Source: Nitrosopumilus sp. (lineage in GTDB: Archaea > Thermoproteota > Nitrososphaeria > Nitrososphaerales > Nitrosopumilaceae). From it: a stretch of DNA of 64,000 nt. Below, piece by piece: positions 1 through 64,000 of the stretch (its first letter is position 1; each line of letters begins with the position of its first letter). The stretch spans positions 1,056,001-1,120,000 of the forward strand of contig CBDBLO010000002.1 in the NCBI GenBank assembly GCA_965207075.1, read 5' to 3'. The notes beneath the pieces were generated by a model that worked only from the letters and a program-made list of their open reading frames with translations, ran no database searches and had not been told where the DNA came from. Position numbers and translations under genes: made by a program.

Positions 1-435
1 GTCCGTCCCGCACAAAAAGACGCCCCCCGGCCTTAGGAGCCGGTATATCTTTGCAAGGGCGGCGCCAACGGAATCCGCATAATATATCGACTCCATTGCA
101 AGCACATAGTCGAATTTCCGGCCCCTGTACTTCCACTCCTCTATGTCGGCGCAAAGGTACCTCTCCCTTCCGGTGTTGCCCGGATCTGATTCCGCGCGGC
201 TGATCATGTTGGCGCTCTTGTCTATCCCCACGCTGAGCCTGCAGCCGGGGTGCCTGGACGCCACCAGCCTGACGACCCATCCGTTTCCGCACCCGATGTC
301 AAGAAACGTAAACTCGCCCCCGAATCTTGCGGATCTTAGCATTGCAGACACGCTCTTGTAGTGGCCCCTCTGCATGTCTTCGGCCTTGCCGTTGAGGGCC
401 CACGAGTCGAACTTTTGCGCTGTCGCGTCAGGCAT
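1..435 (-). CDS. Class I SAM-dependent methyltransferase (partial, runs off window start)
   Basis: Not in the ORF track. Manual minus-strand translation: MPDATAQKFDSWA...FLDIGCGNGW...VGIDKSANMI...KFDYVLAMESIYY...LLRPGG (motif I and post-II). Confidence 0.85.
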   Translation of the reverse strand, partial: MPDATAQKFDSWALNGKAEDMQRGHYKSVSAMLRSARFGGEFTFLDIGCGNGWVVRLVASRHPGCRLSVGIDKSANMISRAESDPGNTGRERYLCADIEEWKYRGRKFDYVLAMESIYYADSVGAALAKIYRLLRPGGVFLCGTD

Positions 436-701
436 GCTGTGATCACCGGCGCGTTGCGGCATGCCATATATAGTTCAAAATCATCTCCTGCATCCTTCTG
501 GATGATGGGCCGGAGGCCGCCCCGATTGTGCCCGCGCGCGGCAGGCGCCTCAGAGGGCAGGCGGGCCTGCCGCGTCCACAGGTCGTGCTCGCGGCCCTGC
601 CCCGCGCCTCGGCCGATCTTAAAGCCGGGCGACGGCTTGCTGTCCTCCGGCCCCGCCGCCTCTTTCTGCGATCCGACGTGCGCCGCTGCCGCGCGCCGCG
701 G

Positions 702-1949
702 CTACCTCAGCCTGTCTCCGACGAGCCTGAACAGGTGCCTTGCCGCCGTGCCGGGCCTGCGCGCGGCCATTCTCGCCATGTCGAGCACCCCGAACTCCGC
801 CTTTACAAACGAGACGAACTCGCCAGGGGTCATGCCCCTTATGATGTCAAGCTCCCTGTCCCACTGCTCGTCTGAGAGCCCGAGCCACCTGTCCTGTATC
901 CTGCCCGCCGACCTGACGCGCGACTCGATTGCGCTCCGCCATCCCTTCTCGTACGGGAGCAGCATTCTGGACGACGTGTCACCTGCCAGGACCGCCGACG
1001 CGGCGGTGGAGCCGGCCAGCCGCCCAAAGCGGATCGCGTACCTGATGCCCTCCAGTACCAGCGGGTTTGCCTGCCCCGCCGAGTCTCCGACAAGCATCAG
1101 GCCGTCGTATACCGTTCTTCGCGCGAGGCCGTCGTTTGGAATCAGCCCATAGTGGAACTCCGTGACCCTGATGTCTCCCAGGTCCGCTATCGGGCCCTCC
1201 CTGTCTGCGACAAGCCGCTTTAGTATGTGGGTCGGGTCCGCGCCGCTCTCGGGCTTGCCCACCCCCACACCGATCCTGACGGTTTTGCCGCCGACTGGGA
1301 ATATCCACGCGTATCCTGCGGGCGAGTACCTCTGTCCGACCATGAGCCACCACATGTCGGGGTTCACGTTCTCCACCTCTGCCTCGTATTCGGCCCCGGC
1401 CCCGAACCTGTCCCACTGCCATTGCATGCCTGCGGCCCTGGACACTATGGAGGCAAAGCCGCTTGCATCTATGATGACGTCCGCCTTGTGCATGGTGCTC
1501 TGCCCGTCCCTTGCCACCGTCACGCCGCTGATCCTGCCGCCCGGATCCCTCGTGACGCCGGTTACCGCAGCGCCCGTGACGATGCGGGCGCCCGCCCTGC
1601 CCGCCTGCGACGCGAGCCACCTGTACGTGGCCCTCACGTCGAGGACGGCCGCCGTGGGCTCGTCTCCGCCCCCTATGCTGACCGTGTTGTTCGGGGAGCA
1701 GAATGAAAACCCGCTGACTGGGTTGTAGTATTCCTGCGGGATGCCAAACTCCCTGACCTCGTCTATCCAGGTGACGCCGCTTGTCCTGACCGTCTGCGCA
1801 ATGGAATCCTCCTTTTCAAACAGCACGACGCTGGCCCCGCCCGACGCCGCCGCGTACGCCGCGGACGAGCCGGCAGGGCCGCCCCCCACCACTATCACGT
1901 CTGTCCGGCCTTGATTCTGGCCGCTGTCATCTGCCGTGCCTGCAGGCAA
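702..1949 (-). CDS. Geranylgeranyl reductase family FAD oxidoreductase (archaeal lipid saturation)
   Basis: DVIVVGGGPAG, IIDASG, GYAWIFP, LVGDSAGQANPLVLEGI motifs. Confidence 0.85.
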   Translation of the reverse strand: MPAGTADDSGQNQGRTDVIVVGGGPAGSSAAYAAASGGASVVLFEKEDSIAQTVRTSGVTWIDEVREFGIPQEYYNPVSGFSFCSPNNTVSIGGGDEPTAAVLDVRATYRWLASQAGRAGARIVTGAAVTGVTRDPGGRISGVTVARDGQSTMHKADVIIDASGFASIVSRAAGMQWQWDRFGAGAEYEAEVENVNPDMWWLMVGQRYSPAGYAWIFPVGGKTVRIGVGVGKPESGADPTHILKRLVADREGPIADLGDIRVTEFHYGLIPNDGLARRTVYDGLMLVGDSAGQANPLVLEGIRYAIRFGRLAGSTAASAVLAGDTSSRMLLPYEKGWRSAIESRVRSAGRIQDRWLGLSDEQWDRELDIIRGMTPGEFVSFVKAEFGVLDMARMAARRPGTAARHLFRLVGDRLR

Positions 1950-2018
1950 TATGGCGCGTGGGCGCGGCCCCGTTATATTCTAAACATGCGCGGTGCACTC
2001 GCGAGCCACGGCTGGCGC

Positions 2019-2228
2019 CTACTTTTTGAGGACGGGGTTGCCCGCAGTGTCGTTCTCTCTTTCAGCGTCAAAGGTTTCCATGTGCGCTTCGTCCCTGTGC
2101 ATGTAGCTGTGCGTCTTGCCCATCTCCTTGCGGCAAAACTTTGAGTGGACGGTCTCCTGTATCTTTAGCGTGGCCTCGTTGTCGTGGTACAGGCGCTTGC
2201 CGCAGTCGGCGCATACCAGTTCCGGCAT
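2019..2228 (-). CDS. Small zinc-finger-like protein
   Basis: CADC...H..FC pattern; AT-rich TATA-like stretch at ~2247-2258 upstream. Confidence 0.6.
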   Translation of the reverse strand: MPELVCADCGKRLYHDNEATLKIQETVHSKFCRKEMGKTHSYMHRDEAHMETFDAERENDTAGNPVLKK

Positions 2229-2391
2229 GCATCGAGTCTGCGCCGAATCTATTTAGATGTTTCATGGTTGTGCATCCCCGGGCCGGCTCCGGATCTGCGT
2301 GGGCGCCCGGGGCCTTGGAACCTTGGGCCGTGGCCCTGCCGCGGTTCGGATTTGACGGCAGACGTATTAGGTGCCCCGTGCAGCGCGGTTC

Positions 2392-2517
2392 ATGGAAGAT
2401 GCGCAGACTCTCTCCTTTGTGCTGTGGTCGGCAATCACGGGGATGGTGCTGGTCGTATCCGCGCTGTGCTACAAGGCGTATGCCGGACGAAGCCGCAGGG
2501 GGATCGCACCCGCGTGA
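2392..2517 (+). CDS. Putative 41-aa single-pass membrane protein
   Basis: Manual translation MEDAQTLSFVLWSAITGMVLVVSALCYKAYAGRSRRGIAPA: hydrophobic helix followed by a basic tail; below the ORF-track length cutoff. Confidence 0.4.
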   Translation: MEDAQTLSFVLWSAITGMVLVVSALCYKAYAGRSRRGIAPA

Positions 2518-2558
2518 CCGGCACCTGCCTGCATCCTGTCTGCGTGCGGCGGGCCGCG

Positions 2559-3530
2559 TCACTGCTCCTGCTCTTGCTGCCCCCTATCGTGCCGCTCCCT
2601 TATGTGCCTGATTATGCACGTATAGTCGAGCTCCCCGTGCCCCTCCCTGAGCGCCTCGTCGTACACCTTTTCTGCCGCCTTTGTCATCGGCAGATCCGCG
2701 CCTAGCAGGCCTGCCGCGGACGTCATTATTCCTATGTCCTTTCTCAGGTTTGCAAGCGTAAACGTCGGGTCCTGCCGGCCGCTTATCATGTTATAGGCCT
2801 TTTTGCGACTCATCCCCGTGGAGAAGTAGGTGGAGTTCAGCACGTCAAGGAATGTTTTGGGATCGGCCCCGGACCTGTCCACCAGCGTGATTCCCTCCGC
2901 AAGCGAGAGCGCAAGCATGGTTATCTGCATGTTCATTGCAAGCTTGATGGTGTGGGCCGTGCCGGGCTTGTCGCCGAGATAGAATGCGCTCTCTGCCATG
3001 TAGTCAAATACTTGGCTGCACGCGTCAAACGCGACGCGGCTGCCGGACGCCATCACGACCAGCCTTCCCGCCGCGGCCGCGTCGGGGCCGCCCATGACGG
3101 GGGAGTCCACCCTGCCTATGCCGTACCGCGCGTACTCCGCGGTGATCTCCTCTGAGCCTGCCGGATCGATCGTGCTCATGTCTGCCACTGTCAGGCCCCC
3201 GTGACGGCCTTCCACGATCCCGCCGGGGCCGAACGAGACATCTCTGACCGCGTCCGCGTCCTTCACGATTGTAATTACAACGTCGGACTCTCTGGCGACT
3301 GCCGCAGGCGACCTCAGAACCCTGGCCCCAGCGGCCCCTGCAGCTCCCGCGTTCTGGGCGGTCCTGTTGTATGCGGACACCGCGTACGCGCCCGATTCTG
3401 CGAGCCTGACTGCGACGGCGCTTCCGAGCATGCCCGTGCCTACTATTCCGATGCGTGGCCTTGCAGGGCCGGTGCTGGGCGCCTCCGCCTCCTTCCCCCC
3501 CTGCATCTTAACGTCTGCCACGGGCGTCAC
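2559..3530 (-). CDS. NAD(P)-dependent 3-hydroxyisobutyrate/6-phosphogluconate dehydrogenase family oxidoreductase
   Basis: IGIVGTGMLGS, DMSTIDP, DSPVMGG, KLAMN, KDI motifs; a GTG start at 3530 would overlap the upstream stop (GTGA). Confidence 0.85.
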   Translation of the reverse strand: MTPVADVKMQGGKEAEAPSTGPARPRIGIVGTGMLGSAVAVRLAESGAYAVSAYNRTAQNAGAAGAAGARVLRSPAAVARESDVVITIVKDADAVRDVSFGPGGIVEGRHGGLTVADMSTIDPAGSEEITAEYARYGIGRVDSPVMGGPDAAAAGRLVVMASGSRVAFDACSQVFDYMAESAFYLGDKPGTAHTIKLAMNMQITMLALSLAEGITLVDRSGADPKTFLDVLNSTYFSTGMSRKKAYNMISGRQDPTFTLANLRKDIGIMTSAAGLLGADLPMTKAAEKVYDEALREGHGELDYTCIIRHIRERHDRGQQEQEQ

Positions 3531-3970
3531 CTCCTCTCCTCGTCCCTTACTGTCCACTGGCCCCTGCCGAACCTTGACGCGACAAACTCTATCTGTCCCA
3601 CGACCCTGTCGCCCCTCCTGACCTTTGCATAGTCAAACCGCTCCATTCTCAGCACCTTCTCCCTCGGCTTGTACCCGCCCTCGATCACCTTCACCTTGAA
3701 GCGCTTGCTTGCTTTTATGATCATCTTTCTTGCCGTCTGCACGTCGCCTATCCATGAGAACATCTCAAACCTGCCAAAATTTTTCGTCTCGACGCTGTAC
3801 CCGTACAGCCTAGCCTCGAGCTTGATCTTTCTGGCCTCCGCCTGACCGTTGAGCCAGTCGACTACCTCCCTGCCGCTCCCCTCCTCCACGCCAAACGTCT
3901 CCGAGTCCTTCACGCAGTCGATTTGAATGCGGCCGTAATATTGATTCCCTTCCGGCGTGCCGGCGCACAT
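3527..3970 (-). CDS. Hypothetical protein
   Basis: Coding-like composition; apparently coupled to the downstream dehydrogenase. Confidence 0.7.
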   Translation of the reverse strand: MCAGTPEGNQYYGRIQIDCVKDSETFGVEEGSGREVVDWLNGQAEARKIKLEARLYGYSVETKNFGRFEMFSWIGDVQTARKMIIKASKRFKVKVIEGGYKPREKVLRMERFDYAKVRRGDRVVGQIEFVASRFGRGQWTVRDEERR

Positions 3971-4051
3971 GCTGCTTGGCGCCGCGCCGGTTCGTGGATT
4001 GCCGGTTATGCCGGCCCGCCGTTTGAGCCGCCCGAGTCTGTGGCAGCAACT

Positions 4052-5434
4052 CAGTCAACCCAACAGCGTCCCCAAACGGCTGGTTAGGGCGGCGGCTTCG
4101 GCGGCGGCTTCGGCGGCCTTGGAGGCAGCGTGCGGGCTAGGATGCGCAGCAGAATGTACGTGGTCATCTCGTCCTGCGTTACCACGGGCGTCCCGTCCCA
4201 GTCCGGATGATCCTGCGCGTTCTGGGCCGCGTGCAGTATGTTGAACATCACCCACGCGTTGAACAGCATGATCCCGTAAAGGAAGCAGAACGCGCGCAGC
4301 TCCGCGTTCTTGGACCGGGTCTTTGGCCTCGCGTGCTCGATCATCCTGTACCCCGTCTCGACGCCCCAGCGCCGGGAGTATTCCTCGACGTCGAGGTCGG
4401 GGTTGTTCGTAGCAAACATGATGTAGCGCTCGTGCGGCGGCAGGTCAGGATCGTCGTAATCCGCGCCGCCGCCGGCGCGCCTCTTGCGCACTGCAATGAC
4501 TCCCGTGTACCGGACGCAGTTGTATCCGTCCGATATGACGACCTCCGACCTGGACCCGCGCATGCCGGCTGCAAACCTGTTGATCTCCTCCACGACGGTC
4601 GTGGTGTTCCTGCACGGTATGATGTAGTCGATGTTTTCGTCGGCCAGCACCCTCATCACGGACGTGTCAAAGAACTCCCTGTCGGCCATCAGGACTCCGA
4701 TCCCGACCCCGTGCCCCCTGCATATTGTGACCAGTTTTCGTAGGTAATCCGCGCTGTCCTCCAGCGCCGGCATCGGAAGCGCCCCGAGCGTCAGCCTGGC
4801 CCCCGGGGTCACCGACTGGATCGTAAAGTAGCGCTCAAACCACTGCGTCCCGTCCTTCCACCTGGACCTGTGGAGCTCGGGCCCGCGCTCCTTGTCGTAC
4901 CTCGGTATGAGGTGCATGTCTATTGCCACGTCGAGCCTGCCCGGCAGGAGCCCCCGGTCGCGGAGCAGGTCCAGGTTCGCGTCGAGCTCCTCCCGAAACG
5001 CCGCAAGCGCCGTGCCGGGCCTGATCCTCGCGAGGTGCTTTCGCTGCCACTCGCCGCAGGGCATGGCCGCCTCCGCCTCCGCGAGCCTCCTCCCTATGAT
5101 CCTGTTGTGCGCTCTCCTTGCAGAGTCCGCGCGCCCGGACGAGGACGAGCTGAATACCCCGCCCAGCAGCAGCCCGTCGTTCAGGTGCCCCTCCGTGAAC
5201 ACGGCGTTCGGGGCATGCGAGACGGGCAGCATGCGCGCCACTATCCCCTCCATGGTCCCGACGACACTTTCATAAACGTCGATCCGTGACGTCATATCGC
5301 GTTCCAGTGGTCCTGTTGTCACGAAGAGTTCCGTTGGAACGCCCTCTTATAGATCTATACGCGCAGATACTTTTGACATGCGCTGAAGCCGGTGCCAAAA
5401 ACCAGTTAGTCTGGCCTAACTATTGGCTTGACTG
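4052..5434 (-). mobile_element. Intact ISH3-family (IS4-like) insertion sequence, 1383 bp
   Basis: TIRs CAGTCAACCCAACAG (4052-4066) and reverse complement CAGTCAAGCCAATAG (5420-5434), 13/15 match; 5-bp target duplication CAACT at 4047-4051 and 5435-5439. Confidence 0.9.
4084..5322 (-). CDS. ISH3-family DDE transposase
   Basis: AIDMHLIPRY, MADREFF, YSRRWGVETGYR (YREK-like) motifs. Confidence 0.9.
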   Translation of the reverse strand: MTTGPLERDMTSRIDVYESVVGTMEGIVARMLPVSHAPNAVFTEGHLNDGLLLGGVFSSSSSGRADSARRAHNRIIGRRLAEAEAAMPCGEWQRKHLARIRPGTALAAFREELDANLDLLRDRGLLPGRLDVAIDMHLIPRYDKERGPELHRSRWKDGTQWFERYFTIQSVTPGARLTLGALPMPALEDSADYLRKLVTICRGHGVGIGVLMADREFFDTSVMRVLADENIDYIIPCRNTTTVVEEINRFAAGMRGSRSEVVISDGYNCVRYTGVIAVRKRRAGGGADYDDPDLPPHERYIMFATNNPDLDVEEYSRRWGVETGYRMIEHARPKTRSKNAELRAFCFLYGIMLFNAWVMFNILHAAQNAQDHPDWDGTPVVTQDEMTTYILLRILARTLPPRPPKPPPKPPP

Positions 5435-5478
5435 CAACTGCGCCAAGACTAAAATTGCATCGTGTGGCATGCGGCGCA

Positions 5479-5862
5479 ATGCTCGTGGTTGACTGCAAGG
5501 ACGTGCTGCCCATACGAAACGAGCTGCTGGTGTACGTCTCCGATCAGGTGGCCGCCATACCTACCCTGCAGAACAACCAGTTCACCCTCTCGACGCTTGA
5601 CGAGGACGAGGACGGCGGCTCCCGGATCGACGCCGGCACGGTGGTCGACTCGATCAGGGAGTTTCTTGACTCGATTGGCGAGGGCCGTAACTTTGCAGTA
5701 ATCGCAAACAACGACGTAATTACGATCGCGTCCGTGACCGGGAGGCCGATAGAGCGTGACTCGTCCCCATCCCCGCAGGAGATGTTCAACTGCAGCCACT
5801 GCGGGTTCGTCACGCGGTACGAGACGGAACTGAACGTCCATATGCGCATCCACTACTTTTAG
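5479..5862 (+). CDS. Protein with C-terminal C2H2 zinc finger
   Basis: CSHCGFVTRYETELNVHMRIHY; ATG 5479 chosen because the longer start lies in the IS end. Confidence 0.8.
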   Translation: MLVVDCKDVLPIRNELLVYVSDQVAAIPTLQNNQFTLSTLDEDEDGGSRIDAGTVVDSIREFLDSIGEGRNFAVIANNDVITIASVTGRPIERDSSPSPQEMFNCSHCGFVTRYETELNVHMRIHYF

Positions 5863-6041
5863 TCCGCGCGGGGGTCCGGCATGCTGATGGCATCGGTGCG
5901 GCCTGCGCTATGGTTGTGCGGCATGTCTCCGGTGCTGGGAGCCGGCGGCACTGGCACGTGCAAGTGCTTGAGTCGCGCGCCGCCTTGCCGTCACCGCTGC
6001 GGCGGCCTGACTTTTATAAACAACGCTGCCGCATATCATAC

Positions 6042-6266
6042 ATGCCCGAGTCAGAGAACAGGGGGACGTCCAAGGTATACTGCGAGTCATGCGATCGGGT
6101 CTTTGATTCGCGCAAGCAGTATGAGATGCACTTTGGAAGCTCGTCGTACACGTCTGGCCGGTGCGGCAAAAGCCGCAGTGACGGGGGCACGGGCGACATC
6201 TCTTGCGATTCCTGCCCGCTTGACACCGCCATCTCAAAGCTTTTGGGACTCTTCAGGCGTAGATAG
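6042..6266 (+). CDS. Small zinc-finger protein
   Basis: YCESCDRVFDSRKQYEMH...CDSCP; TATA box TTTTATAAA at ~6012-6020. Confidence 0.7.
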   Translation: MPESENRGTSKVYCESCDRVFDSRKQYEMHFGSSSYTSGRCGKSRSDGGTGDISCDSCPLDTAISKLLGLFRRR

Positions 6267-6931
6267 GGATTCTGAGCGCCCGATTCTGCCATGCTCGTAC
6301 GCGCGCCGTGCCGTGAAACCCGGCAGGCTGAGATCACGTCGGTCTTACAGTGGGTGGTCCGGGACCGCAGTGCGCGCGTAATGTCTGCGGCCTGCATTCC
6401 TCCCGCTTGCCTGTCGGACTCGTAAAAGCCGTGGTTTGTGTTCGTTTGTATGGAAAAGGATCCGCCATTGGGGGAGGGGGGGGGGGGAGGGGAGACGTGT
6501 GGGTTGTATGGCACGTCGGATATCATTCGTACTTTCCCAGCTTGGGCCTTCCAATGCACCTTGTAGCTCTCCGAAGAGTTGCCTGCATCCCTTTTTTCTT
6601 ATCGGCCGCTGCCATGCCTGCAAAAAATACGCTGGCGGGGCGCGGCAGGCAGAAGGCTGTCTCCCGCGACGCGGCAATGTCTGGCGCTCCCCTCCCCCCT
6701 CCAAGGCGCCGATATGGTTTGACTCGCCCCTGCATGACGCCGTTGGTTTGTTTAAAGGGGGCTTCCTTGGCTGCCTTTGGCCGTTTGTTCCCCGCGGTAG
6801 CACCCCTTGCGGCAGCTGGGTGCGCCGGCGCACGGCTGGTTTATGGACTGCATGCTGGGATTTGATGTGGAGGGATCTGAACGGTTGCAACTGCCTTGCG
6901 GCAAGTCTTTTTATAAGAACGCGCGGGCGTC

Positions 6932-7639
6932 ATGCGCGTGGCAGGAAAGAAGGCTCCCGTGATTGCCGTCGCGATAGTTGCCGTCGCGGTAGTTGCCGCC
7001 GTCGCCTCTGTAATGATGGAATCCGGCACGGCACCCGCCGCGGACGTGGCAGGGGACGACACCCCGGCGCCCTACCCGGACAGGGTATACGGCGGCATCG
7101 ACACAAGCAACGGCTCGCCGATTCTGGGCGACCCGTCTGCGCCGGTCACGATAGTGGAGTTTGGGGACTACCAGTGCCACTTTTGCGAGATATGGCACAG
7201 CCAGACCCTGCCGCCCCTGGTGGATGACTTCATATCTACAGGCAAGGCCAAGCTGGTGTTTGTGGACTTTGCGTTTCTAGGAAATGACTCTCCTGGCGCG
7301 GCGCAGGCCTCTCATTGCGCCGGTGATCAGGGCATGTACTGGGAATACCACGACATGCTGTACGAGTCGCAGCAGAGCCGGATAGACGGGGGATGGGCGT
7401 CGCCTGCGAACCTGAGGGGCTTTGCAGTGCAGGTGGGCCTTGACATTGACACCTTCAACGAGTGCATGTCGTCTAAAAAATACGCCGAACGCGTCTCCTT
7501 TAACACCCGGACGGGGGCCGGGCATGGCGTGGATGCGACCCCGGCATTCTTTATAGTGGGTGGTAGCGGGGACTCGGTGATGATCCCCGGGGCGCAGCCG
7601 TACGGCACCTTCATCCAGGTGATCAACTCGCTGAGCTGA
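6932..7639 (+). CDS. DsbA-family thioredoxin-fold protein with N-terminal membrane anchor
   Basis: LGDPSAPVTIVEFGDYQCHFC, GVDATP, GAQPY; TATA-like TTTTTATAA at ~6908-6916. Confidence 0.9.
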   Translation: MRVAGKKAPVIAVAIVAVAVVAAVASVMMESGTAPAADVAGDDTPAPYPDRVYGGIDTSNGSPILGDPSAPVTIVEFGDYQCHFCEIWHSQTLPPLVDDFISTGKAKLVFVDFAFLGNDSPGAAQASHCAGDQGMYWEYHDMLYESQQSRIDGGWASPANLRGFAVQVGLDIDTFNECMSSKKYAERVSFNTRTGAGHGVDATPAFFIVGGSGDSVMIPGAQPYGTFIQVINSLS

Positions 7640-7648
7640 TGACCCGTC

Positions 7649-8113
7649 ATGCTGCGCATGGTGTTTTCTGACGCAAGGTTTTCTGCAATGGCGGCCGCGG
7701 TATTTGCCGTCCTGGCATTCGCCCTGCTGTTCATGTCCGAGTATATTTTTCTGGAGCCATATCTTGTTGGGCACGTTCCAAGGGACAGCGAGCTGGGGCT
7801 GGCGCTGATAATACTGATTGCCGCAATGTCCGCGGTGGCAATCCCTGCAAACGTGTACCGCGTCGTCATGCTGAGCAGCCCGGGGCGGAAGATGGGTGGC
7901 GGAATCGCCGGCTCCGTGCTGGGCACGGCCGCGGGAGCCTGCAGCTGCGGACCGGTAGGATTTGCCGTAATCTCCACCTTTGGGACGGTGGGAGCAACTG
8001 CCACGGCGTTCCTTACAGAGTACGAGCTGCCGCTTCGGATCGTCTCCGCCTGCATCCTGGCCCTGACCCTTGTAACCACCCACCGGTCGTTCTCGGCCGA
8101 GTGCCGGTTCTAG
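7649..8113 (+). CDS. Multi-pass membrane protein
   Basis: About four hydrophobic segments, GACSCG motif; 9 bp after the dsbA-like gene. Confidence 0.75.
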   Translation: MLRMVFSDARFSAMAAAVFAVLAFALLFMSEYIFLEPYLVGHVPRDSELGLALIILIAAMSAVAIPANVYRVVMLSSPGRKMGGGIAGSVLGTAAGACSCGPVGFAVISTFGTVGATATAFLTEYELPLRIVSACILALTLVTTHRSFSAECRF

Positions 8114-8394
8114 CCCGCTGCGTGACTATATTTTGATCAAATTGACAACTTTTTCTAATCACGATGCATATCTTGCAGCTGCGTGCACGGTACATTGTGA
8201 CACATCTCTATGTTCCCGTCAGGCCCGGGCGCCGGGCTCCCGACTATGACGGGTCAGAGGAATCGGCGGCAGAAGAGTCGGAATAGCGGATCGTATTCCT
8301 GCGTGTGCTTCTTGCCGTCGGCATGGACGCGCAGGGCGCCGGCTCGACGTGCCCGTTTTTGATCTATTTATGTGACCGCACGGGACGGTTCCAC

Positions 8395-9381
8395 ATGGCC
8401 TGGAATCTGAAGCTTGCGGCCGCGATATTGATCGTGTCGGGGCCGATACTCTTTGCAGTCGTTGCGTACCCTGAGTCCATAACGTGGAGCTGGAACGAGG
8501 GGCGGGGCGGATACCTGTTCGGGCTGATATTCGTGGTGGCTGAGTTGGCGGGCCTCAAGCTTGCAGTTTCTGAAAGGCGGCTGGCCGCAGCCGCGCCTCT
8601 CGCGGCCGCAACAATTGCATACCTGTATCTGCTGGAAAACGGGCTGCGGGATCAGATAACTGAGGCCTCGTCCCAGTTTGACGTCCAGCTCGTATACTCG
8701 TGGACGTGGATGTGGGACTTTGTGATAATGGCCGTCTTTATGGTGGCCGCGCTGCATGTGATATTTGGCAGGAGGTGGTTTAGAATCGCGCCGGCGGGCC
8801 CGATATTTCTGACCGGCACCGCGATAATACTGTCGCTTGACGCGTTCTTTCCGTATGACACGCTGGGCCCGCTGCAGTACGTCGTGCCGTATCTGGTCCA
8901 GGCAAACGTCTGGCTTGTCGAGGCGCTTGATCTCGGCACCGCGATTGCACGCGACAACCTGATGCTTCTGAGGGGTGACCACGGCTCGATCGCGCTCCGC
9001 GTGTTCTGGCCGTCGGCAGGGGTGCACAGTGTAGTCATATTCTCGCTTGTAATCGGCGCGTTCATGCTGAAGATGAACATTCCGCGGGGCCGCAAGCTGG
9101 CATACTTTGGGATCGGCATTGCTGGCACCATTGTGGTGAACATGATACGCATATTCTCCTTGTCGTGGTACGCGCTCAAGGTCACGGCCGATCCCGTGGC
9201 ATGGGAAGAGTACCACAAGATTGCCGGCGAGATAATGTTCCTGCCTTGGCTCTTTGGGTTCATACTTGTGGTGATTGCAATAGAGTCGCGGCGGCTCAGG
9301 AGGCAGGAGGCGGCCGAGTCCAGGGCTGCCTCTTCTGGCCGCGGCGGCGTCGGCGGCGTCGGCGGCGTCGGAGAGGACTAG
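8395..9381 (+). CDS. Thaumarchaeosortase (archaeosortase/exosortase family)
   Basis: Polytopic membrane protein with VFWPSAGVHS (Ser at the usual Cys position), NMIRI and YHKIAGE. Confidence 0.85.
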   Translation: MAWNLKLAAAILIVSGPILFAVVAYPESITWSWNEGRGGYLFGLIFVVAELAGLKLAVSERRLAAAAPLAAATIAYLYLLENGLRDQITEASSQFDVQLVYSWTWMWDFVIMAVFMVAALHVIFGRRWFRIAPAGPIFLTGTAIILSLDAFFPYDTLGPLQYVVPYLVQANVWLVEALDLGTAIARDNLMLLRGDHGSIALRVFWPSAGVHSVVIFSLVIGAFMLKMNIPRGRKLAYFGIGIAGTIVVNMIRIFSLSWYALKVTADPVAWEEYHKIAGEIMFLPWLFGFILVVIAIESRRLRRQEAAESRAASSGRGGVGGVGGVGED

Positions 9382-9503
9382 CGGCCGCACAATCTGCCAC
9401 AGACAGCGCATGCCGCCCGCCTCACGTCGCGCCCCCCCCACACCGCCGTTGTCACCGGCGTCTGCCATGCGCAACTGGTTCTGCCTGGGCCGCCATCTTG
9501 CCG

Positions 9504-10610
9504 TCACGGCTTGAAGAAGCTGGTGATGTCGCTCTGCCCGCGCGCGTCTGAGAGCTCTGTTACCATGACCCCGAGCCTGCGCACCGACATGTTCGCACCC
9601 TGGGATTTCAGCGCCTCTGCAAGTAGGTACTCTGCGTTTTTTTGCAGCTCGTACGCGCTTGCGGTGGGACTCTTGAGAGTCCTTGACCTTGACATGACGC
9701 TGAGGTCGGACTTGACAAACTGGACTCCCACAACTTTGAACATCTGCCTGTTCTCCATTACTGTGCCGTGCACGTCCGAGCAGATCCTCGCCAGGCTCTC
9801 CTTTAGAAACTCGTACCTTCCGGAGTCCTCGCTCAGCGTGACTATGCGGCTGTACTGTATGCGGGGCGCCCTCTCCTTTACCGGCTCCTCGTCTACGCCC
9901 CTTGCCGCATTGTAGATGTACGTGCCGCTCTTCCTGCCGAACTCCTTTGTCAGCAGGAACAGGTCGGCGCCTTTCAGGTCCCTTATGGTTTTGAGGCCCA
10001 TTCTGGAAAGCCTCTGCTCTGTCTTTTTTCCGATTCCCGGTATCTTCACGATCTCAAGCGGCTCTAGGAACGCGTTCACACTGTCGGGCCTCACTATGGT
10101 GAGGCCGTCGGGTTTTTTGTAGTCCGATGCAATCTTTGAGATCATGCGGTTTGGCGATATGCCTATGGAGCACACTATCTTGGTCTTCGTCCTTACTGCA
10201 TTTTTGATCTGCTGGCCCAGCCTTGCGGCCGCATCAAAGCTGAATTCCGTCCTCGCGCCTACGTCAAGGTATGCCTCGTCGCGGCCGACATACTCGAAGA
10301 CGTCTGCAAACTTGGCGATCTCCTCCATGGACTCCTCGGAGACCTGGGAGTAGTACTTGAAATCGACCGGGATGAACTCCGCGCCGTCCGCACCTGCAAG
10401 CTTTCTCTTCGCAAAGGATATGGGCATTCCCGACTTTACGCCGTATTTTCTTGCAATATAGTTTGCAGTTGCTATGGCCCCGCTGTCACCCCCCCTGTCA
10501 GAATAGACGCAGACGCAAACGGGCCTCGTCTTCATGATGGGGTTTCGTATCTCCTCGCACTGGGCGTAAAAATAATCAAAGTCCACGTGCATGACTATCC
10601 GGCCTGACAT
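9504..10610 (-). CDS. dinB: Y-family DNA polymerase IV (DinB/Dpo4)
   Basis: HVDFDYFYAQCE, TANYIARKYGVKSGMP, GRDEAYLD, KIASDYKKPDG, IPGIGKKT. Confidence 0.95.
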   Translation of the reverse strand: MSGRIVMHVDFDYFYAQCEEIRNPIMKTRPVCVCVYSDRGGDSGAIATANYIARKYGVKSGMPISFAKRKLAGADGAEFIPVDFKYYSQVSEESMEEIAKFADVFEYVGRDEAYLDVGARTEFSFDAAARLGQQIKNAVRTKTKIVCSIGISPNRMISKIASDYKKPDGLTIVRPDSVNAFLEPLEIVKIPGIGKKTEQRLSRMGLKTIRDLKGADLFLLTKEFGRKSGTYIYNAARGVDEEPVKERAPRIQYSRIVTLSEDSGRYEFLKESLARICSDVHGTVMENRQMFKVVGVQFVKSDLSVMSRSRTLKSPTASAYELQKNAEYLLAEALKSQGANMSVRRLGVMVTELSDARGQSDITSFFKP

Positions 10611-10634
10611 GGGATTGTGACGCCGTGCCTGTTA

Positions 10635-11972
10635 TTATTTTTCTGGGAACTGTTGCGGATTCGGTGGGTCAGTCCAGGTCTCCCGCAGCTTTGGACGTTG
10701 TTTCTCCGCGTGGCCTTGCACGTGGGAACGCGCCGGTGCTTGGTTCTCGCACCCCCGCGAGGGGCCCCCAACAAAGCAGTTGAGGCGCGCGTCCAGTTCG
10801 CGTCTGACGAGGGCCGTTCCGGCCCCCCTGCCTGCCCCTGTGTGATCGGAGGGCGGCAGGCCGTTCCTTCCGATTACCACGGCCGCGTTGACGTCGGCCT
10901 GCTGAACGTAATGGCATTTAGTGCACCTGAACATGTCGCGCGTAACCCGTGACTTTGGATCCACGTGGGGGCAGCGGGCGCACGTCTGGGACGTACGGCG
11001 CGGATCCACCGTCATGATCCGGATGCCCGCGAGCTCGGCGCGGTTCCTGATCCTCTGTTCGATCATATGATGGCGGACGAATCGCATCTCGCGGTTCATG
11101 CCTTTCTTGTGCCGGCCTCCCTTGCGGGTCATCTTGCCAATCTTGAGGTCCTCCAGTGTAATGGTGTGTGGGTCGTGATCCGTGCAGATGTGCTTGGCCG
11201 CCACGCATTCGGCGTACGCGCGGCGGCTTGCAGCCCTTTGGAGCCGTCCGCGGATGCGGGCGTGGAGCCTGCGGAAGCGGTCGGAGTGCCTGTTCATTTT
11301 TGACGCCTTGGACTGCATCCTTTGGTGCCATTGGCGGTCTGCCCTGAAGGGCGAGACCGTATCGTAGGAGTCTGAGCTGGTGACCGTGCCGTCCGGGGGC
11401 ATGGTGGCGACGACCGTGGGCTCGACCGTGCCGCGGTCGATTCCCTTGACGGTCGGGTTCACCGGTATGTTCCACTGCGGGATTTTGACGCGGCAGGTCA
11501 CGTACAGCAGGTACGATTTGCCGTGCGGGGCGAACTCGTAGGAGCGCGGTTCGTGTTCCATTACCTGGTTGGGAATGTTGGCGCGCACCGCGCCGAATCT
11601 GGGAAGCCTGAGCGTGCAGGAATCCTCCACGCGGGGGGCCAAGGGGCATTTCAGCGACGTGTTGGGCGCGCGCCTCTTTGTGCGGTACCTGAGGCCGCCG
11701 CGGCCGTACCTCGCGGACAGCCTGCGGGCGGTAAGCGCGTCCCGTATGCCCGCGCGCTGGACGGCAACCGGGAGTGACCGAATCCAGTCATGCGCGCGGC
11801 GCATGACAGTGAGTTCCGCGTGAAGCCCGTACTCCGTAACCGGCTCGCCCGACCTTGCGCGCGAGACGGCCCAGTTGTACGCGTGGCGCTGTCCGTCTGT
11901 GAGCCTGCGGATCTCGGCCTTTTGGTCTGCCGCAAGGTGCACGGGGATGCGGTACTTGCGGTAAGTATACAT
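10635..11972 (-). CDS. tnpB: TnpB RNA-guided endonuclease (solo, no TnpA nearby)
   Basis: RuvC-I GIDRG, RuvC-II LEDL, Zn ribbon TSQTCARC...FRCTKC, RuvC-III QADVNAA. Start at ATG 11972 chosen from a TATA-like element ~25 nt upstream. Confidence 0.9.
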   Translation of the reverse strand: MYTYRKYRIPVHLAADQKAEIRRLTDGQRHAYNWAVSRARSGEPVTEYGLHAELTVMRRAHDWIRSLPVAVQRAGIRDALTARRLSARYGRGGLRYRTKRRAPNTSLKCPLAPRVEDSCTLRLPRFGAVRANIPNQVMEHEPRSYEFAPHGKSYLLYVTCRVKIPQWNIPVNPTVKGIDRGTVEPTVVATMPPDGTVTSSDSYDTVSPFRADRQWHQRMQSKASKMNRHSDRFRRLHARIRGRLQRAASRRAYAECVAAKHICTDHDPHTITLEDLKIGKMTRKGGRHKKGMNREMRFVRHHMIEQRIRNRAELAGIRIMTVDPRRTSQTCARCPHVDPKSRVTRDMFRCTKCHYVQQADVNAAVVIGRNGLPPSDHTGAGRGAGTALVRRELDARLNCFVGGPSRGCENQAPARSHVQGHAEKQRPKLRETWTDPPNPQQFPEK

Positions 11973-12315
11973 GCGCTTGGCGGGTGGCAAGTGGTTATAT
12001 TCGTTGTTGCGGGCTTCCGCCCGCCGTATTCGCAACAGCACCTTTTTCTGCATGTCTGGTGACCCTTGATGTGCAAACGTCACTGCCTGCATTGCAGGCT
12101 GGAGGCCGACTGAACCCCCGCCTACCCCCATACGCGACGTTTCTGATGCCCTCCCGTGATGTGGCGGCCTTCTTGGAGGCATTCATATCCGCGCCGTACT
12201 CTCGGGCGGCGGCGATGATGATCATAGGAGCGCGCATGCCTGCTAGCCCTCCTATAGGCGCATGTGGACGCAGTTATGCCGCGAGATTCAAATTTGCAGA
12301 GGTTTCACACACCTT

Positions 12316-12555
12316 ATGACATCCCCCGTCTATGCTAGTGAGACCGGAATAAAATTCCGACCTGAAGAGATGAAGCCGGAGCGGCTCTATCACTGTATCT
12401 TCAAAGGCAAGGCCATGCTGGTCTTTAAGGACTCGCAGGATGTGCTGAACTGCTATGAGATAGAGGATCTTGATCTTGTTGAGAAGATCTCCAAGTGTTC
12501 TGACGATGGGGAATTGGAGGCCCTCTTTGACGATTACTTGGCTGAACAAAGCTAA
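12316..12555 (+). CDS. Hypothetical protein
   Basis: MTSPVYASE...LYHCIFKGK...LNCYEIED; coding-like composition. Confidence 0.7.
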   Translation: MTSPVYASETGIKFRPEEMKPERLYHCIFKGKAMLVFKDSQDVLNCYEIEDLDLVEKISKCSDDGELEALFDDYLAEQS

Positions 12556-12598
12556 ATTGTTAAATAAAAGTTAATAGTGAGCATTATGGGAGCAGAGC

Positions 12599-14165
<1,567 letters not shown>

Positions 14166-14185
<20 letters not shown>

Positions 14186-14408
14186 TGTCTGGTATGCTGT
14201 CTTACTGGTTGCAGCGCTCGTCGCATCCATTGCTGTAATACTTGTACTCTCCGTCGATTCATGTGGATTGTCCCATATGGAGATTCTTCGGGGACTTGAC
14301 ACGTATCATGAAACCCTGGATCCGGAACTCTGCCTCGATCTTTTGAACGACATATACAGATTCAACGACATGTGCAGTCCCACAGTTGAGATTATCGACT
14401 GTGGGTGA
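14166..14408 (+). CDS. Small membrane-anchored Cys-containing hypothetical protein
   Basis: N-terminal hydrophobic helix, four Cys, ends EIIDCG; start uncertain. Confidence 0.55.
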
Positions 14409-14504
14409 TGCGCAGGGGCATACGACGCACCATGGGCGGCATCCTACAAATCCCCATGTCCTGCGATATGGTGGCATGCCACACCGCACACGGCCTGCGG
14501 ACTC

Positions 14505-15446
14505 CTACCTTTTCAGCCTTGCAAGCAGGGCCGCGTAAAGAAACGGCATGACTGTCGTGGCCTCCGCATGGAGCGTGGCCTGCCTTGCGTTCTGGGTCAC
14601 CTTTCCCCACGATATGGCCTCCCTGACCAGCGCGCCGCTCAGGCTCCCGTCAAACTCCTGGGCCGTGGTGATGTAAAGCGCATAGTCCAGCCCGTCCCTG
14701 TACTGGTTCCACCACATCGTGTGGTGCTTTGAGATGCCGCCCCCTATCATGAGGGCGCCCGACTTTTTGGCCTTGAATATGTGATCTGAGAGCCGGACCG
14801 AGTCGCCTATTACGTCGAGCCTAAAGTCCGGATGGCTCTGCGCAAACATCCAGATCTGGCTGCCCACCGCGCCGTCCATTATGCCGGGAACTACCACGTC
14901 GGTCCCGTTCTTGGCGGCCCAGTAAAGAAACGAGTCCTCGCCCAGATGCCGCCCTATCATCCTGCATATGTCCGACGTGGTCATGGTCCTCCGGCCGCTG
15001 TCGTACTCCTCTGTCAGGAACGCCTGCATCTTTTCCTCGATGAGCGGCCCGTAACTCTCAAGCGGCACGATCACGCTTCCGAGCCTGTGCATGTCCTCGC
15101 GCGCAAGCTCCGAGTCGTCCATGGTAAACGACCCCTCCCTGTATTCTGCAAAGTGCTTTGCAATGTCGTGGTCCAGCGCGCCGCATGTGGTCACCATCAC
15201 GTCAAACCAGCCGTTTCTTGCCATGTCCTTGATTATGCCGCGCAGCCCCGTGGATACCACGGCTCCCACAAACGAGCAGAACCTCAGGCATTCGCCATCC
15301 GATATCATTTCTGACATGATCTCCAGCCCGTCGTGCATGTTCTTTGCCTCAAACCCCCCGGAACGGGCCATCTCTGCAAACACCCCCTCTATGGTGGTGT
15401 CGCCGTCTATCGCAATGTCCCTGACCGGCCCGCCTGGCTCTGCCAT
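14505..15446 (-). CDS. dys: Deoxyhypusine synthase
   Basis: VSTGLRG, TTCGALDHD, IGGGISKHH, EFDGSLSGA...EAISWGK. Confidence 0.95.
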   Translation of the reverse strand: MAEPGGPVRDIAIDGDTTIEGVFAEMARSGGFEAKNMHDGLEIMSEMISDGECLRFCSFVGAVVSTGLRGIIKDMARNGWFDVMVTTCGALDHDIAKHFAEYREGSFTMDDSELAREDMHRLGSVIVPLESYGPLIEEKMQAFLTEEYDSGRRTMTTSDICRMIGRHLGEDSFLYWAAKNGTDVVVPGIMDGAVGSQIWMFAQSHPDFRLDVIGDSVRLSDHIFKAKKSGALMIGGGISKHHTMWWNQYRDGLDYALYITTAQEFDGSLSGALVREAISWGKVTQNARQATLHAEATTVMPFLYAALLARLKR

Positions 15447-15534
15447 GACTGCCACGTGCGCTGCGTGACTATAAATGATTCTTCGCGGCCCCATGCCAAG
15501 ACTTTAAACAAGCCTGATCCCCCACCATCCACAG

Positions 15535-16629
15535 ATGGCGGGGCGCATCAGGGTGGGACTGGTAGGCATAGGCAACTGCTTTTCGGGGCTGCTCCAGGGC
15601 ATAGAGTATTATTCGCAGAACCCGTCGCAGGAGGTCATAGGCATAATACACGACAAGCTGGCCGGATACGGCATACACGACATAGACTTTGTGTGCGGGT
15701 TTGACGTGGGCGAGAACAAGGTCGGCAAGACGATCAACGAGGCCATATACGAGTACCCCAACATGGTGGACTGGGTTCCGAGGGGGCAGATGCCAGACAC
15801 GGGCGCCATGGTCTACGAGAGCCCGGCGCTTGACGGCGTGGGGCTCTGGGTCGAGAACCGCGTCAAGCCAATAAAGTCTGCAAAGACCACCGAGCAGCTG
15901 GAGTCGGAGATAAAGGACGTCATAAGGGAGACCGGCACGGAGATAATAGTGTCGTACCTGCCCGTCGGCTCGGACAGGGCCACCGAGTTCTGGGCCCAGG
16001 TGTGCCTCGACGCCGGCGTCGCGTTTGTAAACTGCATACCCTCGTTCATCGCGTCCGACGCAAAGTGGGCCAAGAGGTTCGAGGAGAAGGGGGTGCCGTG
16101 CATAGGCGACGACATCAAGGGCCAGGTGGGCGCGACCATCGTCCACAGGACGCTTGCAAAGCTGTGCAACGATCGAGGCACGAAGATAGAGAAGACGTAC
16201 CAGATCAACGTGGGCGGAAACACCGACTTTCTCAACATGAAGGAGCAGGAACGGCTGGTCTCAAAGAGGATATCAAAGACTGAGAGCGTCCAGAGCCAGC
16301 TTGACAGGCGCCTGGACGACGACCAGATCTACGTGGGGCCGTCTGACTTCATACCGTTTCTGGGCAACACAAAGCTGATGTTTATGAGGATAGAGGGGAG
16401 GCAGTGGGCCAACATACCGTACAACATGGAGGTCCGGCTCGAGGTGGACGACAAGGCCAACTCGGCCGGTATAGTGATAGACGCGATACGGCTGGCGCGC
16501 ATCGCCCTTGACCGCGGCGTGGGGGGTCCGATAATACCCGCAAGCGCGTACCTGATGAAGCACCCGATACGGCAGATGTCCGACGTCAACGCAAAGGCCG
16601 AATGCGAGGCGTTCGTATCCCAAGGCTGA
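15535..16629 (+). CDS. ino1: myo-inositol-1-phosphate synthase
   Basis: VGIGNC, SYLPVGS, GDDIKGQVGATIVHR, NVGGNTDFLNM, SKRISKT, DKANSAG. Confidence 0.95.
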   Translation: MAGRIRVGLVGIGNCFSGLLQGIEYYSQNPSQEVIGIIHDKLAGYGIHDIDFVCGFDVGENKVGKTINEAIYEYPNMVDWVPRGQMPDTGAMVYESPALDGVGLWVENRVKPIKSAKTTEQLESEIKDVIRETGTEIIVSYLPVGSDRATEFWAQVCLDAGVAFVNCIPSFIASDAKWAKRFEEKGVPCIGDDIKGQVGATIVHRTLAKLCNDRGTKIEKTYQINVGGNTDFLNMKEQERLVSKRISKTESVQSQLDRRLDDDQIYVGPSDFIPFLGNTKLMFMRIEGRQWANIPYNMEVRLEVDDKANSAGIVIDAIRLARIALDRGVGGPIIPASAYLMKHPIRQMSDVNAKAECEAFVSQG

Positions 16630-16671
16630 CCGGCCCGCGGTGCCGGGACCGCCCTAGGCCCGCCGCGTTGT

Positions 16672-17433
16672 TTACTGAAACGGGTTCTCGTCGGCATACC
16701 TTGCCGCCCTCCGCCGCTCGTACGCCCCCGGCTCCACCTGCATGACTGCATACGACTGGCCGTCTGCCAGCCGCGTCACGCTGGTGTTTACAACGCCGTC
16801 GCCCATCTCGAGGTCCACTGCCATGCTGCCGCCGCCGAACCTGCCGCCGGACACGTTGGCGGCCACTATGGGAATCCTGTTCTCCAGCGCCCTGACCTGC
16901 ACGTACATGCCCCACGGCGCAACGCCCCTGGAGACTATCCTTGAGGGGGAGCATATGACCTGCGCCCCCTTTCTGGCAAGCGTGCGTGCGACGGGGGCAA
17001 AGACCATGTCGTGGCACACGATTATGCCGAACCTGACGCCCTTTGCCTCGAATACGAGGGCCGCCGACCCGGGGCTGACTGAGTCGCGCTCGTATGAGAA
17101 CGGGTGTATCTTCTCCTGCATCCCTGCAATACCCCCGTCTGCCGATATGACGGGCGCCGCTATTACGGTCCTGCGCGCCCCGTCCGCGCCTGCGCGCGTC
17201 CTGTGGTAAAAGGCGCCCGGAATCACGCACATCGAATACTCCCTGGCTATGCGGCCAAACTCTGCGAACCTGGCGCCGAAGTCGTCTACGACGTTGTCTG
17301 AGAGCCACTGCTCGGGCAGGCACACGATGTCTGCCTCCTGCCTGCCCACCTCCGCGAGCAGCCGCGACGCCTCGGCGATCGCCTGGTCGTCGCTCCCGTA
17401 CGGCACGGTCTGGATTACTCCCAGCTTGGCCAT
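16672..17433 (-). CDS. Carbon-nitrogen hydrolase (nitrilase superfamily)
   Basis: Catalytic triad contexts LPEQW, QEKIHP, IVCHD; RALEN. Confidence 0.9.
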   Translation of the reverse strand: MAKLGVIQTVPYGSDDQAIAEASRLLAEVGRQEADIVCLPEQWLSDNVVDDFGARFAEFGRIAREYSMCVIPGAFYHRTRAGADGARRTVIAAPVISADGGIAGMQEKIHPFSYERDSVSPGSAALVFEAKGVRFGIIVCHDMVFAPVARTLARKGAQVICSPSRIVSRGVAPWGMYVQVRALENRIPIVAANVSGGRFGGGSMAVDLEMGDGVVNTSVTRLADGQSYAVMQVEPGAYERRRAARYADENPFQ

Positions 17434-17551
17434 GCTGCCCCCCGGATGCGGCGTGTTAAAAACGAGCCCATTTGGACAAAAAAAGTGTGCAAATTTGTCA
17501 AGCAAATCCATCGTTATGTTATTTATTCAGGTGCCGTCAGCAGTACATCAT

Positions 17552-20500
17552 ATGGTTCATATAAAAAAGGTGGAGATATTTGGCTTCAAGTCGTTCGGAT
17601 TCAGGAATACCGTGGTCAGCCTCGACCCCGGACTGGTCTCGATCTCCGGCCCCAACGGCTCGGGCAAGAGCAACATACTGGACGCCATAATATTTGCCAC
17701 CGGCGAGACGCGCCCGACCATGATGAGGGTGCAAAAGATGCAGCAGCTGCTCCACGACGTGGACGGCAGCAGCAGCAACGGAGGCCGCGGCCCCCGGCGG
17801 GGCACGCGCATGGCCCGAGTGGCGCTCCACTTTGACAACTCCGACCGGATCATCCCCGTCGCGTCAGACTCGGTGGTAGTCACAAGGGAGCTTGACGAGG
17901 GCGGCGAGCAGACCTACTACCTCAACAACAAAAAGGACAGCCGCGCCCACATCACGGACATCCTGGACGTGGCCAGGGCGGGCCCGGGGCCCAGGCAGCT
18001 CAACGTGGTGCAGCAGGGCACCGTAACGCGCATATCCGAGTACACCCCGACTGAAAAGCGCAACATAATCGAGGATCTGATCGGCATATCGTCGTTTGAT
18101 GAAAAGGCGGCCAACGCGCGCGACGAGCTTGACAAGGCCGACCGCACGCTGGAGGTCTCGCTTGCCCGCATGAACGAGGTCAAGAAGCGCATAGACGAGC
18201 TGGAGGTGGACCGCAACCTCAAGATGCGCTGCGACATAATACGGGACGACCTGACAAGGTACCGCGCCGTCGACGCCGCCGCAAGACTCGAGCTCGTCGA
18301 GGGCCAGCGCGCCTCGATGCTCTCGGAACTGAACGAGGCCAAGGCCGGCATCGCGGCGCTCTCGGAGCTACGCGACGGGCTCCTGTCTGAGATCGGGTCA
18401 GTCGAGGAAGAGCGCTCCGAGATAATGGAGGCCGAGAGTGCCTACCGGACGGAAAAGGCGCACCTCGAGTCCCAGATAAGCTCCTCGATGCGGGCATACG
18501 AGGAGGCCAGGACCAAGAGGTCGATTGCAGAGAACCGGCAGGCCCAGATAGGGCGGCGCCTGGGGGAGATCAAGGTCGAGTCGGCCAACATCTCCAAGTC
18601 GCGAAACTACACCGACATGCAGGTGAGGGAGGCGGAGGGGCAGCTTGCCGAGGCCGAGTCTGCGCGCGAGGCCGTCCGCAAGGAACTCGAGCGGACCGAC
18701 TCGGAGATACGAGGCATACTCCAGAGGCAGTCCGATGCCGCCGCCCGGCGCAGCGAGCTTGACGACAAGATAAAGCGGCTCGGGGCCGAAAAGGAGGGCC
18801 TGGTCTATGAAAAGATGGGGCTGGAGCACAGGCGCGACTCGTGCCTTGAAAAGATGGAGCAGTACGGCAGGCAGCTGACCGAGATGCGGGAGCTGGTGGG
18901 CAGGCTGCAGGACCAGTCCCTGCACCTGAAGCGCATAATGGCCAACAGCCGCGACACGGTATCCAAGCTCGAGTCGCGCATGCGGGAGCTCGGGGAGAAG
19001 AGGGAGAAGGCCATATCTGACAGGGAGGACCTGGAGTTCGTGCTTGAGAGGTCAAGCAGCGCGGCGACAAAGTACGCGTCAAAGATAAAGACCGTAAAGG
19101 GGTTCATGCACGAGGACTACTCGACTGCAAAGCTGCTGGAGAATGCCGGCCAGCTGGGCATAAGGGGGCTCGTGTACGAGATGATGTCGTGGGATCCGGA
19201 GTACGAGAGGCCCATAATGGCGGCCAGTACGGACTGGATAAAGGCAGTCGTGGTGGACGACTTTGCCACGCTCTTTGCGATATCCGAGTCGGCGCGCGTG
19301 CAGAAGCTGCCAAAGTTCAGGATCCTCCCATTAGAGGCCCTCTCGAGCCTGGGACCTGACGACGCCCGCCCCCCCTGCGCCGTCGACGGCGTAAGGACGC
19401 TTGGGACGCTTGCAGGCCACGTGCGGTGCAGCCCGGAGCACGAGCCCCTCAGGGAGTTCCTGTTCGGGGGCGTGGTGCTGGTGCGCGACCGGGACTCTGC
19501 CATATCGGTCTCCAGGTCGGGACACAGGGCGGTTACCATGTCCGGCGAGTACTTTGAGCCCCGCAGCGGGACGGTTACCGTCGACACCGGCTCCAAGATA
19601 TCGCGCATAACAAAGCTTATCTCGATGAGCAGCGACGTGGACGGGCTGTTCAAGCTGATATCTGTGGTCAAGCGCTACATACGCAGAAAAAAACAGGTTG
19701 AAAAAAAGACAGCCGAGTCCATGTCCGTGCACGCAGAGCGCCTCAAGGTGTCGCAGGGGCGCGTAGACTCGGCGGGGCAGAGCCTCCAGTATGTGGAGTC
19801 GAGGCTGGGTTCCGCAAAGGAGGCGGCCGAGCGCCTGCCGGGCAGGCTTGACAAACTGCGGGCCGAGTCCGACGCGGCGGACGCCGAGATCACCTCCCTG
19901 CTCTCCCGGATAGAGAGCATACAAAACGAGATAAACCTTGCAAGCGCCAAGCACATGTCCAGCGAGCAGATGCAGATCGCCGGCCTCCTGACTGCCGCAA
20001 ACTCCAAAAAGGCCGAGCTGGAGGCGCGCCGGACCGAGGCCACCACCGCGTACAGCCGGATACACTCGGAGCTTTCAGAGTCCCGCTCCACTGCCGGCAG
20101 CCTCGCGTCACAGGACGACGGGCTCCGCGCGGAGGCCGAGTCCCTCGGTTCGGAGATGGACTCGCTTGAGAGGACGATAGAGGAGACGTCCGCGGTGGAG
20201 GGCCCGCTCTCCGACGAGCTTACCAAGCTCAGGCAGAAGGAGCAGGAGATGATAATGAATTCCGGCTCCTCGATGGACGTGATAAAGGAGCATGACGACA
20301 AGCTAAGCGGATTGCGCAAAGAAGAGAGATCCCACTCCACGCAGATCAACGGCCTTGAGAGAAAGGCAGACAAGCTGGAGTCCGACCTCTCCGCCCTGGT
20401 GATGAAGGCCGGACAGCTGCGGCAGGTGGCCGAGGCCTGGACGGGAGAAGAGGAGGGATCCCACGCACATGCGGCGTCCGCGCGCGGCGGCGACGCCTCT

Positions 20501-21190
20501 GTCTATGACGGCGGCAGCGCGTTCGACGTGGGGCAGATAATAAGCGAACTTGAGGCCGAACTCGGGTCGGTTGCGGAGTTTGACGCGGGCGCCCCGTCAA
20601 AGTATGCAGAGATCACGCAGGGTTACAAGATGCAGTCGGTGCGCAAGAACTCGCTGGAGTCTGAGCGCAACTCCATAGTCCGGTTCATAAACAAGATCGA
20701 GCGTGAAAAGCGGCAGACGTTCCTTGACGCGTTTGAGGTGGTGGACGGGGAGATACGCAGGGTCTTCAAGAAGATGACCGGAGGAGGCGCCTGGCTTGAA
20801 CTCCAGGACGAGGATGACATCTTCAGCTCTGGAATATCATACATGGCGCAGTTCCCAGACAAGCAGCCCCGCGAGTCCACGTCCATCAGCGGGGGCGAGA
20901 AGACCCTGGCCGCCGTCGTGTTTGTGCTGGGGCTGCAAAAGCTCCAGCCGGCGCCCTTCTACCTGTTTGACGAGGTCGACGCGCACCTGGACGCATCCAA
21001 CGCCGAGAGGCTCTCGAACATACTTGCCGAGCGCTCGCGCGACAGCCAGTTCGTGGTGGTGTCGCTAAAGGACTCCGTGGTCGAAAAGGCGGGGCTCGTG
21101 TACGGGGTGTTTCCCAAGGGCGGCGTCTCACACGTCGTAACGTACAAGGACCGCCGCTTCATGTCGCCGGTGATAAAGCCGAAGCGGTAG
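17552..21190 (+). CDS. smc: Chromosome segregation protein SMC
   Basis: GFKSF, Walker A GPNGSGKSN, coiled coils, hinge, ISGGEK, FDEVDAHLD; start MVHIKK at 17552. Confidence 0.95.
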   Translation: MVHIKKVEIFGFKSFGFRNTVVSLDPGLVSISGPNGSGKSNILDAIIFATGETRPTMMRVQKMQQLLHDVDGSSSNGGRGPRRGTRMARVALHFDNSDRIIPVASDSVVVTRELDEGGEQTYYLNNKKDSRAHITDILDVARAGPGPRQLNVVQQGTVTRISEYTPTEKRNIIEDLIGISSFDEKAANARDELDKADRTLEVSLARMNEVKKRIDELEVDRNLKMRCDIIRDDLTRYRAVDAAARLELVEGQRASMLSELNEAKAGIAALSELRDGLLSEIGSVEEERSEIMEAESAYRTEKAHLESQISSSMRAYEEARTKRSIAENRQAQIGRRLGEIKVESANISKSRNYTDMQVREAEGQLAEAESAREAVRKELERTDSEIRGILQRQSDAAARRSELDDKIKRLGAEKEGLVYEKMGLEHRRDSCLEKMEQYGRQLTEMRELVGRLQDQSLHLKRIMANSRDTVSKLESRMRELGEKREKAISDREDLEFVLERSSSAATKYASKIKTVKGFMHEDYSTAKLLENAGQLGIRGLVYEMMSWDPEYERPIMAASTDWIKAVVVDDFATLFAISESARVQKLPKFRILPLEALSSLGPDDARPPCAVDGVRTLGTLAGHVRCSPEHEPLREFLFGGVVLVRDRDSAISVSRSGHRAVTMSGEYFEPRSGTVTVDTGSKISRITKLISMSSDVDGLFKLISVVKRYIRRKKQVEKKTAESMSVHAERLKVSQGRVDSAGQSLQYVESRLGSAKEAAERLPGRLDKLRAESDAADAEITSLLSRIESIQNEINLASAKHMSSEQMQIAGLLTAANSKKAELEARRTEATTAYSRIHSELSESRSTAGSLASQDDGLRAEAESLGSEMDSLERTIEETSAVEGPLSDELTKLRQKEQEMIMNSGSSMDVIKEHDDKLSGLRKEERSHSTQINGLERKADKLESDLSALVMKAGQLRQVAEAWTGEEEGSHAHAASARGGDASVYDGGSAFDVGQIISELEAELGSVAEFDAGAPSKYAEITQGYKMQSVRKNSLESERNSIVRFINKIEREKRQTFLDAFEVVDGEIRRVFKKMTGGGAWLELQDEDDIFSSGISYMAQFPDKQPRESTSISGGEKTLAAVVFVLGLQKLQPAPFYLFDEVDAHLDASNAERLSNILAERSRDSQFVVVSLKDSVVEKAGLVYGVFPKGGVSHVVTYKDRRFMSPVIKPKR

Positions 21191-22235
21191 AGACGCCGCC
21201 GAGCTCGACATGGCATGCGGCCCACTGCCCGGGCTTTTTTTCCTCGAGTGCGGGCTCTGACCTGCATACGTCTGCCACGTATGGACACCTCTGTGCGAAC
21301 CTGCACCCGCCGCTTATGCTGGTGTTGAGCTCTGAGGGGCCGATGCAGCCGTCCCTGCCGCCTGCCGCCTGCCGCCCGTCGTGCGACTCTGTCACGATCC
21401 TGATGGACTTTCTTTCGTGGAGGTTCCTGGGATCGGGCTCTGATATCGCGTCAGTCAGCGCCTGCGTGTACGGGTGGCGCGGTGACAGCAGCACCCCGTC
21501 TATGGCGCCCGTCTCCACGATCGCCCCTTGGTACAGTATGCCGATCCTGTGCCCGAAATTCCTGGCCGTGGCCAGGTCGTGGGTTATGTATATGAACGAT
21601 ATGCCGTGCCTTGACTGCACCTCGCGCATAAGCTCGAGCATCTCCGCCCTGATCGACACGTCGAGCATGGACACGGGCTCGTCTGCGATTATGACCCTGG
21701 GGCTCGTGGAAAGGGCCCTTGCGAGCACCACGCGCTGCCTCTGGCCGCCCGAGAGCATGTGGGGGTACTTTGACGCAATCTCGCCGGCAGGTTCGAGCCT
21801 GACCTCCCTGAGCACCTCCGTTACGCGGGCCGCCCGCTCCGCCCCGCTGCTGTACGCGCCCCCCAGTATCTCAAGAGGCTCTGCCACTACGTCTGATACC
21901 CTCATGCGCGGATTTATGGAATCGTACGGATCCTGCTGTATCATCTGGCAGCCCGCCCTGACCGCGTCCATGCTCTTCTGGCCGTACGCGGCCTCTGTCC
22001 CCTCGAAGAATATCCGCCCCGAGTCGGGCCGCACCGACCCCAGTATGATCTTTGCAATCGTGGACTTGCCTGATCCCGACTCGCCTGCAAGGACGAACGT
22101 CTCGCCCCGCCCGAGGGAGAACGACACCCCGTCGGCCGCCCTTGTGACGGACGGGCCGGACGGGCGGCGTCCGAGCAGCCCCTTTTTTGCGGCAAAGTGC
22201 TTTTTGAGGCCCTCCACCCTCAGTATCTCGTCCAC
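21159..22235 (-). CDS. Oligopeptide/dipeptide ABC transporter ATP-binding subunit
   Basis: GESGSGKST, LSGGQRQR, IIADEP, ITHDL, HPYT, GCRFAQRCP...AACH. Confidence 0.9.
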   Translation of the reverse strand: MDEILRVEGLKKHFAAKKGLLGRRPSGPSVTRAADGVSFSLGRGETFVLAGESGSGKSTIAKIILGSVRPDSGRIFFEGTEAAYGQKSMDAVRAGCQMIQQDPYDSINPRMRVSDVVAEPLEILGGAYSSGAERAARVTEVLREVRLEPAGEIASKYPHMLSGGQRQRVVLARALSTSPRVIIADEPVSMLDVSIRAEMLELMREVQSRHGISFIYITHDLATARNFGHRIGILYQGAIVETGAIDGVLLSPRHPYTQALTDAISEPDPRNLHERKSIRIVTESHDGRQAAGGRDGCIGPSELNTSISGGCRFAQRCPYVADVCRSEPALEEKKPGQWAACHVELGGVSTASALSPAT

Positions 22236-22415
22236 GGCGCGGGTGGCACGTCGCGCTATATGAAGAGGCGCGCTCCGGTGCGAGCGGCCGGCCCGGTTAC
22301 AGCACAGCTGCCTCTGAAAACAGAACACAGTCCGCGCCGGCCCAATCGGTACGGGGCCCGCCGGAGCCGTTACGCCTCAAAAGGCATTTATGAGAATGCA
22401 CGACCCCGTCTAAAA

Positions 22416-23540
22416 TTGGCAAAAACCCGGCAAAAGGAGGCAGACCGCTACAGCTTCCACATGCTCCGCCCGCAGTACAAGATGTTTGAGGTTGACTCCC
22501 GGCTGAGGTACTTCAAGCCGCACGCGTCAAGAGTCGAGAGGACGTTTGCCGAGGAGGTATCCGGCAGCCTTGGCAGGGGAAGCGGCTCCAAGTTCATAGA
22601 CCCAAAGTTCTTTTACGACGAGGTCGGCTCTGCGCTCTTCGAGGAGATATGCTCCGTCCCCGAATATTACCTGACCCGTACTGAGATAGCGCTCCTAGAG
22701 AGGATCGCAGACGAGATTGGCGCCCTGGTTGTAGCAGACGCCGCCGACGACGACGCCCCCCGAACCAGCGGTGGCGGCGGCAGTAAAAACAGCGGACGCC
22801 TCCGGCTGGTGGAGCTGGGCAGCGGCTCCTCCGTAAAGACCCGGATAATACTTGACGCGCTGCACCGCGTCCAGAGCGCCACGGAGTACTTTCCAATCGA
22901 CATATCCGACATCCTGACCCAGAGCTCCGAGCGGCTGCTCGCGGACTATCCAAAGCTCAGGATAACGGGGATAATAGACACCTACGAGGGCGGGCTGGAG
23001 TTCCTAAGGGAGTACGGCGGCGGGAGGAGCCTGATAATGTTCCTGGGCTCCAGCTATGGGAACTTGGCGCCCGGGGACGGGGCGGCGTTCCTGGGCCGCG
23101 TGCGCTCTGCCATGAAGCCCGGCGACCTCTTTCTCATGGGAGTCGACATGGCAAAGGATCGCAGGGTGCTGGAATCCGCATACAACGACTCTGCGGGCGT
23201 GACGTCCAGGTTCAACCTCAACGTACTGTCCCGAATCAACTCGGAGCTTGACGCGGACTTTGATCTTGGCAACTTTGCCCACCGGGCACACTACAACCCG
23301 TCAGAGCAGCGCGTGGAGATGCACCTGGAGTCGCTGTGTGAGCAGACGGTGACGGTCTCAAAGCCCGGGCTCGAACTGCGCCTCGGGCGCGGCGAGCTCA
23401 TCCACACTGAAAACTCGTACAAGTACGAGCCCGGACAGGTCCGCAGCATGCTTGACTCCTCCGGATTCAGGACGGTGAGCCGGTGGACCGACCCGGACGG
23501 CTACTTTATGCTGGTGCTTGCCGAGGCGCCCCCGCCGTGA
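22416..23540 (+). CDS. egtD: L-histidine N-alpha-methyltransferase (ergothioneine biosynthesis)
   Basis: PKFFYDEVGSALFEEICSVPEYYLTRTE, ELGSGSSVKT, FLGSSYGN, AYNDSAGVT, IHTENSYKY; start estimated. Confidence 0.92.
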   Translation: MAKTRQKEADRYSFHMLRPQYKMFEVDSRLRYFKPHASRVERTFAEEVSGSLGRGSGSKFIDPKFFYDEVGSALFEEICSVPEYYLTRTEIALLERIADEIGALVVADAADDDAPRTSGGGGSKNSGRLRLVELGSGSSVKTRIILDALHRVQSATEYFPIDISDILTQSSERLLADYPKLRITGIIDTYEGGLEFLREYGGGRSLIMFLGSSYGNLAPGDGAAFLGRVRSAMKPGDLFLMGVDMAKDRRVLESAYNDSAGVTSRFNLNVLSRINSELDADFDLGNFAHRAHYNPSEQRVEMHLESLCEQTVTVSKPGLELRLGRGELIHTENSYKYEPGQVRSMLDSSGFRTVSRWTDPDGYFMLVLAEAPPP

Positions 23541-23545
23541 CGGCG

Positions 23546-24991
23546 TCAGATGCTGCTGCGTCCTGCGTCCTGCGCGCACCTGAATCCGGCAATCATCCAG
23601 CGCTCGTCGAGCCTGAAAAAGTTGCGGTAGCTTGCCCTGATGGACGCGGCCGGCGTGCCAAAGGAGCCGCCCCTGAGCACCTTTTGGTTTGCAAACCACT
23701 TGTCGTTGTACTCGTCAAAGCCGGACTTGAACCCGGGATAGCCGACGAACTCCGACGACGTCCATTCCCACACGTCGCCTATCATCTGCTGGCAGCCGCA
23801 GCTGCTTGCTCCCCCGGGATACGAGCCTATCCTGGAGCACTTCCACACCCCCGACTCCAGCAGGTTGCACCTGTCCGGCGTCGGCGCGTCGTCTCCCCAC
23901 GGGTAGGCGTTCTTTCTCCGCGCGTCGCGGCTCTGGCATGCGGCCATCTCCCACTCGGCCTCCGTGGGCAGCCTCTTTCCGGCCCATTTGGCGTACGCGT
24001 CGGCCTCGTAATAACTCACGTGACAGACGGGCTCCATGGGGTCTACCTGCCGGTATCCGGCAAAGTCGCGCGTGTACCACTTGCCGTTCTCGCCCCTCTC
24101 CCAATACATGGGAGCCTCCCATCCGTTCTCCCTCACCCTCTCCCAGCCGTCGGAGAGCCAGTACCTGTACGTGTCGTACCCCCCGTCCCCCACAAACTCC
24201 ATGTACTGCCCGTTGGTTATGGGATATACGTCGATCAGGTAGGGCTCAAGGTAGGTCTTGTGCTCTGGAAGCTCTATGTCGTAGCAGTAGCCGCTGCCCC
24301 CGTACCCCATGGCGTACAGGCCTCCCTCTATGAGTACCTGCCTTTCTGTATCGCGTGCACGCGGGCCGTCGCACTGCGGCACCGGCTTCTTCATTGCCGG
24401 CGCGGGGACGTACCTGTCTGCAAGCATGTGCTGCAGGTCGTACACCATCAGTTCCTGATGCTGGCACTCGTGGTGCATCCCCATCTCTAGGAGGCGCGCC
24501 GTGTCGGACGCGGCGTCGCCACCGCTGGCTCTGTCTCCGCCTGCTGCCCCGTCTATGGCATACCTGTGCTTCGCGACAAACCTCTCAACCTTGCCGCTTA
24601 CCCCCTCAAAGTACTCGAACATCTGCCTTGTTGTGGGCCTCGATACGGCCCCCCTGCGCCCCTTGTCGTGCGGGGCCCCGAACTGCTGATAGTACGAATT
24701 GAGGTATGCCGATATCTCGCCCTCCTCGAACCCGTACTCTTCGTCGATCTTGCCCATTACGGCCTCGTATATCCAGCTGACGTGCCCGACGTGCCATTTC
24801 GCCGGGCTTGTAAAGAACGCCGTCTGGACCGTAAAGTCGTCCGGCTCCAGAGTGCTTACCATGCTCCGCGTCCTGGCTCTCGTCTCCCTGAACAGGGTGA
24901 TCAGCCTGTGCGACTCTGAGACGGCCTTCGGCTCTTCCGTGACGGCCGCGCCGCTGCCGTCACTATCCCCGCTGCCGCTGCCGCCGCTCAA
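23546..24991 (-). CDS. egtB: Ergothioneine biosynthesis sulfoxide synthase
   Basis: SPAKWHVGHVSW, HECQHQE, FGE-type domain RLPTEAEWE, GDVWEWT, YRNFF; a TTG start would overlap the proS stop. Confidence 0.92.
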   Translation of the reverse strand: MSGGSGSGDSDGSGAAVTEEPKAVSESHRLITLFRETRARTRSMVSTLEPDDFTVQTAFFTSPAKWHVGHVSWIYEAVMGKIDEEYGFEEGEISAYLNSYYQQFGAPHDKGRRGAVSRPTTRQMFEYFEGVSGKVERFVAKHRYAIDGAAGGDRASGGDAASDTARLLEMGMHHECQHQELMVYDLQHMLADRYVPAPAMKKPVPQCDGPRARDTERQVLIEGGLYAMGYGGSGYCYDIELPEHKTYLEPYLIDVYPITNGQYMEFVGDGGYDTYRYWLSDGWERVRENGWEAPMYWERGENGKWYTRDFAGYRQVDPMEPVCHVSYYEADAYAKWAGKRLPTEAEWEMAACQSRDARRKNAYPWGDDAPTPDRCNLLESGVWKCSRIGSYPGGASSCGCQQMIGDVWEWTSSEFVGYPGFKSGFDEYNDKWFANQKVLRGGSFGTPAASIRASYRNFFRLDERWMIAGFRCAQDAGRSSI

Positions 24992-26460
24992 TATCCCTTG
25001 GCAAAGATCGGCGTTGATAAACCTTGGCCCCCGCATCTTATGCAGGTCGAGCCCTGCTCGCTATTCTCCTCTTCTCCTCCTCCTCCACCAAGCGGTATGA
25101 CTCTGATCTCGGCGCCGGTCTCCTCCTTTATGGACTCCTCGCACTTCTCATCTCCGCACCATGCCGCGCGCACAAACCCCGTTCCGCACCTCTCCTTGAA
25201 CTCTGCATACTCCGACACGTCAAACGTCATCCCCGCAGCCTTCTCCCTTGCCTTCTGCAGCATTGCCTCCTGTATCTCCTCAAGCACGCCGCGCACGGCG
25301 GGCCCTAGATCCTTTACGCCCATGGACTCCTTGCGGCCGTCGTGGCGCCTGACTGCCACCACGCTCCTGCTCTCCACGTCCCTGGGCCCTATCTCTATTC
25401 TGAGCGGCACGCCCTTTAGTTCCCAGTCGTTGAACTTGAAGCCCGGCGTCGCGTCGTCCCTGTCGTCCACGTGCACCCGGACGCCCTCCGACTCTAGCGC
25501 TTCGCGTACCTCCGATGCCGCGCTCATGACGTCGTCCCTCTGCCTTTTGTCGTTGCGGTATATGGGCACTATGACGGCCTGCACGGGGGCGACCCTGGGC
25601 GGCATCGACATGCCCCTGTCGTCTCCGTGCGTCATTATCATGGCTCCTATGAGCCTCCATGACACCCCCCACGACGTCTGCCACGCATAGTGCTCCACGT
25701 TGTCCCTGTCTGCAAACTTTACGTCAAACGGCTTCGAAAAGTTCTGTGCCAAAAAGTGCGACGTGCCCATCTGCAGCGCCTTGCCGTCCGGCATTATGGA
25801 CTCGATTGCCATGGTGTATTCTGCCCCCACAAACTTTTCGCGCTCGCTCTTGGCGCCCGATATGACCGGGATCGCAAGCTCCTGCTCGACGGTCTCCCTG
25901 TAGATGTCGAGCATGGCATGCACCTGCCTCTCTGCCTCCTCCTTTGTGGCATGCACCGTGTGCCCCTCCTGCCACAGAAACTCTGACGTTCTCAGGAACG
26001 GCTTTGTGGCCTTGATCTCGGAGCGGAGCGCGGTGTTCCAAAAGTTGATCTTCAGCGGGAGGTCCCTCCAGCTCTGCACCCACTTGGAGTACATCGTATA
26101 TGCCAGGGTTTCAGACGTGGGCCGCAGGGCCAGCCTGTCGCCAAGCTCGTTGTTTCCGGAATGGGTGACCCAGAACACCTCGGGGTTGAACCCGGCAAAA
26201 TGCTCCTTTTCCCGCCCCAGGAGCGACTCGGGTATCAGCACGGGCAGGAACCCGTTTCTGACCCCCTCCCTTGCAAACCTGCGGTTGAACGTCTCCTGCA
26301 GCGACTCCCATATGGCGTACCCGTCGGGCCTGAGCACGATGAGCCCCTTGACGGGGGCATAGTCTGCAAGCTCGGCCTTTTGGACAGTCTGTATGTACCA
26401 CTCGCTAAAGTCAGTCCCCTTTGAGGCCGTGATGCCGATCTCTACTGTCTGCTTCTCCAA
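24988..26460 (-). CDS. proS: Prolyl-tRNA synthetase (archaeal/eukaryotic type)
   Basis: DFSEWY, LRPTSET, PFLRTSEFLWQEGHT, QTSWGVSWR, C-terminal FAKGY. Confidence 0.95.
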   Translation of the reverse strand: MEKQTVEIGITASKGTDFSEWYIQTVQKAELADYAPVKGLIVLRPDGYAIWESLQETFNRRFAREGVRNGFLPVLIPESLLGREKEHFAGFNPEVFWVTHSGNNELGDRLALRPTSETLAYTMYSKWVQSWRDLPLKINFWNTALRSEIKATKPFLRTSEFLWQEGHTVHATKEEAERQVHAMLDIYRETVEQELAIPVISGAKSEREKFVGAEYTMAIESIMPDGKALQMGTSHFLAQNFSKPFDVKFADRDNVEHYAWQTSWGVSWRLIGAMIMTHGDDRGMSMPPRVAPVQAVIVPIYRNDKRQRDDVMSAASEVREALESEGVRVHVDDRDDATPGFKFNDWELKGVPLRIEIGPRDVESRSVVAVRRHDGRKESMGVKDLGPAVRGVLEEIQEAMLQKAREKAAGMTFDVSEYAEFKERCGTGFVRAAWCGDEKCEESIKEETGAEIRVIPLGGGGGEEENSEQGSTCIRCGGQGLSTPIFAKGY

Positions 26461-26951
26461 TTGTGACGGGTGACGCTGGTAAGCTAATTAGCCTTCGCAT
26501 CGGGATGATCTGGGCACGCGTCTGCGTTCCCTCCGTTCATTCTGGGATGAAGGGTGTGGTGGTTCCGGCCGCCTGCCCGCGTTTTATCTATTTGTGCGAT
26601 TCGGCCCATGCCCAACATCCGTCACGAGCTACATCTGCCGGCCCCGATGCCCTTGAGGGGCGGCTTGCGGCGCCACCCCACTGCATATCTCTTGTCCCGA
26701 GTATTTCCCGTCCGCGCATTAGAGCAGAAGGCTTGGTGCGCGTCCGCATCCTAGCTCCCATTTTTGGTAAGAGTTGCCTGCAACTGCAAGGCAGTCCCGC
26801 GCACCGGATGCCGCCCTCACATACACCGGATTGCGCCCTTCTTGCCGCCGTGGCGCCGACGCAGGCGCTGCCCGCGGTTTTTGCGGCGGCATGTGGGGCG
26901 ATACGCGCGATAAGAGCCACTCCGTCGCCAGATGCGCTTGTATGCAATTGT

Positions 26952-27251
26952 TTATGATCCGTTTTTCGTAAGCGGGTCGCCCTTGCAGAGCACCTGGCCA
27001 GTTACCCTGCTCTGGAAATTGTCGCACACGAAGCACTGGATGAACTGTACCTCCTTTTCCATGACGGGGCATACGACGTACTCCTGCTTCATCCTCTTTA
27101 GCATCTTGGGGCTGACGCCCTTTATCTTCAGCTTGCCCTTTTCATCCATCATTCCGGACTCCATCAGCTCTGCCTTTGTCTCCTTGCTGAGCCTCTGCCT
27201 TTCGTCGTTCAGTATTATGTCCACCTCATACTTGTGGTCGAGCTCGTTCAT
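26952..27251 (-). CDS. Small Cys-rich hypothetical protein
   Basis: VVCPV...FIQCFVCDNFQSRVTGQVLCKG. Confidence 0.75.
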   Translation of the reverse strand: MNELDHKYEVDIILNDERQRLSKETKAELMESGMMDEKGKLKIKGVSPKMLKRMKQEYVVCPVMEKEVQFIQCFVCDNFQSRVTGQVLCKGDPLTKNGS

Positions 27252-27334
27252 GCCGCAACGCCTCCAAGCCCATCATTTAACGCTAACTCTGGGCCTCTTG
27301 GTGCTGCTTTACTCTCGGCAATAGCCATGTCTGC

Positions 27335-27571
27335 TCACTTTGTCTTTTTTATCCTGATCGTGACCGTGCTTCCGTCCTTTGAAACGCCAAGCAGGTCGTG
27401 CCCGTTTCTGGATGCCCACCTGGTAATGTCGTCCTCTGCCGCTGGATCGTCGGCGGAGATCTGCAGGATCTGCCCGACTTGCATCTGCTCCATCCCTATC
27501 TTGACTTGAAAGACCGGTTCCGGGCAGTAGAGCCCGACTGCATCGATCACTTTCTCGGCGGCGTCTGACAT
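27335..27571 (-). CDS. tusA: TusA/SirA-family sulfur carrier
   Basis: IDAVGLYCPEP, ADDPAAEDDI motifs. Confidence 0.88.
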   Translation of the reverse strand: MSDAAEKVIDAVGLYCPEPVFQVKIGMEQMQVGQILQISADDPAAEDDITRWASRNGHDLLGVSKDGSTVTIRIKKTK

Positions 27572-27781
27572 ACAGCGGCAGTGGCAGGGCGTCATAATAA
27601 AAGCTGTGGGCTTGCCGCCGCAGGCGCGCAGGGCTGCCGCCTGTACAACCCGGGGGTTGGGCCGTGCCGTACGTTTTCTGTCTCCTCCGCCCTTCCACGG
27701 CGCTTCCTGGTTGCCGACCATTCTGCCGTTCGAGCGCGGGGCGGTGACATACTATTTTACCTGCGTGCCCCCCGTGGTGCC

Positions 27782-28546
27782 ATGGAGGTGATACCGGTCT
27801 TTGTGGACGCGGAGATAACGGCATCCGACAACCTCGGGGGGATCATAGCGCGCTCTGCTGACCTATGCGACGGGGACGTCGTGGTGGTTGCGCAAAAGGC
27901 CGTCTCAAAGATGGAGGGGCGCATCGTACGGCTCTCCGACGTCAGACCCTCCATGCTCGCGGAGGGGATCGCGTCCCAGTACCGCAAGGATCCGCGCCTT
28001 GTGGAGCTGATACTCTCCGAGTCGTCCGGTATAGTGCGCATGCGCGACGGCATCATCATAGTCAGGACTCATTCCGGTCTGGTATGCGCAAACGCCGGCA
28101 TCGACGAGAGCAACGTGCGGCAGGGACATGCGACGCTGCTGCCCGTCGATCCTGACAAGTCTGCGCGGAAACTGCAGTCTGAAATACGCGCCGCCTCCTC
28201 AAAGCGCGTGTGCGTGATACTGTCCGACACGTTTGGCCGCCCGCTACGCATGGGGCAGACTGACTGCGCCATAGGAGTGGCGGGGTTGCTGCCGCTCACC
28301 AGCTATGCCGGGCGGCACGATACGTTTGGCAGGGCCCTGCGCGTCACCGAGATTGCAACGGCCGATGAGATTGCAGCCGCCGCCGAACTTGTAATGCAAA
28401 AGGCCGCCCGGTGCCCCGCTGCCATTGTACGGGGATGCGACCCGTCGCATGTAATACGCGCGGGGGCGGGACGCGACGGGGACGACGCGGGGCGGAGCGG
28501 GGCTGCACTGTTGCAGAGGCCGAGCTCAGACGATCTCTTTTCATAA
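27782..28546 (+). CDS. cofE: Coenzyme F420-0:L-glutamate ligase
   Basis: DVVVVAQKAVSKMEG, ANAGIDESN, LPVDPDKSA, SDTFGRPLR, ADEIAAAAELV. Confidence 0.92.
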   Translation: MEVIPVFVDAEITASDNLGGIIARSADLCDGDVVVVAQKAVSKMEGRIVRLSDVRPSMLAEGIASQYRKDPRLVELILSESSGIVRMRDGIIIVRTHSGLVCANAGIDESNVRQGHATLLPVDPDKSARKLQSEIRAASSKRVCVILSDTFGRPLRMGQTDCAIGVAGLLPLTSYAGRHDTFGRALRVTEIATADEIAAAAELVMQKAARCPAAIVRGCDPSHVIRAGAGRDGDDAGRSGAALLQRPSSDDLFS

Positions 28547-28716
28547 CTTCCGCATGTTTGGTATTGCCGTACGTGGCGCCGCCGCCGCCACCCCCGCCGC
28601 CATGCGGCCGTGCCCCCTCGCACCGCCCACTGCCGTCTGAGCCCCTGCATCCCGCGCACGCGCCGTCCCATGTCTTCAATAGGATTATAATCCGACGCGG
28701 CACACTTCTTCTCATC

Positions 28717-29631
28717 GTGTCCCTCAAGGTTGAACTCCACTGCCACAACTCTTTTTCCAACTTTCATTTGGGCTCGGGCGAGCCCCCGTACGACTGCGAC
28801 GTGTCCATACGCGACCAGCTTGAACGCGCGCGGGTGCTCGGGCTTGATGCCTTGTTTGTCACGAACCACAACACGCTTGACGGGTACGAGCAGATGCTCC
28901 AGTACAGGAACGATCATGAGAAGTTTGCAGGCATACGGGTTCATCCTGCCGAAGAAGTGACCACTGACAGGGGCGCCCACGTCCTTGCGTACGGCATACG
29001 GGAGGCCATACCGCCCGGAATCCCCCTTGAGGAGATAGTCGAATCAGTGAGGGAGCAGGGCGGGGTCTCGTCGGCCCCGCACCCGTTCAGCCTGCTTGAC
29101 GCGCTGCGGGACGACGCGGCCCGTTGTGACATGGTCGAGGTGTTCAACAGCAACAACGTCGACATCCTGTCAAATGCGAGGGCCGCGCAGTTTGCGGCCG
29201 AGAAGAACATGGTGCCCGTGGCCGGCAGCGACTCGCACGTCCTCTCGACTCTTGGAAGGTGCGTAAACATAATCGACTCTGAGAACGCGCTTGACGACAT
29301 ACTGCACGCGCTGAGGCGCGGCCGCACGCAGATATGCCAGGCCGGATACGCGATGCGGGACGAGACGCTTGATCACCTGCGGTACAAACTGAACAGCTCG
29401 CGCGAATACGTCAACGAATACATGTCAGAGCACTATCCGCACGCAAAATGGTTCCTGCGCCTGCTGCTCAGGATGTACGACCTTGACCAGGACAACCGCA
29501 TGTGGGGGCTGATATACAGGCTGTGCGTCTGCGCAATGCAGCGCATATCGCGCAAGGTCAACTTTGAGGGACTCGACCCGCAGTTCATGAAGCAGCGGAA
29601 CCTCGGCACCATGTTCTACAAGGCTCTGTAA
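28717..29631 (+). CDS. PHP-domain phosphoesterase-like protein
   Basis: ELHCH, VTNHN, AEEVTT...HV, APHPF, GSDSH. Confidence 0.88.
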   Translation: MSLKVELHCHNSFSNFHLGSGEPPYDCDVSIRDQLERARVLGLDALFVTNHNTLDGYEQMLQYRNDHEKFAGIRVHPAEEVTTDRGAHVLAYGIREAIPPGIPLEEIVESVREQGGVSSAPHPFSLLDALRDDAARCDMVEVFNSNNVDILSNARAAQFAAEKNMVPVAGSDSHVLSTLGRCVNIIDSENALDDILHALRRGRTQICQAGYAMRDETLDHLRYKLNSSREYVNEYMSEHYPHAKWFLRLLLRMYDLDQDNRMWGLIYRLCVCAMQRISRKVNFEGLDPQFMKQRNLGTMFYKAL

Positions 29632-29677
29632 TGCCGCCGCCGCTTCTTCCCCTCCGCGCCCGCACGCGCCCGTGCGC

Positions 29678-30358
29678 TCACTTCTGACGCATGACCGGTT
29701 TGTGCGCCTCGACGCTCGGCTCTGGGAGTTCCTTTATCTTGTAGTGTTGCTTTATGATGTCCAGTATTCCCCTCAAATCCTTCACCTCGAGCGTGGCCGT
29801 GGCCCTGTCCTTTACCATGTCGTGGGCCCTGTATGCTATGCCAAGTCCGCATATGTCAAAGAGCTTTATGTCGTTCGCACCGTCCACCACGCATACGATG
29901 TCCTCCTTGCGCTCGCCCCATTCCGCAATCTTGGTTCTGGCCGACTTTGACTTGTCTGCGTCCACGTTCACCCTGACGCCGTCCAGCTTGCCGTCTGAGA
30001 ATACGAGCTCGTTTGAGAATATGTAGTCGAGGCCCAGCTCCTTCTGGAGCCTGTCCATCATTATCGTAAACCCGCCTGACACGGCCATGAGCCTCCAGCC
30101 TGCCGCCTTGAGCGCCCTGCACGCCTCCCTCGCCCCCGTCATGATGGGGAGCGACTCGGCAAGCTCCCTGCACGTGCGCTCGTCTATCCCTTTCAGGGCG
30201 TCAATCCTGGTCCTGAGGCCCTGCTCCCAGTCTATCTTGCCCTGGATTCCCTCCTTTGTAATCTCCCAGATCTCTTTCTCCTTGTTTATTTTTTCTGCCA
30301 GAATGGGCAGGTACTCCTCGTCATACAGCACTCCTTCCACGTCAAAAATTACCAGCAA
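29678..30358 (-). CDS. serB: Phosphoserine phosphatase (HAD family)
   Basis: IFDVEGVL, VSGGF, VDGAND motifs. Confidence 0.85.
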   Translation of the reverse strand: MLVIFDVEGVLYDEEYLPILAEKINKEKEIWEITKEGIQGKIDWEQGLRTRIDALKGIDERTCRELAESLPIMTGAREACRALKAAGWRLMAVSGGFTIMMDRLQKELGLDYIFSNELVFSDGKLDGVRVNVDADKSKSARTKIAEWGERKEDIVCVVDGANDIKLFDICGLGIAYRAHDMVKDRATATLEVKDLRGILDIIKQHYKIKELPEPSVEAHKPVMRQK

Positions 30359-30414
30359 TTGGCTTCTGGCCTGAGCAAATTTGCTAATTATATAATACTT
30401 CGCACGTTTTCAGT

Positions 30415-31931
30415 GTATGAATTCACGTGTCCTTCCTAGATCACAGAGTTGGGCATATGATCTTTATACAAGCGGCCTGAACCCGTTTGTGTGAAGGGAG
30501 CAAGGGGCGTCAGCAAGGAGTATCTGGAGCGGCGGGTGCTTGCGTTAGAGGAGGAGAATGCGGTTCTCAGCTCCAAGATCGAGGAACTGCTGGCCGCGGT
30601 AGAGCAGAGGGACAGGGCCGTTGAGCGCCTCGAAAGACTCCTGAAGTATTACACAAACCCCGACACGCCGCCGTCGGCCAACTCGCTGGAATGGAAGGAG
30701 GAGAAGAGGCAGAAGAGGCGGCAGGGTGAGGGCGCGCCCGCCGGGAAGCGCGGCGGGAAGGCGGGGCATCCGGGGGTGTCGCGCCGGCGCAGCCCGGAGA
30801 AGGTCGTGAGGCACAGGTTCAGGCGCAGGAGGGAGGGCCGGAGGCTCGTGCCCGACGTCGCGTGCAAGTGCGGGGGGCGCATGGAGGTCGCCACCAGGCG
30901 CGTGCGCGACATTACGGAGATCACGATAACGTCTGAGGAGACCAGGCACGTCATAGAGGTGGCCCGGTGCGCGTGCGGGCGCACGGCCGAGGCCCCCAGC
31001 GGCCTGCCGGCGAGGGGCAACTTCGGCAAACGGTTCGTTGGGCTGGTCGCCGAGATCCGCGCCGGACGCGTCCCGCTTGCGGGCATTGCCAGGGCGGTGG
31101 GGGCCGTAACGGGCGTCAGGGTATCCGGTTCGACTGTAAACAACATCGTGGCGCGCGCGTCCGACGCCATGAGACCCGAGTCGGAGGGCATACTTGGGAG
31201 GGTCGAGCGGTCCCGCGCGGCGGGGTTCGACGAGACGCGCTGGAACGACGGCGGCAGCACCGCGTACGTGAACGTGGCGCAGTCCGGCGACTACATAGCG
31301 ATGAACATCAGCGGCGGCAGGGCCACCCTGCTGCTGGACACCATGGATGCATTTGACGGGGTCGCCACAACCGACAGGTACGACGCGTACGACAGGTACG
31401 ACGCGGGCGGCATGCACCAGACGTGCTGGGCCCACCACCTCCGGGAGACTAGGCACCTGGCCGGAAAGTACTGCGGCGCCGTGCCTCCGGAGGTGAAGCG
31501 CGTCCGGCAGGAGCTGCACGAGGACCACAAGTCCGTGTTCCGGACGGCCAAGCTGCTGGCCGCCCGGGGCGCGCACTCGCCGCGCCTGCGGTCCGCGATG
31601 GACCGCGTGATGCAGGACGTACTGGACGAGTACCGCGGCAGGGGGAGGGACGACCCCGACATGATCAGGGTGCTTGACAAGCTGGAACGGCAGGTACCGT
31701 GCATGTTCGCGTTCCTGGAGCATCCCGGCGTCGACCCCACGAACAACGCGAGCGAGAGGGTGCTGCGCTATATCGTGGTGTTCCGGAAGATCATCGGGCA
31801 GACCAAGGGCGGCCCCTTGGCCATGAGGCGCCTGGCCGACTTTGCCACGTGCGTCCTCACGTGGCGGAGGCAGGACAAGAGCGTGTACGAAGAGATCGCC
31901 CGACTGATATAAGGACCACGTGAATTCATAC
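30415..31931 (+). mobile_element. IS66-family element (single ORF), 1517 bp
   Basis: Perfect 15-bp TIR GTATGAATTCACGTG at 30415-30429 and 31917-31931. The flanks TTTTCAGT and CTTCGGCG do not form a target duplication. Confidence 0.9.
30491..31912 (+). CDS. IS66-family transposase
   Basis: Coiled-coil N-terminus, NPDTPPS, Zn finger, FDETRW, TDRYDAY, QTCWAHHLRE, PTNNASERVLR. Confidence 0.92.
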   Translation: MKGARGVSKEYLERRVLALEEENAVLSSKIEELLAAVEQRDRAVERLERLLKYYTNPDTPPSANSLEWKEEKRQKRRQGEGAPAGKRGGKAGHPGVSRRRSPEKVVRHRFRRRREGRRLVPDVACKCGGRMEVATRRVRDITEITITSEETRHVIEVARCACGRTAEAPSGLPARGNFGKRFVGLVAEIRAGRVPLAGIARAVGAVTGVRVSGSTVNNIVARASDAMRPESEGILGRVERSRAAGFDETRWNDGGSTAYVNVAQSGDYIAMNISGGRATLLLDTMDAFDGVATTDRYDAYDRYDAGGMHQTCWAHHLRETRHLAGKYCGAVPPEVKRVRQELHEDHKSVFRTAKLLAARGAHSPRLRSAMDRVMQDVLDEYRGRGRDDPDMIRVLDKLERQVPCMFAFLEHPGVDPTNNASERVLRYIVVFRKIIGQTKGGPLAMRRLADFATCVLTWRRQDKSVYEEIARLI

Positions 31932-32170
31932 CTTCGGCGGCGAAAAGTTGGATGGCGCCTCTTCAACAGATATGCTTAAAACATATTGGTGGCGGTAGCA
32001 TTACTATGGATTTACATCCCCTTGCAACCGGGCGTAAACTCTACACCGTAGCCACACTTTGCACACGACGGGCGAACTCATACCATGCAGGACAAAAAAA
32101 GCGTATGCCGCTAGACGAAAACCAGGATCAATGCTTTGCTAGGAGAGTCGCGCTGGTGTGATGGCTGGAC

Positions 32171-35100
32171 ATGACCACGACTGACTCGCTGCCCCAAGAC
32201 CGTGCCCGGACTGTGCCTGCACGGAGCGCCCGTCTCTGCCTGCACGGGACGGCAGGATCGGCGGCGGCCCTTCGCTTGGCCGGATGCGGGATCCTCATTG
32301 CGCTGCTATGTGCCGGCGTGGCGTTGCTTGCGACTGCGGGCCTTGCGCCGTCCCCGGGTGACGAACCAGCGCGGGTTTCGAGCGGCGCCGCCATGCATCC
32401 TGATCATGCGTCTGCCCTGTTCGGGGCGGGGCGGACTACGACGACGACGATGGCCAATCCGGCAAACCTGGCGTTTGCCGCACACGACTCTCCCGTGACG
32501 GGGAGCCTGGAGGTGGTGGCGCACATGAAGGACGGCGTTGACGGCTTCTTGGAGCTTCACGGCGCAAAAAACTCCATTGCATTCGGGATTGGCGGGGGCA
32601 CGTACGCTGCAATCGCGGCCGACAGGGATAACGGCATCCAGATGGTGGATGTCACCGACCCGGCCAACCCTGTGGCCATCGCGCACGTCCGGGACAGCGA
32701 CACCCGCGCGCTTGAAGGGGTCCGGGAGATGGACACGTTTGAGGTGGACGGCAGGACGTACCTGGTGGCCGTCTCAAAGTATGAAGGCGTCCAGATAATC
32801 GACGTCACGGACCCCCGCAACCCCGCCGCGGCAGGATATCTGCTGGACAATGCCTGGAGAAGCCTTGGCGGGGCAGGCGACGTGGCCACCTTCGCGGTGG
32901 ACGGGGAGATCTACGCGGCAGTGCCCGCCTCGCTTGACCACGCGCTCCAGATAGTCAACCTGACAGACCCACTCAACCCGGCCCTGGCCGGACGCCTCAT
33001 AGACGACTCCAGCTTGGAGCTGGGAGGCGCGCTTGGCGTTGACGTCTTTGATGCAGGCGGCAGCACCTATGCGATAGTCACCGGAAAGAAAGACAACGGC
33101 ATCCAGATAGTCAACGTCACCGACCCGTACAACCCGACCGCGGCAGGCCGCCTAGCCGACAGCGCCGCGCTGGAGCTCTACCACGCATTCGACGTTGCCG
33201 TGTTCGTGGTAAACCAGAGCACCTACGCGGTGGTTGCCGGATACGAGGACTATGGCATCCAGGTGATCGACATCAGCGACCCGTACAGGCCTGTCGCGGC
33301 GGGACGCATCTCGGATCCCAACGGGTGGATGATGTACGTCCAGGTTGACACCTTTACGGCAGGCGGCCACCCTTACGCGCTTCTGGCATCGTATGACGGC
33401 GCACACCTCCACCTAGTGGACCTCTCCGATCCGTACAGCCCCGCCGAGCTGGCCTCCATCCGGCCCCCGGAATACCGCAAGGGGTTCGCGGCCGAAGTGT
33501 TTGGGGTGGGCGGCAGCCTGTATGCGCTGACCACTAGCACCATCGAAGATTCCGCATACATAGTGGGGATTAACATGAGCGTGGACCTGCCGCCCGGACT
33601 CGTCCCCAACCCGCCGGCAACTACATACGTACGGGCCGGTTCTGCCTATGAGGACGCCGGCGCCACCTGCACCGACGAGGCAGACGGCGACCTCACCGGC
33701 CAGGTGCGGGCCGTCTCGACTGTAAACTTCGCCATTCCGGGCGTCTACACCGTCACCTACGCGTGCTCGGACTCGGCCGGCAACGAGGCCACGGCCGTCC
33801 GGACCGTGACGGTGGCCGAGGCAGGCCCCGCCGCGACCCCGGAGGGCGCGCCTGCCATCACCGTACTGGGCGCCGACCCTGCCGCGGTGGCCGTCGGGGA
33901 CGCCTACTCTGATGCCGGCGCCACCTGCGTTGACGAGGCAGACGGCGACCTCACCGGCCAGGTGCGCGCCGCCTCCGGGGTCAACGTCTACGCGAGCGGC
34001 AACTACACCGTCACCTACGCGTGCTCGGACTCGGACGGCAACGAGGCCACGGCAGTCCGGACCGTGACGGTGACTGATACTGACGCCCCCGACATTGCAC
34101 TCGTCGGCGGCGCAACGGTCAGGCTGTACGCCGGGGACCCCTATACGGACGAGGGCGCCACCTGCATCGACGAGGTGGAAGGCGACCTGGAAGACTACGT
34201 GGCAGCCACCGGAGAGGTTGACACGGCAACGGCCGGCCTGTACACGGTAACCTATACATGTTCGGACTCTGCCGGCAACGAGGCCACCACCTCCCGGACA
34301 GTCGACGTGCTTGAGCCGATCCATCTGATAGCCGACGGCGTGGGCAACTTCACCGAGCTTGACGGCGCCGAGGACGTGGCCGTCTTCAGTAGGGACGGCG
34401 GCACGTACGCGGTCATCGCGGCCTACCACGACGACGGCGTCCAGGTGGTGGACCTGAGCGGCCCGGCCCGGCCCGTCGCGGCAGGCAGCCTCTCTGATGG
34501 CGCCTCCACGGAGCTTGACGGGGCGCGCGGCGTGGCCGTCTTCAGTAGGGACGGCGGCACCTACGCGGTCGTCGCGGCCTACCACGACGACGGCGTCCAG
34601 GTGGTGGACCTGAGCGACCCGGCCCGGCCCGTCGCGGCGGGCAGCCTCTCTGATGGCGCCTCCACGGAGCTTGACGGGGCGCGCGGCGTGGCCGTCTTCA
34701 GTAGGGACGGCGGCACCTACGCGGTCGTCACGGGGTACCTTGATGACGGCGTCCAGATAGTCAACGTCACCGACCCGGCCAACCCGGTCGCGGCGGGCAG
34801 CCTCTCAGATGATGCCTCCACGGAGCTTGACGGGGCGGCAGGCGTGGCCGTCTTCAATAGGGACGGCGGCACCTACGCCGTCGTCGCGGCCTACCGCGAC
34901 GACGGCGTCCAGATAGTCAACGTCACCGACCCGGCCAACCCGGCCGCGGCGGGGCGCGCCCGCGACGGCCAGGGCCTGCACCTTGACGGCGCGATGGGGG
35001 TGGCCGTCTTTGAGCGCAGATACAACACCCACGCGGTAGTCACCACGTTTATGGACAACACCGTGCAGATAGTCAGGGTTACGGATCCCTCCCAGCCCAG

Positions 35101-38100
35101 CGGCGCGGGGCACATAGCCTACCCTAGCGGCCTCATCCTCGGCCTGGACGGCGTTGACGTCTATGAGGGCAGCGGCGGCAGCGCCCATGCTGTCATCGCG
35201 CAGAACATGCACAGCGGCGTCCAGGTGGTGGACGTCTCGGCGCCATACAAGCCGGCCCTCCTGGGGACCACCCACGACGACACCCACCTCAAGCTGGCCG
35301 GCGCCCAGGATGCGGCCACGTTCAGCGTCGGCGGCAGGGTCTACGCGATAGTCACGGCCTTTGATGACGACGGCGCCCACGTGTTATCGATAGACGCCGC
35401 AACCCCCGCGCCCGCGCCCCCGGTAATCACGCTCAACGGGGCGTCTCCGGTCCGGATAACTGTAGGTTCCGACTATGGCGCCGACGCCGGGGCCACCTGC
35501 GTTGACGAGGCAGACGGCGACATCACCGGCCGCATGCAGGTCGCCTCGACAGTCGATACGGACGTCCCGGGAAGCTACACCGTCACATACACGTGCATCG
35601 GCTCGTCCGGCCAGGCCGCAACCGCCGTCCGGGAGGTCCGGGTGGAGGGTGCCGCGGCGCCTGCCTTCCTCTCAGCCTCGTACTCGGCCGGCAACGGCAC
35701 GCTTGCGGTCGCCTTTGACATGCCGGTCAACTCGACGGTCCACCTGGACCGCCTGCACGTGCGCGATGCGGGGCAGTCCTCCGGCGGCACCGCGCTGGAG
35801 GGGGCCGCCGCCTGGTCGGTGTCGGGACCGACACTGGACGTGAGCCTGACCGCCACCCAGACGGCCGCCGTTGCAGGCCTGGCAGTCCCGCAGCTGGACA
35901 TAGGCCAGGACGCCGTATTCAGCGCGGCCGGCGCCGGGATAGCGGCCGCGCCGGACAGGCCCATCCTGGTCGACGGGAACGGCACGGCGTCCGACGACGA
36001 GCCGCCCACCCGGAGCTTTGCCGCCGTGCTGGATCCGCCCGCCCCCCTCGGCTCCAGAGACATCGGCAGGATCACCCTGAACAGCTCCGTCCCCGGGACC
36101 ATCCAGGCGACCTGGGAGGAGCCTTCCGAGGATCCGGCCAACTACCGCATCGTGTGGGCCAAGGTCGGCGAGCCCTTCAAGACGTGGACAGACCCGTCCG
36201 GCAACGCCTTCCCGACTGCCCCCTCCCATACCATCACCGGCCTGGAAGGGGGCGAGCAGTACAAGGTGAAGATTCGCGCCTCATACGCCGGGACGAGCGG
36301 CGGCTGGAGCGGCGAGCTGGCCGTCACCGTCGCGGAGTCGGCGCCTGCCAACCGCCCCCCGGCCGTCGACGCCGGCCCCGACCGGACCGTCCAAAAAGGG
36401 GAGACTGTCACGCTGTCTGGCACCGCCACCGACCCGGACGGTGATCCGATGGCCTATGTGTGGACCTCGGACCGGCCCGGCCTGTCCGTCTCGGGAGGCC
36501 GCACCCTCTCGCCCTCGTTTGCCGCCGCCGGGGCATCCTCGGACACCACCATCACCTTTACCCTGACGGCCACCGACCCGCACAACGCCACCGGCTCGGA
36601 CACCGTGGCCGTCACCGTCCTGAACGCGGACTCCCCGCCCCGGAACATAGTCGTGCTGGAGCCCCCCGGCACACAGGGCCCCCGTGACATAGGCACCATC
36701 ACGCTCAACGGCTCCCTGCCCGGGACCATCCAGGCGACGTGGGCTGGGCCTTCCGTGGATCCGGCCGACTACCGCATCATATGGGCAAAGTCAGGCGACC
36801 CCTACAAGACGTGGACCGACCCGTCCGGCAACGCCTTCCCGGCGGAACCGTCCCACACGATCACGGGGCTCGAGGAGGGCGAGGAGTACAAGGTAAAGAT
36901 ACGCGCCCGGTACGGCCCCGACGGTTCGGGCGGCTGGAGCGGCCAGGCTGCCATCACAGTCGCGGCGTCCCAGCCGGCCAGCCCGCCCCCCGCAGACCGC
37001 CATGGCCCCTTTGTCACCACCTGGAAGACCACCTCCCCGGGCGAGTCGATTACCATCCCGGTGGGGGGCGCCCCTGGCACCTACACGGTAGACTGGGGTG
37101 ACGGGACCGTGTCTGCAAACGTGACCGGCAGCCAGATACACGCGTACGACGCCCCCGGGACCCACACCGTCAGCATATCCGGCAACTTTGAGAAGATATA
37201 CCTCAACGGGCAGCCAAACGCAGAGAAGCTCCAGTCCATAGAGCAGTGGGGCGACGTGGGCTGGACGTCGATGAACTCGGCGTTTGAGGGGGCCTCAAAG
37301 ATGGTCTACCGCGCAACCGACACGCCGGACCTTTCGGCAGTGACCGACATGTCTGAGATGTTCCACGACGCGTCCTCCTTTGACGGCGACATCTCAGGCT
37401 GGGACGTCTCCTCCGTGACTGACATGCAGTGGATGTTCCACGGCGCCTCCTCCTTCAACCAGAACCTCTCCTCATGGGACGTCTCCTCCGTGACTGACAT
37501 GTCGCGCATGTTCTCCCTGGCCTACAACTTCAACGGCGACGTCTCAGGCTGGGACGTCTCCTCCGTGACTGACATGGGCACAATGTTCAGCCAGACCCCC
37601 TTTGACGGCGACATATCCGGCTGGGACGTCTCCTCCGTCACCGACATGCACTCCATGTTCTCATTTGCCGCCTCCTTTGACGGCGACGTATCCGGCTGGG
37701 ACGTCTCCTCCGTCACCGACATGCACACGATGTTCTCCGGAGCTAGATCCTTTGACGGCGACATCTCAGGCTGGGACGTCTCCTCCGCGACCAACACGTT
37801 TAGGATGTTCTTTGGCGCCTCCTCCTTCAACCAGAACCTCTCCTCGTGGGACGTCTCCTCTGCGACCAACCTGCGGGGGATGTTCTACGAGGCCTCCTCC
37901 TTTGACGGCGACATATCCGGCTGGGACGTCTCCTCTGCCACCGACGTCTCCAGAATGTTTGCGCATGCCGCCTCCTTTGACGGCGACATATCCGGCTGGG
38001 ACGTCTCCTCCGTCACCGACATGCACGCGATGTTCTACGAGGCCTCCTCCTTTGACGGCGACATATCCGGCTGGGACGTCTCCTCCGTCACCGACATGCA

Positions 38101-39505
38101 CGATATGTTCTACAACGCCGCCTCCTTTGACGGCGACATCTCCGGATGGGACGTCTCCTCCGCGACCAACATGAGCGGCATGTTCGAGGGCGCCAACTCC
38201 TTTGGCCAAAACCTGGGGAACTGGTACGTCGTCCTCGATGCCGTCCAGACCGTCGGCCAGGACGGGGAGATAGGAAGCATATCCGCGCAAAACCCGTTCC
38301 TTGGCAGCCACAGGCCCGCATACGGACTGGGCTCGGGCCATGACTCTGGCTCCTTTGAGATAACCGACGGCTCCGTACTAAAGCTCAAGACCCCCTACGA
38401 CGCCGCAAGAGACCCGTACGTAGTGACCGTAACGTCTACCGGATACTTTGGCACCCACAACTTCCGCATATTTGAGATCACGCTTGCCGCAACTGGGACG
38501 AACGACACCTCTGTCACGGTGCGGGACGTTACCGACGATCTGAGGCCGTCCACGGTGGTGCTGGGACCCAAGGAAGCGCCCAACTCCCGCGACATAGGAA
38601 CCATCACCCTGACCAGCCTCCAGCCCGGCACCATTGAGGCATCATGGGCGGAACCCGCAGACACGCCTGCAGACTACCGTATAGCGTGGGCAAAGTCCGG
38701 CGAGCCCTACAAGACGTGGACCGACCTGTCGGGCAACGCCTTCCCGACGGAACCGTCCTATACGATCACGGGGCTCGAGGGGGGCGAGGGGTACAAGGTA
38801 CAGATAGTAGCCCGGTACGGTCCGGGCAGTTCGGGCGACTGGAGCGGGGCCGCAGTAATCATCGTCCGGGCTTCCCACTCCGACAATCCGCCGGCCGTAG
38901 ATGCCGGGACAGACCAGGCAGTACGCGAGGGCGACACCGTCACACTGCGCGGCACGGCGTCAGACCCCGACGGCGACGCGATGACCTACCTGTGGACGCA
39001 CGACATGCAGGGCCTTGGAATATCGCTTGGCAACGCGACGGCCCTTTCAACCACGTTTGCCGCGCCCAGTGTGGACTCTGAGGCCGCCGTGACGTTTACG
39101 CTTACCGCAACTGACGAGAACGGCGCCGCCGGGTCCGACACCGTGACCGTCACGGTACGGGACGCTCCAAGCGATCCGCCTGCAAACGTGGTCGTTCTGG
39201 AGCCCATCGGCACCCAGGGCCCCCGCGACATAGGCACCATCACGCTCAACGGCTCCCTGCCCGGGACCATCCAGGCGACGTGGGAGGGGCCCTCGGAGGA
39301 TCCCGCGAACTACCGCATCATGTGGGCCAAGGTCGGCGAGCCCTACAAGACGTGGGCCGACCCGTCGGGCAACGCGTTCCCGACTGCCCCCGCCCATGCC
39401 ATCACCGGCCTGGAGGGGGGCGAGCAGTACAAGGTCAAGGTGCGCGCCTCCTATGCCGGCACCGCGGGGGGCTGGAGCGGCGAGCTGGCCATCACCGTGC
39501 GATGA
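32171..39505 (+). CDS. 2444-aa modular surface protein: LVIVD-like propeller repeats, 4 DUF5011 Ig domains, 4 FN3, PKD-like and DUF285/BspA-type repeats
   Basis: N-terminal hydrophobic segment; GVQIVNVTDPANP repeats; YxDAGATCxDEADGDLT; GTIQATW...TITGLE; VDAGPD; FDGDISGWDVSSVTDMxxMF. Confidence 0.9.
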   Translation: MTTTDSLPQDRARTVPARSARLCLHGTAGSAAALRLAGCGILIALLCAGVALLATAGLAPSPGDEPARVSSGAAMHPDHASALFGAGRTTTTTMANPANLAFAAHDSPVTGSLEVVAHMKDGVDGFLELHGAKNSIAFGIGGGTYAAIAADRDNGIQMVDVTDPANPVAIAHVRDSDTRALEGVREMDTFEVDGRTYLVAVSKYEGVQIIDVTDPRNPAAAGYLLDNAWRSLGGAGDVATFAVDGEIYAAVPASLDHALQIVNLTDPLNPALAGRLIDDSSLELGGALGVDVFDAGGSTYAIVTGKKDNGIQIVNVTDPYNPTAAGRLADSAALELYHAFDVAVFVVNQSTYAVVAGYEDYGIQVIDISDPYRPVAAGRISDPNGWMMYVQVDTFTAGGHPYALLASYDGAHLHLVDLSDPYSPAELASIRPPEYRKGFAAEVFGVGGSLYALTTSTIEDSAYIVGINMSVDLPPGLVPNPPATTYVRAGSAYEDAGATCTDEADGDLTGQVRAVSTVNFAIPGVYTVTYACSDSAGNEATAVRTVTVAEAGPAATPEGAPAITVLGADPAAVAVGDAYSDAGATCVDEADGDLTGQVRAASGVNVYASGNYTVTYACSDSDGNEATAVRTVTVTDTDAPDIALVGGATVRLYAGDPYTDEGATCIDEVEGDLEDYVAATGEVDTATAGLYTVTYTCSDSAGNEATTSRTVDVLEPIHLIADGVGNFTELDGAEDVAVFSRDGGTYAVIAAYHDDGVQVVDLSGPARPVAAGSLSDGASTELDGARGVAVFSRDGGTYAVVAAYHDDGVQVVDLSDPARPVAAGSLSDGASTELDGARGVAVFSRDGGTYAVVTGYLDDGVQIVNVTDPANPVAAGSLSDDASTELDGAAGVAVFNRDGGTYAVVAAYRDDGVQIVNVTDPANPAAAGRARDGQGLHLDGAMGVAVFERRYNTHAVVTTFMDNTVQIVRVTDPSQPSGAGHIAYPSGLILGLDGVDVYEGSGGSAHAVIAQNMHSGVQVVDVSAPYKPALLGTTHDDTHLKLAGAQDAATFSVGGRVYAIVTAFDDDGAHVLSIDAATPAPAPPVITLNGASPVRITVGSDYGADAGATCVDEADGDITGRMQVASTVDTDVPGSYTVTYTCIGSSGQAATAVREVRVEGAAAPAFLSASYSAGNGTLAVAFDMPVNSTVHLDRLHVRDAGQSSGGTALEGAAAWSVSGPTLDVSLTATQTAAVAGLAVPQLDIGQDAVFSAAGAGIAAAPDRPILVDGNGTASDDEPPTRSFAAVLDPPAPLGSRDIGRITLNSSVPGTIQATWEEPSEDPANYRIVWAKVGEPFKTWTDPSGNAFPTAPSHTITGLEGGEQYKVKIRASYAGTSGGWSGELAVTVAESAPANRPPAVDAGPDRTVQKGETVTLSGTATDPDGDPMAYVWTSDRPGLSVSGGRTLSPSFAAAGASSDTTITFTLTATDPHNATGSDTVAVTVLNADSPPRNIVVLEPPGTQGPRDIGTITLNGSLPGTIQATWAGPSVDPADYRIIWAKSGDPYKTWTDPSGNAFPAEPSHTITGLEEGEEYKVKIRARYGPDGSGGWSGQAAITVAASQPASPPPADRHGPFVTTWKTTSPGESITIPVGGAPGTYTVDWGDGTVSANVTGSQIHAYDAPGTHTVSISGNFEKIYLNGQPNAEKLQSIEQWGDVGWTSMNSAFEGASKMVYRATDTPDLSAVTDMSEMFHDASSFDGDISGWDVSSVTDMQWMFHGASSFNQNLSSWDVSSVTDMSRMFSLAYNFNGDVSGWDVSSVTDMGTMFSQTPFDGDISGWDVSSVTDMHSMFSFAASFDGDVSGWDVSSVTDMHTMFSGARSFDGDISGWDVSSATNTFRMFFGASSFNQNLSSWDVSSATNLRGMFYEASSFDGDISGWDVSSATDVSRMFAHAASFDGDISGWDVSSVTDMHAMFYEASSFDGDISGWDVSSVTDMHDMFYNAASFDGDISGWDVSSATNMSGMFEGANSFGQNLGNWYVVLDAVQTVGQDGEIGSISAQNPFLGSHRPAYGLGSGHDSGSFEITDGSVLKLKTPYDAARDPYVVTVTSTGYFGTHNFRIFEITLAATGTNDTSVTVRDVTDDLRPSTVVLGPKEAPNSRDIGTITLTSLQPGTIEASWAEPADTPADYRIAWAKSGEPYKTWTDLSGNAFPTEPSYTITGLEGGEGYKVQIVARYGPGSSGDWSGAAVIIVRASHSDNPPAVDAGTDQAVREGDTVTLRGTASDPDGDAMTYLWTHDMQGLGISLGNATALSTTFAAPSVDSEAAVTFTLTATDENGAAGSDTVTVTVRDAPSDPPANVVVLEPIGTQGPRDIGTITLNGSLPGTIQATWEGPSEDPANYRIMWAKVGEPYKTWADPSGNAFPTAPAHAITGLEGGEQYKVKVRASYAGTAGGWSGELAITVR
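37328..38225 (+). repeat. Tandem ~75-nt coding repeats (DUF285 25-aa repeat), 11 WDVSS units plus caps
   Basis: Near-constant TTTGACGGCGACATMTCMGGCTGGGACGTCTCCTCCGT alternating with variable codons. Confidence 0.92.
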
Positions 39506-39697
39506 CCCTCACGCGCGTGGCGCGCGGAGGCCTCCGGAGCGCCGCCCGGCGAGGGGCGCCGGACTGGTGCCATGACTGCAGACTGCTGCGCTGGGCGATC
39601 TTTGCGCCCGCGTCTTGCAATTCTTGGAGGACGGGCGGCGCTGTCCCGCCTTGCAGATTTGCTCCCCAATCTCAGTTAACCGCACCCGGCAGTCAAG

Positions 39698-39949
39698 GCG
39701 CGACGTCACGGGGGATCGCGATGACATCCGGGGAGACCGGGCACGCCATGGGGGCGGCCCGGCGCGCGTGCGGGCGCGCTATGCGCCGTGTCGCGGCGCT
39801 CCGAGAGGCAGTCGGGCAGGCCGGGGGCGGCGCCCGGGCCACGAGGCGCCCGGCCGGCCTTGCCGCGCGCGCCCCCACGCGGCGGCGCTAGGTCAAAAAC
39901 GCGCGCGAGGAGGCCGTCCGGCCGATGCAAGGTCCGCGTGAATCCATGC
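39698..39949 (+). mobile_element. Internally deleted, decayed IS66 remnant with right TIR
   Basis: Aligns by eye to ~30904-30984 and ~31764-31931; ends CGCGTGAATCCATGC versus intact CACGTGAATTCATAC. Confidence 0.88.
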
Positions 39950-40041
39950 GCCGCCGCCTGCTGTTGCATACTTAATAAACATAATCGAGTCACCGATCGC
40001 ATGTTCCGTATTCGGATAGCCGCGCCACCCGGTGGCGTGAT

Positions 40042-43000
40042 ATGACTGCCAAGGTGCTGCGGACAGCCGTGACAGCGGCGGCCCTGCTGGCGGTAGCGGT
40101 TCTGGGGATGGAGCAGCCCTACTGGCACGGCCTGACGTGGGAGGCCGACCCGTCCCACCCGGACACGCCGGCTCCCGGATGGCATGCGCTAGCGCAGGTC
40201 GTCCAGACGCTGGTTCTGAGCCCGACTGACCGGATCACCGACACCGGCAGCCTCGAGCTTGACGGCGCCCGCGGCATAGCCATCTTCGAGATAGGCGAGC
40301 GCACCTACGCGGCCGTCGCGGCCTACTACGACGACGGCGTCCAGATACTTGACCTGACCGACCCCGGCAACATCAGTGCAACCGACCAGATCGACGACAC
40401 CGACAGCCTCGAGCTTGACGGCGCGGCCGACATTGACATCTTCGAGATAGGCGAGCGCACCTACGCGGCCGTCGCGGCCTACTACGACGACGGCGTCCAG
40501 ATACTTGACCTGACCGACCCCGGCAACATCAGGGCGGCAGGCCAGATAACCGACACCATTCGCCTCGAGCTTTACGGCGCCCGCGGCATCGACACCTTCG
40601 AGATGGACGGGCGCACCTACGCGGTCGTCGCCGGACACAAGGACCACGGCGTCCAGATACTTAACCTGACCGACCCCGGCAACATCAGCGCAACCGACCA
40701 GATCGACGACACCGACAGCCTCGAGCTTTACGGCGCCCGCGGCATAGCCACCTTCGAGATGGGCGGGCGCACCTACGCGGCCGTCTCGGGACTCAAGGAG
40801 GGCGGCATCCAGATGCTCGACCTGACCGACCCCGGCAACGCCGTGGCAATCGGGCGGATCACCGGCGATGGCGTCCGCGATCTTGTAGGCCCTGCCGAGA
40901 TCGCCACCTTCAAGATAGGCGAGCGCATCCACGCGGCCGTCGCAGACAACTACGGCAACAGCGTTCAGATACTTGACCTGAGCCAACCCGGCAAACCTGA
41001 ATGGTCCGGCCAGATCGGCGACACCGACAGCCTCGAGCTTTACCACGCAACCGGCATCACCACCTTCAAGATGGGCGAGCGCACCTACGCGGCCGCTGCC
41101 TCGTGGGGTGACAACGGCGTCCAGGTGCTCGACCTGACCGACCCCGACAACATCGGGGCAGTCGGCCAGATCACCGACACAGGCAGCCTCGAGCTTGGCG
41201 GCGCGCTAGACGTTGCCGTCTTCAAGACAGGCGGGCTCACATATGCGGCCGTCACGGGACACGACGATGACGGCGTCCAGATAATCGGCATGGCCGTGGA
41301 TCACCTGCCAGCCGCCGACGCCGGCCCCGACCAGACAGTCCTGGAGGGAGCCGCCGTCACCCTCCGCGCCACCGCCTCCGGCCCGGACGGCGACCCCCTG
41401 ACCTACGGCTGGTCCCACGACCACCCAACCCTGAACATAACACTGGCCGACCCGGCGGCCCTTGCGACCACCTTCACCGCCCCGCAGGTGTCCTCCAACA
41501 CCACCGTTACCTTTACCTTCACCGCCACCGACCCCCGTAACGCCACCGCCTCGGATGCCGTCACCATAACCATCCTGGACGCCCCCGCAAAGGAGCCGCC
41601 GCCGTCCCTGAACTTCACCGCCGTGCTGGAGCCAACCGGGACGCTGGGCCCACGCGACATCGGCAGGATAGCCCTGCTGAGTTCACAGCCGGGTACAATC
41701 AACGCCACCTGGGCGGAGCCCCGGGGTGCATCTGACGACCCTCCGGCCAACTACAGGATATCCTGGACCAAGGCCGGCGAGAGCTTCCTGCCCTGGACGG
41801 ACCCGGCCGGCAACGCCTACCCGACCGAGCCCTCCTACGACATCACGGGCCTGGAGGACGGCGAGCAGTACGAGGTGAAGGTGCGCGCCTCGTACTCCGG
41901 AAGGGCCGGGCCCTGGAGCGGCGAGCTGGCCATAACCGTCGCAGGGCCTGCTGCCGACAACCGCCCCCCGACCGCCGACGCCGGCCCCGACCGGACGGTC
42001 ATGGAGGGAGACGCCGTCACCCTCGACGCCATCGCATACGATCCCGACCCCGGCGACACCCTGACCTACGGCTGGTCCCACGATCGGCCCGGCCTGAACA
42101 TAACGCTGGCCGACCCGGCGGCCCTTGCGACCACCTTCACCGCCCCGCAGGTATCCTCCGACACCGCCCTCACCCTCACCCTGAGGATAACAGACGGGTA
42201 CGACGCCACGGCCTCGGATGCCGTCACCATAACCGTTTTGGATGCCCCCGCCGGCGATCCCGCGCGCGCGGGCCACTTTGTCACCACCTGGAGGACCACC
42301 GAGCCGGGCGAGTCGATAACCATCCCGGTGGGGGGCGCCTCGGGCACCTACACGGTCGACTGGGGTGACGGGACCGTCTCGGCCAACGTCACCGGGAGCC
42401 AGACGCACGCGTACGACGCCCCCGGAATCCACATAGTCGGCATATCCGGCGACTTTGCCCGGATATACCTCAACGGCCAGCAGCCCAACGCAAACAAGCT
42501 GGCGTCGATAGAGCAGTGGGGGGACGTGCGGTGGGAATCCATGAAGTCGGCGTTTGCCGGCGCCTCAAACATGGTCTACCGGGCGGCCGACGCCCCCGAC
42601 CTGTCCGGCGTAACCGACATGTACCGGACGTTCTCGGGCGCCTCCTCCTTTGACGGCGACCTCTCCGGATGGGACGTCTCCTCGGTGACCGACATGCAGC
42701 AGGCGTTCCGGCAAGCCTCCTCCTTTGACGGCGACCTCTCCGGATGGGACGTCTCCTCGGTGACCGACATGCACAGGATGTTCTCGGGCGCCACCTCATT
42801 CAACGGCGACCTCTCCGGATGGAACGTCTCCTCCGCAACCGACATGCAGCACATGTTTGATGGCGCGGACGCCTTTGATCAGAACCTGGGAAACTGGTAC
42901 ATCGTGCTTGACGGCCTGCAGGTCGGGGAAGCCGGCGGGACGGTCGGGACTATATCCGCGCAGAACGCGTTCCTTGCCGCCCAGGAGCCGACGTACGGGC

Positions 43001-44775
43001 TGGGCCCTGGCGGGGACTCGGGCTCCTTTGAGATAGTCAACAAGACCGTCCTGAAGCTCAGGACCGCCCCGGACGGCGGCACGCCAAAGGGATCCTACGC
43101 GGTGACCGTAACCTCCACCGGCGACTTTGGCACCGGCAACTCCCGCACGCTCGAAGTTACGCCGGAGGTTCGGGCGGTCGAGCCGCCGCCCCTGAACCAC
43201 ACCGCCGTGCTGGAGCCGCCCGACCCGCTCGGCCCCCGCGACATCGGCAGGATATCCCTGGCAAGCTTCCAGCCGGGGACAATCAACGCAACCTGGGTGG
43301 AGCCCCGGGGGGCGTCTGACAACCCTCCGGCCAACTACAGGATATCCTGGACCAAGGCCGGCGAGAGCTTCCTGCCCTGGACGGACCCGGCCGGCAACGC
43401 CTACCCGACCGAGCCCTCCTACGACATCACGGGCCTGGAAGAGGGCGGGCAGTACAAGGTGAAGGTGCGCGCCTCCTACTCCGGCAAGGCCGGGCCCTGG
43501 AGCGGCGATGTCGTGGTGGACGTTGCGAGATCCCCCGATGACCACCCGCCCGCCGCCTACGCCGGCCCTGACAGGGCCGTCCAAGAGGGCTCTGTCGTCC
43601 CCCTCAACGGCACCGCCTCCGACCCCGACGGCGACCCCATGACCTACAGCTGGTCCCACGACCACCCGACCTTGGAGATCGCCTTTGCCAACGCCACGTC
43701 CCCGACGACGACCTTCACTGCCCCGCAGGTCGCCGCCAACACCACCCTCACCCTCACCCTGACCGTCGACGACGGGGACCAGACGGCCTCTGACTCCGCC
43801 ACGGTAACAATCATCGACGCCACCTCCGAACGCCAGCGCGCCGCGCCCACCCCCGCCAACCCCGCCGATAACCGGATCATCCTGCTGCTGCCGCCGACGG
43901 TCAGTGTCGGCCCCGACCTAACCGTCGACGAGGGGTCGCCGGTGTCGCTGTCCGGCATCACCGTCCACGCCGGCGACCAGCCGACCTACCGGTGGACGCA
44001 CGACTCCTCCCTGGACATCGTCCTGAGAGGAGACGCCACCCCGGCCGCCGCGTTCACCGCCCCGTCCGTCGACTCGGACACCACCGTCACGTTCACCCTG
44101 ACCATAACCGACCAATACGGCGCCACCGCCGCCGACACGGTCGACGTCACCGTCCTGAACGTGCCCCCGGGCGACCCGCCGCCTGCCACGATCATCCTGC
44201 TGCCGCCGACGGTCAGTGTCGGCCCCGACCTAACCGTCGACGAGGGGTCGCCGGTGTCGCTGTCCGGCATCACGGTCCACGCCGGCGACCAGCCGACCTA
44301 CAGGTGGACGCACGACTCCGCCCTAGACATCGCCCTGACCGGCGACGCCACCCCGGCCGTCGCGTTCACCGCCCCGGCCGTCGACTCGGACACCACCATC
44401 GCGTTCACCCTGACCATAACCGACCAATACGGCGCCACCGCCGCCGACACGGTCGACGTCACCGTCCTGAACGTGCTCCCGGGCGACCCGCCGGCCGCCC
44501 CGGCCAACCTCAGGGCCACTGCCACTGACACCGCCGTCACGCTCATTTGGGACGACCCGGACGACGATACCATCACCGGCTACAAGGTGCTTTCCCGGAT
44601 GGCCCTGACGGAGTCGAAGCTCTACGTGCTGGTCGCCGACACCGGCTCGGCCGCCGCCACCTACACGGTGGACGGTCTCAATCCGGACACCATCTACGTC
44701 TTCAGGGTGGTGGCAGTCAACGGGCTCGGCGAGTCTGGCGTCTCAAACTTTGTCAGGCTGTCCACCCTGCAGTAG
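40042..44775 (+). CDS. 1577-aa modular surface protein: LVIVD-like repeats, PKD-like, FN3 and DUF285 repeats
   Basis: Signal-like N-terminus; GVQILDLTDPGNI repeats; ADAGPD modules; three FxGDLSGWxVSS repeats; terminal FN3. Confidence 0.9.
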   Translation: MTAKVLRTAVTAAALLAVAVLGMEQPYWHGLTWEADPSHPDTPAPGWHALAQVVQTLVLSPTDRITDTGSLELDGARGIAIFEIGERTYAAVAAYYDDGVQILDLTDPGNISATDQIDDTDSLELDGAADIDIFEIGERTYAAVAAYYDDGVQILDLTDPGNIRAAGQITDTIRLELYGARGIDTFEMDGRTYAVVAGHKDHGVQILNLTDPGNISATDQIDDTDSLELYGARGIATFEMGGRTYAAVSGLKEGGIQMLDLTDPGNAVAIGRITGDGVRDLVGPAEIATFKIGERIHAAVADNYGNSVQILDLSQPGKPEWSGQIGDTDSLELYHATGITTFKMGERTYAAAASWGDNGVQVLDLTDPDNIGAVGQITDTGSLELGGALDVAVFKTGGLTYAAVTGHDDDGVQIIGMAVDHLPAADAGPDQTVLEGAAVTLRATASGPDGDPLTYGWSHDHPTLNITLADPAALATTFTAPQVSSNTTVTFTFTATDPRNATASDAVTITILDAPAKEPPPSLNFTAVLEPTGTLGPRDIGRIALLSSQPGTINATWAEPRGASDDPPANYRISWTKAGESFLPWTDPAGNAYPTEPSYDITGLEDGEQYEVKVRASYSGRAGPWSGELAITVAGPAADNRPPTADAGPDRTVMEGDAVTLDAIAYDPDPGDTLTYGWSHDRPGLNITLADPAALATTFTAPQVSSDTALTLTLRITDGYDATASDAVTITVLDAPAGDPARAGHFVTTWRTTEPGESITIPVGGASGTYTVDWGDGTVSANVTGSQTHAYDAPGIHIVGISGDFARIYLNGQQPNANKLASIEQWGDVRWESMKSAFAGASNMVYRAADAPDLSGVTDMYRTFSGASSFDGDLSGWDVSSVTDMQQAFRQASSFDGDLSGWDVSSVTDMHRMFSGATSFNGDLSGWNVSSATDMQHMFDGADAFDQNLGNWYIVLDGLQVGEAGGTVGTISAQNAFLAAQEPTYGLGPGGDSGSFEIVNKTVLKLRTAPDGGTPKGSYAVTVTSTGDFGTGNSRTLEVTPEVRAVEPPPLNHTAVLEPPDPLGPRDIGRISLASFQPGTINATWVEPRGASDNPPANYRISWTKAGESFLPWTDPAGNAYPTEPSYDITGLEEGGQYKVKVRASYSGKAGPWSGDVVVDVARSPDDHPPAAYAGPDRAVQEGSVVPLNGTASDPDGDPMTYSWSHDHPTLEIAFANATSPTTTFTAPQVAANTTLTLTLTVDDGDQTASDSATVTIIDATSERQRAAPTPANPADNRIILLLPPTVSVGPDLTVDEGSPVSLSGITVHAGDQPTYRWTHDSSLDIVLRGDATPAAAFTAPSVDSDTTVTFTLTITDQYGATAADTVDVTVLNVPPGDPPPATIILLPPTVSVGPDLTVDEGSPVSLSGITVHAGDQPTYRWTHDSALDIALTGDATPAVAFTAPAVDSDTTIAFTLTITDQYGATAADTVDVTVLNVLPGDPPAAPANLRATATDTAVTLIWDDPDDDTITGYKVLSRMALTESKLYVLVADTGSAAATYTVDGLNPDTIYVFRVVAVNGLGESGVSNFVRLSTLQ

Positions 44776-44799
44776 GCCGCGCCCGGCGCGCCGCCTGTG

Positions 44800-45145
44800 C
44801 GCGGACGGCTTGCGGCAGGGGGCGCCAGCCCGTCCCGCCTCGCGGGTCTGCCGCGCGGGCGGCAGCGCTTGCGGCCGTCTGCGCCTTCCGTCTCGTCTCA
44901 TCTCCTCCATCTCCCCTCCTCTCCCCTCTTCATTCCAAAGAACTGGCGGACGGGGGCGCGCTGGGGTTTGCATAATACCTCGGGAGTTTTCCCGAGCGCT
45001 CACCGGCCCTGCCCCTCCGATCCATCGCTGCGCGCAGCTCCTCAATCTCTGAACCGGGGACCTCGTCCTCCTCTACTCCAGTGCGAGCACGCGCCGCTCC
45101 AACTGCCCCCTGCCGGCGCCCCCTGTCCACTTCACGCGGACGGCG
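44800..45145 (-). pseudogene. Decayed IS66 transposase 5' fragment
   Basis: Minus strand reads ...EIEELRAA...RYYANPSAPPSASSLE, homologous to KIEELLAA...KYYTNPDTPPSANSLE of 30491-31912. Confidence 0.8.
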
Positions 45146-45375
45146 GGATTCAAAACACGTGTGGTGACGCGTCCACTGACGAGCCGTTGCCCCCTGGCCA
45201 TCATCGGTAGTACGGCCAGAACGCGCAGGAAGACGGAGGGTGGCCACGCTCCTGACCGTCATAATGGCCGAAAGCAAGTCTTCCTCCTGCCGCCAAATGG
45301 ACTGTAGCATATTATGACGGAATACACCAACATGATCATAAAAATTGATATAATGGTCACGATAGATTGTGACAT

Positions 45376-45594
45376 ATGAGCAGCAGTGAAGAATCGGAAT
45401 TTGTATTGAAACTTCTGCAAAACAGGGGGAAGTATGCAGGCAAGTGGATCGCAGTCTTGGACTCTAAGGTTATCGCAGAAGGGGACAGACTCGAAGCGGT
45501 CTACAGGGATGCGACAAAGGTGGCAGACGGGCGGACTCCTCTGTTTGAACGAATCCCCTTGCGGCAGGAAGAGCGCGAGACGTTGATTCTATAA
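45376..45594 (+). CDS. DUF5678-like small protein
   Basis: KYAGKWIAVLDSKVIAEGDRLEAVY...PLFERIP; lower GC; TATA-like element ~25 nt upstream. Confidence 0.8.
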   Translation: MSSSEESEFVLKLLQNRGKYAGKWIAVLDSKVIAEGDRLEAVYRDATKVADGRTPLFERIPLRQEERETLIL

Positions 45595-45625
45595 CGTCAT
45601 ATTACAGCGGTACGTGAGGTGCGAC

Positions 45626-46159
45626 ATGTCTGCTGGCAGGCTTTATTTCAAATATGGGACAGATCGGTTGGGGAAGAAGAGCGATGATGGTGACAATGGC
45701 TGTGGCGCTGTAAGCGGGGCTGTGCCAGCCTCCAGGCCGCGTATAGATGTCATATTTAGAAAATTATCAAAACCCCCAGATCCATTGACAAATCCAGAAT
45801 TCAGGGCGCGCGCACTGGTAGATTCGGGGGCCGACATCTGTTTTATTCCAAAAGCCGTGGCAGATGTCCTGCGGCTTGACACCGATGAGAAGTCCAAAAA
45901 AGCCATCATCGGCGCAGGAGGAGTGTTCACCGCGTATAGGTCAAACATGCATCTGGAAATGTTGTACGAGAGGAAGCGTGTCCGCATTGGCATGGTAGAA
46001 GTTGCCTTCCCAGAAGACGATCCGCCCGGAGTTGAACCTGAGAGAAGTATCCTCATTGGCCGCAGCGGCCTGTTCACCCAGTACAAGGTAACGTTCAATG
46101 ACAGGCAGAAGATCATAGAGCTGGAAATGTTTGACGATGTAGCAGGATGCAGAACATAA
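45626..46159 (+). CDS. Retropepsin-like (clan AA) single-domain aspartic protease
   Basis: ALVDSGADICFIP catalytic motif, IIGAGG flap-like segment, ILIGRSGLF. Confidence 0.85.
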   Translation: MSAGRLYFKYGTDRLGKKSDDGDNGCGAVSGAVPASRPRIDVIFRKLSKPPDPLTNPEFRARALVDSGADICFIPKAVADVLRLDTDEKSKKAIIGAGGVFTAYRSNMHLEMLYERKRVRIGMVEVAFPEDDPPGVEPERSILIGRSGLFTQYKVTFNDRQKIIELEMFDDVAGCRT

Positions 46160-46222
46160 AAGACGGAAAGACTGTCGGAGGCATGACTCGGGAACTGCTT
46201 CCTTGAATATGAATAGAAAAAG

Positions 46223-46303
46223 TGGACCGGGTGGGATTCGGGCCCGCGACCTTGACTTGCGCAGCGTGGGTGCGGCATCCAAACCACGCTGGACGGCCGG
46301 TCC
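46223..46303 (-). pseudogene. Decayed tRNA-like sequence (Val-like, apparent anticodon CAC)
   Basis: Minus strand GGACCGG CC GTCC AGCGTGGTTT GGAT G CCGCA CCCACGC TGCGC AAGTCAAGGTC GCGGG CCCGAAT CCCAC CCGGTCC A: perfect 7-bp acceptor stem and recognisable D, anticodon and T arms, but invariant U positions read C. Confidence 0.7.
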
Positions 46304-46351
46304 GTTTTGGCTTGAGAATGCGCCGCTTTTTTGTCTATTGCCAGTTTGTTT

Positions 46352-46595
46352 GTATGAATTCGCATGGCCCTTGTACCGGCCGTCCTCTTCGTACGCGTTT
46401 CTGCCCCGCCTCCGCCACGCGGGAACGCGCGCGGCAAAGCCGGCCGGGCGCCCCATGGCCGGGCGCCCCCCGGTTTACCAAATCATCTTACGGAGCACCG
46501 CGATATGGCGCAGCGCCCTTCCGCCCGCGCTGTTCGCGGTGGGATCGACGCCGGGATGACCCCGGGAGCGCAAGCATGCGCAGCGCCTGCCGCCA
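46352..46595 (-). mobile_element. Decayed IS66 3' end with TIR
   Basis: Starts GTATGAATTCGCATGG and follows the reverse complement of ~31690-31931. Confidence 0.85.
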
Positions 46596-46812
46596 TCGCC
46601 GCCACAGCTTGCCAGACGCCCTGATCATACCGGGATCACACTTTTCTGTCACGGTACCAGTCCGTTACATACTGCGTCTTGTCTTTGGGTCCGGCACGCA
46701 CGGCCGTCTCCGCGGCATCGGGGCGCGTGGGGCCAGCCGCCATTATGGCGCACCGGCCGGGGGGTGGGGGTGGGGGAAGGACACGGTGGCAGGTTCGGGG
46801 ATTTCTGGCATC

Positions 46813-48093
46813 CTACGGCAGGGTGGACAGCCTTACAAAGTTGGACCGGCCAGACTCGCCGCCCTCGCCGAGTGCGATCACCCGGAACACGTAGATCGTC
46901 CCCGGATCGAGGCCGTCTACCACGTGCGACGTGTCCGTGGAATTTGTGTCTGCCACAAGCACCGAGAGTGTGTTCTGCGTCTGGGGCGTCCTTGAGAGGA
47001 TCTTGTAGCCGGTTACACCGTCTGCTGAGGGCTGCTCCCAGTCCAGGGTTATTGAGGTCCTGGCTGCCGTGGCAGCGAGGTTCTGCGGTGCTGCCGGCGG
47101 CTCTGGCGCGGACTCTGTGACAGATACCGTGGCCTGGCCGCTCCAGTCGCCTGCTGGCCCCCCGTACCTTGCGCGCACCTTCACGTTGTACTCTCCCTCC
47201 TCAAGACCTGTTATGGTGTGGGAGGGCTCGGCAGGATATGCGTTGCCTGTCAGGTCCGTCCACGTCTTGAAGGACTCGCCTGACTTGGCCCACATGATGC
47301 GGTAGTCGACGGGCTCTTCCGCGGGGACGTCCCAAGTCGCCAGCACGGTGCCCGGCCCCGTGTTCTCAAGTATAATGCCGGCTACGTCGCGCGGCCCTGA
47401 TGCGGCTGTCTGATTGCTTTCGAGATTGGTTGCAGACAGCGATTGAACTTCGACTGTGATTGTGACCGTATCATTTGAAACCGACTCTCCATATTCTATC
47501 ACCTCAAGCATGAATGTCAGGACGGCGTGGCCGTCAGGCGCTGTAAACGACGGCGACTCCCAGTCAGCGTTTCTCAGGTTTACTGTTTCACCCGTGAGTT
47601 GGCTCCAGGAATAAATCAGGTCGAAGCCGCGGGGATGCGTTGACGCGGAGCCGTCAAGCGTGACTTCGGCTCTAGGTTGGACTGTCTGGTTCTGCCCTGC
47701 ATTGGCTGTAGGCGGATGGTAAGGGACTCTGATTGTGACGGTATCAGTCGAGGTACGGCTTGCACCGTCCGTCACGGTGAGCATAAAGACGAGTGTTGTG
47801 GTTTCTGACGGCGCGGTGAAGGTGGGCTCCTCTGCCGCGGGGTCTAAAAGCGTTACGGTGATGCCGCCGGTCTGGTTCCACATGTACGACAGGTCGGTGC
47901 CAGTCGAGCCGCTGCCGTAAAGAGTGACTGCGGCGCCGGTGTACACCCCCTGATCCCATCCCGCGTAGGCTACCGGCGCCGGCTGGGGCGCATGGGTTGC
48001 GTGAGTCTCGGAGATGAATGGGGCTGACGCCAGGACCAAGAGTGACACTGACAGGGCGCACAGCAGGGACGTCTCTCTTATCGCGCGGGCCAT
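46813..48093 (-). CDS. Secreted/surface protein with 2 PKD-like and 2 FN3 domains
   Basis: Signal peptide; AYAGWDQ and ANAGQNQ modules; the KTWTD-type FN3; terminal FN3 ending SNFVRLSTLP. Confidence 0.85.
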   Translation of the reverse strand: MARAIRETSLLCALSVSLLVLASAPFISETHATHAPQPAPVAYAGWDQGVYTGAAVTLYGSGSTGTDLSYMWNQTGGITVTLLDPAAEEPTFTAPSETTTLVFMLTVTDGASRTSTDTVTIRVPYHPPTANAGQNQTVQPRAEVTLDGSASTHPRGFDLIYSWSQLTGETVNLRNADWESPSFTAPDGHAVLTFMLEVIEYGESVSNDTVTITVEVQSLSATNLESNQTAASGPRDVAGIILENTGPGTVLATWDVPAEEPVDYRIMWAKSGESFKTWTDLTGNAYPAEPSHTITGLEEGEYNVKVRARYGGPAGDWSGQATVSVTESAPEPPAAPQNLAATAARTSITLDWEQPSADGVTGYKILSRTPQTQNTLSVLVADTNSTDTSHVVDGLDPGTIYVFRVIALGEGGESGRSNFVRLSTLP

Positions 48094-48379
48094 GTCAGCG
48101 GCTCCCGGTCATGCAGACTGCAATTATCTGGTTGGTGGCAGCGGCAGTCTCTGCATCTGACCGTGCCGTCCGGTGAGCCATGTACATTAACTCTGATATA
48201 TTGGTAATTAAATGTGCCTTGGACGGTTCTGCTGCGAATTCGTACTATGAACGCGCAGGCGTGCGGTTCTGGAGGGTGTGTAGCACTTGATGCCCTGCCG
48301 ACACGTCATCCAGAGGACATTCTGCATGGCATGATCTGCCCCCGCGGGGAGATTTATACAACTACGCGGTAGAAACCAT

Positions 48380-49333
48380 GTGAACAAAACACACTATGCG
48401 GGATTTCTTGTAGTGGTGATTCTAACCGTGTCTGTACCCGCGGTTGCTTATGCATATGACCGTACAGTAGACGGGTTTCTCGAAGTGATGACCGATCTGT
48501 TTGCAGAGTACCTAAGAGGAGACGTATCAGAAGCCGAGATGGTGAGCTTGTTCAAAATGATGGAGTCAATCGGCTTTATCTCGTTTCCCTCCTTCGTAGA
48601 GGATGAGGGCGATTTCAAGGTGCGGTATGAATCTCCTACGGCCGCGGAATGGCAGGGATGGGAGGAGTGGATACGGGATGAGGGATCCTTTGAACGTGAA
48701 ACATCTTGGCTCAATGATAACTTCAAGTTGCCTGTGGACATCCATATCGTGGGGAAGTTGTGTGGCCAAATCAATGCGTGGTACGATCCTTCGAAGAACG
48801 AGATAGTCATGTGTTATGAGCTCTTTAATGAAGTGTACGGCAACTTCCTAGGGGTAGAAGATGATCCCGTGGAATCTATGCTGCATGTTATCGACTATGT
48901 ACTCTATCACGAGATGGGCCATGCACTGATTGACATGTATGATCTGCCGTACACTGGCTTGCAGGAGGACGCGGCAGATCAGTTTGCATTCTATATCATG
49001 ACCGAGATGACCAATGATGAACTTGGGTATGATACCTTGTACAGTACCGTGATACACTATTACATATGGAATGAGAAGTATGGCCACCTCGATTATCTTC
49101 AATATCATGATACGCATCAGTTCGGCAAACAACGTATGTACAATACTGCCTGTTTCATGTATGGAAGCGACCCTGAGACGCATCACGAGTGGCGTGGCAC
49201 AGAATGGTTGCCTGAGGATAGAGCGGTTCATTGTATACAAGAGTACGAGCATGGGATAAGATCTTGGGATAGACTGTTAGCTCCATATCTACACTACGAC
49301 CCTGAGACTTTTGAGCTGGATCTCACGAATTGA
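48380..49333 (+). CDS. Secreted DUF4344-type putative zinc metallopeptidase
   Basis: Signal peptide, CGQINAWYDP...MCYEL, HEMGH, EDAADQFA, QRMYNTACFMYGSDP; visibly lower GC than the flanks. Confidence 0.85.
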   Translation: MNKTHYAGFLVVVILTVSVPAVAYAYDRTVDGFLEVMTDLFAEYLRGDVSEAEMVSLFKMMESIGFISFPSFVEDEGDFKVRYESPTAAEWQGWEEWIRDEGSFERETSWLNDNFKLPVDIHIVGKLCGQINAWYDPSKNEIVMCYELFNEVYGNFLGVEDDPVESMLHVIDYVLYHEMGHALIDMYDLPYTGLQEDAADQFAFYIMTEMTNDELGYDTLYSTVIHYYIWNEKYGHLDYLQYHDTHQFGKQRMYNTACFMYGSDPETHHEWRGTEWLPEDRAVHCIQEYEHGIRSWDRLLAPYLHYDPETFELDLTN

Positions 49334-49499
49334 GAGCCTTTTTGACATGAAAAAGTAAACACCGCCCCTACTGTGCCAAATTTGTTTCCATTCGAGGCAC
49401 TGGTGCGAATTCGTGATGTGGATTACAAGCCGTCGGGTAAAACATCGGGCATAATCCTCAGCGGCAACCGCAGGCGGAGGGTAGTCAGTCCAACGCAGA

Positions 49500-50171
49500 T
49501 CAGAGGCCGCCGAAGTCAACGAAGTCAACGCCATCCGCCCACGCGTCAGGTGCATGGCCGTAATCGGACGCGGCCATGTACCCGATCACGGGCCCGGACA
49601 TGCCCATGGCCAGCATCAACGGCATGTACGCTTCATTGCCTGTAGAATTGTAGAACCCTGCAGGGTCGTTCTTGTACCTGTCATGCAACTTGGCGTATTC
49701 CGCCATGGCCTTTTGCCGCTCTGCCTCAAGCGCGGATACGCCCGCATCCGTCAAATCCCACATCTCGGGAGTGTCTTTTTCCTGCATGATTGCTGCTACA
49801 TCCTCAAAGTAGCGGCGGTCGTCCTTTGTTGCAGTATCTTTCACGTTGTCTGCGTATGCCTTGAACCGCGGTGACTTTCGAAATGCGTTAATTCGTTCCC
49901 TTTCGTCGAATGTCGGCTCCCTGTCAAGTTTGGCGACCAGTCCGTGGGCATACAGGCGGAGCATTGACCTCGTGAAACGCATCGTACCAACCTTCATCGG
50001 GGCTGCCATGTCTTCGCGGCGCATCATTTCAAGCGCCGCAAAGTCCCACGGTTCCAACGCGGCCGTTCTTGCCTGATTTAGCATGTCCTGCTGCCGTTCG
50101 GCGTCTGCGGTCAGCCACCCGGCATCGGCATCCGGCGGTTCTGACGGCCCGTAGAAAAGCGACTGGTGCAT
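49500..50171 (-). CDS. Hypothetical protein
   Basis: Open frame of 223 aa from MHQSLFYG with an AT-rich upstream element; the longer ORF-track start lies inside the IS. Confidence 0.6.
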   Translation of the reverse strand: MHQSLFYGPSEPPDADAGWLTADAERQQDMLNQARTAALEPWDFAALEMMRREDMAAPMKVGTMRFTRSMLRLYAHGLVAKLDREPTFDERERINAFRKSPRFKAYADNVKDTATKDDRRYFEDVAAIMQEKDTPEMWDLTDAGVSALEAERQKAMAEYAKLHDRYKNDPAGFYNSTGNEAYMPLMLAMGMSGPVIGYMAASDYGHAPDAWADGVDFVDFGGL

Positions 50172-50218
50172 GCTTATGAATAATAACGGCAGTTCATATC
50201 CGTTTAGGTCGAGGCGGC

Positions 50219-51865
50219 GTATGCACTCAGGTCGACATATCTCACGACACGAGCATATGTGAAGCGCCGTCTCAGCATGTCGCAGCGATGGCGGCGGCAT
50301 GAGGCGTTGTCGTTGTAGCCTGCATGGTCTGTTCTGGGCAGTCGGGCGGCTTGAATATGCGCCAGTCCGGATCCTCGATCATGCGCTCCACCGCCGCGCG
50401 CGGGAACATACCCACCTTTTGGCACGTGCGCGCGACGGACACCAGCACGGAGAACACCTGGCGCCCCTCCGGCTCGGACAGCTGGTGGCGCACGTTGCGG
50501 TGCAGCACGACCGTGTCGCGTATCTCCAGCTCGGCGGCGTTGTTGTGAGGGGGCATGCCCGGATGCCTCAGGAACGTGAACAGGTGCGGGGCGGCGTTCT
50601 CCAGCGTTTCGCGGAACCTGTGGCCCTCTTTGTAGCCTGACGCTATGCGCAGCACGGCCTTCTCCAGGCCCAGGCACTCTGCACCGGAGGCCGACTCGCG
50701 GTGTTTGATCCTCTTGTACATGGAGAGCAGCCTGCGGTAGCACGACAGGTCGTCCCCGCCGTTTCTCACGGCGTATTTCTCGGCCTCGCGCAGCAGGTGC
50801 ACCCAGCAGCGCTGCCTGACGGGAAGGATGCCGTACGCGACATACCCGTCAGTGACTGACGGCTTGCCGAGCAGGCCGCCAGTGCAGGTCCAGCACGGCC
50901 GCGGCCCTGCTCGGGGCTGCCACCACGTACGTGGCGTTCCCCGCCGTCGCCAGCCACGCGTACCCCCTTTTGCCGTTCATCTTGATGACCGACTCGTCAA
51001 ACTGCACGAACGCGGCGCCCGAGATCTCCTCCAGGATGCCGTCGTAGGCGGCCTTGAGCAGGTTCCTTATCGCCCTGCGCGCGTTCCAGACGGCGTTCGC
51101 TGACACCGAAAAGCCGTAGAGTGCCCCGAAATAGTACGCTATGGTCGCGTCGGTGGACCTCCTGGCGTAGTATTCGAGTATGAATCCCAGGGCCCCGGGG
51201 CCGAACGACGTGCCGGGCAGCAGCATGGGGGCCCGGGCGGTGCTGACCATATCGCACCTCTTGCACAGGCCGCGCTCGAGCACGTACGCGACGGTCTCGA
51301 TGCGCCTGCCGTCCCCGTCCGGAAAGTCGTTTGCGATCCTTGTGACGGGTGCCGCGTACGCGAGGCGCCCGCGCCCGCAGTTCTGGCACCGGCGCAGGCG
51401 CAGGCGCGTCCTCCTCGAGGGCCTGTTGCCGTGGGACGCGCCCTCGTGCCCCTCCGGAGGCCCCTGCGCCCGGCCGCCGCATGTCCCTCCGGTTCAGGTC
51501 CCCCCTCGCCCTTCTCCTCTGCCAGCCGCTTCCGGAATGCATCCCGCTCCGCATTGTACATGGAATCAGTGGAGGACGGCGCGTTCGGATTCTCGTATTT
51601 GGCCAGCCTCCTGTCCTGCTCTGCAATGGTTTCCATGAGCAGGTCTATCTGCTCTTCAAGGCCGGCCCTTGTCCTGTCACGCTCGGCCTTCACCTGGGCT
51701 ACTGCATCCTGCAGCCTCTTGATCTCCGCCGTCATCTTGGCCAGCTCGCCGCGCAGAAGCGCCATCTCGGACCTGCCCATGGGAATTCGTAAAGTATATG
51801 ATCTATAAACCCATTGTTTTGCCGAAATAATCGACAGGGTCACAGGCGTGAACCTGAATGCATAC
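50219..51865 (-). mobile_element. Second IS66-family element, 1647 bp, with target duplication
   Basis: TIRs GTATGCACTCAGGT (50219) and reverse complement GTATGCATTCAGGT (ends 51865); 8-bp duplication GAGGCGGC at 50211-50218 and 51866-51873. Confidence 0.92.
50272..51780 (-). pseudogene. Frameshifted IS66 transposase
   Basis: YENPNAPSS, QFDES, VTDGYVAY, QRCWVHLLRE and PHNNAAELEIR are spread over frames, with shifts near 51462 and 50881. Confidence 0.85.
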
Positions 51866-51959
51866 GAGGCGGCTGCAGGGGGATACTCTGGCATGTCGCG
51901 AATCCGCACCGGCACCCTTTGGACGGCCGGCAAGAGTCCCGCCCCTCACGGCATACAGG

Positions 51960-52150
51960 TGCCGCGGCCGTAGGCGGCGCCCGGCCTGGCCGTACATGAT
52001 CGTCTTGTGGGCCTTTTCCGCCGGGTTATGCCCCCCAGCGCGCTGGATCCTCTCAGACGCGCCGTACGCGGTGCAGCCGTCCATCGTGACGGGTATGCGG
52101 AAGCACGGGCGGCGCGTGTCCGGCACGATCCCGCCCTTTGAGTCGCCGTT
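51960..52150 (-). pseudogene. Highly decayed IS66-like fragment
   Basis: IPVTMDGCTAYG...IQR...HNPAEKAHK resembles the IS66 VTDGYxAY, QRC and NNxAER motifs. Confidence 0.45.
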
Positions 52151-52463
52151 CGTGTATCATGCGGGCCGTAGGACACACAAGAAGGGAGACGAACCCCCTC
52201 CCCCCCGGGGGAGGGGCGCGTTTCTGCCTGCTGCGGGGACTCGATCTGATGCCGGGCCTGTCCGGGAGTGTGAGTATGGGGACGAGAACCGGACTCCCCC
52301 CGAATGGGTGGGCGCACTGCGGGCGCGTGTGCGCGGAAAATTTGCTGGCGGCAGCAGAAAGCCGCTTCTTTTCGCCTATAGTGCGTGCGTGCATTCCTTT
52401 TATTGCCTTGTCAATATTATCTGACCTTGAGTCTTATGTGCAAACACGCCGAAAAACCAGCGA

Positions 52464-55400
52464 ATGCTGACTTTCCGCGGTTTTGCCACAGTTGCTGTCG
52501 GCCGTGCCGGACCCCGGAGACGGTCGCCGGGTCGGCCGTTGGCCGTATTTGCGGTGCTGCTGCTGGTGGCGACGGCCGCCGGGGCGCTCGTGCTGCTGCC
52601 CGGCCTGCAAGGCGCGCCGCAGGCGGACGATGGCGGATCGGAGCGGGGGGCGCCGTATGCGCAGCCGGCGCTGTATGCGCAGCCAGCGCAGGGCAGCGGG
52701 ACGCCTGCGTGGCCGTTCCCGTACGCGCCGGCGCAGGCGCTGCACGCGGCCGGTGCGGCAGGGGCCGCGCCATCCGCGGATCTCGCGCCCGCCCCGCCTT
52801 GGCCCGCCCTGGCGGATGCGCCGGGGCATGCGGCGCTACTGCTGCTGCCGCAGGCGCACGCGCAGGCGCCTGACACCGGCGCCTTTGTCACCACGTGGAA
52901 CACCACCGGGAGGCCTATCAGCTCTACTTCCAGCCTGGCGGACGTCCGCTTCCACATAGGCGTGGCGCCCGGCGGCCAGGCGTACATAGACTGGGGGGAC
53001 GGCTACGCGCCGCGGTCGTACAACGCGTCCGGACCAGTGTACCGCTTTTACACGTACGACGGGCCTCCCGCGCCCAGAAATGCCACGGTGTCGATCTCCG
53101 GCGACTTGGCGCACTTTTACTTTCACTACTATGAACCCTCCCTGACCGGGGACACCCCGGATAAGCTCCTGTCACTGGACCAGTGGGGCGACATCAGGTG
53201 GTCCGACATGACGTACATGTTCAGGGGCGCCAAAAACATGCAGTACCTAGCGGCCGACGCGCCGGACCTCTCCTCCCGGCCCTCAGTGGCGGGCATGTTT
53301 TACAAGACGTACTTTGACGGCGACCTGTCCGGATGGGACGTGTCGCCCCTGACCAGCACAAAACAGATGTTCTACAGGGCCTACGGCTTTGACGGCGACC
53401 TGTCCGGATGGGACGTCTCCGGCGTGACCGACATGACGTACATGTTCTTTGGAGCCAGCGCATTCAACGGCGACATCTCCGGATGGGATGTCTCCAGCGT
53501 GGAGCACATGACGCAGATGTTCATGTCCGCAGACTCCTTCAACGGCGACATCTCCGGATGGGACGTCTCCTCCGTGAAGTTCATGACGCAGATGTTCAAG
53601 GCCGCAGAGTCCTTCAACGGTGACATCTCCGGCTGGAACGTCTCCTCCGTGGACGACCCGTACGGCATGGCTCTCATGCTGGACTACGCCTTCTCCTTTG
53701 ACAGGAACCTGGGGCCGTGGTTTATCGTCCTGGATGACACGCACGTAGACCACGGCGGGACGCTGGTTGCGGACATATCCCCGCAAGTCGGGTTCGACAC
53801 TGGCGTTGACAACTACAACATCACGGGCGCCGACGCCGATCATTTCGCGATCACGGACGGGCGACTCGTCCTCAATTCCGCGTCTGACCATCACTCCAAA
53901 TCCGAGTACCGCATAACGATAACTGCCAACACCACCGAGGTGAACCTCATCTCTCCCGGCATGGAGCATTCCATCTCCCCCACCATCAGGGTCAAGTCAC
54001 CCTCCCAGTCGGCCCCGGTCGTCGCCTCCATCACGAGGCACGACCCCGCCTTTGCCACCACCGACGGCGGCACGCTCGTGTTCGGCGTGGAGTTCAGCAA
54101 GGCCGTGACCGGCGTGGACGCGGGCGACTTTGCGCTAGCCCCGGGCAGCCCGGGCGTCGACTACCTGAAGCACACGTACTCCAGCTCGCCGGCCCTGCGC
54201 GTGCCGTACGACGTATACACGGATGACACGATTACAGTCACCGACTCCGGGAAGGCCTCGTCCGTGTCAGTATCGGTGGACATCGAGCACGACTACATCA
54301 GCGACCTCCTAGTGCAGCTCGTGGCGCCCGACGGCACCGCCAGGATGCTGCACGACCGCGCCGGCGGCGGCGGCAACAACATAACCAAGACCTACGAGGT
54401 GGACCTTGCCGGCGTCGAGATCAACGGGGACTGGGCGCTGCGCCTCCACGACGACTACGACGGGGACGAGGGCACCCTGCACAGCTGGAACCTGACGCTC
54501 GGGGTGGACGCCAAACGGGTGACCTCCGTTGCCGGCTCGGGCAGCCAGTACTACGTCACAGTCGCGTCGCCGCAGCCAGGCACGTACAACCTGGATATCT
54601 CGCGGTACAACGACATCGCGGATAGTTCGGGCCGCGCCCTGTCGTCCCTTGCCCCTGCAGGGGACGACCAGTCCTACACCGTCACCCCCCCGTCCCGGCC
54701 GGTGATCACGCTGCTTGGATCGCCGACCGTGTCCGTGCCGGTCGGCTCCACATACGCGGACGCCGGCGCCGCGTGCGACGACGGCCACGGCAACGACATC
54801 TCGGCCAGGCTGGTCACCGTAAATCCAGTAGACACGGGCGCCGCCGACACGTACACAGTAACTTACGAGTGCTCATCCGATTCGGGTAGGTCCGCCGCCC
54901 CTGCAACCCGGACTGTAACCGTGTCGGAGCCGCCCCCGCACGTGGAGTCCATCACGAGGCACGACCCGGCCGACGCCGCCACCGACAGCGGCACGCTCAC
55001 GTTCGGCGTGGCGTTCAGCAAGGCCGTGACCGGCGTGGACGCGGGCGACTTTGCGCTCGCGGCTGGCAGCCCGGGCGCCGACTACCTGGAGCACGCGTAC
55101 TCCAGCTCGCCTGCCCTGCACGTGCCGTACGACGTATACACGGATGACACGATTACGGTCACCGACTCCGGGAAGGCCTCGTCCGTGTCAGTATCGGTGG
55201 ACATTACGCATGGCTACATCGGCGACCTTTTGGTGCAGCTCGTGGCGCCCGACGGCACCGCCAAGACGCTGCACAACCGCACCGGCGCCGGCTATGATAA
55301 CAACATAACCAAGACCTACGAGGTGGACCTTGCCGGGACCGAGATCAGCGGGGACTGGACGCTGCGCCTCCACGACAACTACGACGGGGACGAGGGCACC

Positions 55401-57815
55401 CTGCACATCTGGAACCTGACGCTCCGGGTGGACGCCACACGGGCGGCCTCCGTTGCCGGCTCGGGCAGCCAGTACTATGTCACGGTCGCGTCGCTGCAGG
55501 CGGGCACGTACAACCTGGACGTCGCGGGGGACAACGACATCGTAGATGGCTCGGGCCGCGCCCTGTCGGGCCCTGCTCCAACAGGCGAAGACCAGTCCTA
55601 CACCGTCACCGTCCGGATTCTGCCGGTGATCACGCTGCTTGGATCGCCGACTGTGTCCGTGCCGGTCGGCTCCACATACGCGGACGCCGGCGCCACGTGC
55701 GACGACGGCCACGGCAACGACATCTCGTCCAGGCTGGTCACCATAAATCCAGTAGACACGGGCGCCGCCGACACGTACACAGTAACTTACGAGTGCTCAT
55801 CCGATTCGGGTAAGTCCGCCGCCCCGGCAACCCGGACGGTGACCGTGTCAGATCCACCTCCATACGTGGAGTCCATCACGAGGCACGACCCCGCCTTTGC
55901 CACCACCGACAGCGGCACGCTCGTGTTCGGCGTGGCGTTCAGCAAGGCCGTGACCGGCGTGGACGCGGGCGACTTTGCGCTCGCCCCGGGCAGCCCGGGC
56001 GCCGGCACCCTGATGTATGAATACTCCAGCTCGCCTGCCCTGCACGTGCCGTACGACGTGTACACGGCTGACACGATTGCAGTCACCGACTCCGGCGCGG
56101 CCTCGTCCGTGTCCGTGTCCGTTGACATCGAGCACGGCTACATCGGCGACCTCCTGGTGCAGCTCGTGGCGCCCGACGGCACCGCCAAGACGCTGCACAA
56201 CCGCACCGACAGTCACAATGACAACATAACCAAGGCCTACGAGGTGGACCTTGCCGGAACCGAGATCAGCGGGAACTGGACGCTGCGCCTCCACGACAAC
56301 TACTACTTAGACGAGGGCACCCTGCACAGCTGGAACCTGACGCTCGGGGTGGACGTCGAACGGGTGACCTCCGTTGCCGGCTCGGGCAGCCAGTACTACG
56401 TCACAGTCGCGTCGCTGCAGCCGGGCACGTACAACCTGAATATCGCGGAGGACAACGACATCGCGGACGGCTCGGGCCGCGCCCTGTCGGGCCTTGCCCC
56501 GGCAGGCGACGACCAGTCATACACGGTCACCCCGCCGTCCCAGCCGGTGATCACGCTGGCCGGCCCGCCGACGGTGTCCGTATCAACCGGCTCCGCGTAC
56601 GCGGACGACGGCGCCACGTGCGATGACGGCAACGGCAACGACATCTCGTCCAGACTGGTCACGACGAATCCCGTAAACACGGGTGTCGCCGGCACGTACA
56701 CCGTAACGTACGAATGCTCATCCGATTCGGGTAGGTCCGCCGCCCCGGCAACCCGGACGGTGACCGTGTCAGATCCACCTCCATACGTGGAGTCCATCAC
56801 TAGATATGACCCGGCCGACGCCGCCACCGACAGCGGCACGCTCGTGTTCAACGTGACGTTCAGCAAGGCCGTGACCGGCGTGGACGCGGGCGACTTTGCG
56901 CTCGCGCCTGGCAGCCCGGGCGCCACCCACCTGGAGCACACGTACTCCAGCTCGCCGGCCCTGCACGTGCCGTACGACGTGTACACGGCTGACACGATTG
57001 CAGTCACCGACTCCGGCGCGGCCTCGTCCGTGTCCGTGTCCGTTGACATCGAGCACGAACACGTAGGCGACCTCCTGGTGCAGCTCGTGGCGCCCGACGG
57101 CACCGCCAGGACGCTGCACGACCGCGCCGGCCGATCCGCCGACGACATAACCAAGGCCTACGAGGTGGACCTTGCCGGAACCGAGATCAGCGGGAACTGG
57201 ACGATGCGCCTCCACGACAACTACGATGCGGACGAGGGCACCCTGCACAGCTGGAACCTGACGCTCGGGGTAGGCTTCGACCCGGAGACTTCCGTTGCCG
57301 GCTCGGGCAGCCAGTACTACGTCACAGTCGCGTCGCCGCAGGCAGGCACGTACAACCTGGATATCGCGGAGGACAACGACATCGCGGACGGCTCGGGCCG
57401 CGCCCTGTCGGGCCTTGCCCCGGCAGGCGCCGACCAGTCCTACACGGTCACCGCCACGCCTGGATCCAAAACGCTCGCGCGTACCAGCTCGCCGGCCCTG
57501 CACGTGCCGTACGACGCGTACACGGCTGACACAATTACAGTCACCGACTCCGGCACGGCCGTGTCCGTGTCCGTGTCCGTTGACATCGAGCACGAACACG
57601 TAGGCGACCTCCTGGTGCAGCTCGTGGCGCCCGACGGCACCACCAGGACGCTGCACGACCGCGCCGGCCGATCCGCCGACGACATAACCAAGACTTACGA
57701 GGTGGACCTTGCCGGAATCGCTATCAACGGAATATGGACGCTGCATCTTCACGACAACTATAACGGAGACGAGGGCACCCTGAACAGCTGGACACTTATG
57801 ATCGACTACAGATGA
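52464..57815 (+). CDS. 1783-aa modular surface protein: DUF285 repeats, cadherin-like domain, 5 proprotein-convertase P-domains, split Ig-like domains and 3 DUF5011 domains
   Basis: Hydrophobic N-terminal segment; FxGDxSGWDVS repeats; VSVDIxHxxIGDLLVQLVAPDG...GxWxLRLHD...GTLHSW five times; PVITLLG...YADAGAxCDD. Confidence 0.9.
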   Translation: MLTFRGFATVAVGRAGPRRRSPGRPLAVFAVLLLVATAAGALVLLPGLQGAPQADDGGSERGAPYAQPALYAQPAQGSGTPAWPFPYAPAQALHAAGAAGAAPSADLAPAPPWPALADAPGHAALLLLPQAHAQAPDTGAFVTTWNTTGRPISSTSSLADVRFHIGVAPGGQAYIDWGDGYAPRSYNASGPVYRFYTYDGPPAPRNATVSISGDLAHFYFHYYEPSLTGDTPDKLLSLDQWGDIRWSDMTYMFRGAKNMQYLAADAPDLSSRPSVAGMFYKTYFDGDLSGWDVSPLTSTKQMFYRAYGFDGDLSGWDVSGVTDMTYMFFGASAFNGDISGWDVSSVEHMTQMFMSADSFNGDISGWDVSSVKFMTQMFKAAESFNGDISGWNVSSVDDPYGMALMLDYAFSFDRNLGPWFIVLDDTHVDHGGTLVADISPQVGFDTGVDNYNITGADADHFAITDGRLVLNSASDHHSKSEYRITITANTTEVNLISPGMEHSISPTIRVKSPSQSAPVVASITRHDPAFATTDGGTLVFGVEFSKAVTGVDAGDFALAPGSPGVDYLKHTYSSSPALRVPYDVYTDDTITVTDSGKASSVSVSVDIEHDYISDLLVQLVAPDGTARMLHDRAGGGGNNITKTYEVDLAGVEINGDWALRLHDDYDGDEGTLHSWNLTLGVDAKRVTSVAGSGSQYYVTVASPQPGTYNLDISRYNDIADSSGRALSSLAPAGDDQSYTVTPPSRPVITLLGSPTVSVPVGSTYADAGAACDDGHGNDISARLVTVNPVDTGAADTYTVTYECSSDSGRSAAPATRTVTVSEPPPHVESITRHDPADAATDSGTLTFGVAFSKAVTGVDAGDFALAAGSPGADYLEHAYSSSPALHVPYDVYTDDTITVTDSGKASSVSVSVDITHGYIGDLLVQLVAPDGTAKTLHNRTGAGYDNNITKTYEVDLAGTEISGDWTLRLHDNYDGDEGTLHIWNLTLRVDATRAASVAGSGSQYYVTVASLQAGTYNLDVAGDNDIVDGSGRALSGPAPTGEDQSYTVTVRILPVITLLGSPTVSVPVGSTYADAGATCDDGHGNDISSRLVTINPVDTGAADTYTVTYECSSDSGKSAAPATRTVTVSDPPPYVESITRHDPAFATTDSGTLVFGVAFSKAVTGVDAGDFALAPGSPGAGTLMYEYSSSPALHVPYDVYTADTIAVTDSGAASSVSVSVDIEHGYIGDLLVQLVAPDGTAKTLHNRTDSHNDNITKAYEVDLAGTEISGNWTLRLHDNYYLDEGTLHSWNLTLGVDVERVTSVAGSGSQYYVTVASLQPGTYNLNIAEDNDIADGSGRALSGLAPAGDDQSYTVTPPSQPVITLAGPPTVSVSTGSAYADDGATCDDGNGNDISSRLVTTNPVNTGVAGTYTVTYECSSDSGRSAAPATRTVTVSDPPPYVESITRYDPADAATDSGTLVFNVTFSKAVTGVDAGDFALAPGSPGATHLEHTYSSSPALHVPYDVYTADTIAVTDSGAASSVSVSVDIEHEHVGDLLVQLVAPDGTARTLHDRAGRSADDITKAYEVDLAGTEISGNWTMRLHDNYDADEGTLHSWNLTLGVGFDPETSVAGSGSQYYVTVASPQAGTYNLDIAEDNDIADGSGRALSGLAPAGADQSYTVTATPGSKTLARTSSPALHVPYDAYTADTITVTDSGTAVSVSVSVDIEHEHVGDLLVQLVAPDGTTRTLHDRAGRSADDITKTYEVDLAGIAINGIWTLHLHDNYNGDEGTLNSWTLMIDYR
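54015..57810 (+). repeat. Four near-identical ~0.92-kb coding units (last lacks DUF5011) plus a terminal P-domain
   Basis: TCCATCAC...GACCC unit starts near 54027, 54948, 55872 and 56793. Confidence 0.9.
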
Positions 57816-57839
57816 CGTGCCTGAACAGCCGGCCTCCTA

Positions 57840-58060
57840 TGGCCAACTGCAGGCTGCAACGGACATCGCCCTTTGGAGCAGTCTGCCGGCCAGAGCCAAA
57901 CTGGCTTGTACGAACAGTCGTATTCCAGATGCGCCGCCGCCCTTCATGCTTTCCGCGGCAGTATACAACTCGTGGGTCATGGCAAACGCCATGCTGGCGC
58001 GGCGCCACAACGTATCGGCCGGGGAGCCTCTCATCACACAGCAGCAGATCAAAGGTGGTG
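57840..58060 (+). pseudogene. ISH3-like transposase C-terminal remnant
   Basis: TNSRIPD...FMLSAAVYNSWVMANAML...PLITQ parallels TRSKNAE...FLYGIMLFNAWVMFNIL...PVVTQ of 4084-5322. Confidence 0.6.
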
Positions 58061-58671
58061 AAAGTGAAGGGCGTCAATTCCAAGCTTCATGAGATAACAA
58101 AAAAGCCAATACTCCGAATGATGGCGCTCTTAGGCCCGTACAATCCCAGAAGGACGTGCTTGACGCGCTGGACCGCTCCATGTGCGACAGGAGGGAGTTG
58201 GGCAGACTTCAGAAAATATGGTCTTCTTGATTTCACAGGCATGATGTGATGGGTCTCCCCCATCCAAACGTCAATTATCAACGTGTTCAGTACGCTTATT
58301 GAAACCTAAAAAAGCAGCAAACTGGGTGCGAATTATACAAGAGTGTGGGCCGAATACAATAGACGAGACTGTGGCCCCGTCGACCGGACCGTCCGGATCA
58401 AGCGGCGCTCCTGCCATGTTACAAAGTATTGCCAAGGCCGCCCCGTGCAGGGCCCGGTCTCCCTGCTGCCTGTAGCATGCCCCGGTGCTCTCCTCCGGTA
58501 CCCCCTGTCGACATCAGTGTCCCCCGCTGCACCCGCCCCGGCGGTAGGCTGGCGGCGTGGGCCATCAGGCCGCCTGTGATCCTGCGTCGTGCGCGGCGGT
58601 GTTCCGGCCTCGGATCCACATGATGGGGTCGTGCGCGGCGCGGCATCTCCGCCCTTCCGTGCATGCCGCAT

Positions 58672-58854
58672 TCACAGGTTCGACGCCCTTTCGAACTTTA
58701 CGTCCGTGTCGTCCCTGTCGAGCGCGAATCCGCAGTTGCGGCACCTCGTCCCATCAAACGTGTTCCTTTCTGCCAGCCTGCCTGACTTTGTGCGGTGCTG
58801 CGTGCAGCTTCTGGGGCACGTGCGGAGCCTCCCTGCCGGCGTCTTTGCCCCCAT
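58672..58854 (-). CDS. Putative small zinc-ribbon protein
   Basis: CPRSC...CRNCG; TAAAATA ~25 nt upstream of ATG 58854. Could instead be a TnpB zinc-ribbon remnant (CxxCGxxLDRD). Confidence 0.4.
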   Translation of the reverse strand: MGAKTPAGRLRTCPRSCTQHRTKSGRLAERNTFDGTRCRNCGFALDRDDTDVKFERASNL

Positions 58855-58937
58855 GCATGCCGGACGCACGCGCTCTATTTTACTGATGCTGGCGACGGGA
58901 CTCGATTCGGTGCGCTCCTATGCGTGCACGCGGCGCG

Positions 58938-59984
58938 TCATGCGCCGTCCCCGCCACTGCTGCTGAGATACTCGTCTACGTCTAGCGCTGCCATGCAGCC
59001 AAACCCCGCCGCCGTGACGGCCTGCCTGTAGGTTGCATCGTGGACGTCCCCGGCGGCAAAGACTCCCTTGGCGCTGGTGCCCTGCCCGTCGCCCTTTAAC
59101 ACCACGTACTTTTTGGCGTCGAGATCGACCTGCCCCTCGAATAGGTCCGTGTTCGGCTTGTGCCCTATTGCAACGAAGAGGGCCCCCACGTCTAGCGTGT
59201 CCTCGTCGCCGGTCTTGGTGTTTCTTAGCACGATCTGCCTTACTTTGTTCTCGTCACCCCTTATGTCGGTCACCACCGAGTCCCAATGAAACACCATCTT
59301 CTTGTTTGCAAAGGCCCTTGTCTGCATGGCCTTGCTTGCGCGCAGCTCGTCCCTCCTGTGTATCAGGTGCACCTCCGTTCCGAACTTTGTCAGGAACGTC
59401 GCCTCCTCCATGGCCGTGTCTCCGCCCCCCACTACCACAATGGGCTGTCCCCTGAAGAACGGACCGTCGCACGTGGCGCAGTACGAGACCCCGCGCCCTC
59501 CGAACGTCTGCTCGCCCTCGAGCCCCAGTTTTTTCGGAGTCGCGCCCGTCGCTATGATTATGGCCCGTGCCTCGTATTCGGCGCTACCCGTCAGTACCCT
59601 GAGTGGGTTGCCCCTAAAGTCCACGTTTGTGACCTCGTGGTCCAGTATGGTGGTCCCCATCCTGGCACACTGCTTGCGCATGTCGATCATCAGGTCGGGG
59701 CCCATCACGCCGGACTTGAACCCGGGATAGTTCTCCACGTCCGTGGTGTTCACAAGCTGGCCTCCCGGCAGTATGCCTGAGAGCAGGAGCGTGTCATAGC
59801 CGCCACGGGAGCAGTATATCCCGGCCGTGTACCCGGCAGGACCTCCTCCGATTATAATCACATCGTACGATGTCTTGTCCCTGGCAGGGCCCGCATCGGC
59901 GTCTGGCCTTCTTCCTGCTCCGCCCGCGCCGTCACCGGAGCCACTGGCCTGTGACTCTGCAGCAGCTTCTGCTCCCGCCATCAT
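58938..59984 (-). CDS. trxB: Thioredoxin-disulfide reductase
   Basis: IIGGGPAG, VENYPGF, GVSYCATCDG, VGGGDTAMEEA, FVAIGHKPNT, FAAGDV. Confidence 0.95.
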   Translation of the reverse strand: MMAGAEAAAESQASGSGDGAGGAGRRPDADAGPARDKTSYDVIIIGGGPAGYTAGIYCSRGGYDTLLLSGILPGGQLVNTTDVENYPGFKSGVMGPDLMIDMRKQCARMGTTILDHEVTNVDFRGNPLRVLTGSAEYEARAIIIATGATPKKLGLEGEQTFGGRGVSYCATCDGPFFRGQPIVVVGGGDTAMEEATFLTKFGTEVHLIHRRDELRASKAMQTRAFANKKMVFHWDSVVTDIRGDENKVRQIVLRNTKTGDEDTLDVGALFVAIGHKPNTDLFEGQVDLDAKKYVVLKGDGQGTSAKGVFAAGDVHDATYRQAVTAAGFGCMAALDVDEYLSSSGGDGA

Positions 59985-60207
59985 GAATGCAACCCGAGCC
60001 ATGACAAATTTAAAGCCAATGCTGACGCGGCTTCCGCAAGCCGGCCTGCCGCGGGCGCGCCGGATGCCGCGCGCCGTGCGGCTTCTGACCCGTCCAAAGG
60101 GATGGGCGCCGCCGGGCGGACATCCAAACCGTAACAATACGTTTGAATACATACTAGATCGGCATATTTTTATATTCGTACCTAATTGTACCGTTAAGGA
60201 AGGTACA

Positions 60208-60597
60208 ATGCCAAAAGAAGGATTCAAGTCGATAACCGTCTCTGACTATATCTACGACCGGTTCCAGGAAGTCTACAACGGCAACAAGGAGACTCTGGCC
60301 ACGAAGGGCGTCAGGAGCCTCTCCGGCTACGTCTCGTACATGCTAGAGGAGGCCATGAACCGCGACGAGACTTTTGCCCGGTATGCGCCAAAGATCGAGA
60401 GCATCTCAGTTGAGGACGACCGCGTCATACTCAAGGACAACCTGAAGAACCGCATAGTGGAGATAGTGCTTCAAAAGGGCGAGCTGCACTGCTTCCTTTG
60501 CGATGCGGCGGACTGCATACACGTGGGCTATGTGTATTCGATGCCCGACGTGTACACCGCCCTTGACGCAAAGGGCATGGGCCGGCGCCCCGACTGA
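60208..60597 (+). CDS. Hypothetical protein, RHH-like N-terminus and CxxC...CxH C-terminus
   Basis: MPKEGFKSITVSD...LHCFLCDAADCIH; TTTTTATAT promoter at ~60167-60175; T-run at ~60654-60662 downstream. Confidence 0.75.
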   Translation: MPKEGFKSITVSDYIYDRFQEVYNGNKETLATKGVRSLSGYVSYMLEEAMNRDETFARYAPKIESISVEDDRVILKDNLKNRIVEIVLQKGELHCFLCDAADCIHVGYVYSMPDVYTALDAKGMGRRPD

Positions 60598-60798
60598 CGT
60601 CGAAGGGACAAGAGCCGTGCCTGACACTGGCTGCAAGAAAGACTCTCTGTGTCTTTTTTTTTCACTGCATGCTTGCCCAAAAGTAGGCCCGGATGATTGG
60701 TTTTTGGTACTGGGTGTATCAGGCCTCAAACATCAGCGCGTATGGATTCATGGGGGGGGGGGGTGGAGGGGGCGCGGCAGCGGCAACCGTACGCCAAG

Positions 60799-61614
60799 TC
60801 ACGCCTTCATCTCATCGACCATTCTCCGGTGCCTGGCGCATAGCCGCGGGCTTGACACCTGGGTGCGTATCAGCTCGCTCTGCCAGTGTGCGTTATACAT
60901 GCGGCACGCGTCGTCCTGGCAGAACGCCTCCCCCGTCTCAAAGTACGCGACTGCCTGCAACAGGTACCCTCTTGCAATGTCCGGCATGCGGCGGTCGCCG
61001 CGTGTCATATAATCATATTTTCCGGCATCCTTGGCCGACACGTCGCCTGCGCCCCGCGCACGGCCGCCGGCCATGGCCGCGGCGTACAGTCCCGCAAGGC
61101 GCTCCGTATAGTACCCCCTAGGCCTTGCAGGGCCCTCGACAATCCCCTGCAGTGACACCAGGAACGGATTGGCCCCGACAAGCGTCCTTGCATGATATCT
61201 TTGGTCCCCCTCGTCAAACGTGCACGCAAGAACCCCCGTGAATACGACATGCAGTGTGGCGGGATCCGTGTGTGTCGGCCCGGGCCCCGCCCCAATCGTC
61301 TCGGACGCGGCATCGCACAGGGCAAACCCGTCGTACATGGCCGAGGAGCCGCCGTCCGGGCCGTCGCCACCACTGCCACCATCGCCTGCAGCCGCGACTG
61401 GTCCTCCCGCCACGTGTCCTGCGCGGCGCGCGCCCTCCGCACCGCATATCAGGGCCTTGGCCCTGTCACCCTCCGCAAAGGACCAGTCCTGCCTCAGTTC
61501 CACCCGTACCGCCGGAAACATGCCTCGTACGAACTCTGGCAGCCCCCGCGCGTTGATCTCTGTTGATACCTGAGGCTCGCAGCTGATTGCAATCCTTGAC
61601 GCCCTCATTGTCAT
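60799..61614 (-). CDS. DUF6775-like putative metallopeptidase
   Basis: YDGF, CTFDEGDQRYHAR, GIVEGPARPRGYY, FCQDDACRMYNAHWQSEL, LCARH. Confidence 0.7.
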   Translation of the reverse strand: MTMRASRIAISCEPQVSTEINARGLPEFVRGMFPAVRVELRQDWSFAEGDRAKALICGAEGARRAGHVAGGPVAAAGDGGSGGDGPDGGSSAMYDGFALCDAASETIGAGPGPTHTDPATLHVVFTGVLACTFDEGDQRYHARTLVGANPFLVSLQGIVEGPARPRGYYTERLAGLYAAAMAGGRARGAGDVSAKDAGKYDYMTRGDRRMPDIARGYLLQAVAYFETGEAFCQDDACRMYNAHWQSELIRTQVSSPRLCARHRRMVDEMKA

Positions 61615-61677
61615 CTACACCTCCGCCGATTCCTCAAACCGGCGCCGCGGGATCTGCCCCACGCCCCCGGCATCCTG

Positions 61678-62499
61678 CTATCTTTCCAGCTCCTTTATCT
61701 TTGCGGCCGTAATCTCCGCCGCCCTCTTTCCTGAAAACAGCATGGAACCAAAGGTGGGCCCCATGCGCGGGAGCCCGTGCGTTTCAGTCACGGACATGCC
61801 GGCGGCGACCAGTCCCGGATAGACCTCCCCCGTCTTTTCAACGACGCTCTCCTCGCCCTCGTTGACGTACATCGGATTCATGCCCTTCCATGTGACGAGG
61901 CCCCTGTCGACCAGCCTCTTCACCGCCACAGAGTCGTGCCCTGACGCGTCGATTATCATTCTCGCCTCGAACGCGACTGGGTCGACGCACGTTATGTTGC
62001 GCGGCAGCGCCGAGACGGGCATCCAGTTTACGACTATGCCGGAGACCCTTCCGTTTTTCATTACGAGGTCGTCAAACTTTGTCAGGTTGAGGAACTTGAC
62101 GCCCGCGTCACAGGCTCCTGCTATCAGCTTTGAGACCGCGTGTGGGCCAGGCGTTATGTACAGGCCCTCTCCTGCTTTTTTGTACGGAACTCCGAGCTCG
62201 TCCCATATCTTCTGGGCCGGCTCCCTGACCGTAACGGGGTTCATCATGTAGCCCCCCAGCCAGTACCCGCCTCCAAGATAGTTGTTCTGCTCTATTATCA
62301 AAACCTTGAACCCCATGTTTGAGAGGTCCCTGCCGGCCGTCAGCCCCGAGGGCCCCGCCCCTATTATAATGACGTCCGAGTCGGCCCTGTCTATCAGGAC
62401 GTCGTGGAACTCGTTTGCGATGGCCCTTGTGATCTCGACCTCGCTTACGTCCGCGAAGATCTTGGGCTGCACCTCTGTAACGACGGCGGCCTCTTGCAT
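61678..62499 (-). CDS. thi4: Thiazole synthase Thi4
   Basis: DVIIIGAGPSG, LGGGYWLGG, TCVDP, DASGHD, RMGPTFGSMLFSG. Confidence 0.93.
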   Translation of the reverse strand: MQEAAVVTEVQPKIFADVSEVEITRAIANEFHDVLIDRADSDVIIIGAGPSGLTAGRDLSNMGFKVLIIEQNNYLGGGYWLGGYMMNPVTVREPAQKIWDELGVPYKKAGEGLYITPGPHAVSKLIAGACDAGVKFLNLTKFDDLVMKNGRVSGIVVNWMPVSALPRNITCVDPVAFEARMIIDASGHDSVAVKRLVDRGLVTWKGMNPMYVNEGEESVVEKTGEVYPGLVAAGMSVTETHGLPRMGPTFGSMLFSGKRAAEITAAKIKELER

Positions 62500-62681
62500 G
62501 TGTGTGCTGCCCCGGCTTTACAATTAATACCTTGCCAAAAGTATCTGGGCAGAATTGTTAGCGCGCTTCTGCCCGTGGCGCCTAAAGACGAGCTGCGACT
62601 CGCCGCTCGCGTCCGGCCGTTCCGGAATCTAGAGCCCGGAAACCTCATCAAATTTATAATCCGCCTCTGCAAAACTGTTAC

Positions 62682-64000
62682 GTGTCTCAAACGCCGCACG
62701 CCTCCAAGCATGATTCTGCATCCACGTCCGCGTCCGGCCAAAGACCGCGGCTGGAATCGGCGCGGCCCGAGGAGCGCAAGCCACGCGAGAACTGGGCCAG
62801 GCGCTCCGAGGCGGACCACTTTGCTGACACCGTAAAGCTGTACCGGCAGGGAAGGTACGACGCGGACAGCTTTAGGCGCTTCAGGCTGCAGCACGGCGCG
62901 TACGGGACCCGAATGACCGGGGACTATGCAATGGTGCGCATAAAGATTCCCGCCGGCGTGGCGTATCCCCACCAGCTGGAGGCCATATCCAGACTCAGCG
63001 AGCAGTTCTCCATTGGCAGCGCGCACATATCGACCCGGGAGAACATACAGCTGCACTGGGTGGTGCTGGAGGACGTCTCGGAGATATTCAGGGGACTGGC
63101 CCGGGCGGGACTCACGTCGCGCGAGGCCTGCGGGAACACCGTCCGCAACGTGATGTGCAGCCCGCTTGCCGGCGTCTGCCCGTCAGAACCGTTTGACTCC
63201 ACGCCCTACGCGGTCGCCGTCGCCCGGTTCTTTCTGCGCAACCCCCTGTGCCAGAACCTGCCGCGCAAGTTCAAGTTCAACTTTACCTGCTGCGAGGAGC
63301 ACGGGATGGCCCGCATGGTCGACGTGGGGCTGATCCCGCAGACCCGCATGATCCCGGACGTCGACGGGAACGGGCAGCGCGAGCAGCGCGGCTTTAAGGT
63401 GTTCCTGGGCGGGGGCCTCGGAAACAGATCCTTTGTGGGGCACCAGCTTGAGGAGTTCACCCCAGAGGACGACCTGCTGTACACGTCAATTGCCACAATC
63501 CGAATATTTGACAGGCTCGGGGACCGCAAGAACATGGCAAGGAACCGCATGCGCTACCTGGTCGACGAGATGGGGTGGGAAAAGTTCCAGAGCCTGATAC
63601 TGATGGAGAGATCAATCGTCCGCGCCACGCAGTCGGTGGTCACGCGCCTAAAGCCGGACTTTGCCCCTATGGAGATACGGCGCCCCCTGCGGATATCCGA
63701 CGAGTCGGGCCCCGGCGCGGCGCCCCAGGACGGCTATTCGAGGTGGCTTGCGACAAACACGATAAGGCAGAAGCAGGATCCGTACCACACGGTCTTTGTG
63801 ACGCTGGAGGCCGGCGACATTACGGCGGGCCAGCTCAACTCGCTTGCGGAGCTGGTGCGCAGGTACTCGTGCGAGGGCGTGGCCCGCATAGGGTTCGTGC
63901 AGAACGTGGCCCTGCGGTTCGTGCATTCTGACGACCTGGGCGCCCTGTACGCGGGGCTCTTGGGGGCGGGACTTGCAAAGTCCGGGGCGCTTACGATGGC
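62682..64000 (+). CDS. Ferredoxin-dependent sulfite/nitrite reductase (partial, runs off window end)
   Basis: Not in the ORF track. Frame from GTG 62682: FRRFRLQHGAYGTR...MVRIKIPAG...ISTRENIQLH...EACGNTVRNV...LPRKFK; AATTTATAA at 62651. Confidence 0.9.
   Translation, partial: MSQTPHASKHDSASTSASGQRPRLESARPEERKPRENWARRSEADHFADTVKLYRQGRYDADSFRRFRLQHGAYGTRMTGDYAMVRIKIPAGVAYPHQLEAISRLSEQFSIGSAHISTRENIQLHWVVLEDVSEIFRGLARAGLTSREACGNTVRNVMCSPLAGVCPSEPFDSTPYAVAVARFFLRNPLCQNLPRKFKFNFTCCEEHGMARMVDVGLIPQTRMIPDVDGNGQREQRGFKVFLGGGLGNRSFVGHQLEEFTPEDDLLYTSIATIRIFDRLGDRKNMARNRMRYLVDEMGWEKFQSLILMERSIVRATQSVVTRLKPDFAPMEIRRPLRISDESGPGAAPQDGYSRWLATNTIRQKQDPYHTVFVTLEAGDITAGQLNSLAELVRRYSCEGVARIGFVQNVALRFVHSDDLGALYAGLLGAGLAKSGALTM

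Follow-up and report, generated by a model that had tools for sequence, protein, structure and literature searches.

Dead DNA among clustered giant surface-protein genes of a Nitrosopumilus genome has decayed almost one-way from A:T to G:C, pointing to a local force

In the genome studied here (G000), that of an archaeal sponge symbiont, two regimes of decay coexist: most dead DNA has decayed toward A:T or without a net direction, while in a handful of G+C-rich regions where giant surface-protein genes cluster, the decay has been almost purely from A:T to G:C. These clusters lie at 32 to 47 kb of the window (the whole 64,000-nucleotide stretch that was analyzed) and at 778 to 813 kb and 1719 to 1736 kb of contig C2. 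The results point to a force pushing dead DNA to G+C that is local, not genome-wide. Literature searches turned up no published description of a local A:T-to-G:C decay.

RESULTS

IS66 remnants in the window

The window contains an intact IS66-family element (30415 to 31934, plus strand; 1,520 bp, 66% GC), the sole full-length IS66 in the genome, which we used as the reference copy. It is bounded by 15-nt terminal inverted repeats, read from the sequence as GTATGAATTCACGTG at 30415 with its complement ending at 31934. The transposase is encoded by a single 473-aa ORF (30491 to 31912; GC3 of 0.89) that matched PF03050 (E value of 5.5e-29, 101.9 bits), a DDE transposase of the IS66 type. Canonical IS66 elements carry the accessory genes tnpA and tnpB and are flanked by an 8-bp target duplication. 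The intact element consists of one ORF with neither accessory gene, and the 8 bases flanking it on each side differ, giving no 8-bp target duplication; its membership in IS66 therefore rests on the transposase and fits the single-ORF subgroup only.

Remnants of IS66 aligned to this element by both blastn and nhmmer. One of them, B1095 (39698 to 39947, plus strand; about 79% GC), joins IS positions 490 to 569 to positions 1349 to 1515 through an internal deletion. An earlier note on this DNA had estimated about 50 A:T-to-G:C transitions, 6 G:C-to-A:T transitions, and 7 transversions in this piece, and our count over 245 aligned bases was 48, 6, and 7, respectively. In a shorter blastn alignment, 40 of the 80 A or T (W) sites had changed to G or C (S) and 5 of the 135 S sites had changed to W (Fisher P = 7e-16). 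The same skew was found, as the note had reported, in B1101 (44876 to 45162, minus strand; IS positions 54 to 326), with 34 A:T-to-G:C transitions, 14 G:C-to-A:T transitions, and 14 transversions over 227 bases, and in B1102 (46352 to 46737, minus strand; IS positions 1141 to 1517), which lies at the edge of the G+C-rich cluster, with 43, 24, and 27 over 368 bases.

The W>S changes affected all codon positions (a fraction of 0.39 at the first, 0.42 at the second, and 0.52 at the third), and the right-end terminal repeat was kept but mutated, in agreement with the earlier reading. The W>S sites were mostly private to each copy: B1095 and B1102 had 13 in common (10.7 expected by chance), and B1095 and a further remnant, B1729, had 17 (12.1 expected by chance; P = 0.016). 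Because the changes are mostly private, they arose in place, in dead DNA; descent from a more G+C-rich IS66 lineage, named in the note as a possible refutation, does not explain them. A segmental duplication of a remnant together with its gene was considered as the source of the sites shared by B1095 and B1729 and was rejected, as the two remnants face the genes with opposite ends. Among 60 relatives, the best IS66 outgroups showed 59% and 49% amino-acid identity over only about 75 residues, too distant for base-level polarization, and we therefore used codon-position and within-genome parsimony tests. The IS66 piece of the closest relative (G070, contig C157) was equidistant from every G000 copy.

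Public contigs from four runs of two studies showed 0 differences over positions 39255 to 40310, so the B1095 region is not an assembly error. These public runs are assembled Logan contigs, which drop rare variants. The differences that they did contain (in X1, for example, 25 A>G and 20 T>C against 30 G>A and 20 C>T) came mostly from paralogous repeats and IS copies.

Other dead copies inside the clusters

The cleanest case of one-way decay is a dead full-length copy of a second family, F9, at positions 798726 to 799834 of contig C2, which has frameshifts and a wrecked catalytic motif. Compared with the majority of three live copies over 1,029 sites, it has 138 A:T-to-G:C and 4 G:C-to-A:T transitions, together with 17 transversions (5 W>S, 6 S>W, and 6 S<>S), so that 143 of 429 W sites and 10 of 600 S sites had changed in the respective directions (Fisher P = 1e-48). 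Polarization with an outgroup copy at C2 259484 assigned 117 W>S transitions to the dead copy and a single one to the live lineage. This polarization and the codon-position test bear out the one-way A:T-to-G:C decay that the earlier note had claimed.

The note had also seen the skew in a tRNA-like sequence. This is a dead copy (about 46220 to 46350 of the window, minus strand) of the tRNA-Val(CAC) locus at C2 1640714. A manual reading of the aligned part, in which it was compared with the live gene and the ortholog of a relative, gave about 11 A:T-to-G:C transitions, no G:C-to-A:T transition, and one each of A>C, A>T, C>G, and G>T. The copy has a 10-nt deletion, and ARAGORN called no tRNA in the window.

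In a third family, F1, the in-cluster copy had 23 private changes (14 A:T-to-G:C transitions, 6 G:C-to-A:T transitions, and 3 transversions), whereas the other six of the seven copies had 0 or 1 each. Copies of F2, F3, F7, and F8 likewise had 0 or 1. The IS families with three copies showed 30 A:T-to-G:C and 29 G:C-to-A:T private transitions, which are not truly polarized and served only as a transition-to-transversion baseline.

The skew depends on the region

Four IS66 remnants outside the clusters, compared with the intact copy over 1,402 bases, had 71 W>S versus 68 S>W transitions. Their private changes were 17 G:C-to-A:T transitions and 4 G:C-to-T:A changes versus 3 A:T-to-G:C changes; with the intact copy included, 23 G:C-to-A:T versus 4 A:T-to-G:C transitions were private. 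Across the genome, the implied equilibrium GC (GC*) of 40 de-duplicated degenerate IS fragments correlated with the GC of their 6-kb flanks (Spearman coefficient of 0.55, P = 3e-4). All 7 fragments with a flank GC of at least 0.64 gave a GC* of 0.73 to 0.97, and the 33 of 40 with flanks below 64% gave 0.42 to 0.78, for the most part close to their own G+C of 0.5 to 0.7. The clearly skewed pieces have flanks of at least 64% GC and lie within or at the edge of the giant surface-protein clusters. Two paralogous IS66-like pieces in the 778- to 813-kb cluster (C2 788465 to 788650 and 806892 to 807077) are without skew, with 11 to 12 versus 11 transitions and 36 transversions over 173 bases in a weak alignment.

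The possibility that the skewed pieces are merely older was rejected on transversion divergence, which was 17/1029 (1.7%) in the dead F9 copy and 7/291, 10/269, and 33/763 (2.4 to 4.3%) in the symmetric IS66 remnants. The determinant of the skew is the region, not age.

The statement in the earlier note that many intergenic tracts are extremely GC-rich holds insofar as 57 tracts reach at least 78% GC in 200-bp windows, but it was overstated, since they amount to 17.4 kb, or 0.8% of contig C2, and intergenic DNA overall is 57% GC. For the genome, GC3 is 0.78 and GC2 is 0.45. The IS remnants, at 76 to 80% GC, overshoot the genome mean of 60%. Compared with the rest of the genome, the clusters had a higher intergenic GC (0.65 versus 0.594; P = 0.002) and a higher GC3 of nongiant genes (0.87 versus 0.78; P = 7e-8), comparisons that are circular because the clusters were first recognized by their G+C. 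Genes were called with a crude codon-usage caller (1,811 genes, 79% of the genome).

Character of the changes

A>G and T>C changes were interleaved in the strand-run analysis (59 runs observed versus 59.3 ± 4.9 expected), with no strand-coordinated runs and no consistent asymmetry between A>G and T>C, and the change density was even along the element. The process looks gradual and acts, by its appearance, on both strands. It is specific to transitions: the ratio of W>S transitions to transversions was 138:5 in the dead F9 copy versus 71:12 in the symmetric remnants (P = 0.004). Transitions in the opposite direction may be depleted. The ratio of G:C-to-A:T transitions to all transversions was 4:17, versus a background of 29:14 or 69:52 (P = 4e-4 and 0.002), a depletion that depends on the baseline: with the dead IS fragments of a congener as the reference (96 S>W transitions and 180 transversions), it is not clear. 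The sequence context is weak. An A followed by C or G was preferred, with CAC the highest (18/36 and 45/68), and few changes fell at AAA, TAA, and AAT (for the IS66 pieces, chi-square P = 1e-5); depending on the neighbor, the rate of mutated A was 0.22 to 0.39 in the F9 copy and 0.26 to 0.51 in the IS66 pieces. Selection against spurious promoters or stop codons was dismissed as an explanation, since its effect would extend beyond transitions.

Live genes of the clusters

Three giant surface-protein genes, all on the plus strand, are found in the window: one of 2,444 aa (32171 to 39505; DUF285, Bact_surface_Ig-like, fn3, PKD, and LVIVD domains), one of 1,577 aa (40042 to 44775; PKD, DUF285, fn3, and Big_9 domains), and one of 1,783 aa (52464 to 57815; P_proprotein, DUF285, and Bact_surface_Ig-like domains, with 921-bp internal repeats). 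The giant genes have abundant internal and shared repeats, and their repeat number differs among the public runs (contig joints). Live genes in the clusters have a GC3 of 0.85 to 0.92, with C at 0.52 to 0.64 of four-fold sites. At these sites, A+T is 15.5% in the first giant gene versus 21% in ordinary genes; in the second it is 11.6%, with C at 59% on the coding strand. Between the second and third giant genes lies a low-GC insert (45300 to 46200, plus strand; 35 to 55% GC per 100 bp) with two small genes, encoding a DUF5678 protein (45376 to 45594; GC3 of 0.59) and a retropepsin-like aspartyl protease (45614 to 46159; GC3 of 0.55). Since it is not G+C enriched, this insert is probably a recent arrival or held by selection.

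Relatives and repair genes

Dead IS fragments of the congener G002 had 43 versus 96, 9 versus 19, and 6 versus 14 A:T-to-G:C versus G:C-to-A:T transitions; the fragments fetched all lie outside G+C-rich flanks and serve as a control only. One degenerate IS copy in G018 had mainly deletions, with 8 substitutions. Neither the dead F9 copy nor the giant and cluster genes of the window have an ortholog in G070, the closest relative, which is 93% identical on the flanking genes. Neither the G+C-rich congener G031 nor G063 or G078 gave a close match to the window cluster.

The earlier note had called for a check of MutS, NucS, and EndoV. G000 gave no match to MutS_V or EndoV, nor to Vsr or C5-methylase, and NucS_C matched only as a partial domain, in one 459-aa protein. 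The 13 other family genomes searched gave no EndoV either, although 43 of the 81 genomes of the whole order have it, and canonical NucS was not found in 11 family members searched. Among glycosylases, G000 has an AlkA-like protein and an endonuclease-III-like protein that, at 195 bits, falls short of the cut-off of 211.7. The genome yielded no candidate for a DNA adenine deaminase; its sole CDA-fold protein is of the dCMP/cytidine-deaminase type and lies far from the clusters.

DISCUSSION

A proposed regional drive and its possible cause

The explanation that we tentatively prefer, with slightly less than even confidence, is a regional, transition-specific drive from A:T to G:C, for which the most likely cause would be that G·T and A·C mispairs are resolved toward G:C at recombination-prone loci. 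Acting gradually and on both strands, such a drive would replace A:T pairs with G:C pairs through transitions, and would be confined to a few clusters whose giant surface-protein genes are rich in repeats. The live genes there would show it only as a very high GC3, while the dead DNA between them (the IS66 pieces, the dead F9 copy, the older F1 copy, and the dead tRNA-Val copy) would record it almost purely, because no selection resists it. Heteroduplex formed in recombination, or else repair synthesis at these loci, would supply the mispairs, and the whole would amount to a process resembling GC-biased gene conversion, for transition mismatches only, in a lineage apparently without MutS, canonical NucS, and EndoV. 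As far as the sequence tells, the substrates of recombination are present as repeats in the giant genes, and the repair genes are missing. Several observations count against this explanation: classical GC-biased gene conversion should raise W>S transversions too, and here these are 5 versus 138 transitions; a 0.9-kb low-GC segment sits inside the cluster of the window; two weakly aligned IS66-like pieces inside the 778- to 813-kb cluster are unskewed; and no T:G-specific glycosylase was identified.

The main rival, which we consider unlikely, is a local mutagenic input, in which the clusters receive extra A:T-to-G:C mutations with no fixation bias. The source would be either break-induced synthesis or repair that is error-prone and left uncorrected, acting where the genes are repeat-rich, or deamination of adenine to hypoxanthine in exposed DNA of a lineage without endonuclease V. 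It would account for the near absence of W>S transversions and for the G:C-to-A:T changes and transversions still seen in the dead F9 copy. In mismatch-repair-defective Escherichia coli, uncorrected replication errors are A:T-to-G:C transitions with an NAC bias, which the preference for A followed by C or G, with CAC the highest, resembles. EndoV and MutS_V were not found in G000, and canonical NucS was not found in 11 family members; however, these genes are missing family-wide, A+T-rich relatives included, and their loss therefore cannot explain a regional effect. A purely additive mutagen also does not predict the depletion of G:C-to-A:T transitions relative to transversions (4:17 versus 29:14), damage to single-stranded DNA should leave strand-coordinated clusters, which are lacking, and the genome has no candidate DNA adenine deaminase.

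A more speculative and rather improbable idea is a locus-restricted A:T-to-G:C hypermutation of the giant surface-protein clusters, a prokaryotic counterpart of immunoglobulin-locus hypermutation or of recombination-hotspot isochores. If true, it could be programmed or a by-product of break repair, would make the cell-surface repertoire diversify faster, and would be one of the forces behind the unexplained high G+C of ammonia-oxidizing archaea associated with sponges, with the dead IS and tRNA pieces as passive recorders.

A foreign history is very unlikely. Here the clusters and remnants would have been imported from a G+C-richer relative, or the remnants would descend from a separate G+C-rich IS lineage, and the skew would have been made elsewhere or be only apparent. 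The C-rich third codon positions, the lack of orthologs of the cluster genes in G070, and the slight excess of sites shared by B1095 and B1729 would fit this. However, apart from A:T-to-G:C transitions, only 21 of 1,029 sites distinguish the dead F9 copy from the resident live copies, so it comes from the same IS population, and a resident F1 IS is inserted directly beside it. The cluster has no close match in G031, G063, or G078, the IS66 remnants have few W>S sites in common beyond chance, most being private, and an import would only move the one-way process, still unexplained, to the donor.

The earlier note had offered, as the cause of the high G+C of the lineage, a mutation bias or repair defect that drives GC up genome-wide; this is largely refuted, and we give it little credence. 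It would agree with a GC3 of 0.78 against a GC2 of 0.45, with the repair genes not found, and with two A+T-rich IS-end fragments outside the clusters that gained G+C (25 versus 8 and 17 versus 6). The accessible text of PMC7848895 gives a G+C of 47 to 67% for sponge-associated relatives versus 32.5 to 34.2% for most free-living relatives analyzed, an elevation in the same direction. But the outside IS66 remnants are symmetric, their private changes run toward A:T, most fragments (33 of 40) have flanks of less than 64% GC and, for the most part, a GC* close to their own G+C, intergenic DNA is only 57% GC, the most skewed copy is not older by transversions than unskewed ones, dead fragments of the congener decay toward A:T, and the same repair genes are missing in A+T-rich genera.

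Scarcely credible is the other proposal of the note, a repeat-targeted "reverse RIP," taken here as a defense that recognizes duplicated DNA and deaminates its adenines. In its favor, every affected piece is an IS copy or a duplicate, repeats also abound in the giant genes, and the changes are almost purely transitions. Against it, six F1, four F2, and four F3 copies and other multicopy IS are essentially unmutated, the IS66 adjoining the cluster remains intact, the dead tRNA copy, about 130 nt long, is affected as strongly as the IS pieces, the context is weak without strand-coordinated runs, and there are no sharp mutation boundaries at repeat ends, neighboring unique genes having a high GC3. 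Between the global and targeted effects that the note had set against each other, the skew is neither everywhere nor repeat-wide, and what survives is targeting of regions.

Why prokaryotic G+C exceeds the expectation from A+T-biased mutation is a long-standing question, with selection and biased gene conversion as the candidates. With both regimes in one genome, and good internal controls in the same IS families and outgroup-polarized copies, this question is testable in this organism. The results bear also on how giant surface proteins diversify in symbionts and on the high G+C of sponge-associated Thaumarchaeota.

Comparison with known systems

The regional, transition-specific drive that we prefer is similar to GC-biased gene conversion and the isochores of vertebrates, a process also proposed for prokaryotes, in that there is a regional push from A:T to G:C (143/429 W versus 10/600 S sites in the dead F9 copy), a raised GC3 in live genes, clustered W>S changes in unconstrained DNA, and possibly a depletion of the reverse direction. 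It differs in that transversions are not raised (5 versus 138; background, 12 versus 71, P = 0.004) and in that the regions are only 15 to 35 kb in a 2.2-Mb archaeal genome; the association with recombination would apply here by analogy. With mismatch-repair-defective bacteria it shares the dominance of A:T-to-G:C transitions, the preference for A followed by C, and the lack of a MutS match; that spectrum, however, is genome-wide, whereas ours is confined to a few clusters, and the lack of repair genes is common to A+T-rich relatives. The accessible text of PMC2936529 and PMC3267392 describes a universal A+T-biased mutation in prokaryotes. Outside the clusters, private changes in the dead IS66 copies run A:T-ward in keeping with these sources, whereas within the clusters the net change runs the other way, by more than ten-fold per site. 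As in the amelioration of foreign DNA, inserted DNA drifts toward the surrounding composition, but the remnants overshoot the genome mean, and almost a single substitution class is involved rather than a general relaxation.

Fungal RIP likewise leaves dead mobile elements with dense, one-directional transitions. Its direction (C:G to T:A) is opposite to that seen here, where there is no dependence on duplication (intact multicopy IS are untouched, and 6 of 7 F1 copies have 0 or 1 changes) and no strong dinucleotide context, and where neighboring unique genes are affected too. ADAR-like or single-strand hyperediting by adenosine deaminases would give strand-coordinated A>G clusters, which the run count (59 versus 59.3 ± 4.9) does not show. 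Diversity-generating retroelements mutate the adenines of a single strand, to whichever base, within a short variable repeat, whereas here only A>G and T>C changes are seen, on both strands and over whole elements of 0.25 to 1.1 kb.

IS66 remnants in the window

The genome comprises 2.23 Mb in 2 contigs at 60% GC, and its only full-length copy of an IS66-family element lies at window positions 30415-31934. This element (1520 bp, 66% GC) has 15-nt terminal inverted repeats and encodes a single transposase of 473 aa that matches PF03050 (E 5.5e-29). Besides the self-match, 12 partial matches to it were found in the genome with blastn and 15 with nhmmer. Three remnants are in the window: one separates two giant surface-protein genes, at 32171-39505 and 40042-44775, which have DUF285, Ig-like, fn3, PKD, and LVIVD domains, and two follow the second gene. 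A weak nhmmer match to the element (E 2e-4) at window 50504-51605 (positions 1106504-1107605 of C2, the contig carrying the window at 1056001-1120000) adjoins a third giant gene and also has a short match to another IS family; it may be a still older remnant. Window 39255-40310 was reproduced with 0 differences in short-read contigs from 4 runs of 2 studies, and the junctions at 31845-33703 and 44447-47154 were bridged too by short-read contigs of public runs. Therefore, the sequence and its context are real.

Compared with the intact element, the remnant at 39698-39947 had 48 A:T>G:C transitions, 6 G:C>A:T transitions, and 7 transversions over 245 aligned bases, which bears out the hand estimate of an earlier note that had described dead DNA as decaying almost one-way from A:T to G:C. 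In the same order, the counts were 34, 14, and 14 over 227 bases at 44876-45162 and 43, 24, and 27 over 368 bases at 46352-46737. A shorter blastn alignment of the first remnant gave changes from A/T to G/C (W>S) at 40/80 sites and the reverse (S>W) at 5/135 (Fisher p 7e-16). The right terminal repeat was altered too, and the tRNA-like piece at about 46220-46350 had the same skew, both as the note had stated. This piece derives from the tRNA-Val(CAC) locus, of which it is a dead copy. Set against the live gene, with an ortholog from a relative as the outgroup, it showed about 11 A:T>G:C transitions and 4 transversions, whereas G:C>A:T transitions were absent. The dead copy (window 46193-46350; live locus at C2 1640667-1640807) retains about 30 nt of downstream sequence that follows the live tRNA-Val gene in the closest relative, G070, but not in the genome studied, which is suggestive of rearrangement or of an old site of integration.

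Largely independent decay of dead copies

With respect to direction and INDEPENDENCE, the W>S fraction of the skewed IS66 pieces (the share of the intact copy's A/T sites now reading G/C) was 0.39, 0.42, and 0.52 at codon positions 1, 2, and 3, and the corresponding S>W fractions were 0.10, 0.09, and 0.12. Changes at all codon positions had been claimed before. Since they are spread evenly over these positions, they arose in dead copies, and an origin in a functional lineage is impossible. At the noncoding ends of the same pieces, the W>S ratio was 46/110, versus 5/94 for S>W.

W>S sites were shared between IS66 copies only slightly above chance. The remnant at 39698-39947 had 17 sites in common with another skewed remnant, B1729 (12.1 expected), and 13 with that at 46352-46737 (10.7 expected); the latter and B1729 shared 10 (6.9 expected). 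Part of this excess arises because the intact copy itself changed. The near-chance sharing therefore indicates that the remnants decayed largely independently and rules out their descent from a G+C-rich IS66 lineage, the alternative that the earlier note had named.

Skew in other IS families

The observation was in fact understated because other element families show the skew too. The cleanest example lies outside the window, in a second IS family, F9, whose transposase we take from its motifs to be of the rve type. Three of its copies are live, and another, full length but dead, occupies C2 798726-799834, a short way upstream of a gene encoding 2799 aa. Frameshifts and a 73-nt insertion disrupt the dead copy, which has also lost an intact catalytic motif. 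Counted against the majority of the live copies over 1029 sites, it carries 138 A:T>G:C and 4 G:C>A:T transitions, together with 5 W>S, 6 S>W, and 6 S<>S transversions (W>S at 143/429 versus S>W at 10/600; p 1e-48). With a 79%-identical outgroup at C2 259484, 117 W>S transitions were assigned to the dead copy and 1 to the live lineage; 14 S>W transitions were assigned to the live lineage, probably in part representing parallel changes in the outgroup. Directly adjoining the dead F9 copy is one of the 7 copies of the third family, F1. It has 23 private changes (14 A:T>G:C, 6 G:C>A:T, and 3 transversions), and the other six copies have 0 to 1 each. Near-identical copies are found genome-wide in no fewer than 14 IS-like families other than IS66. 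The live IS transposase genes have a GC3 of 0.88 to 0.89, well over the genome median of 0.78.

A regional rather than genome-wide skew

Clusters of giant surface-protein genes that are rich in G+C lie at C2 778-813 kb, 1088-1101 kb (in the window), and 1719-1736 kb, with a GC3 of 0.85 to 0.92 versus the genome median of 0.78. All clearly skewed remnants have flanks of at least 64% GC and lie within or on the border of the chromosomal stretches highest in G+C, with the exception of the one at 46352-46737, at the edge of the window's cluster, whose flanks are 59% GC. A genome-wide GC-driving mutator, one of the two causes offered in the earlier note, finds no support in four IS66 remnants elsewhere (C2 542, 617, 673, and 2059 kb), which were symmetric relative to the intact copy (71 W>S versus 68 S>W transitions, with 52 transversions, over 1402 bases in total). 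Their private changes, small in number, ran towards A:T (17 G:C>A:T transitions and 4 G:C>T:A versus 3 A:T>G:C), as did the equally few ones of the intact copy (6 versus 1). Transversion divergence was 1.7% in the dead F9 copy versus 2.4 to 4.3% in the unskewed IS66 remnants. By this measure the dead F9 copy is no older than they are; therefore, region, not age, decides.

Degenerate matches were also collected with one representative for each of 14 further IS-like families, giving 40 fragments after de-duplication, IS66 included. The implied equilibrium GC was higher where the 6 kb around a fragment, the fragment itself left out, was richer in GC (Spearman 0.55, p 3e-4, n=40), and was 0.73 to 0.97 in 7/7 fragments with flanks of at least 0.64 versus 0.42 to 0.78 in the other 33. 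There are counter-examples: a pair of paralogous IS66-like pieces, weakly aligned, that lie within the 778-813-kb cluster and had no skew, and a low-GC segment of 0.9 kb, carrying two small genes, in the window's cluster.

Other features of composition and structure were seen. Window 12599-14185 contains about 1.2 kb of 12-nt tandem repeats (at least 76 register-shifted copies, 69% GC, strong A-over-T skew) within a 528-aa ORF encoding a low-complexity repeat protein. At C2 712737-713009, in a 78%-GC tract, ARAGORN placed four "tRNA-???" calls, which overlap, have a 4-base anticodon, and are 60 nt apart; they probably represent a tandem repeat mimicking a cloverleaf. Large blocks are duplicated at 92 to 99% identity (the 46-kb contig C1 with C2 33-87 kb, and C2 1-33 kb with C2 2120-2180 kb). 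C1 resembles a second, diverged version of a C2 segment, and the blocks reflect strain haplotypes within the assembly or segmental duplications that occurred recently.

Character of the changes

Changed sites were distributed evenly along the element. No strand-coordinated runs were found (59 runs versus 59.3 expected, A>G and T>C being interleaved), nor was there a consistent strand asymmetry among seven pieces. The effect of context was weak, with A followed by C or G altered more and AAA, TAA, and AAT less (p 0.07 for F9 and 1e-5 for the IS66 pieces). The skew was specific to transitions (W>S transitions to transversions, 138:5 versus a background of 71:12; p 0.004). G:C>A:T transitions seem underrepresented when set against transversions (4:17 versus 29:14 or 69:52; p 4e-4 and 0.002), depending on the baseline, which is about 0.5:1 in dead fragments of a congener. 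Many small events on double-stranded DNA, with G·T and A·C mispairs ending as G:C, are consistent with this pattern; a single editing burst on one strand fits less well. At four-fold sites of the coding strand, giant genes of the G+C-rich clusters, such as those at C2 778658-786127 and window 40042-44775, have C at 0.52 to 0.64 and G at 0.21 to 0.32, versus 0.39 and 0.40 in ordinary genes, an asymmetry that an A:T>G:C drive on both strands does not explain.

Repair genes

A repair defect had been proposed to account for the high G+C of the lineage. EndoV had no match in the genome, nor in 13 other genomes of the family searched, and was present in 43/81 genomes of the order. MutS_V, Vsr, and C5 DNA methylase had no match in the genome either, and for NucS_C the sole match was a partial domain, covering model positions 2-67 of 124, in a protein of 459 aa, with none among 11 other family members searched. 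Two HhH-GPD proteins were found, one endonuclease-III-like under the equivalog cut-off, from a 243-aa ORF at about C2 229312-230043, and one AlkA-like at about C2 560359-560973, as well as one CDA-fold deaminase, distant from the clusters. The absences are common to the whole family, A+T-rich genomes included; therefore, they alone explain neither the lineage's G+C nor the regional effect.

Interpretation

We favor a regional drive, limited to transition mismatches, that would act in the G+C-rich clusters, either by a gene-conversion-like process or by strand-blind resolution of mispairs towards G:C. Because of their internal and shared repeats and of repeat-number variation between samples, the clusters are likely hot spots of recombination and repair. 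Within the first giant gene, contigs of two public runs omit 258 and 156 bases (window 33744-34003 and 34415-34572); the size of the latter omission matches the spacing of direct repeats of 156 nt in that region, pointing to such variation. The main rival to this regional drive is a purely mutational local input, from error-prone repair synthesis or from unrepaired deamination of adenine. It is unlikely that the clusters were imported from a donor richer in G+C: apart from one-way transitions, the dead F9 copy differs from the resident live copies at only 21/1029 sites, and no donor-like match was found in the G+C-rich congener G031 or in two other genomes searched, G063 and G078. The targeting of repeated DNA suggested in the earlier note found no support.

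Full-text searches of the literature yielded neither an account of dead DNA in archaea decaying one-way from A:T to G:C nor one of gene-cluster islands rich in G+C in these symbionts. Raised G+C itself has been reported, without an explanation, for sponge-associated Thaumarchaeota (PMC7848895).
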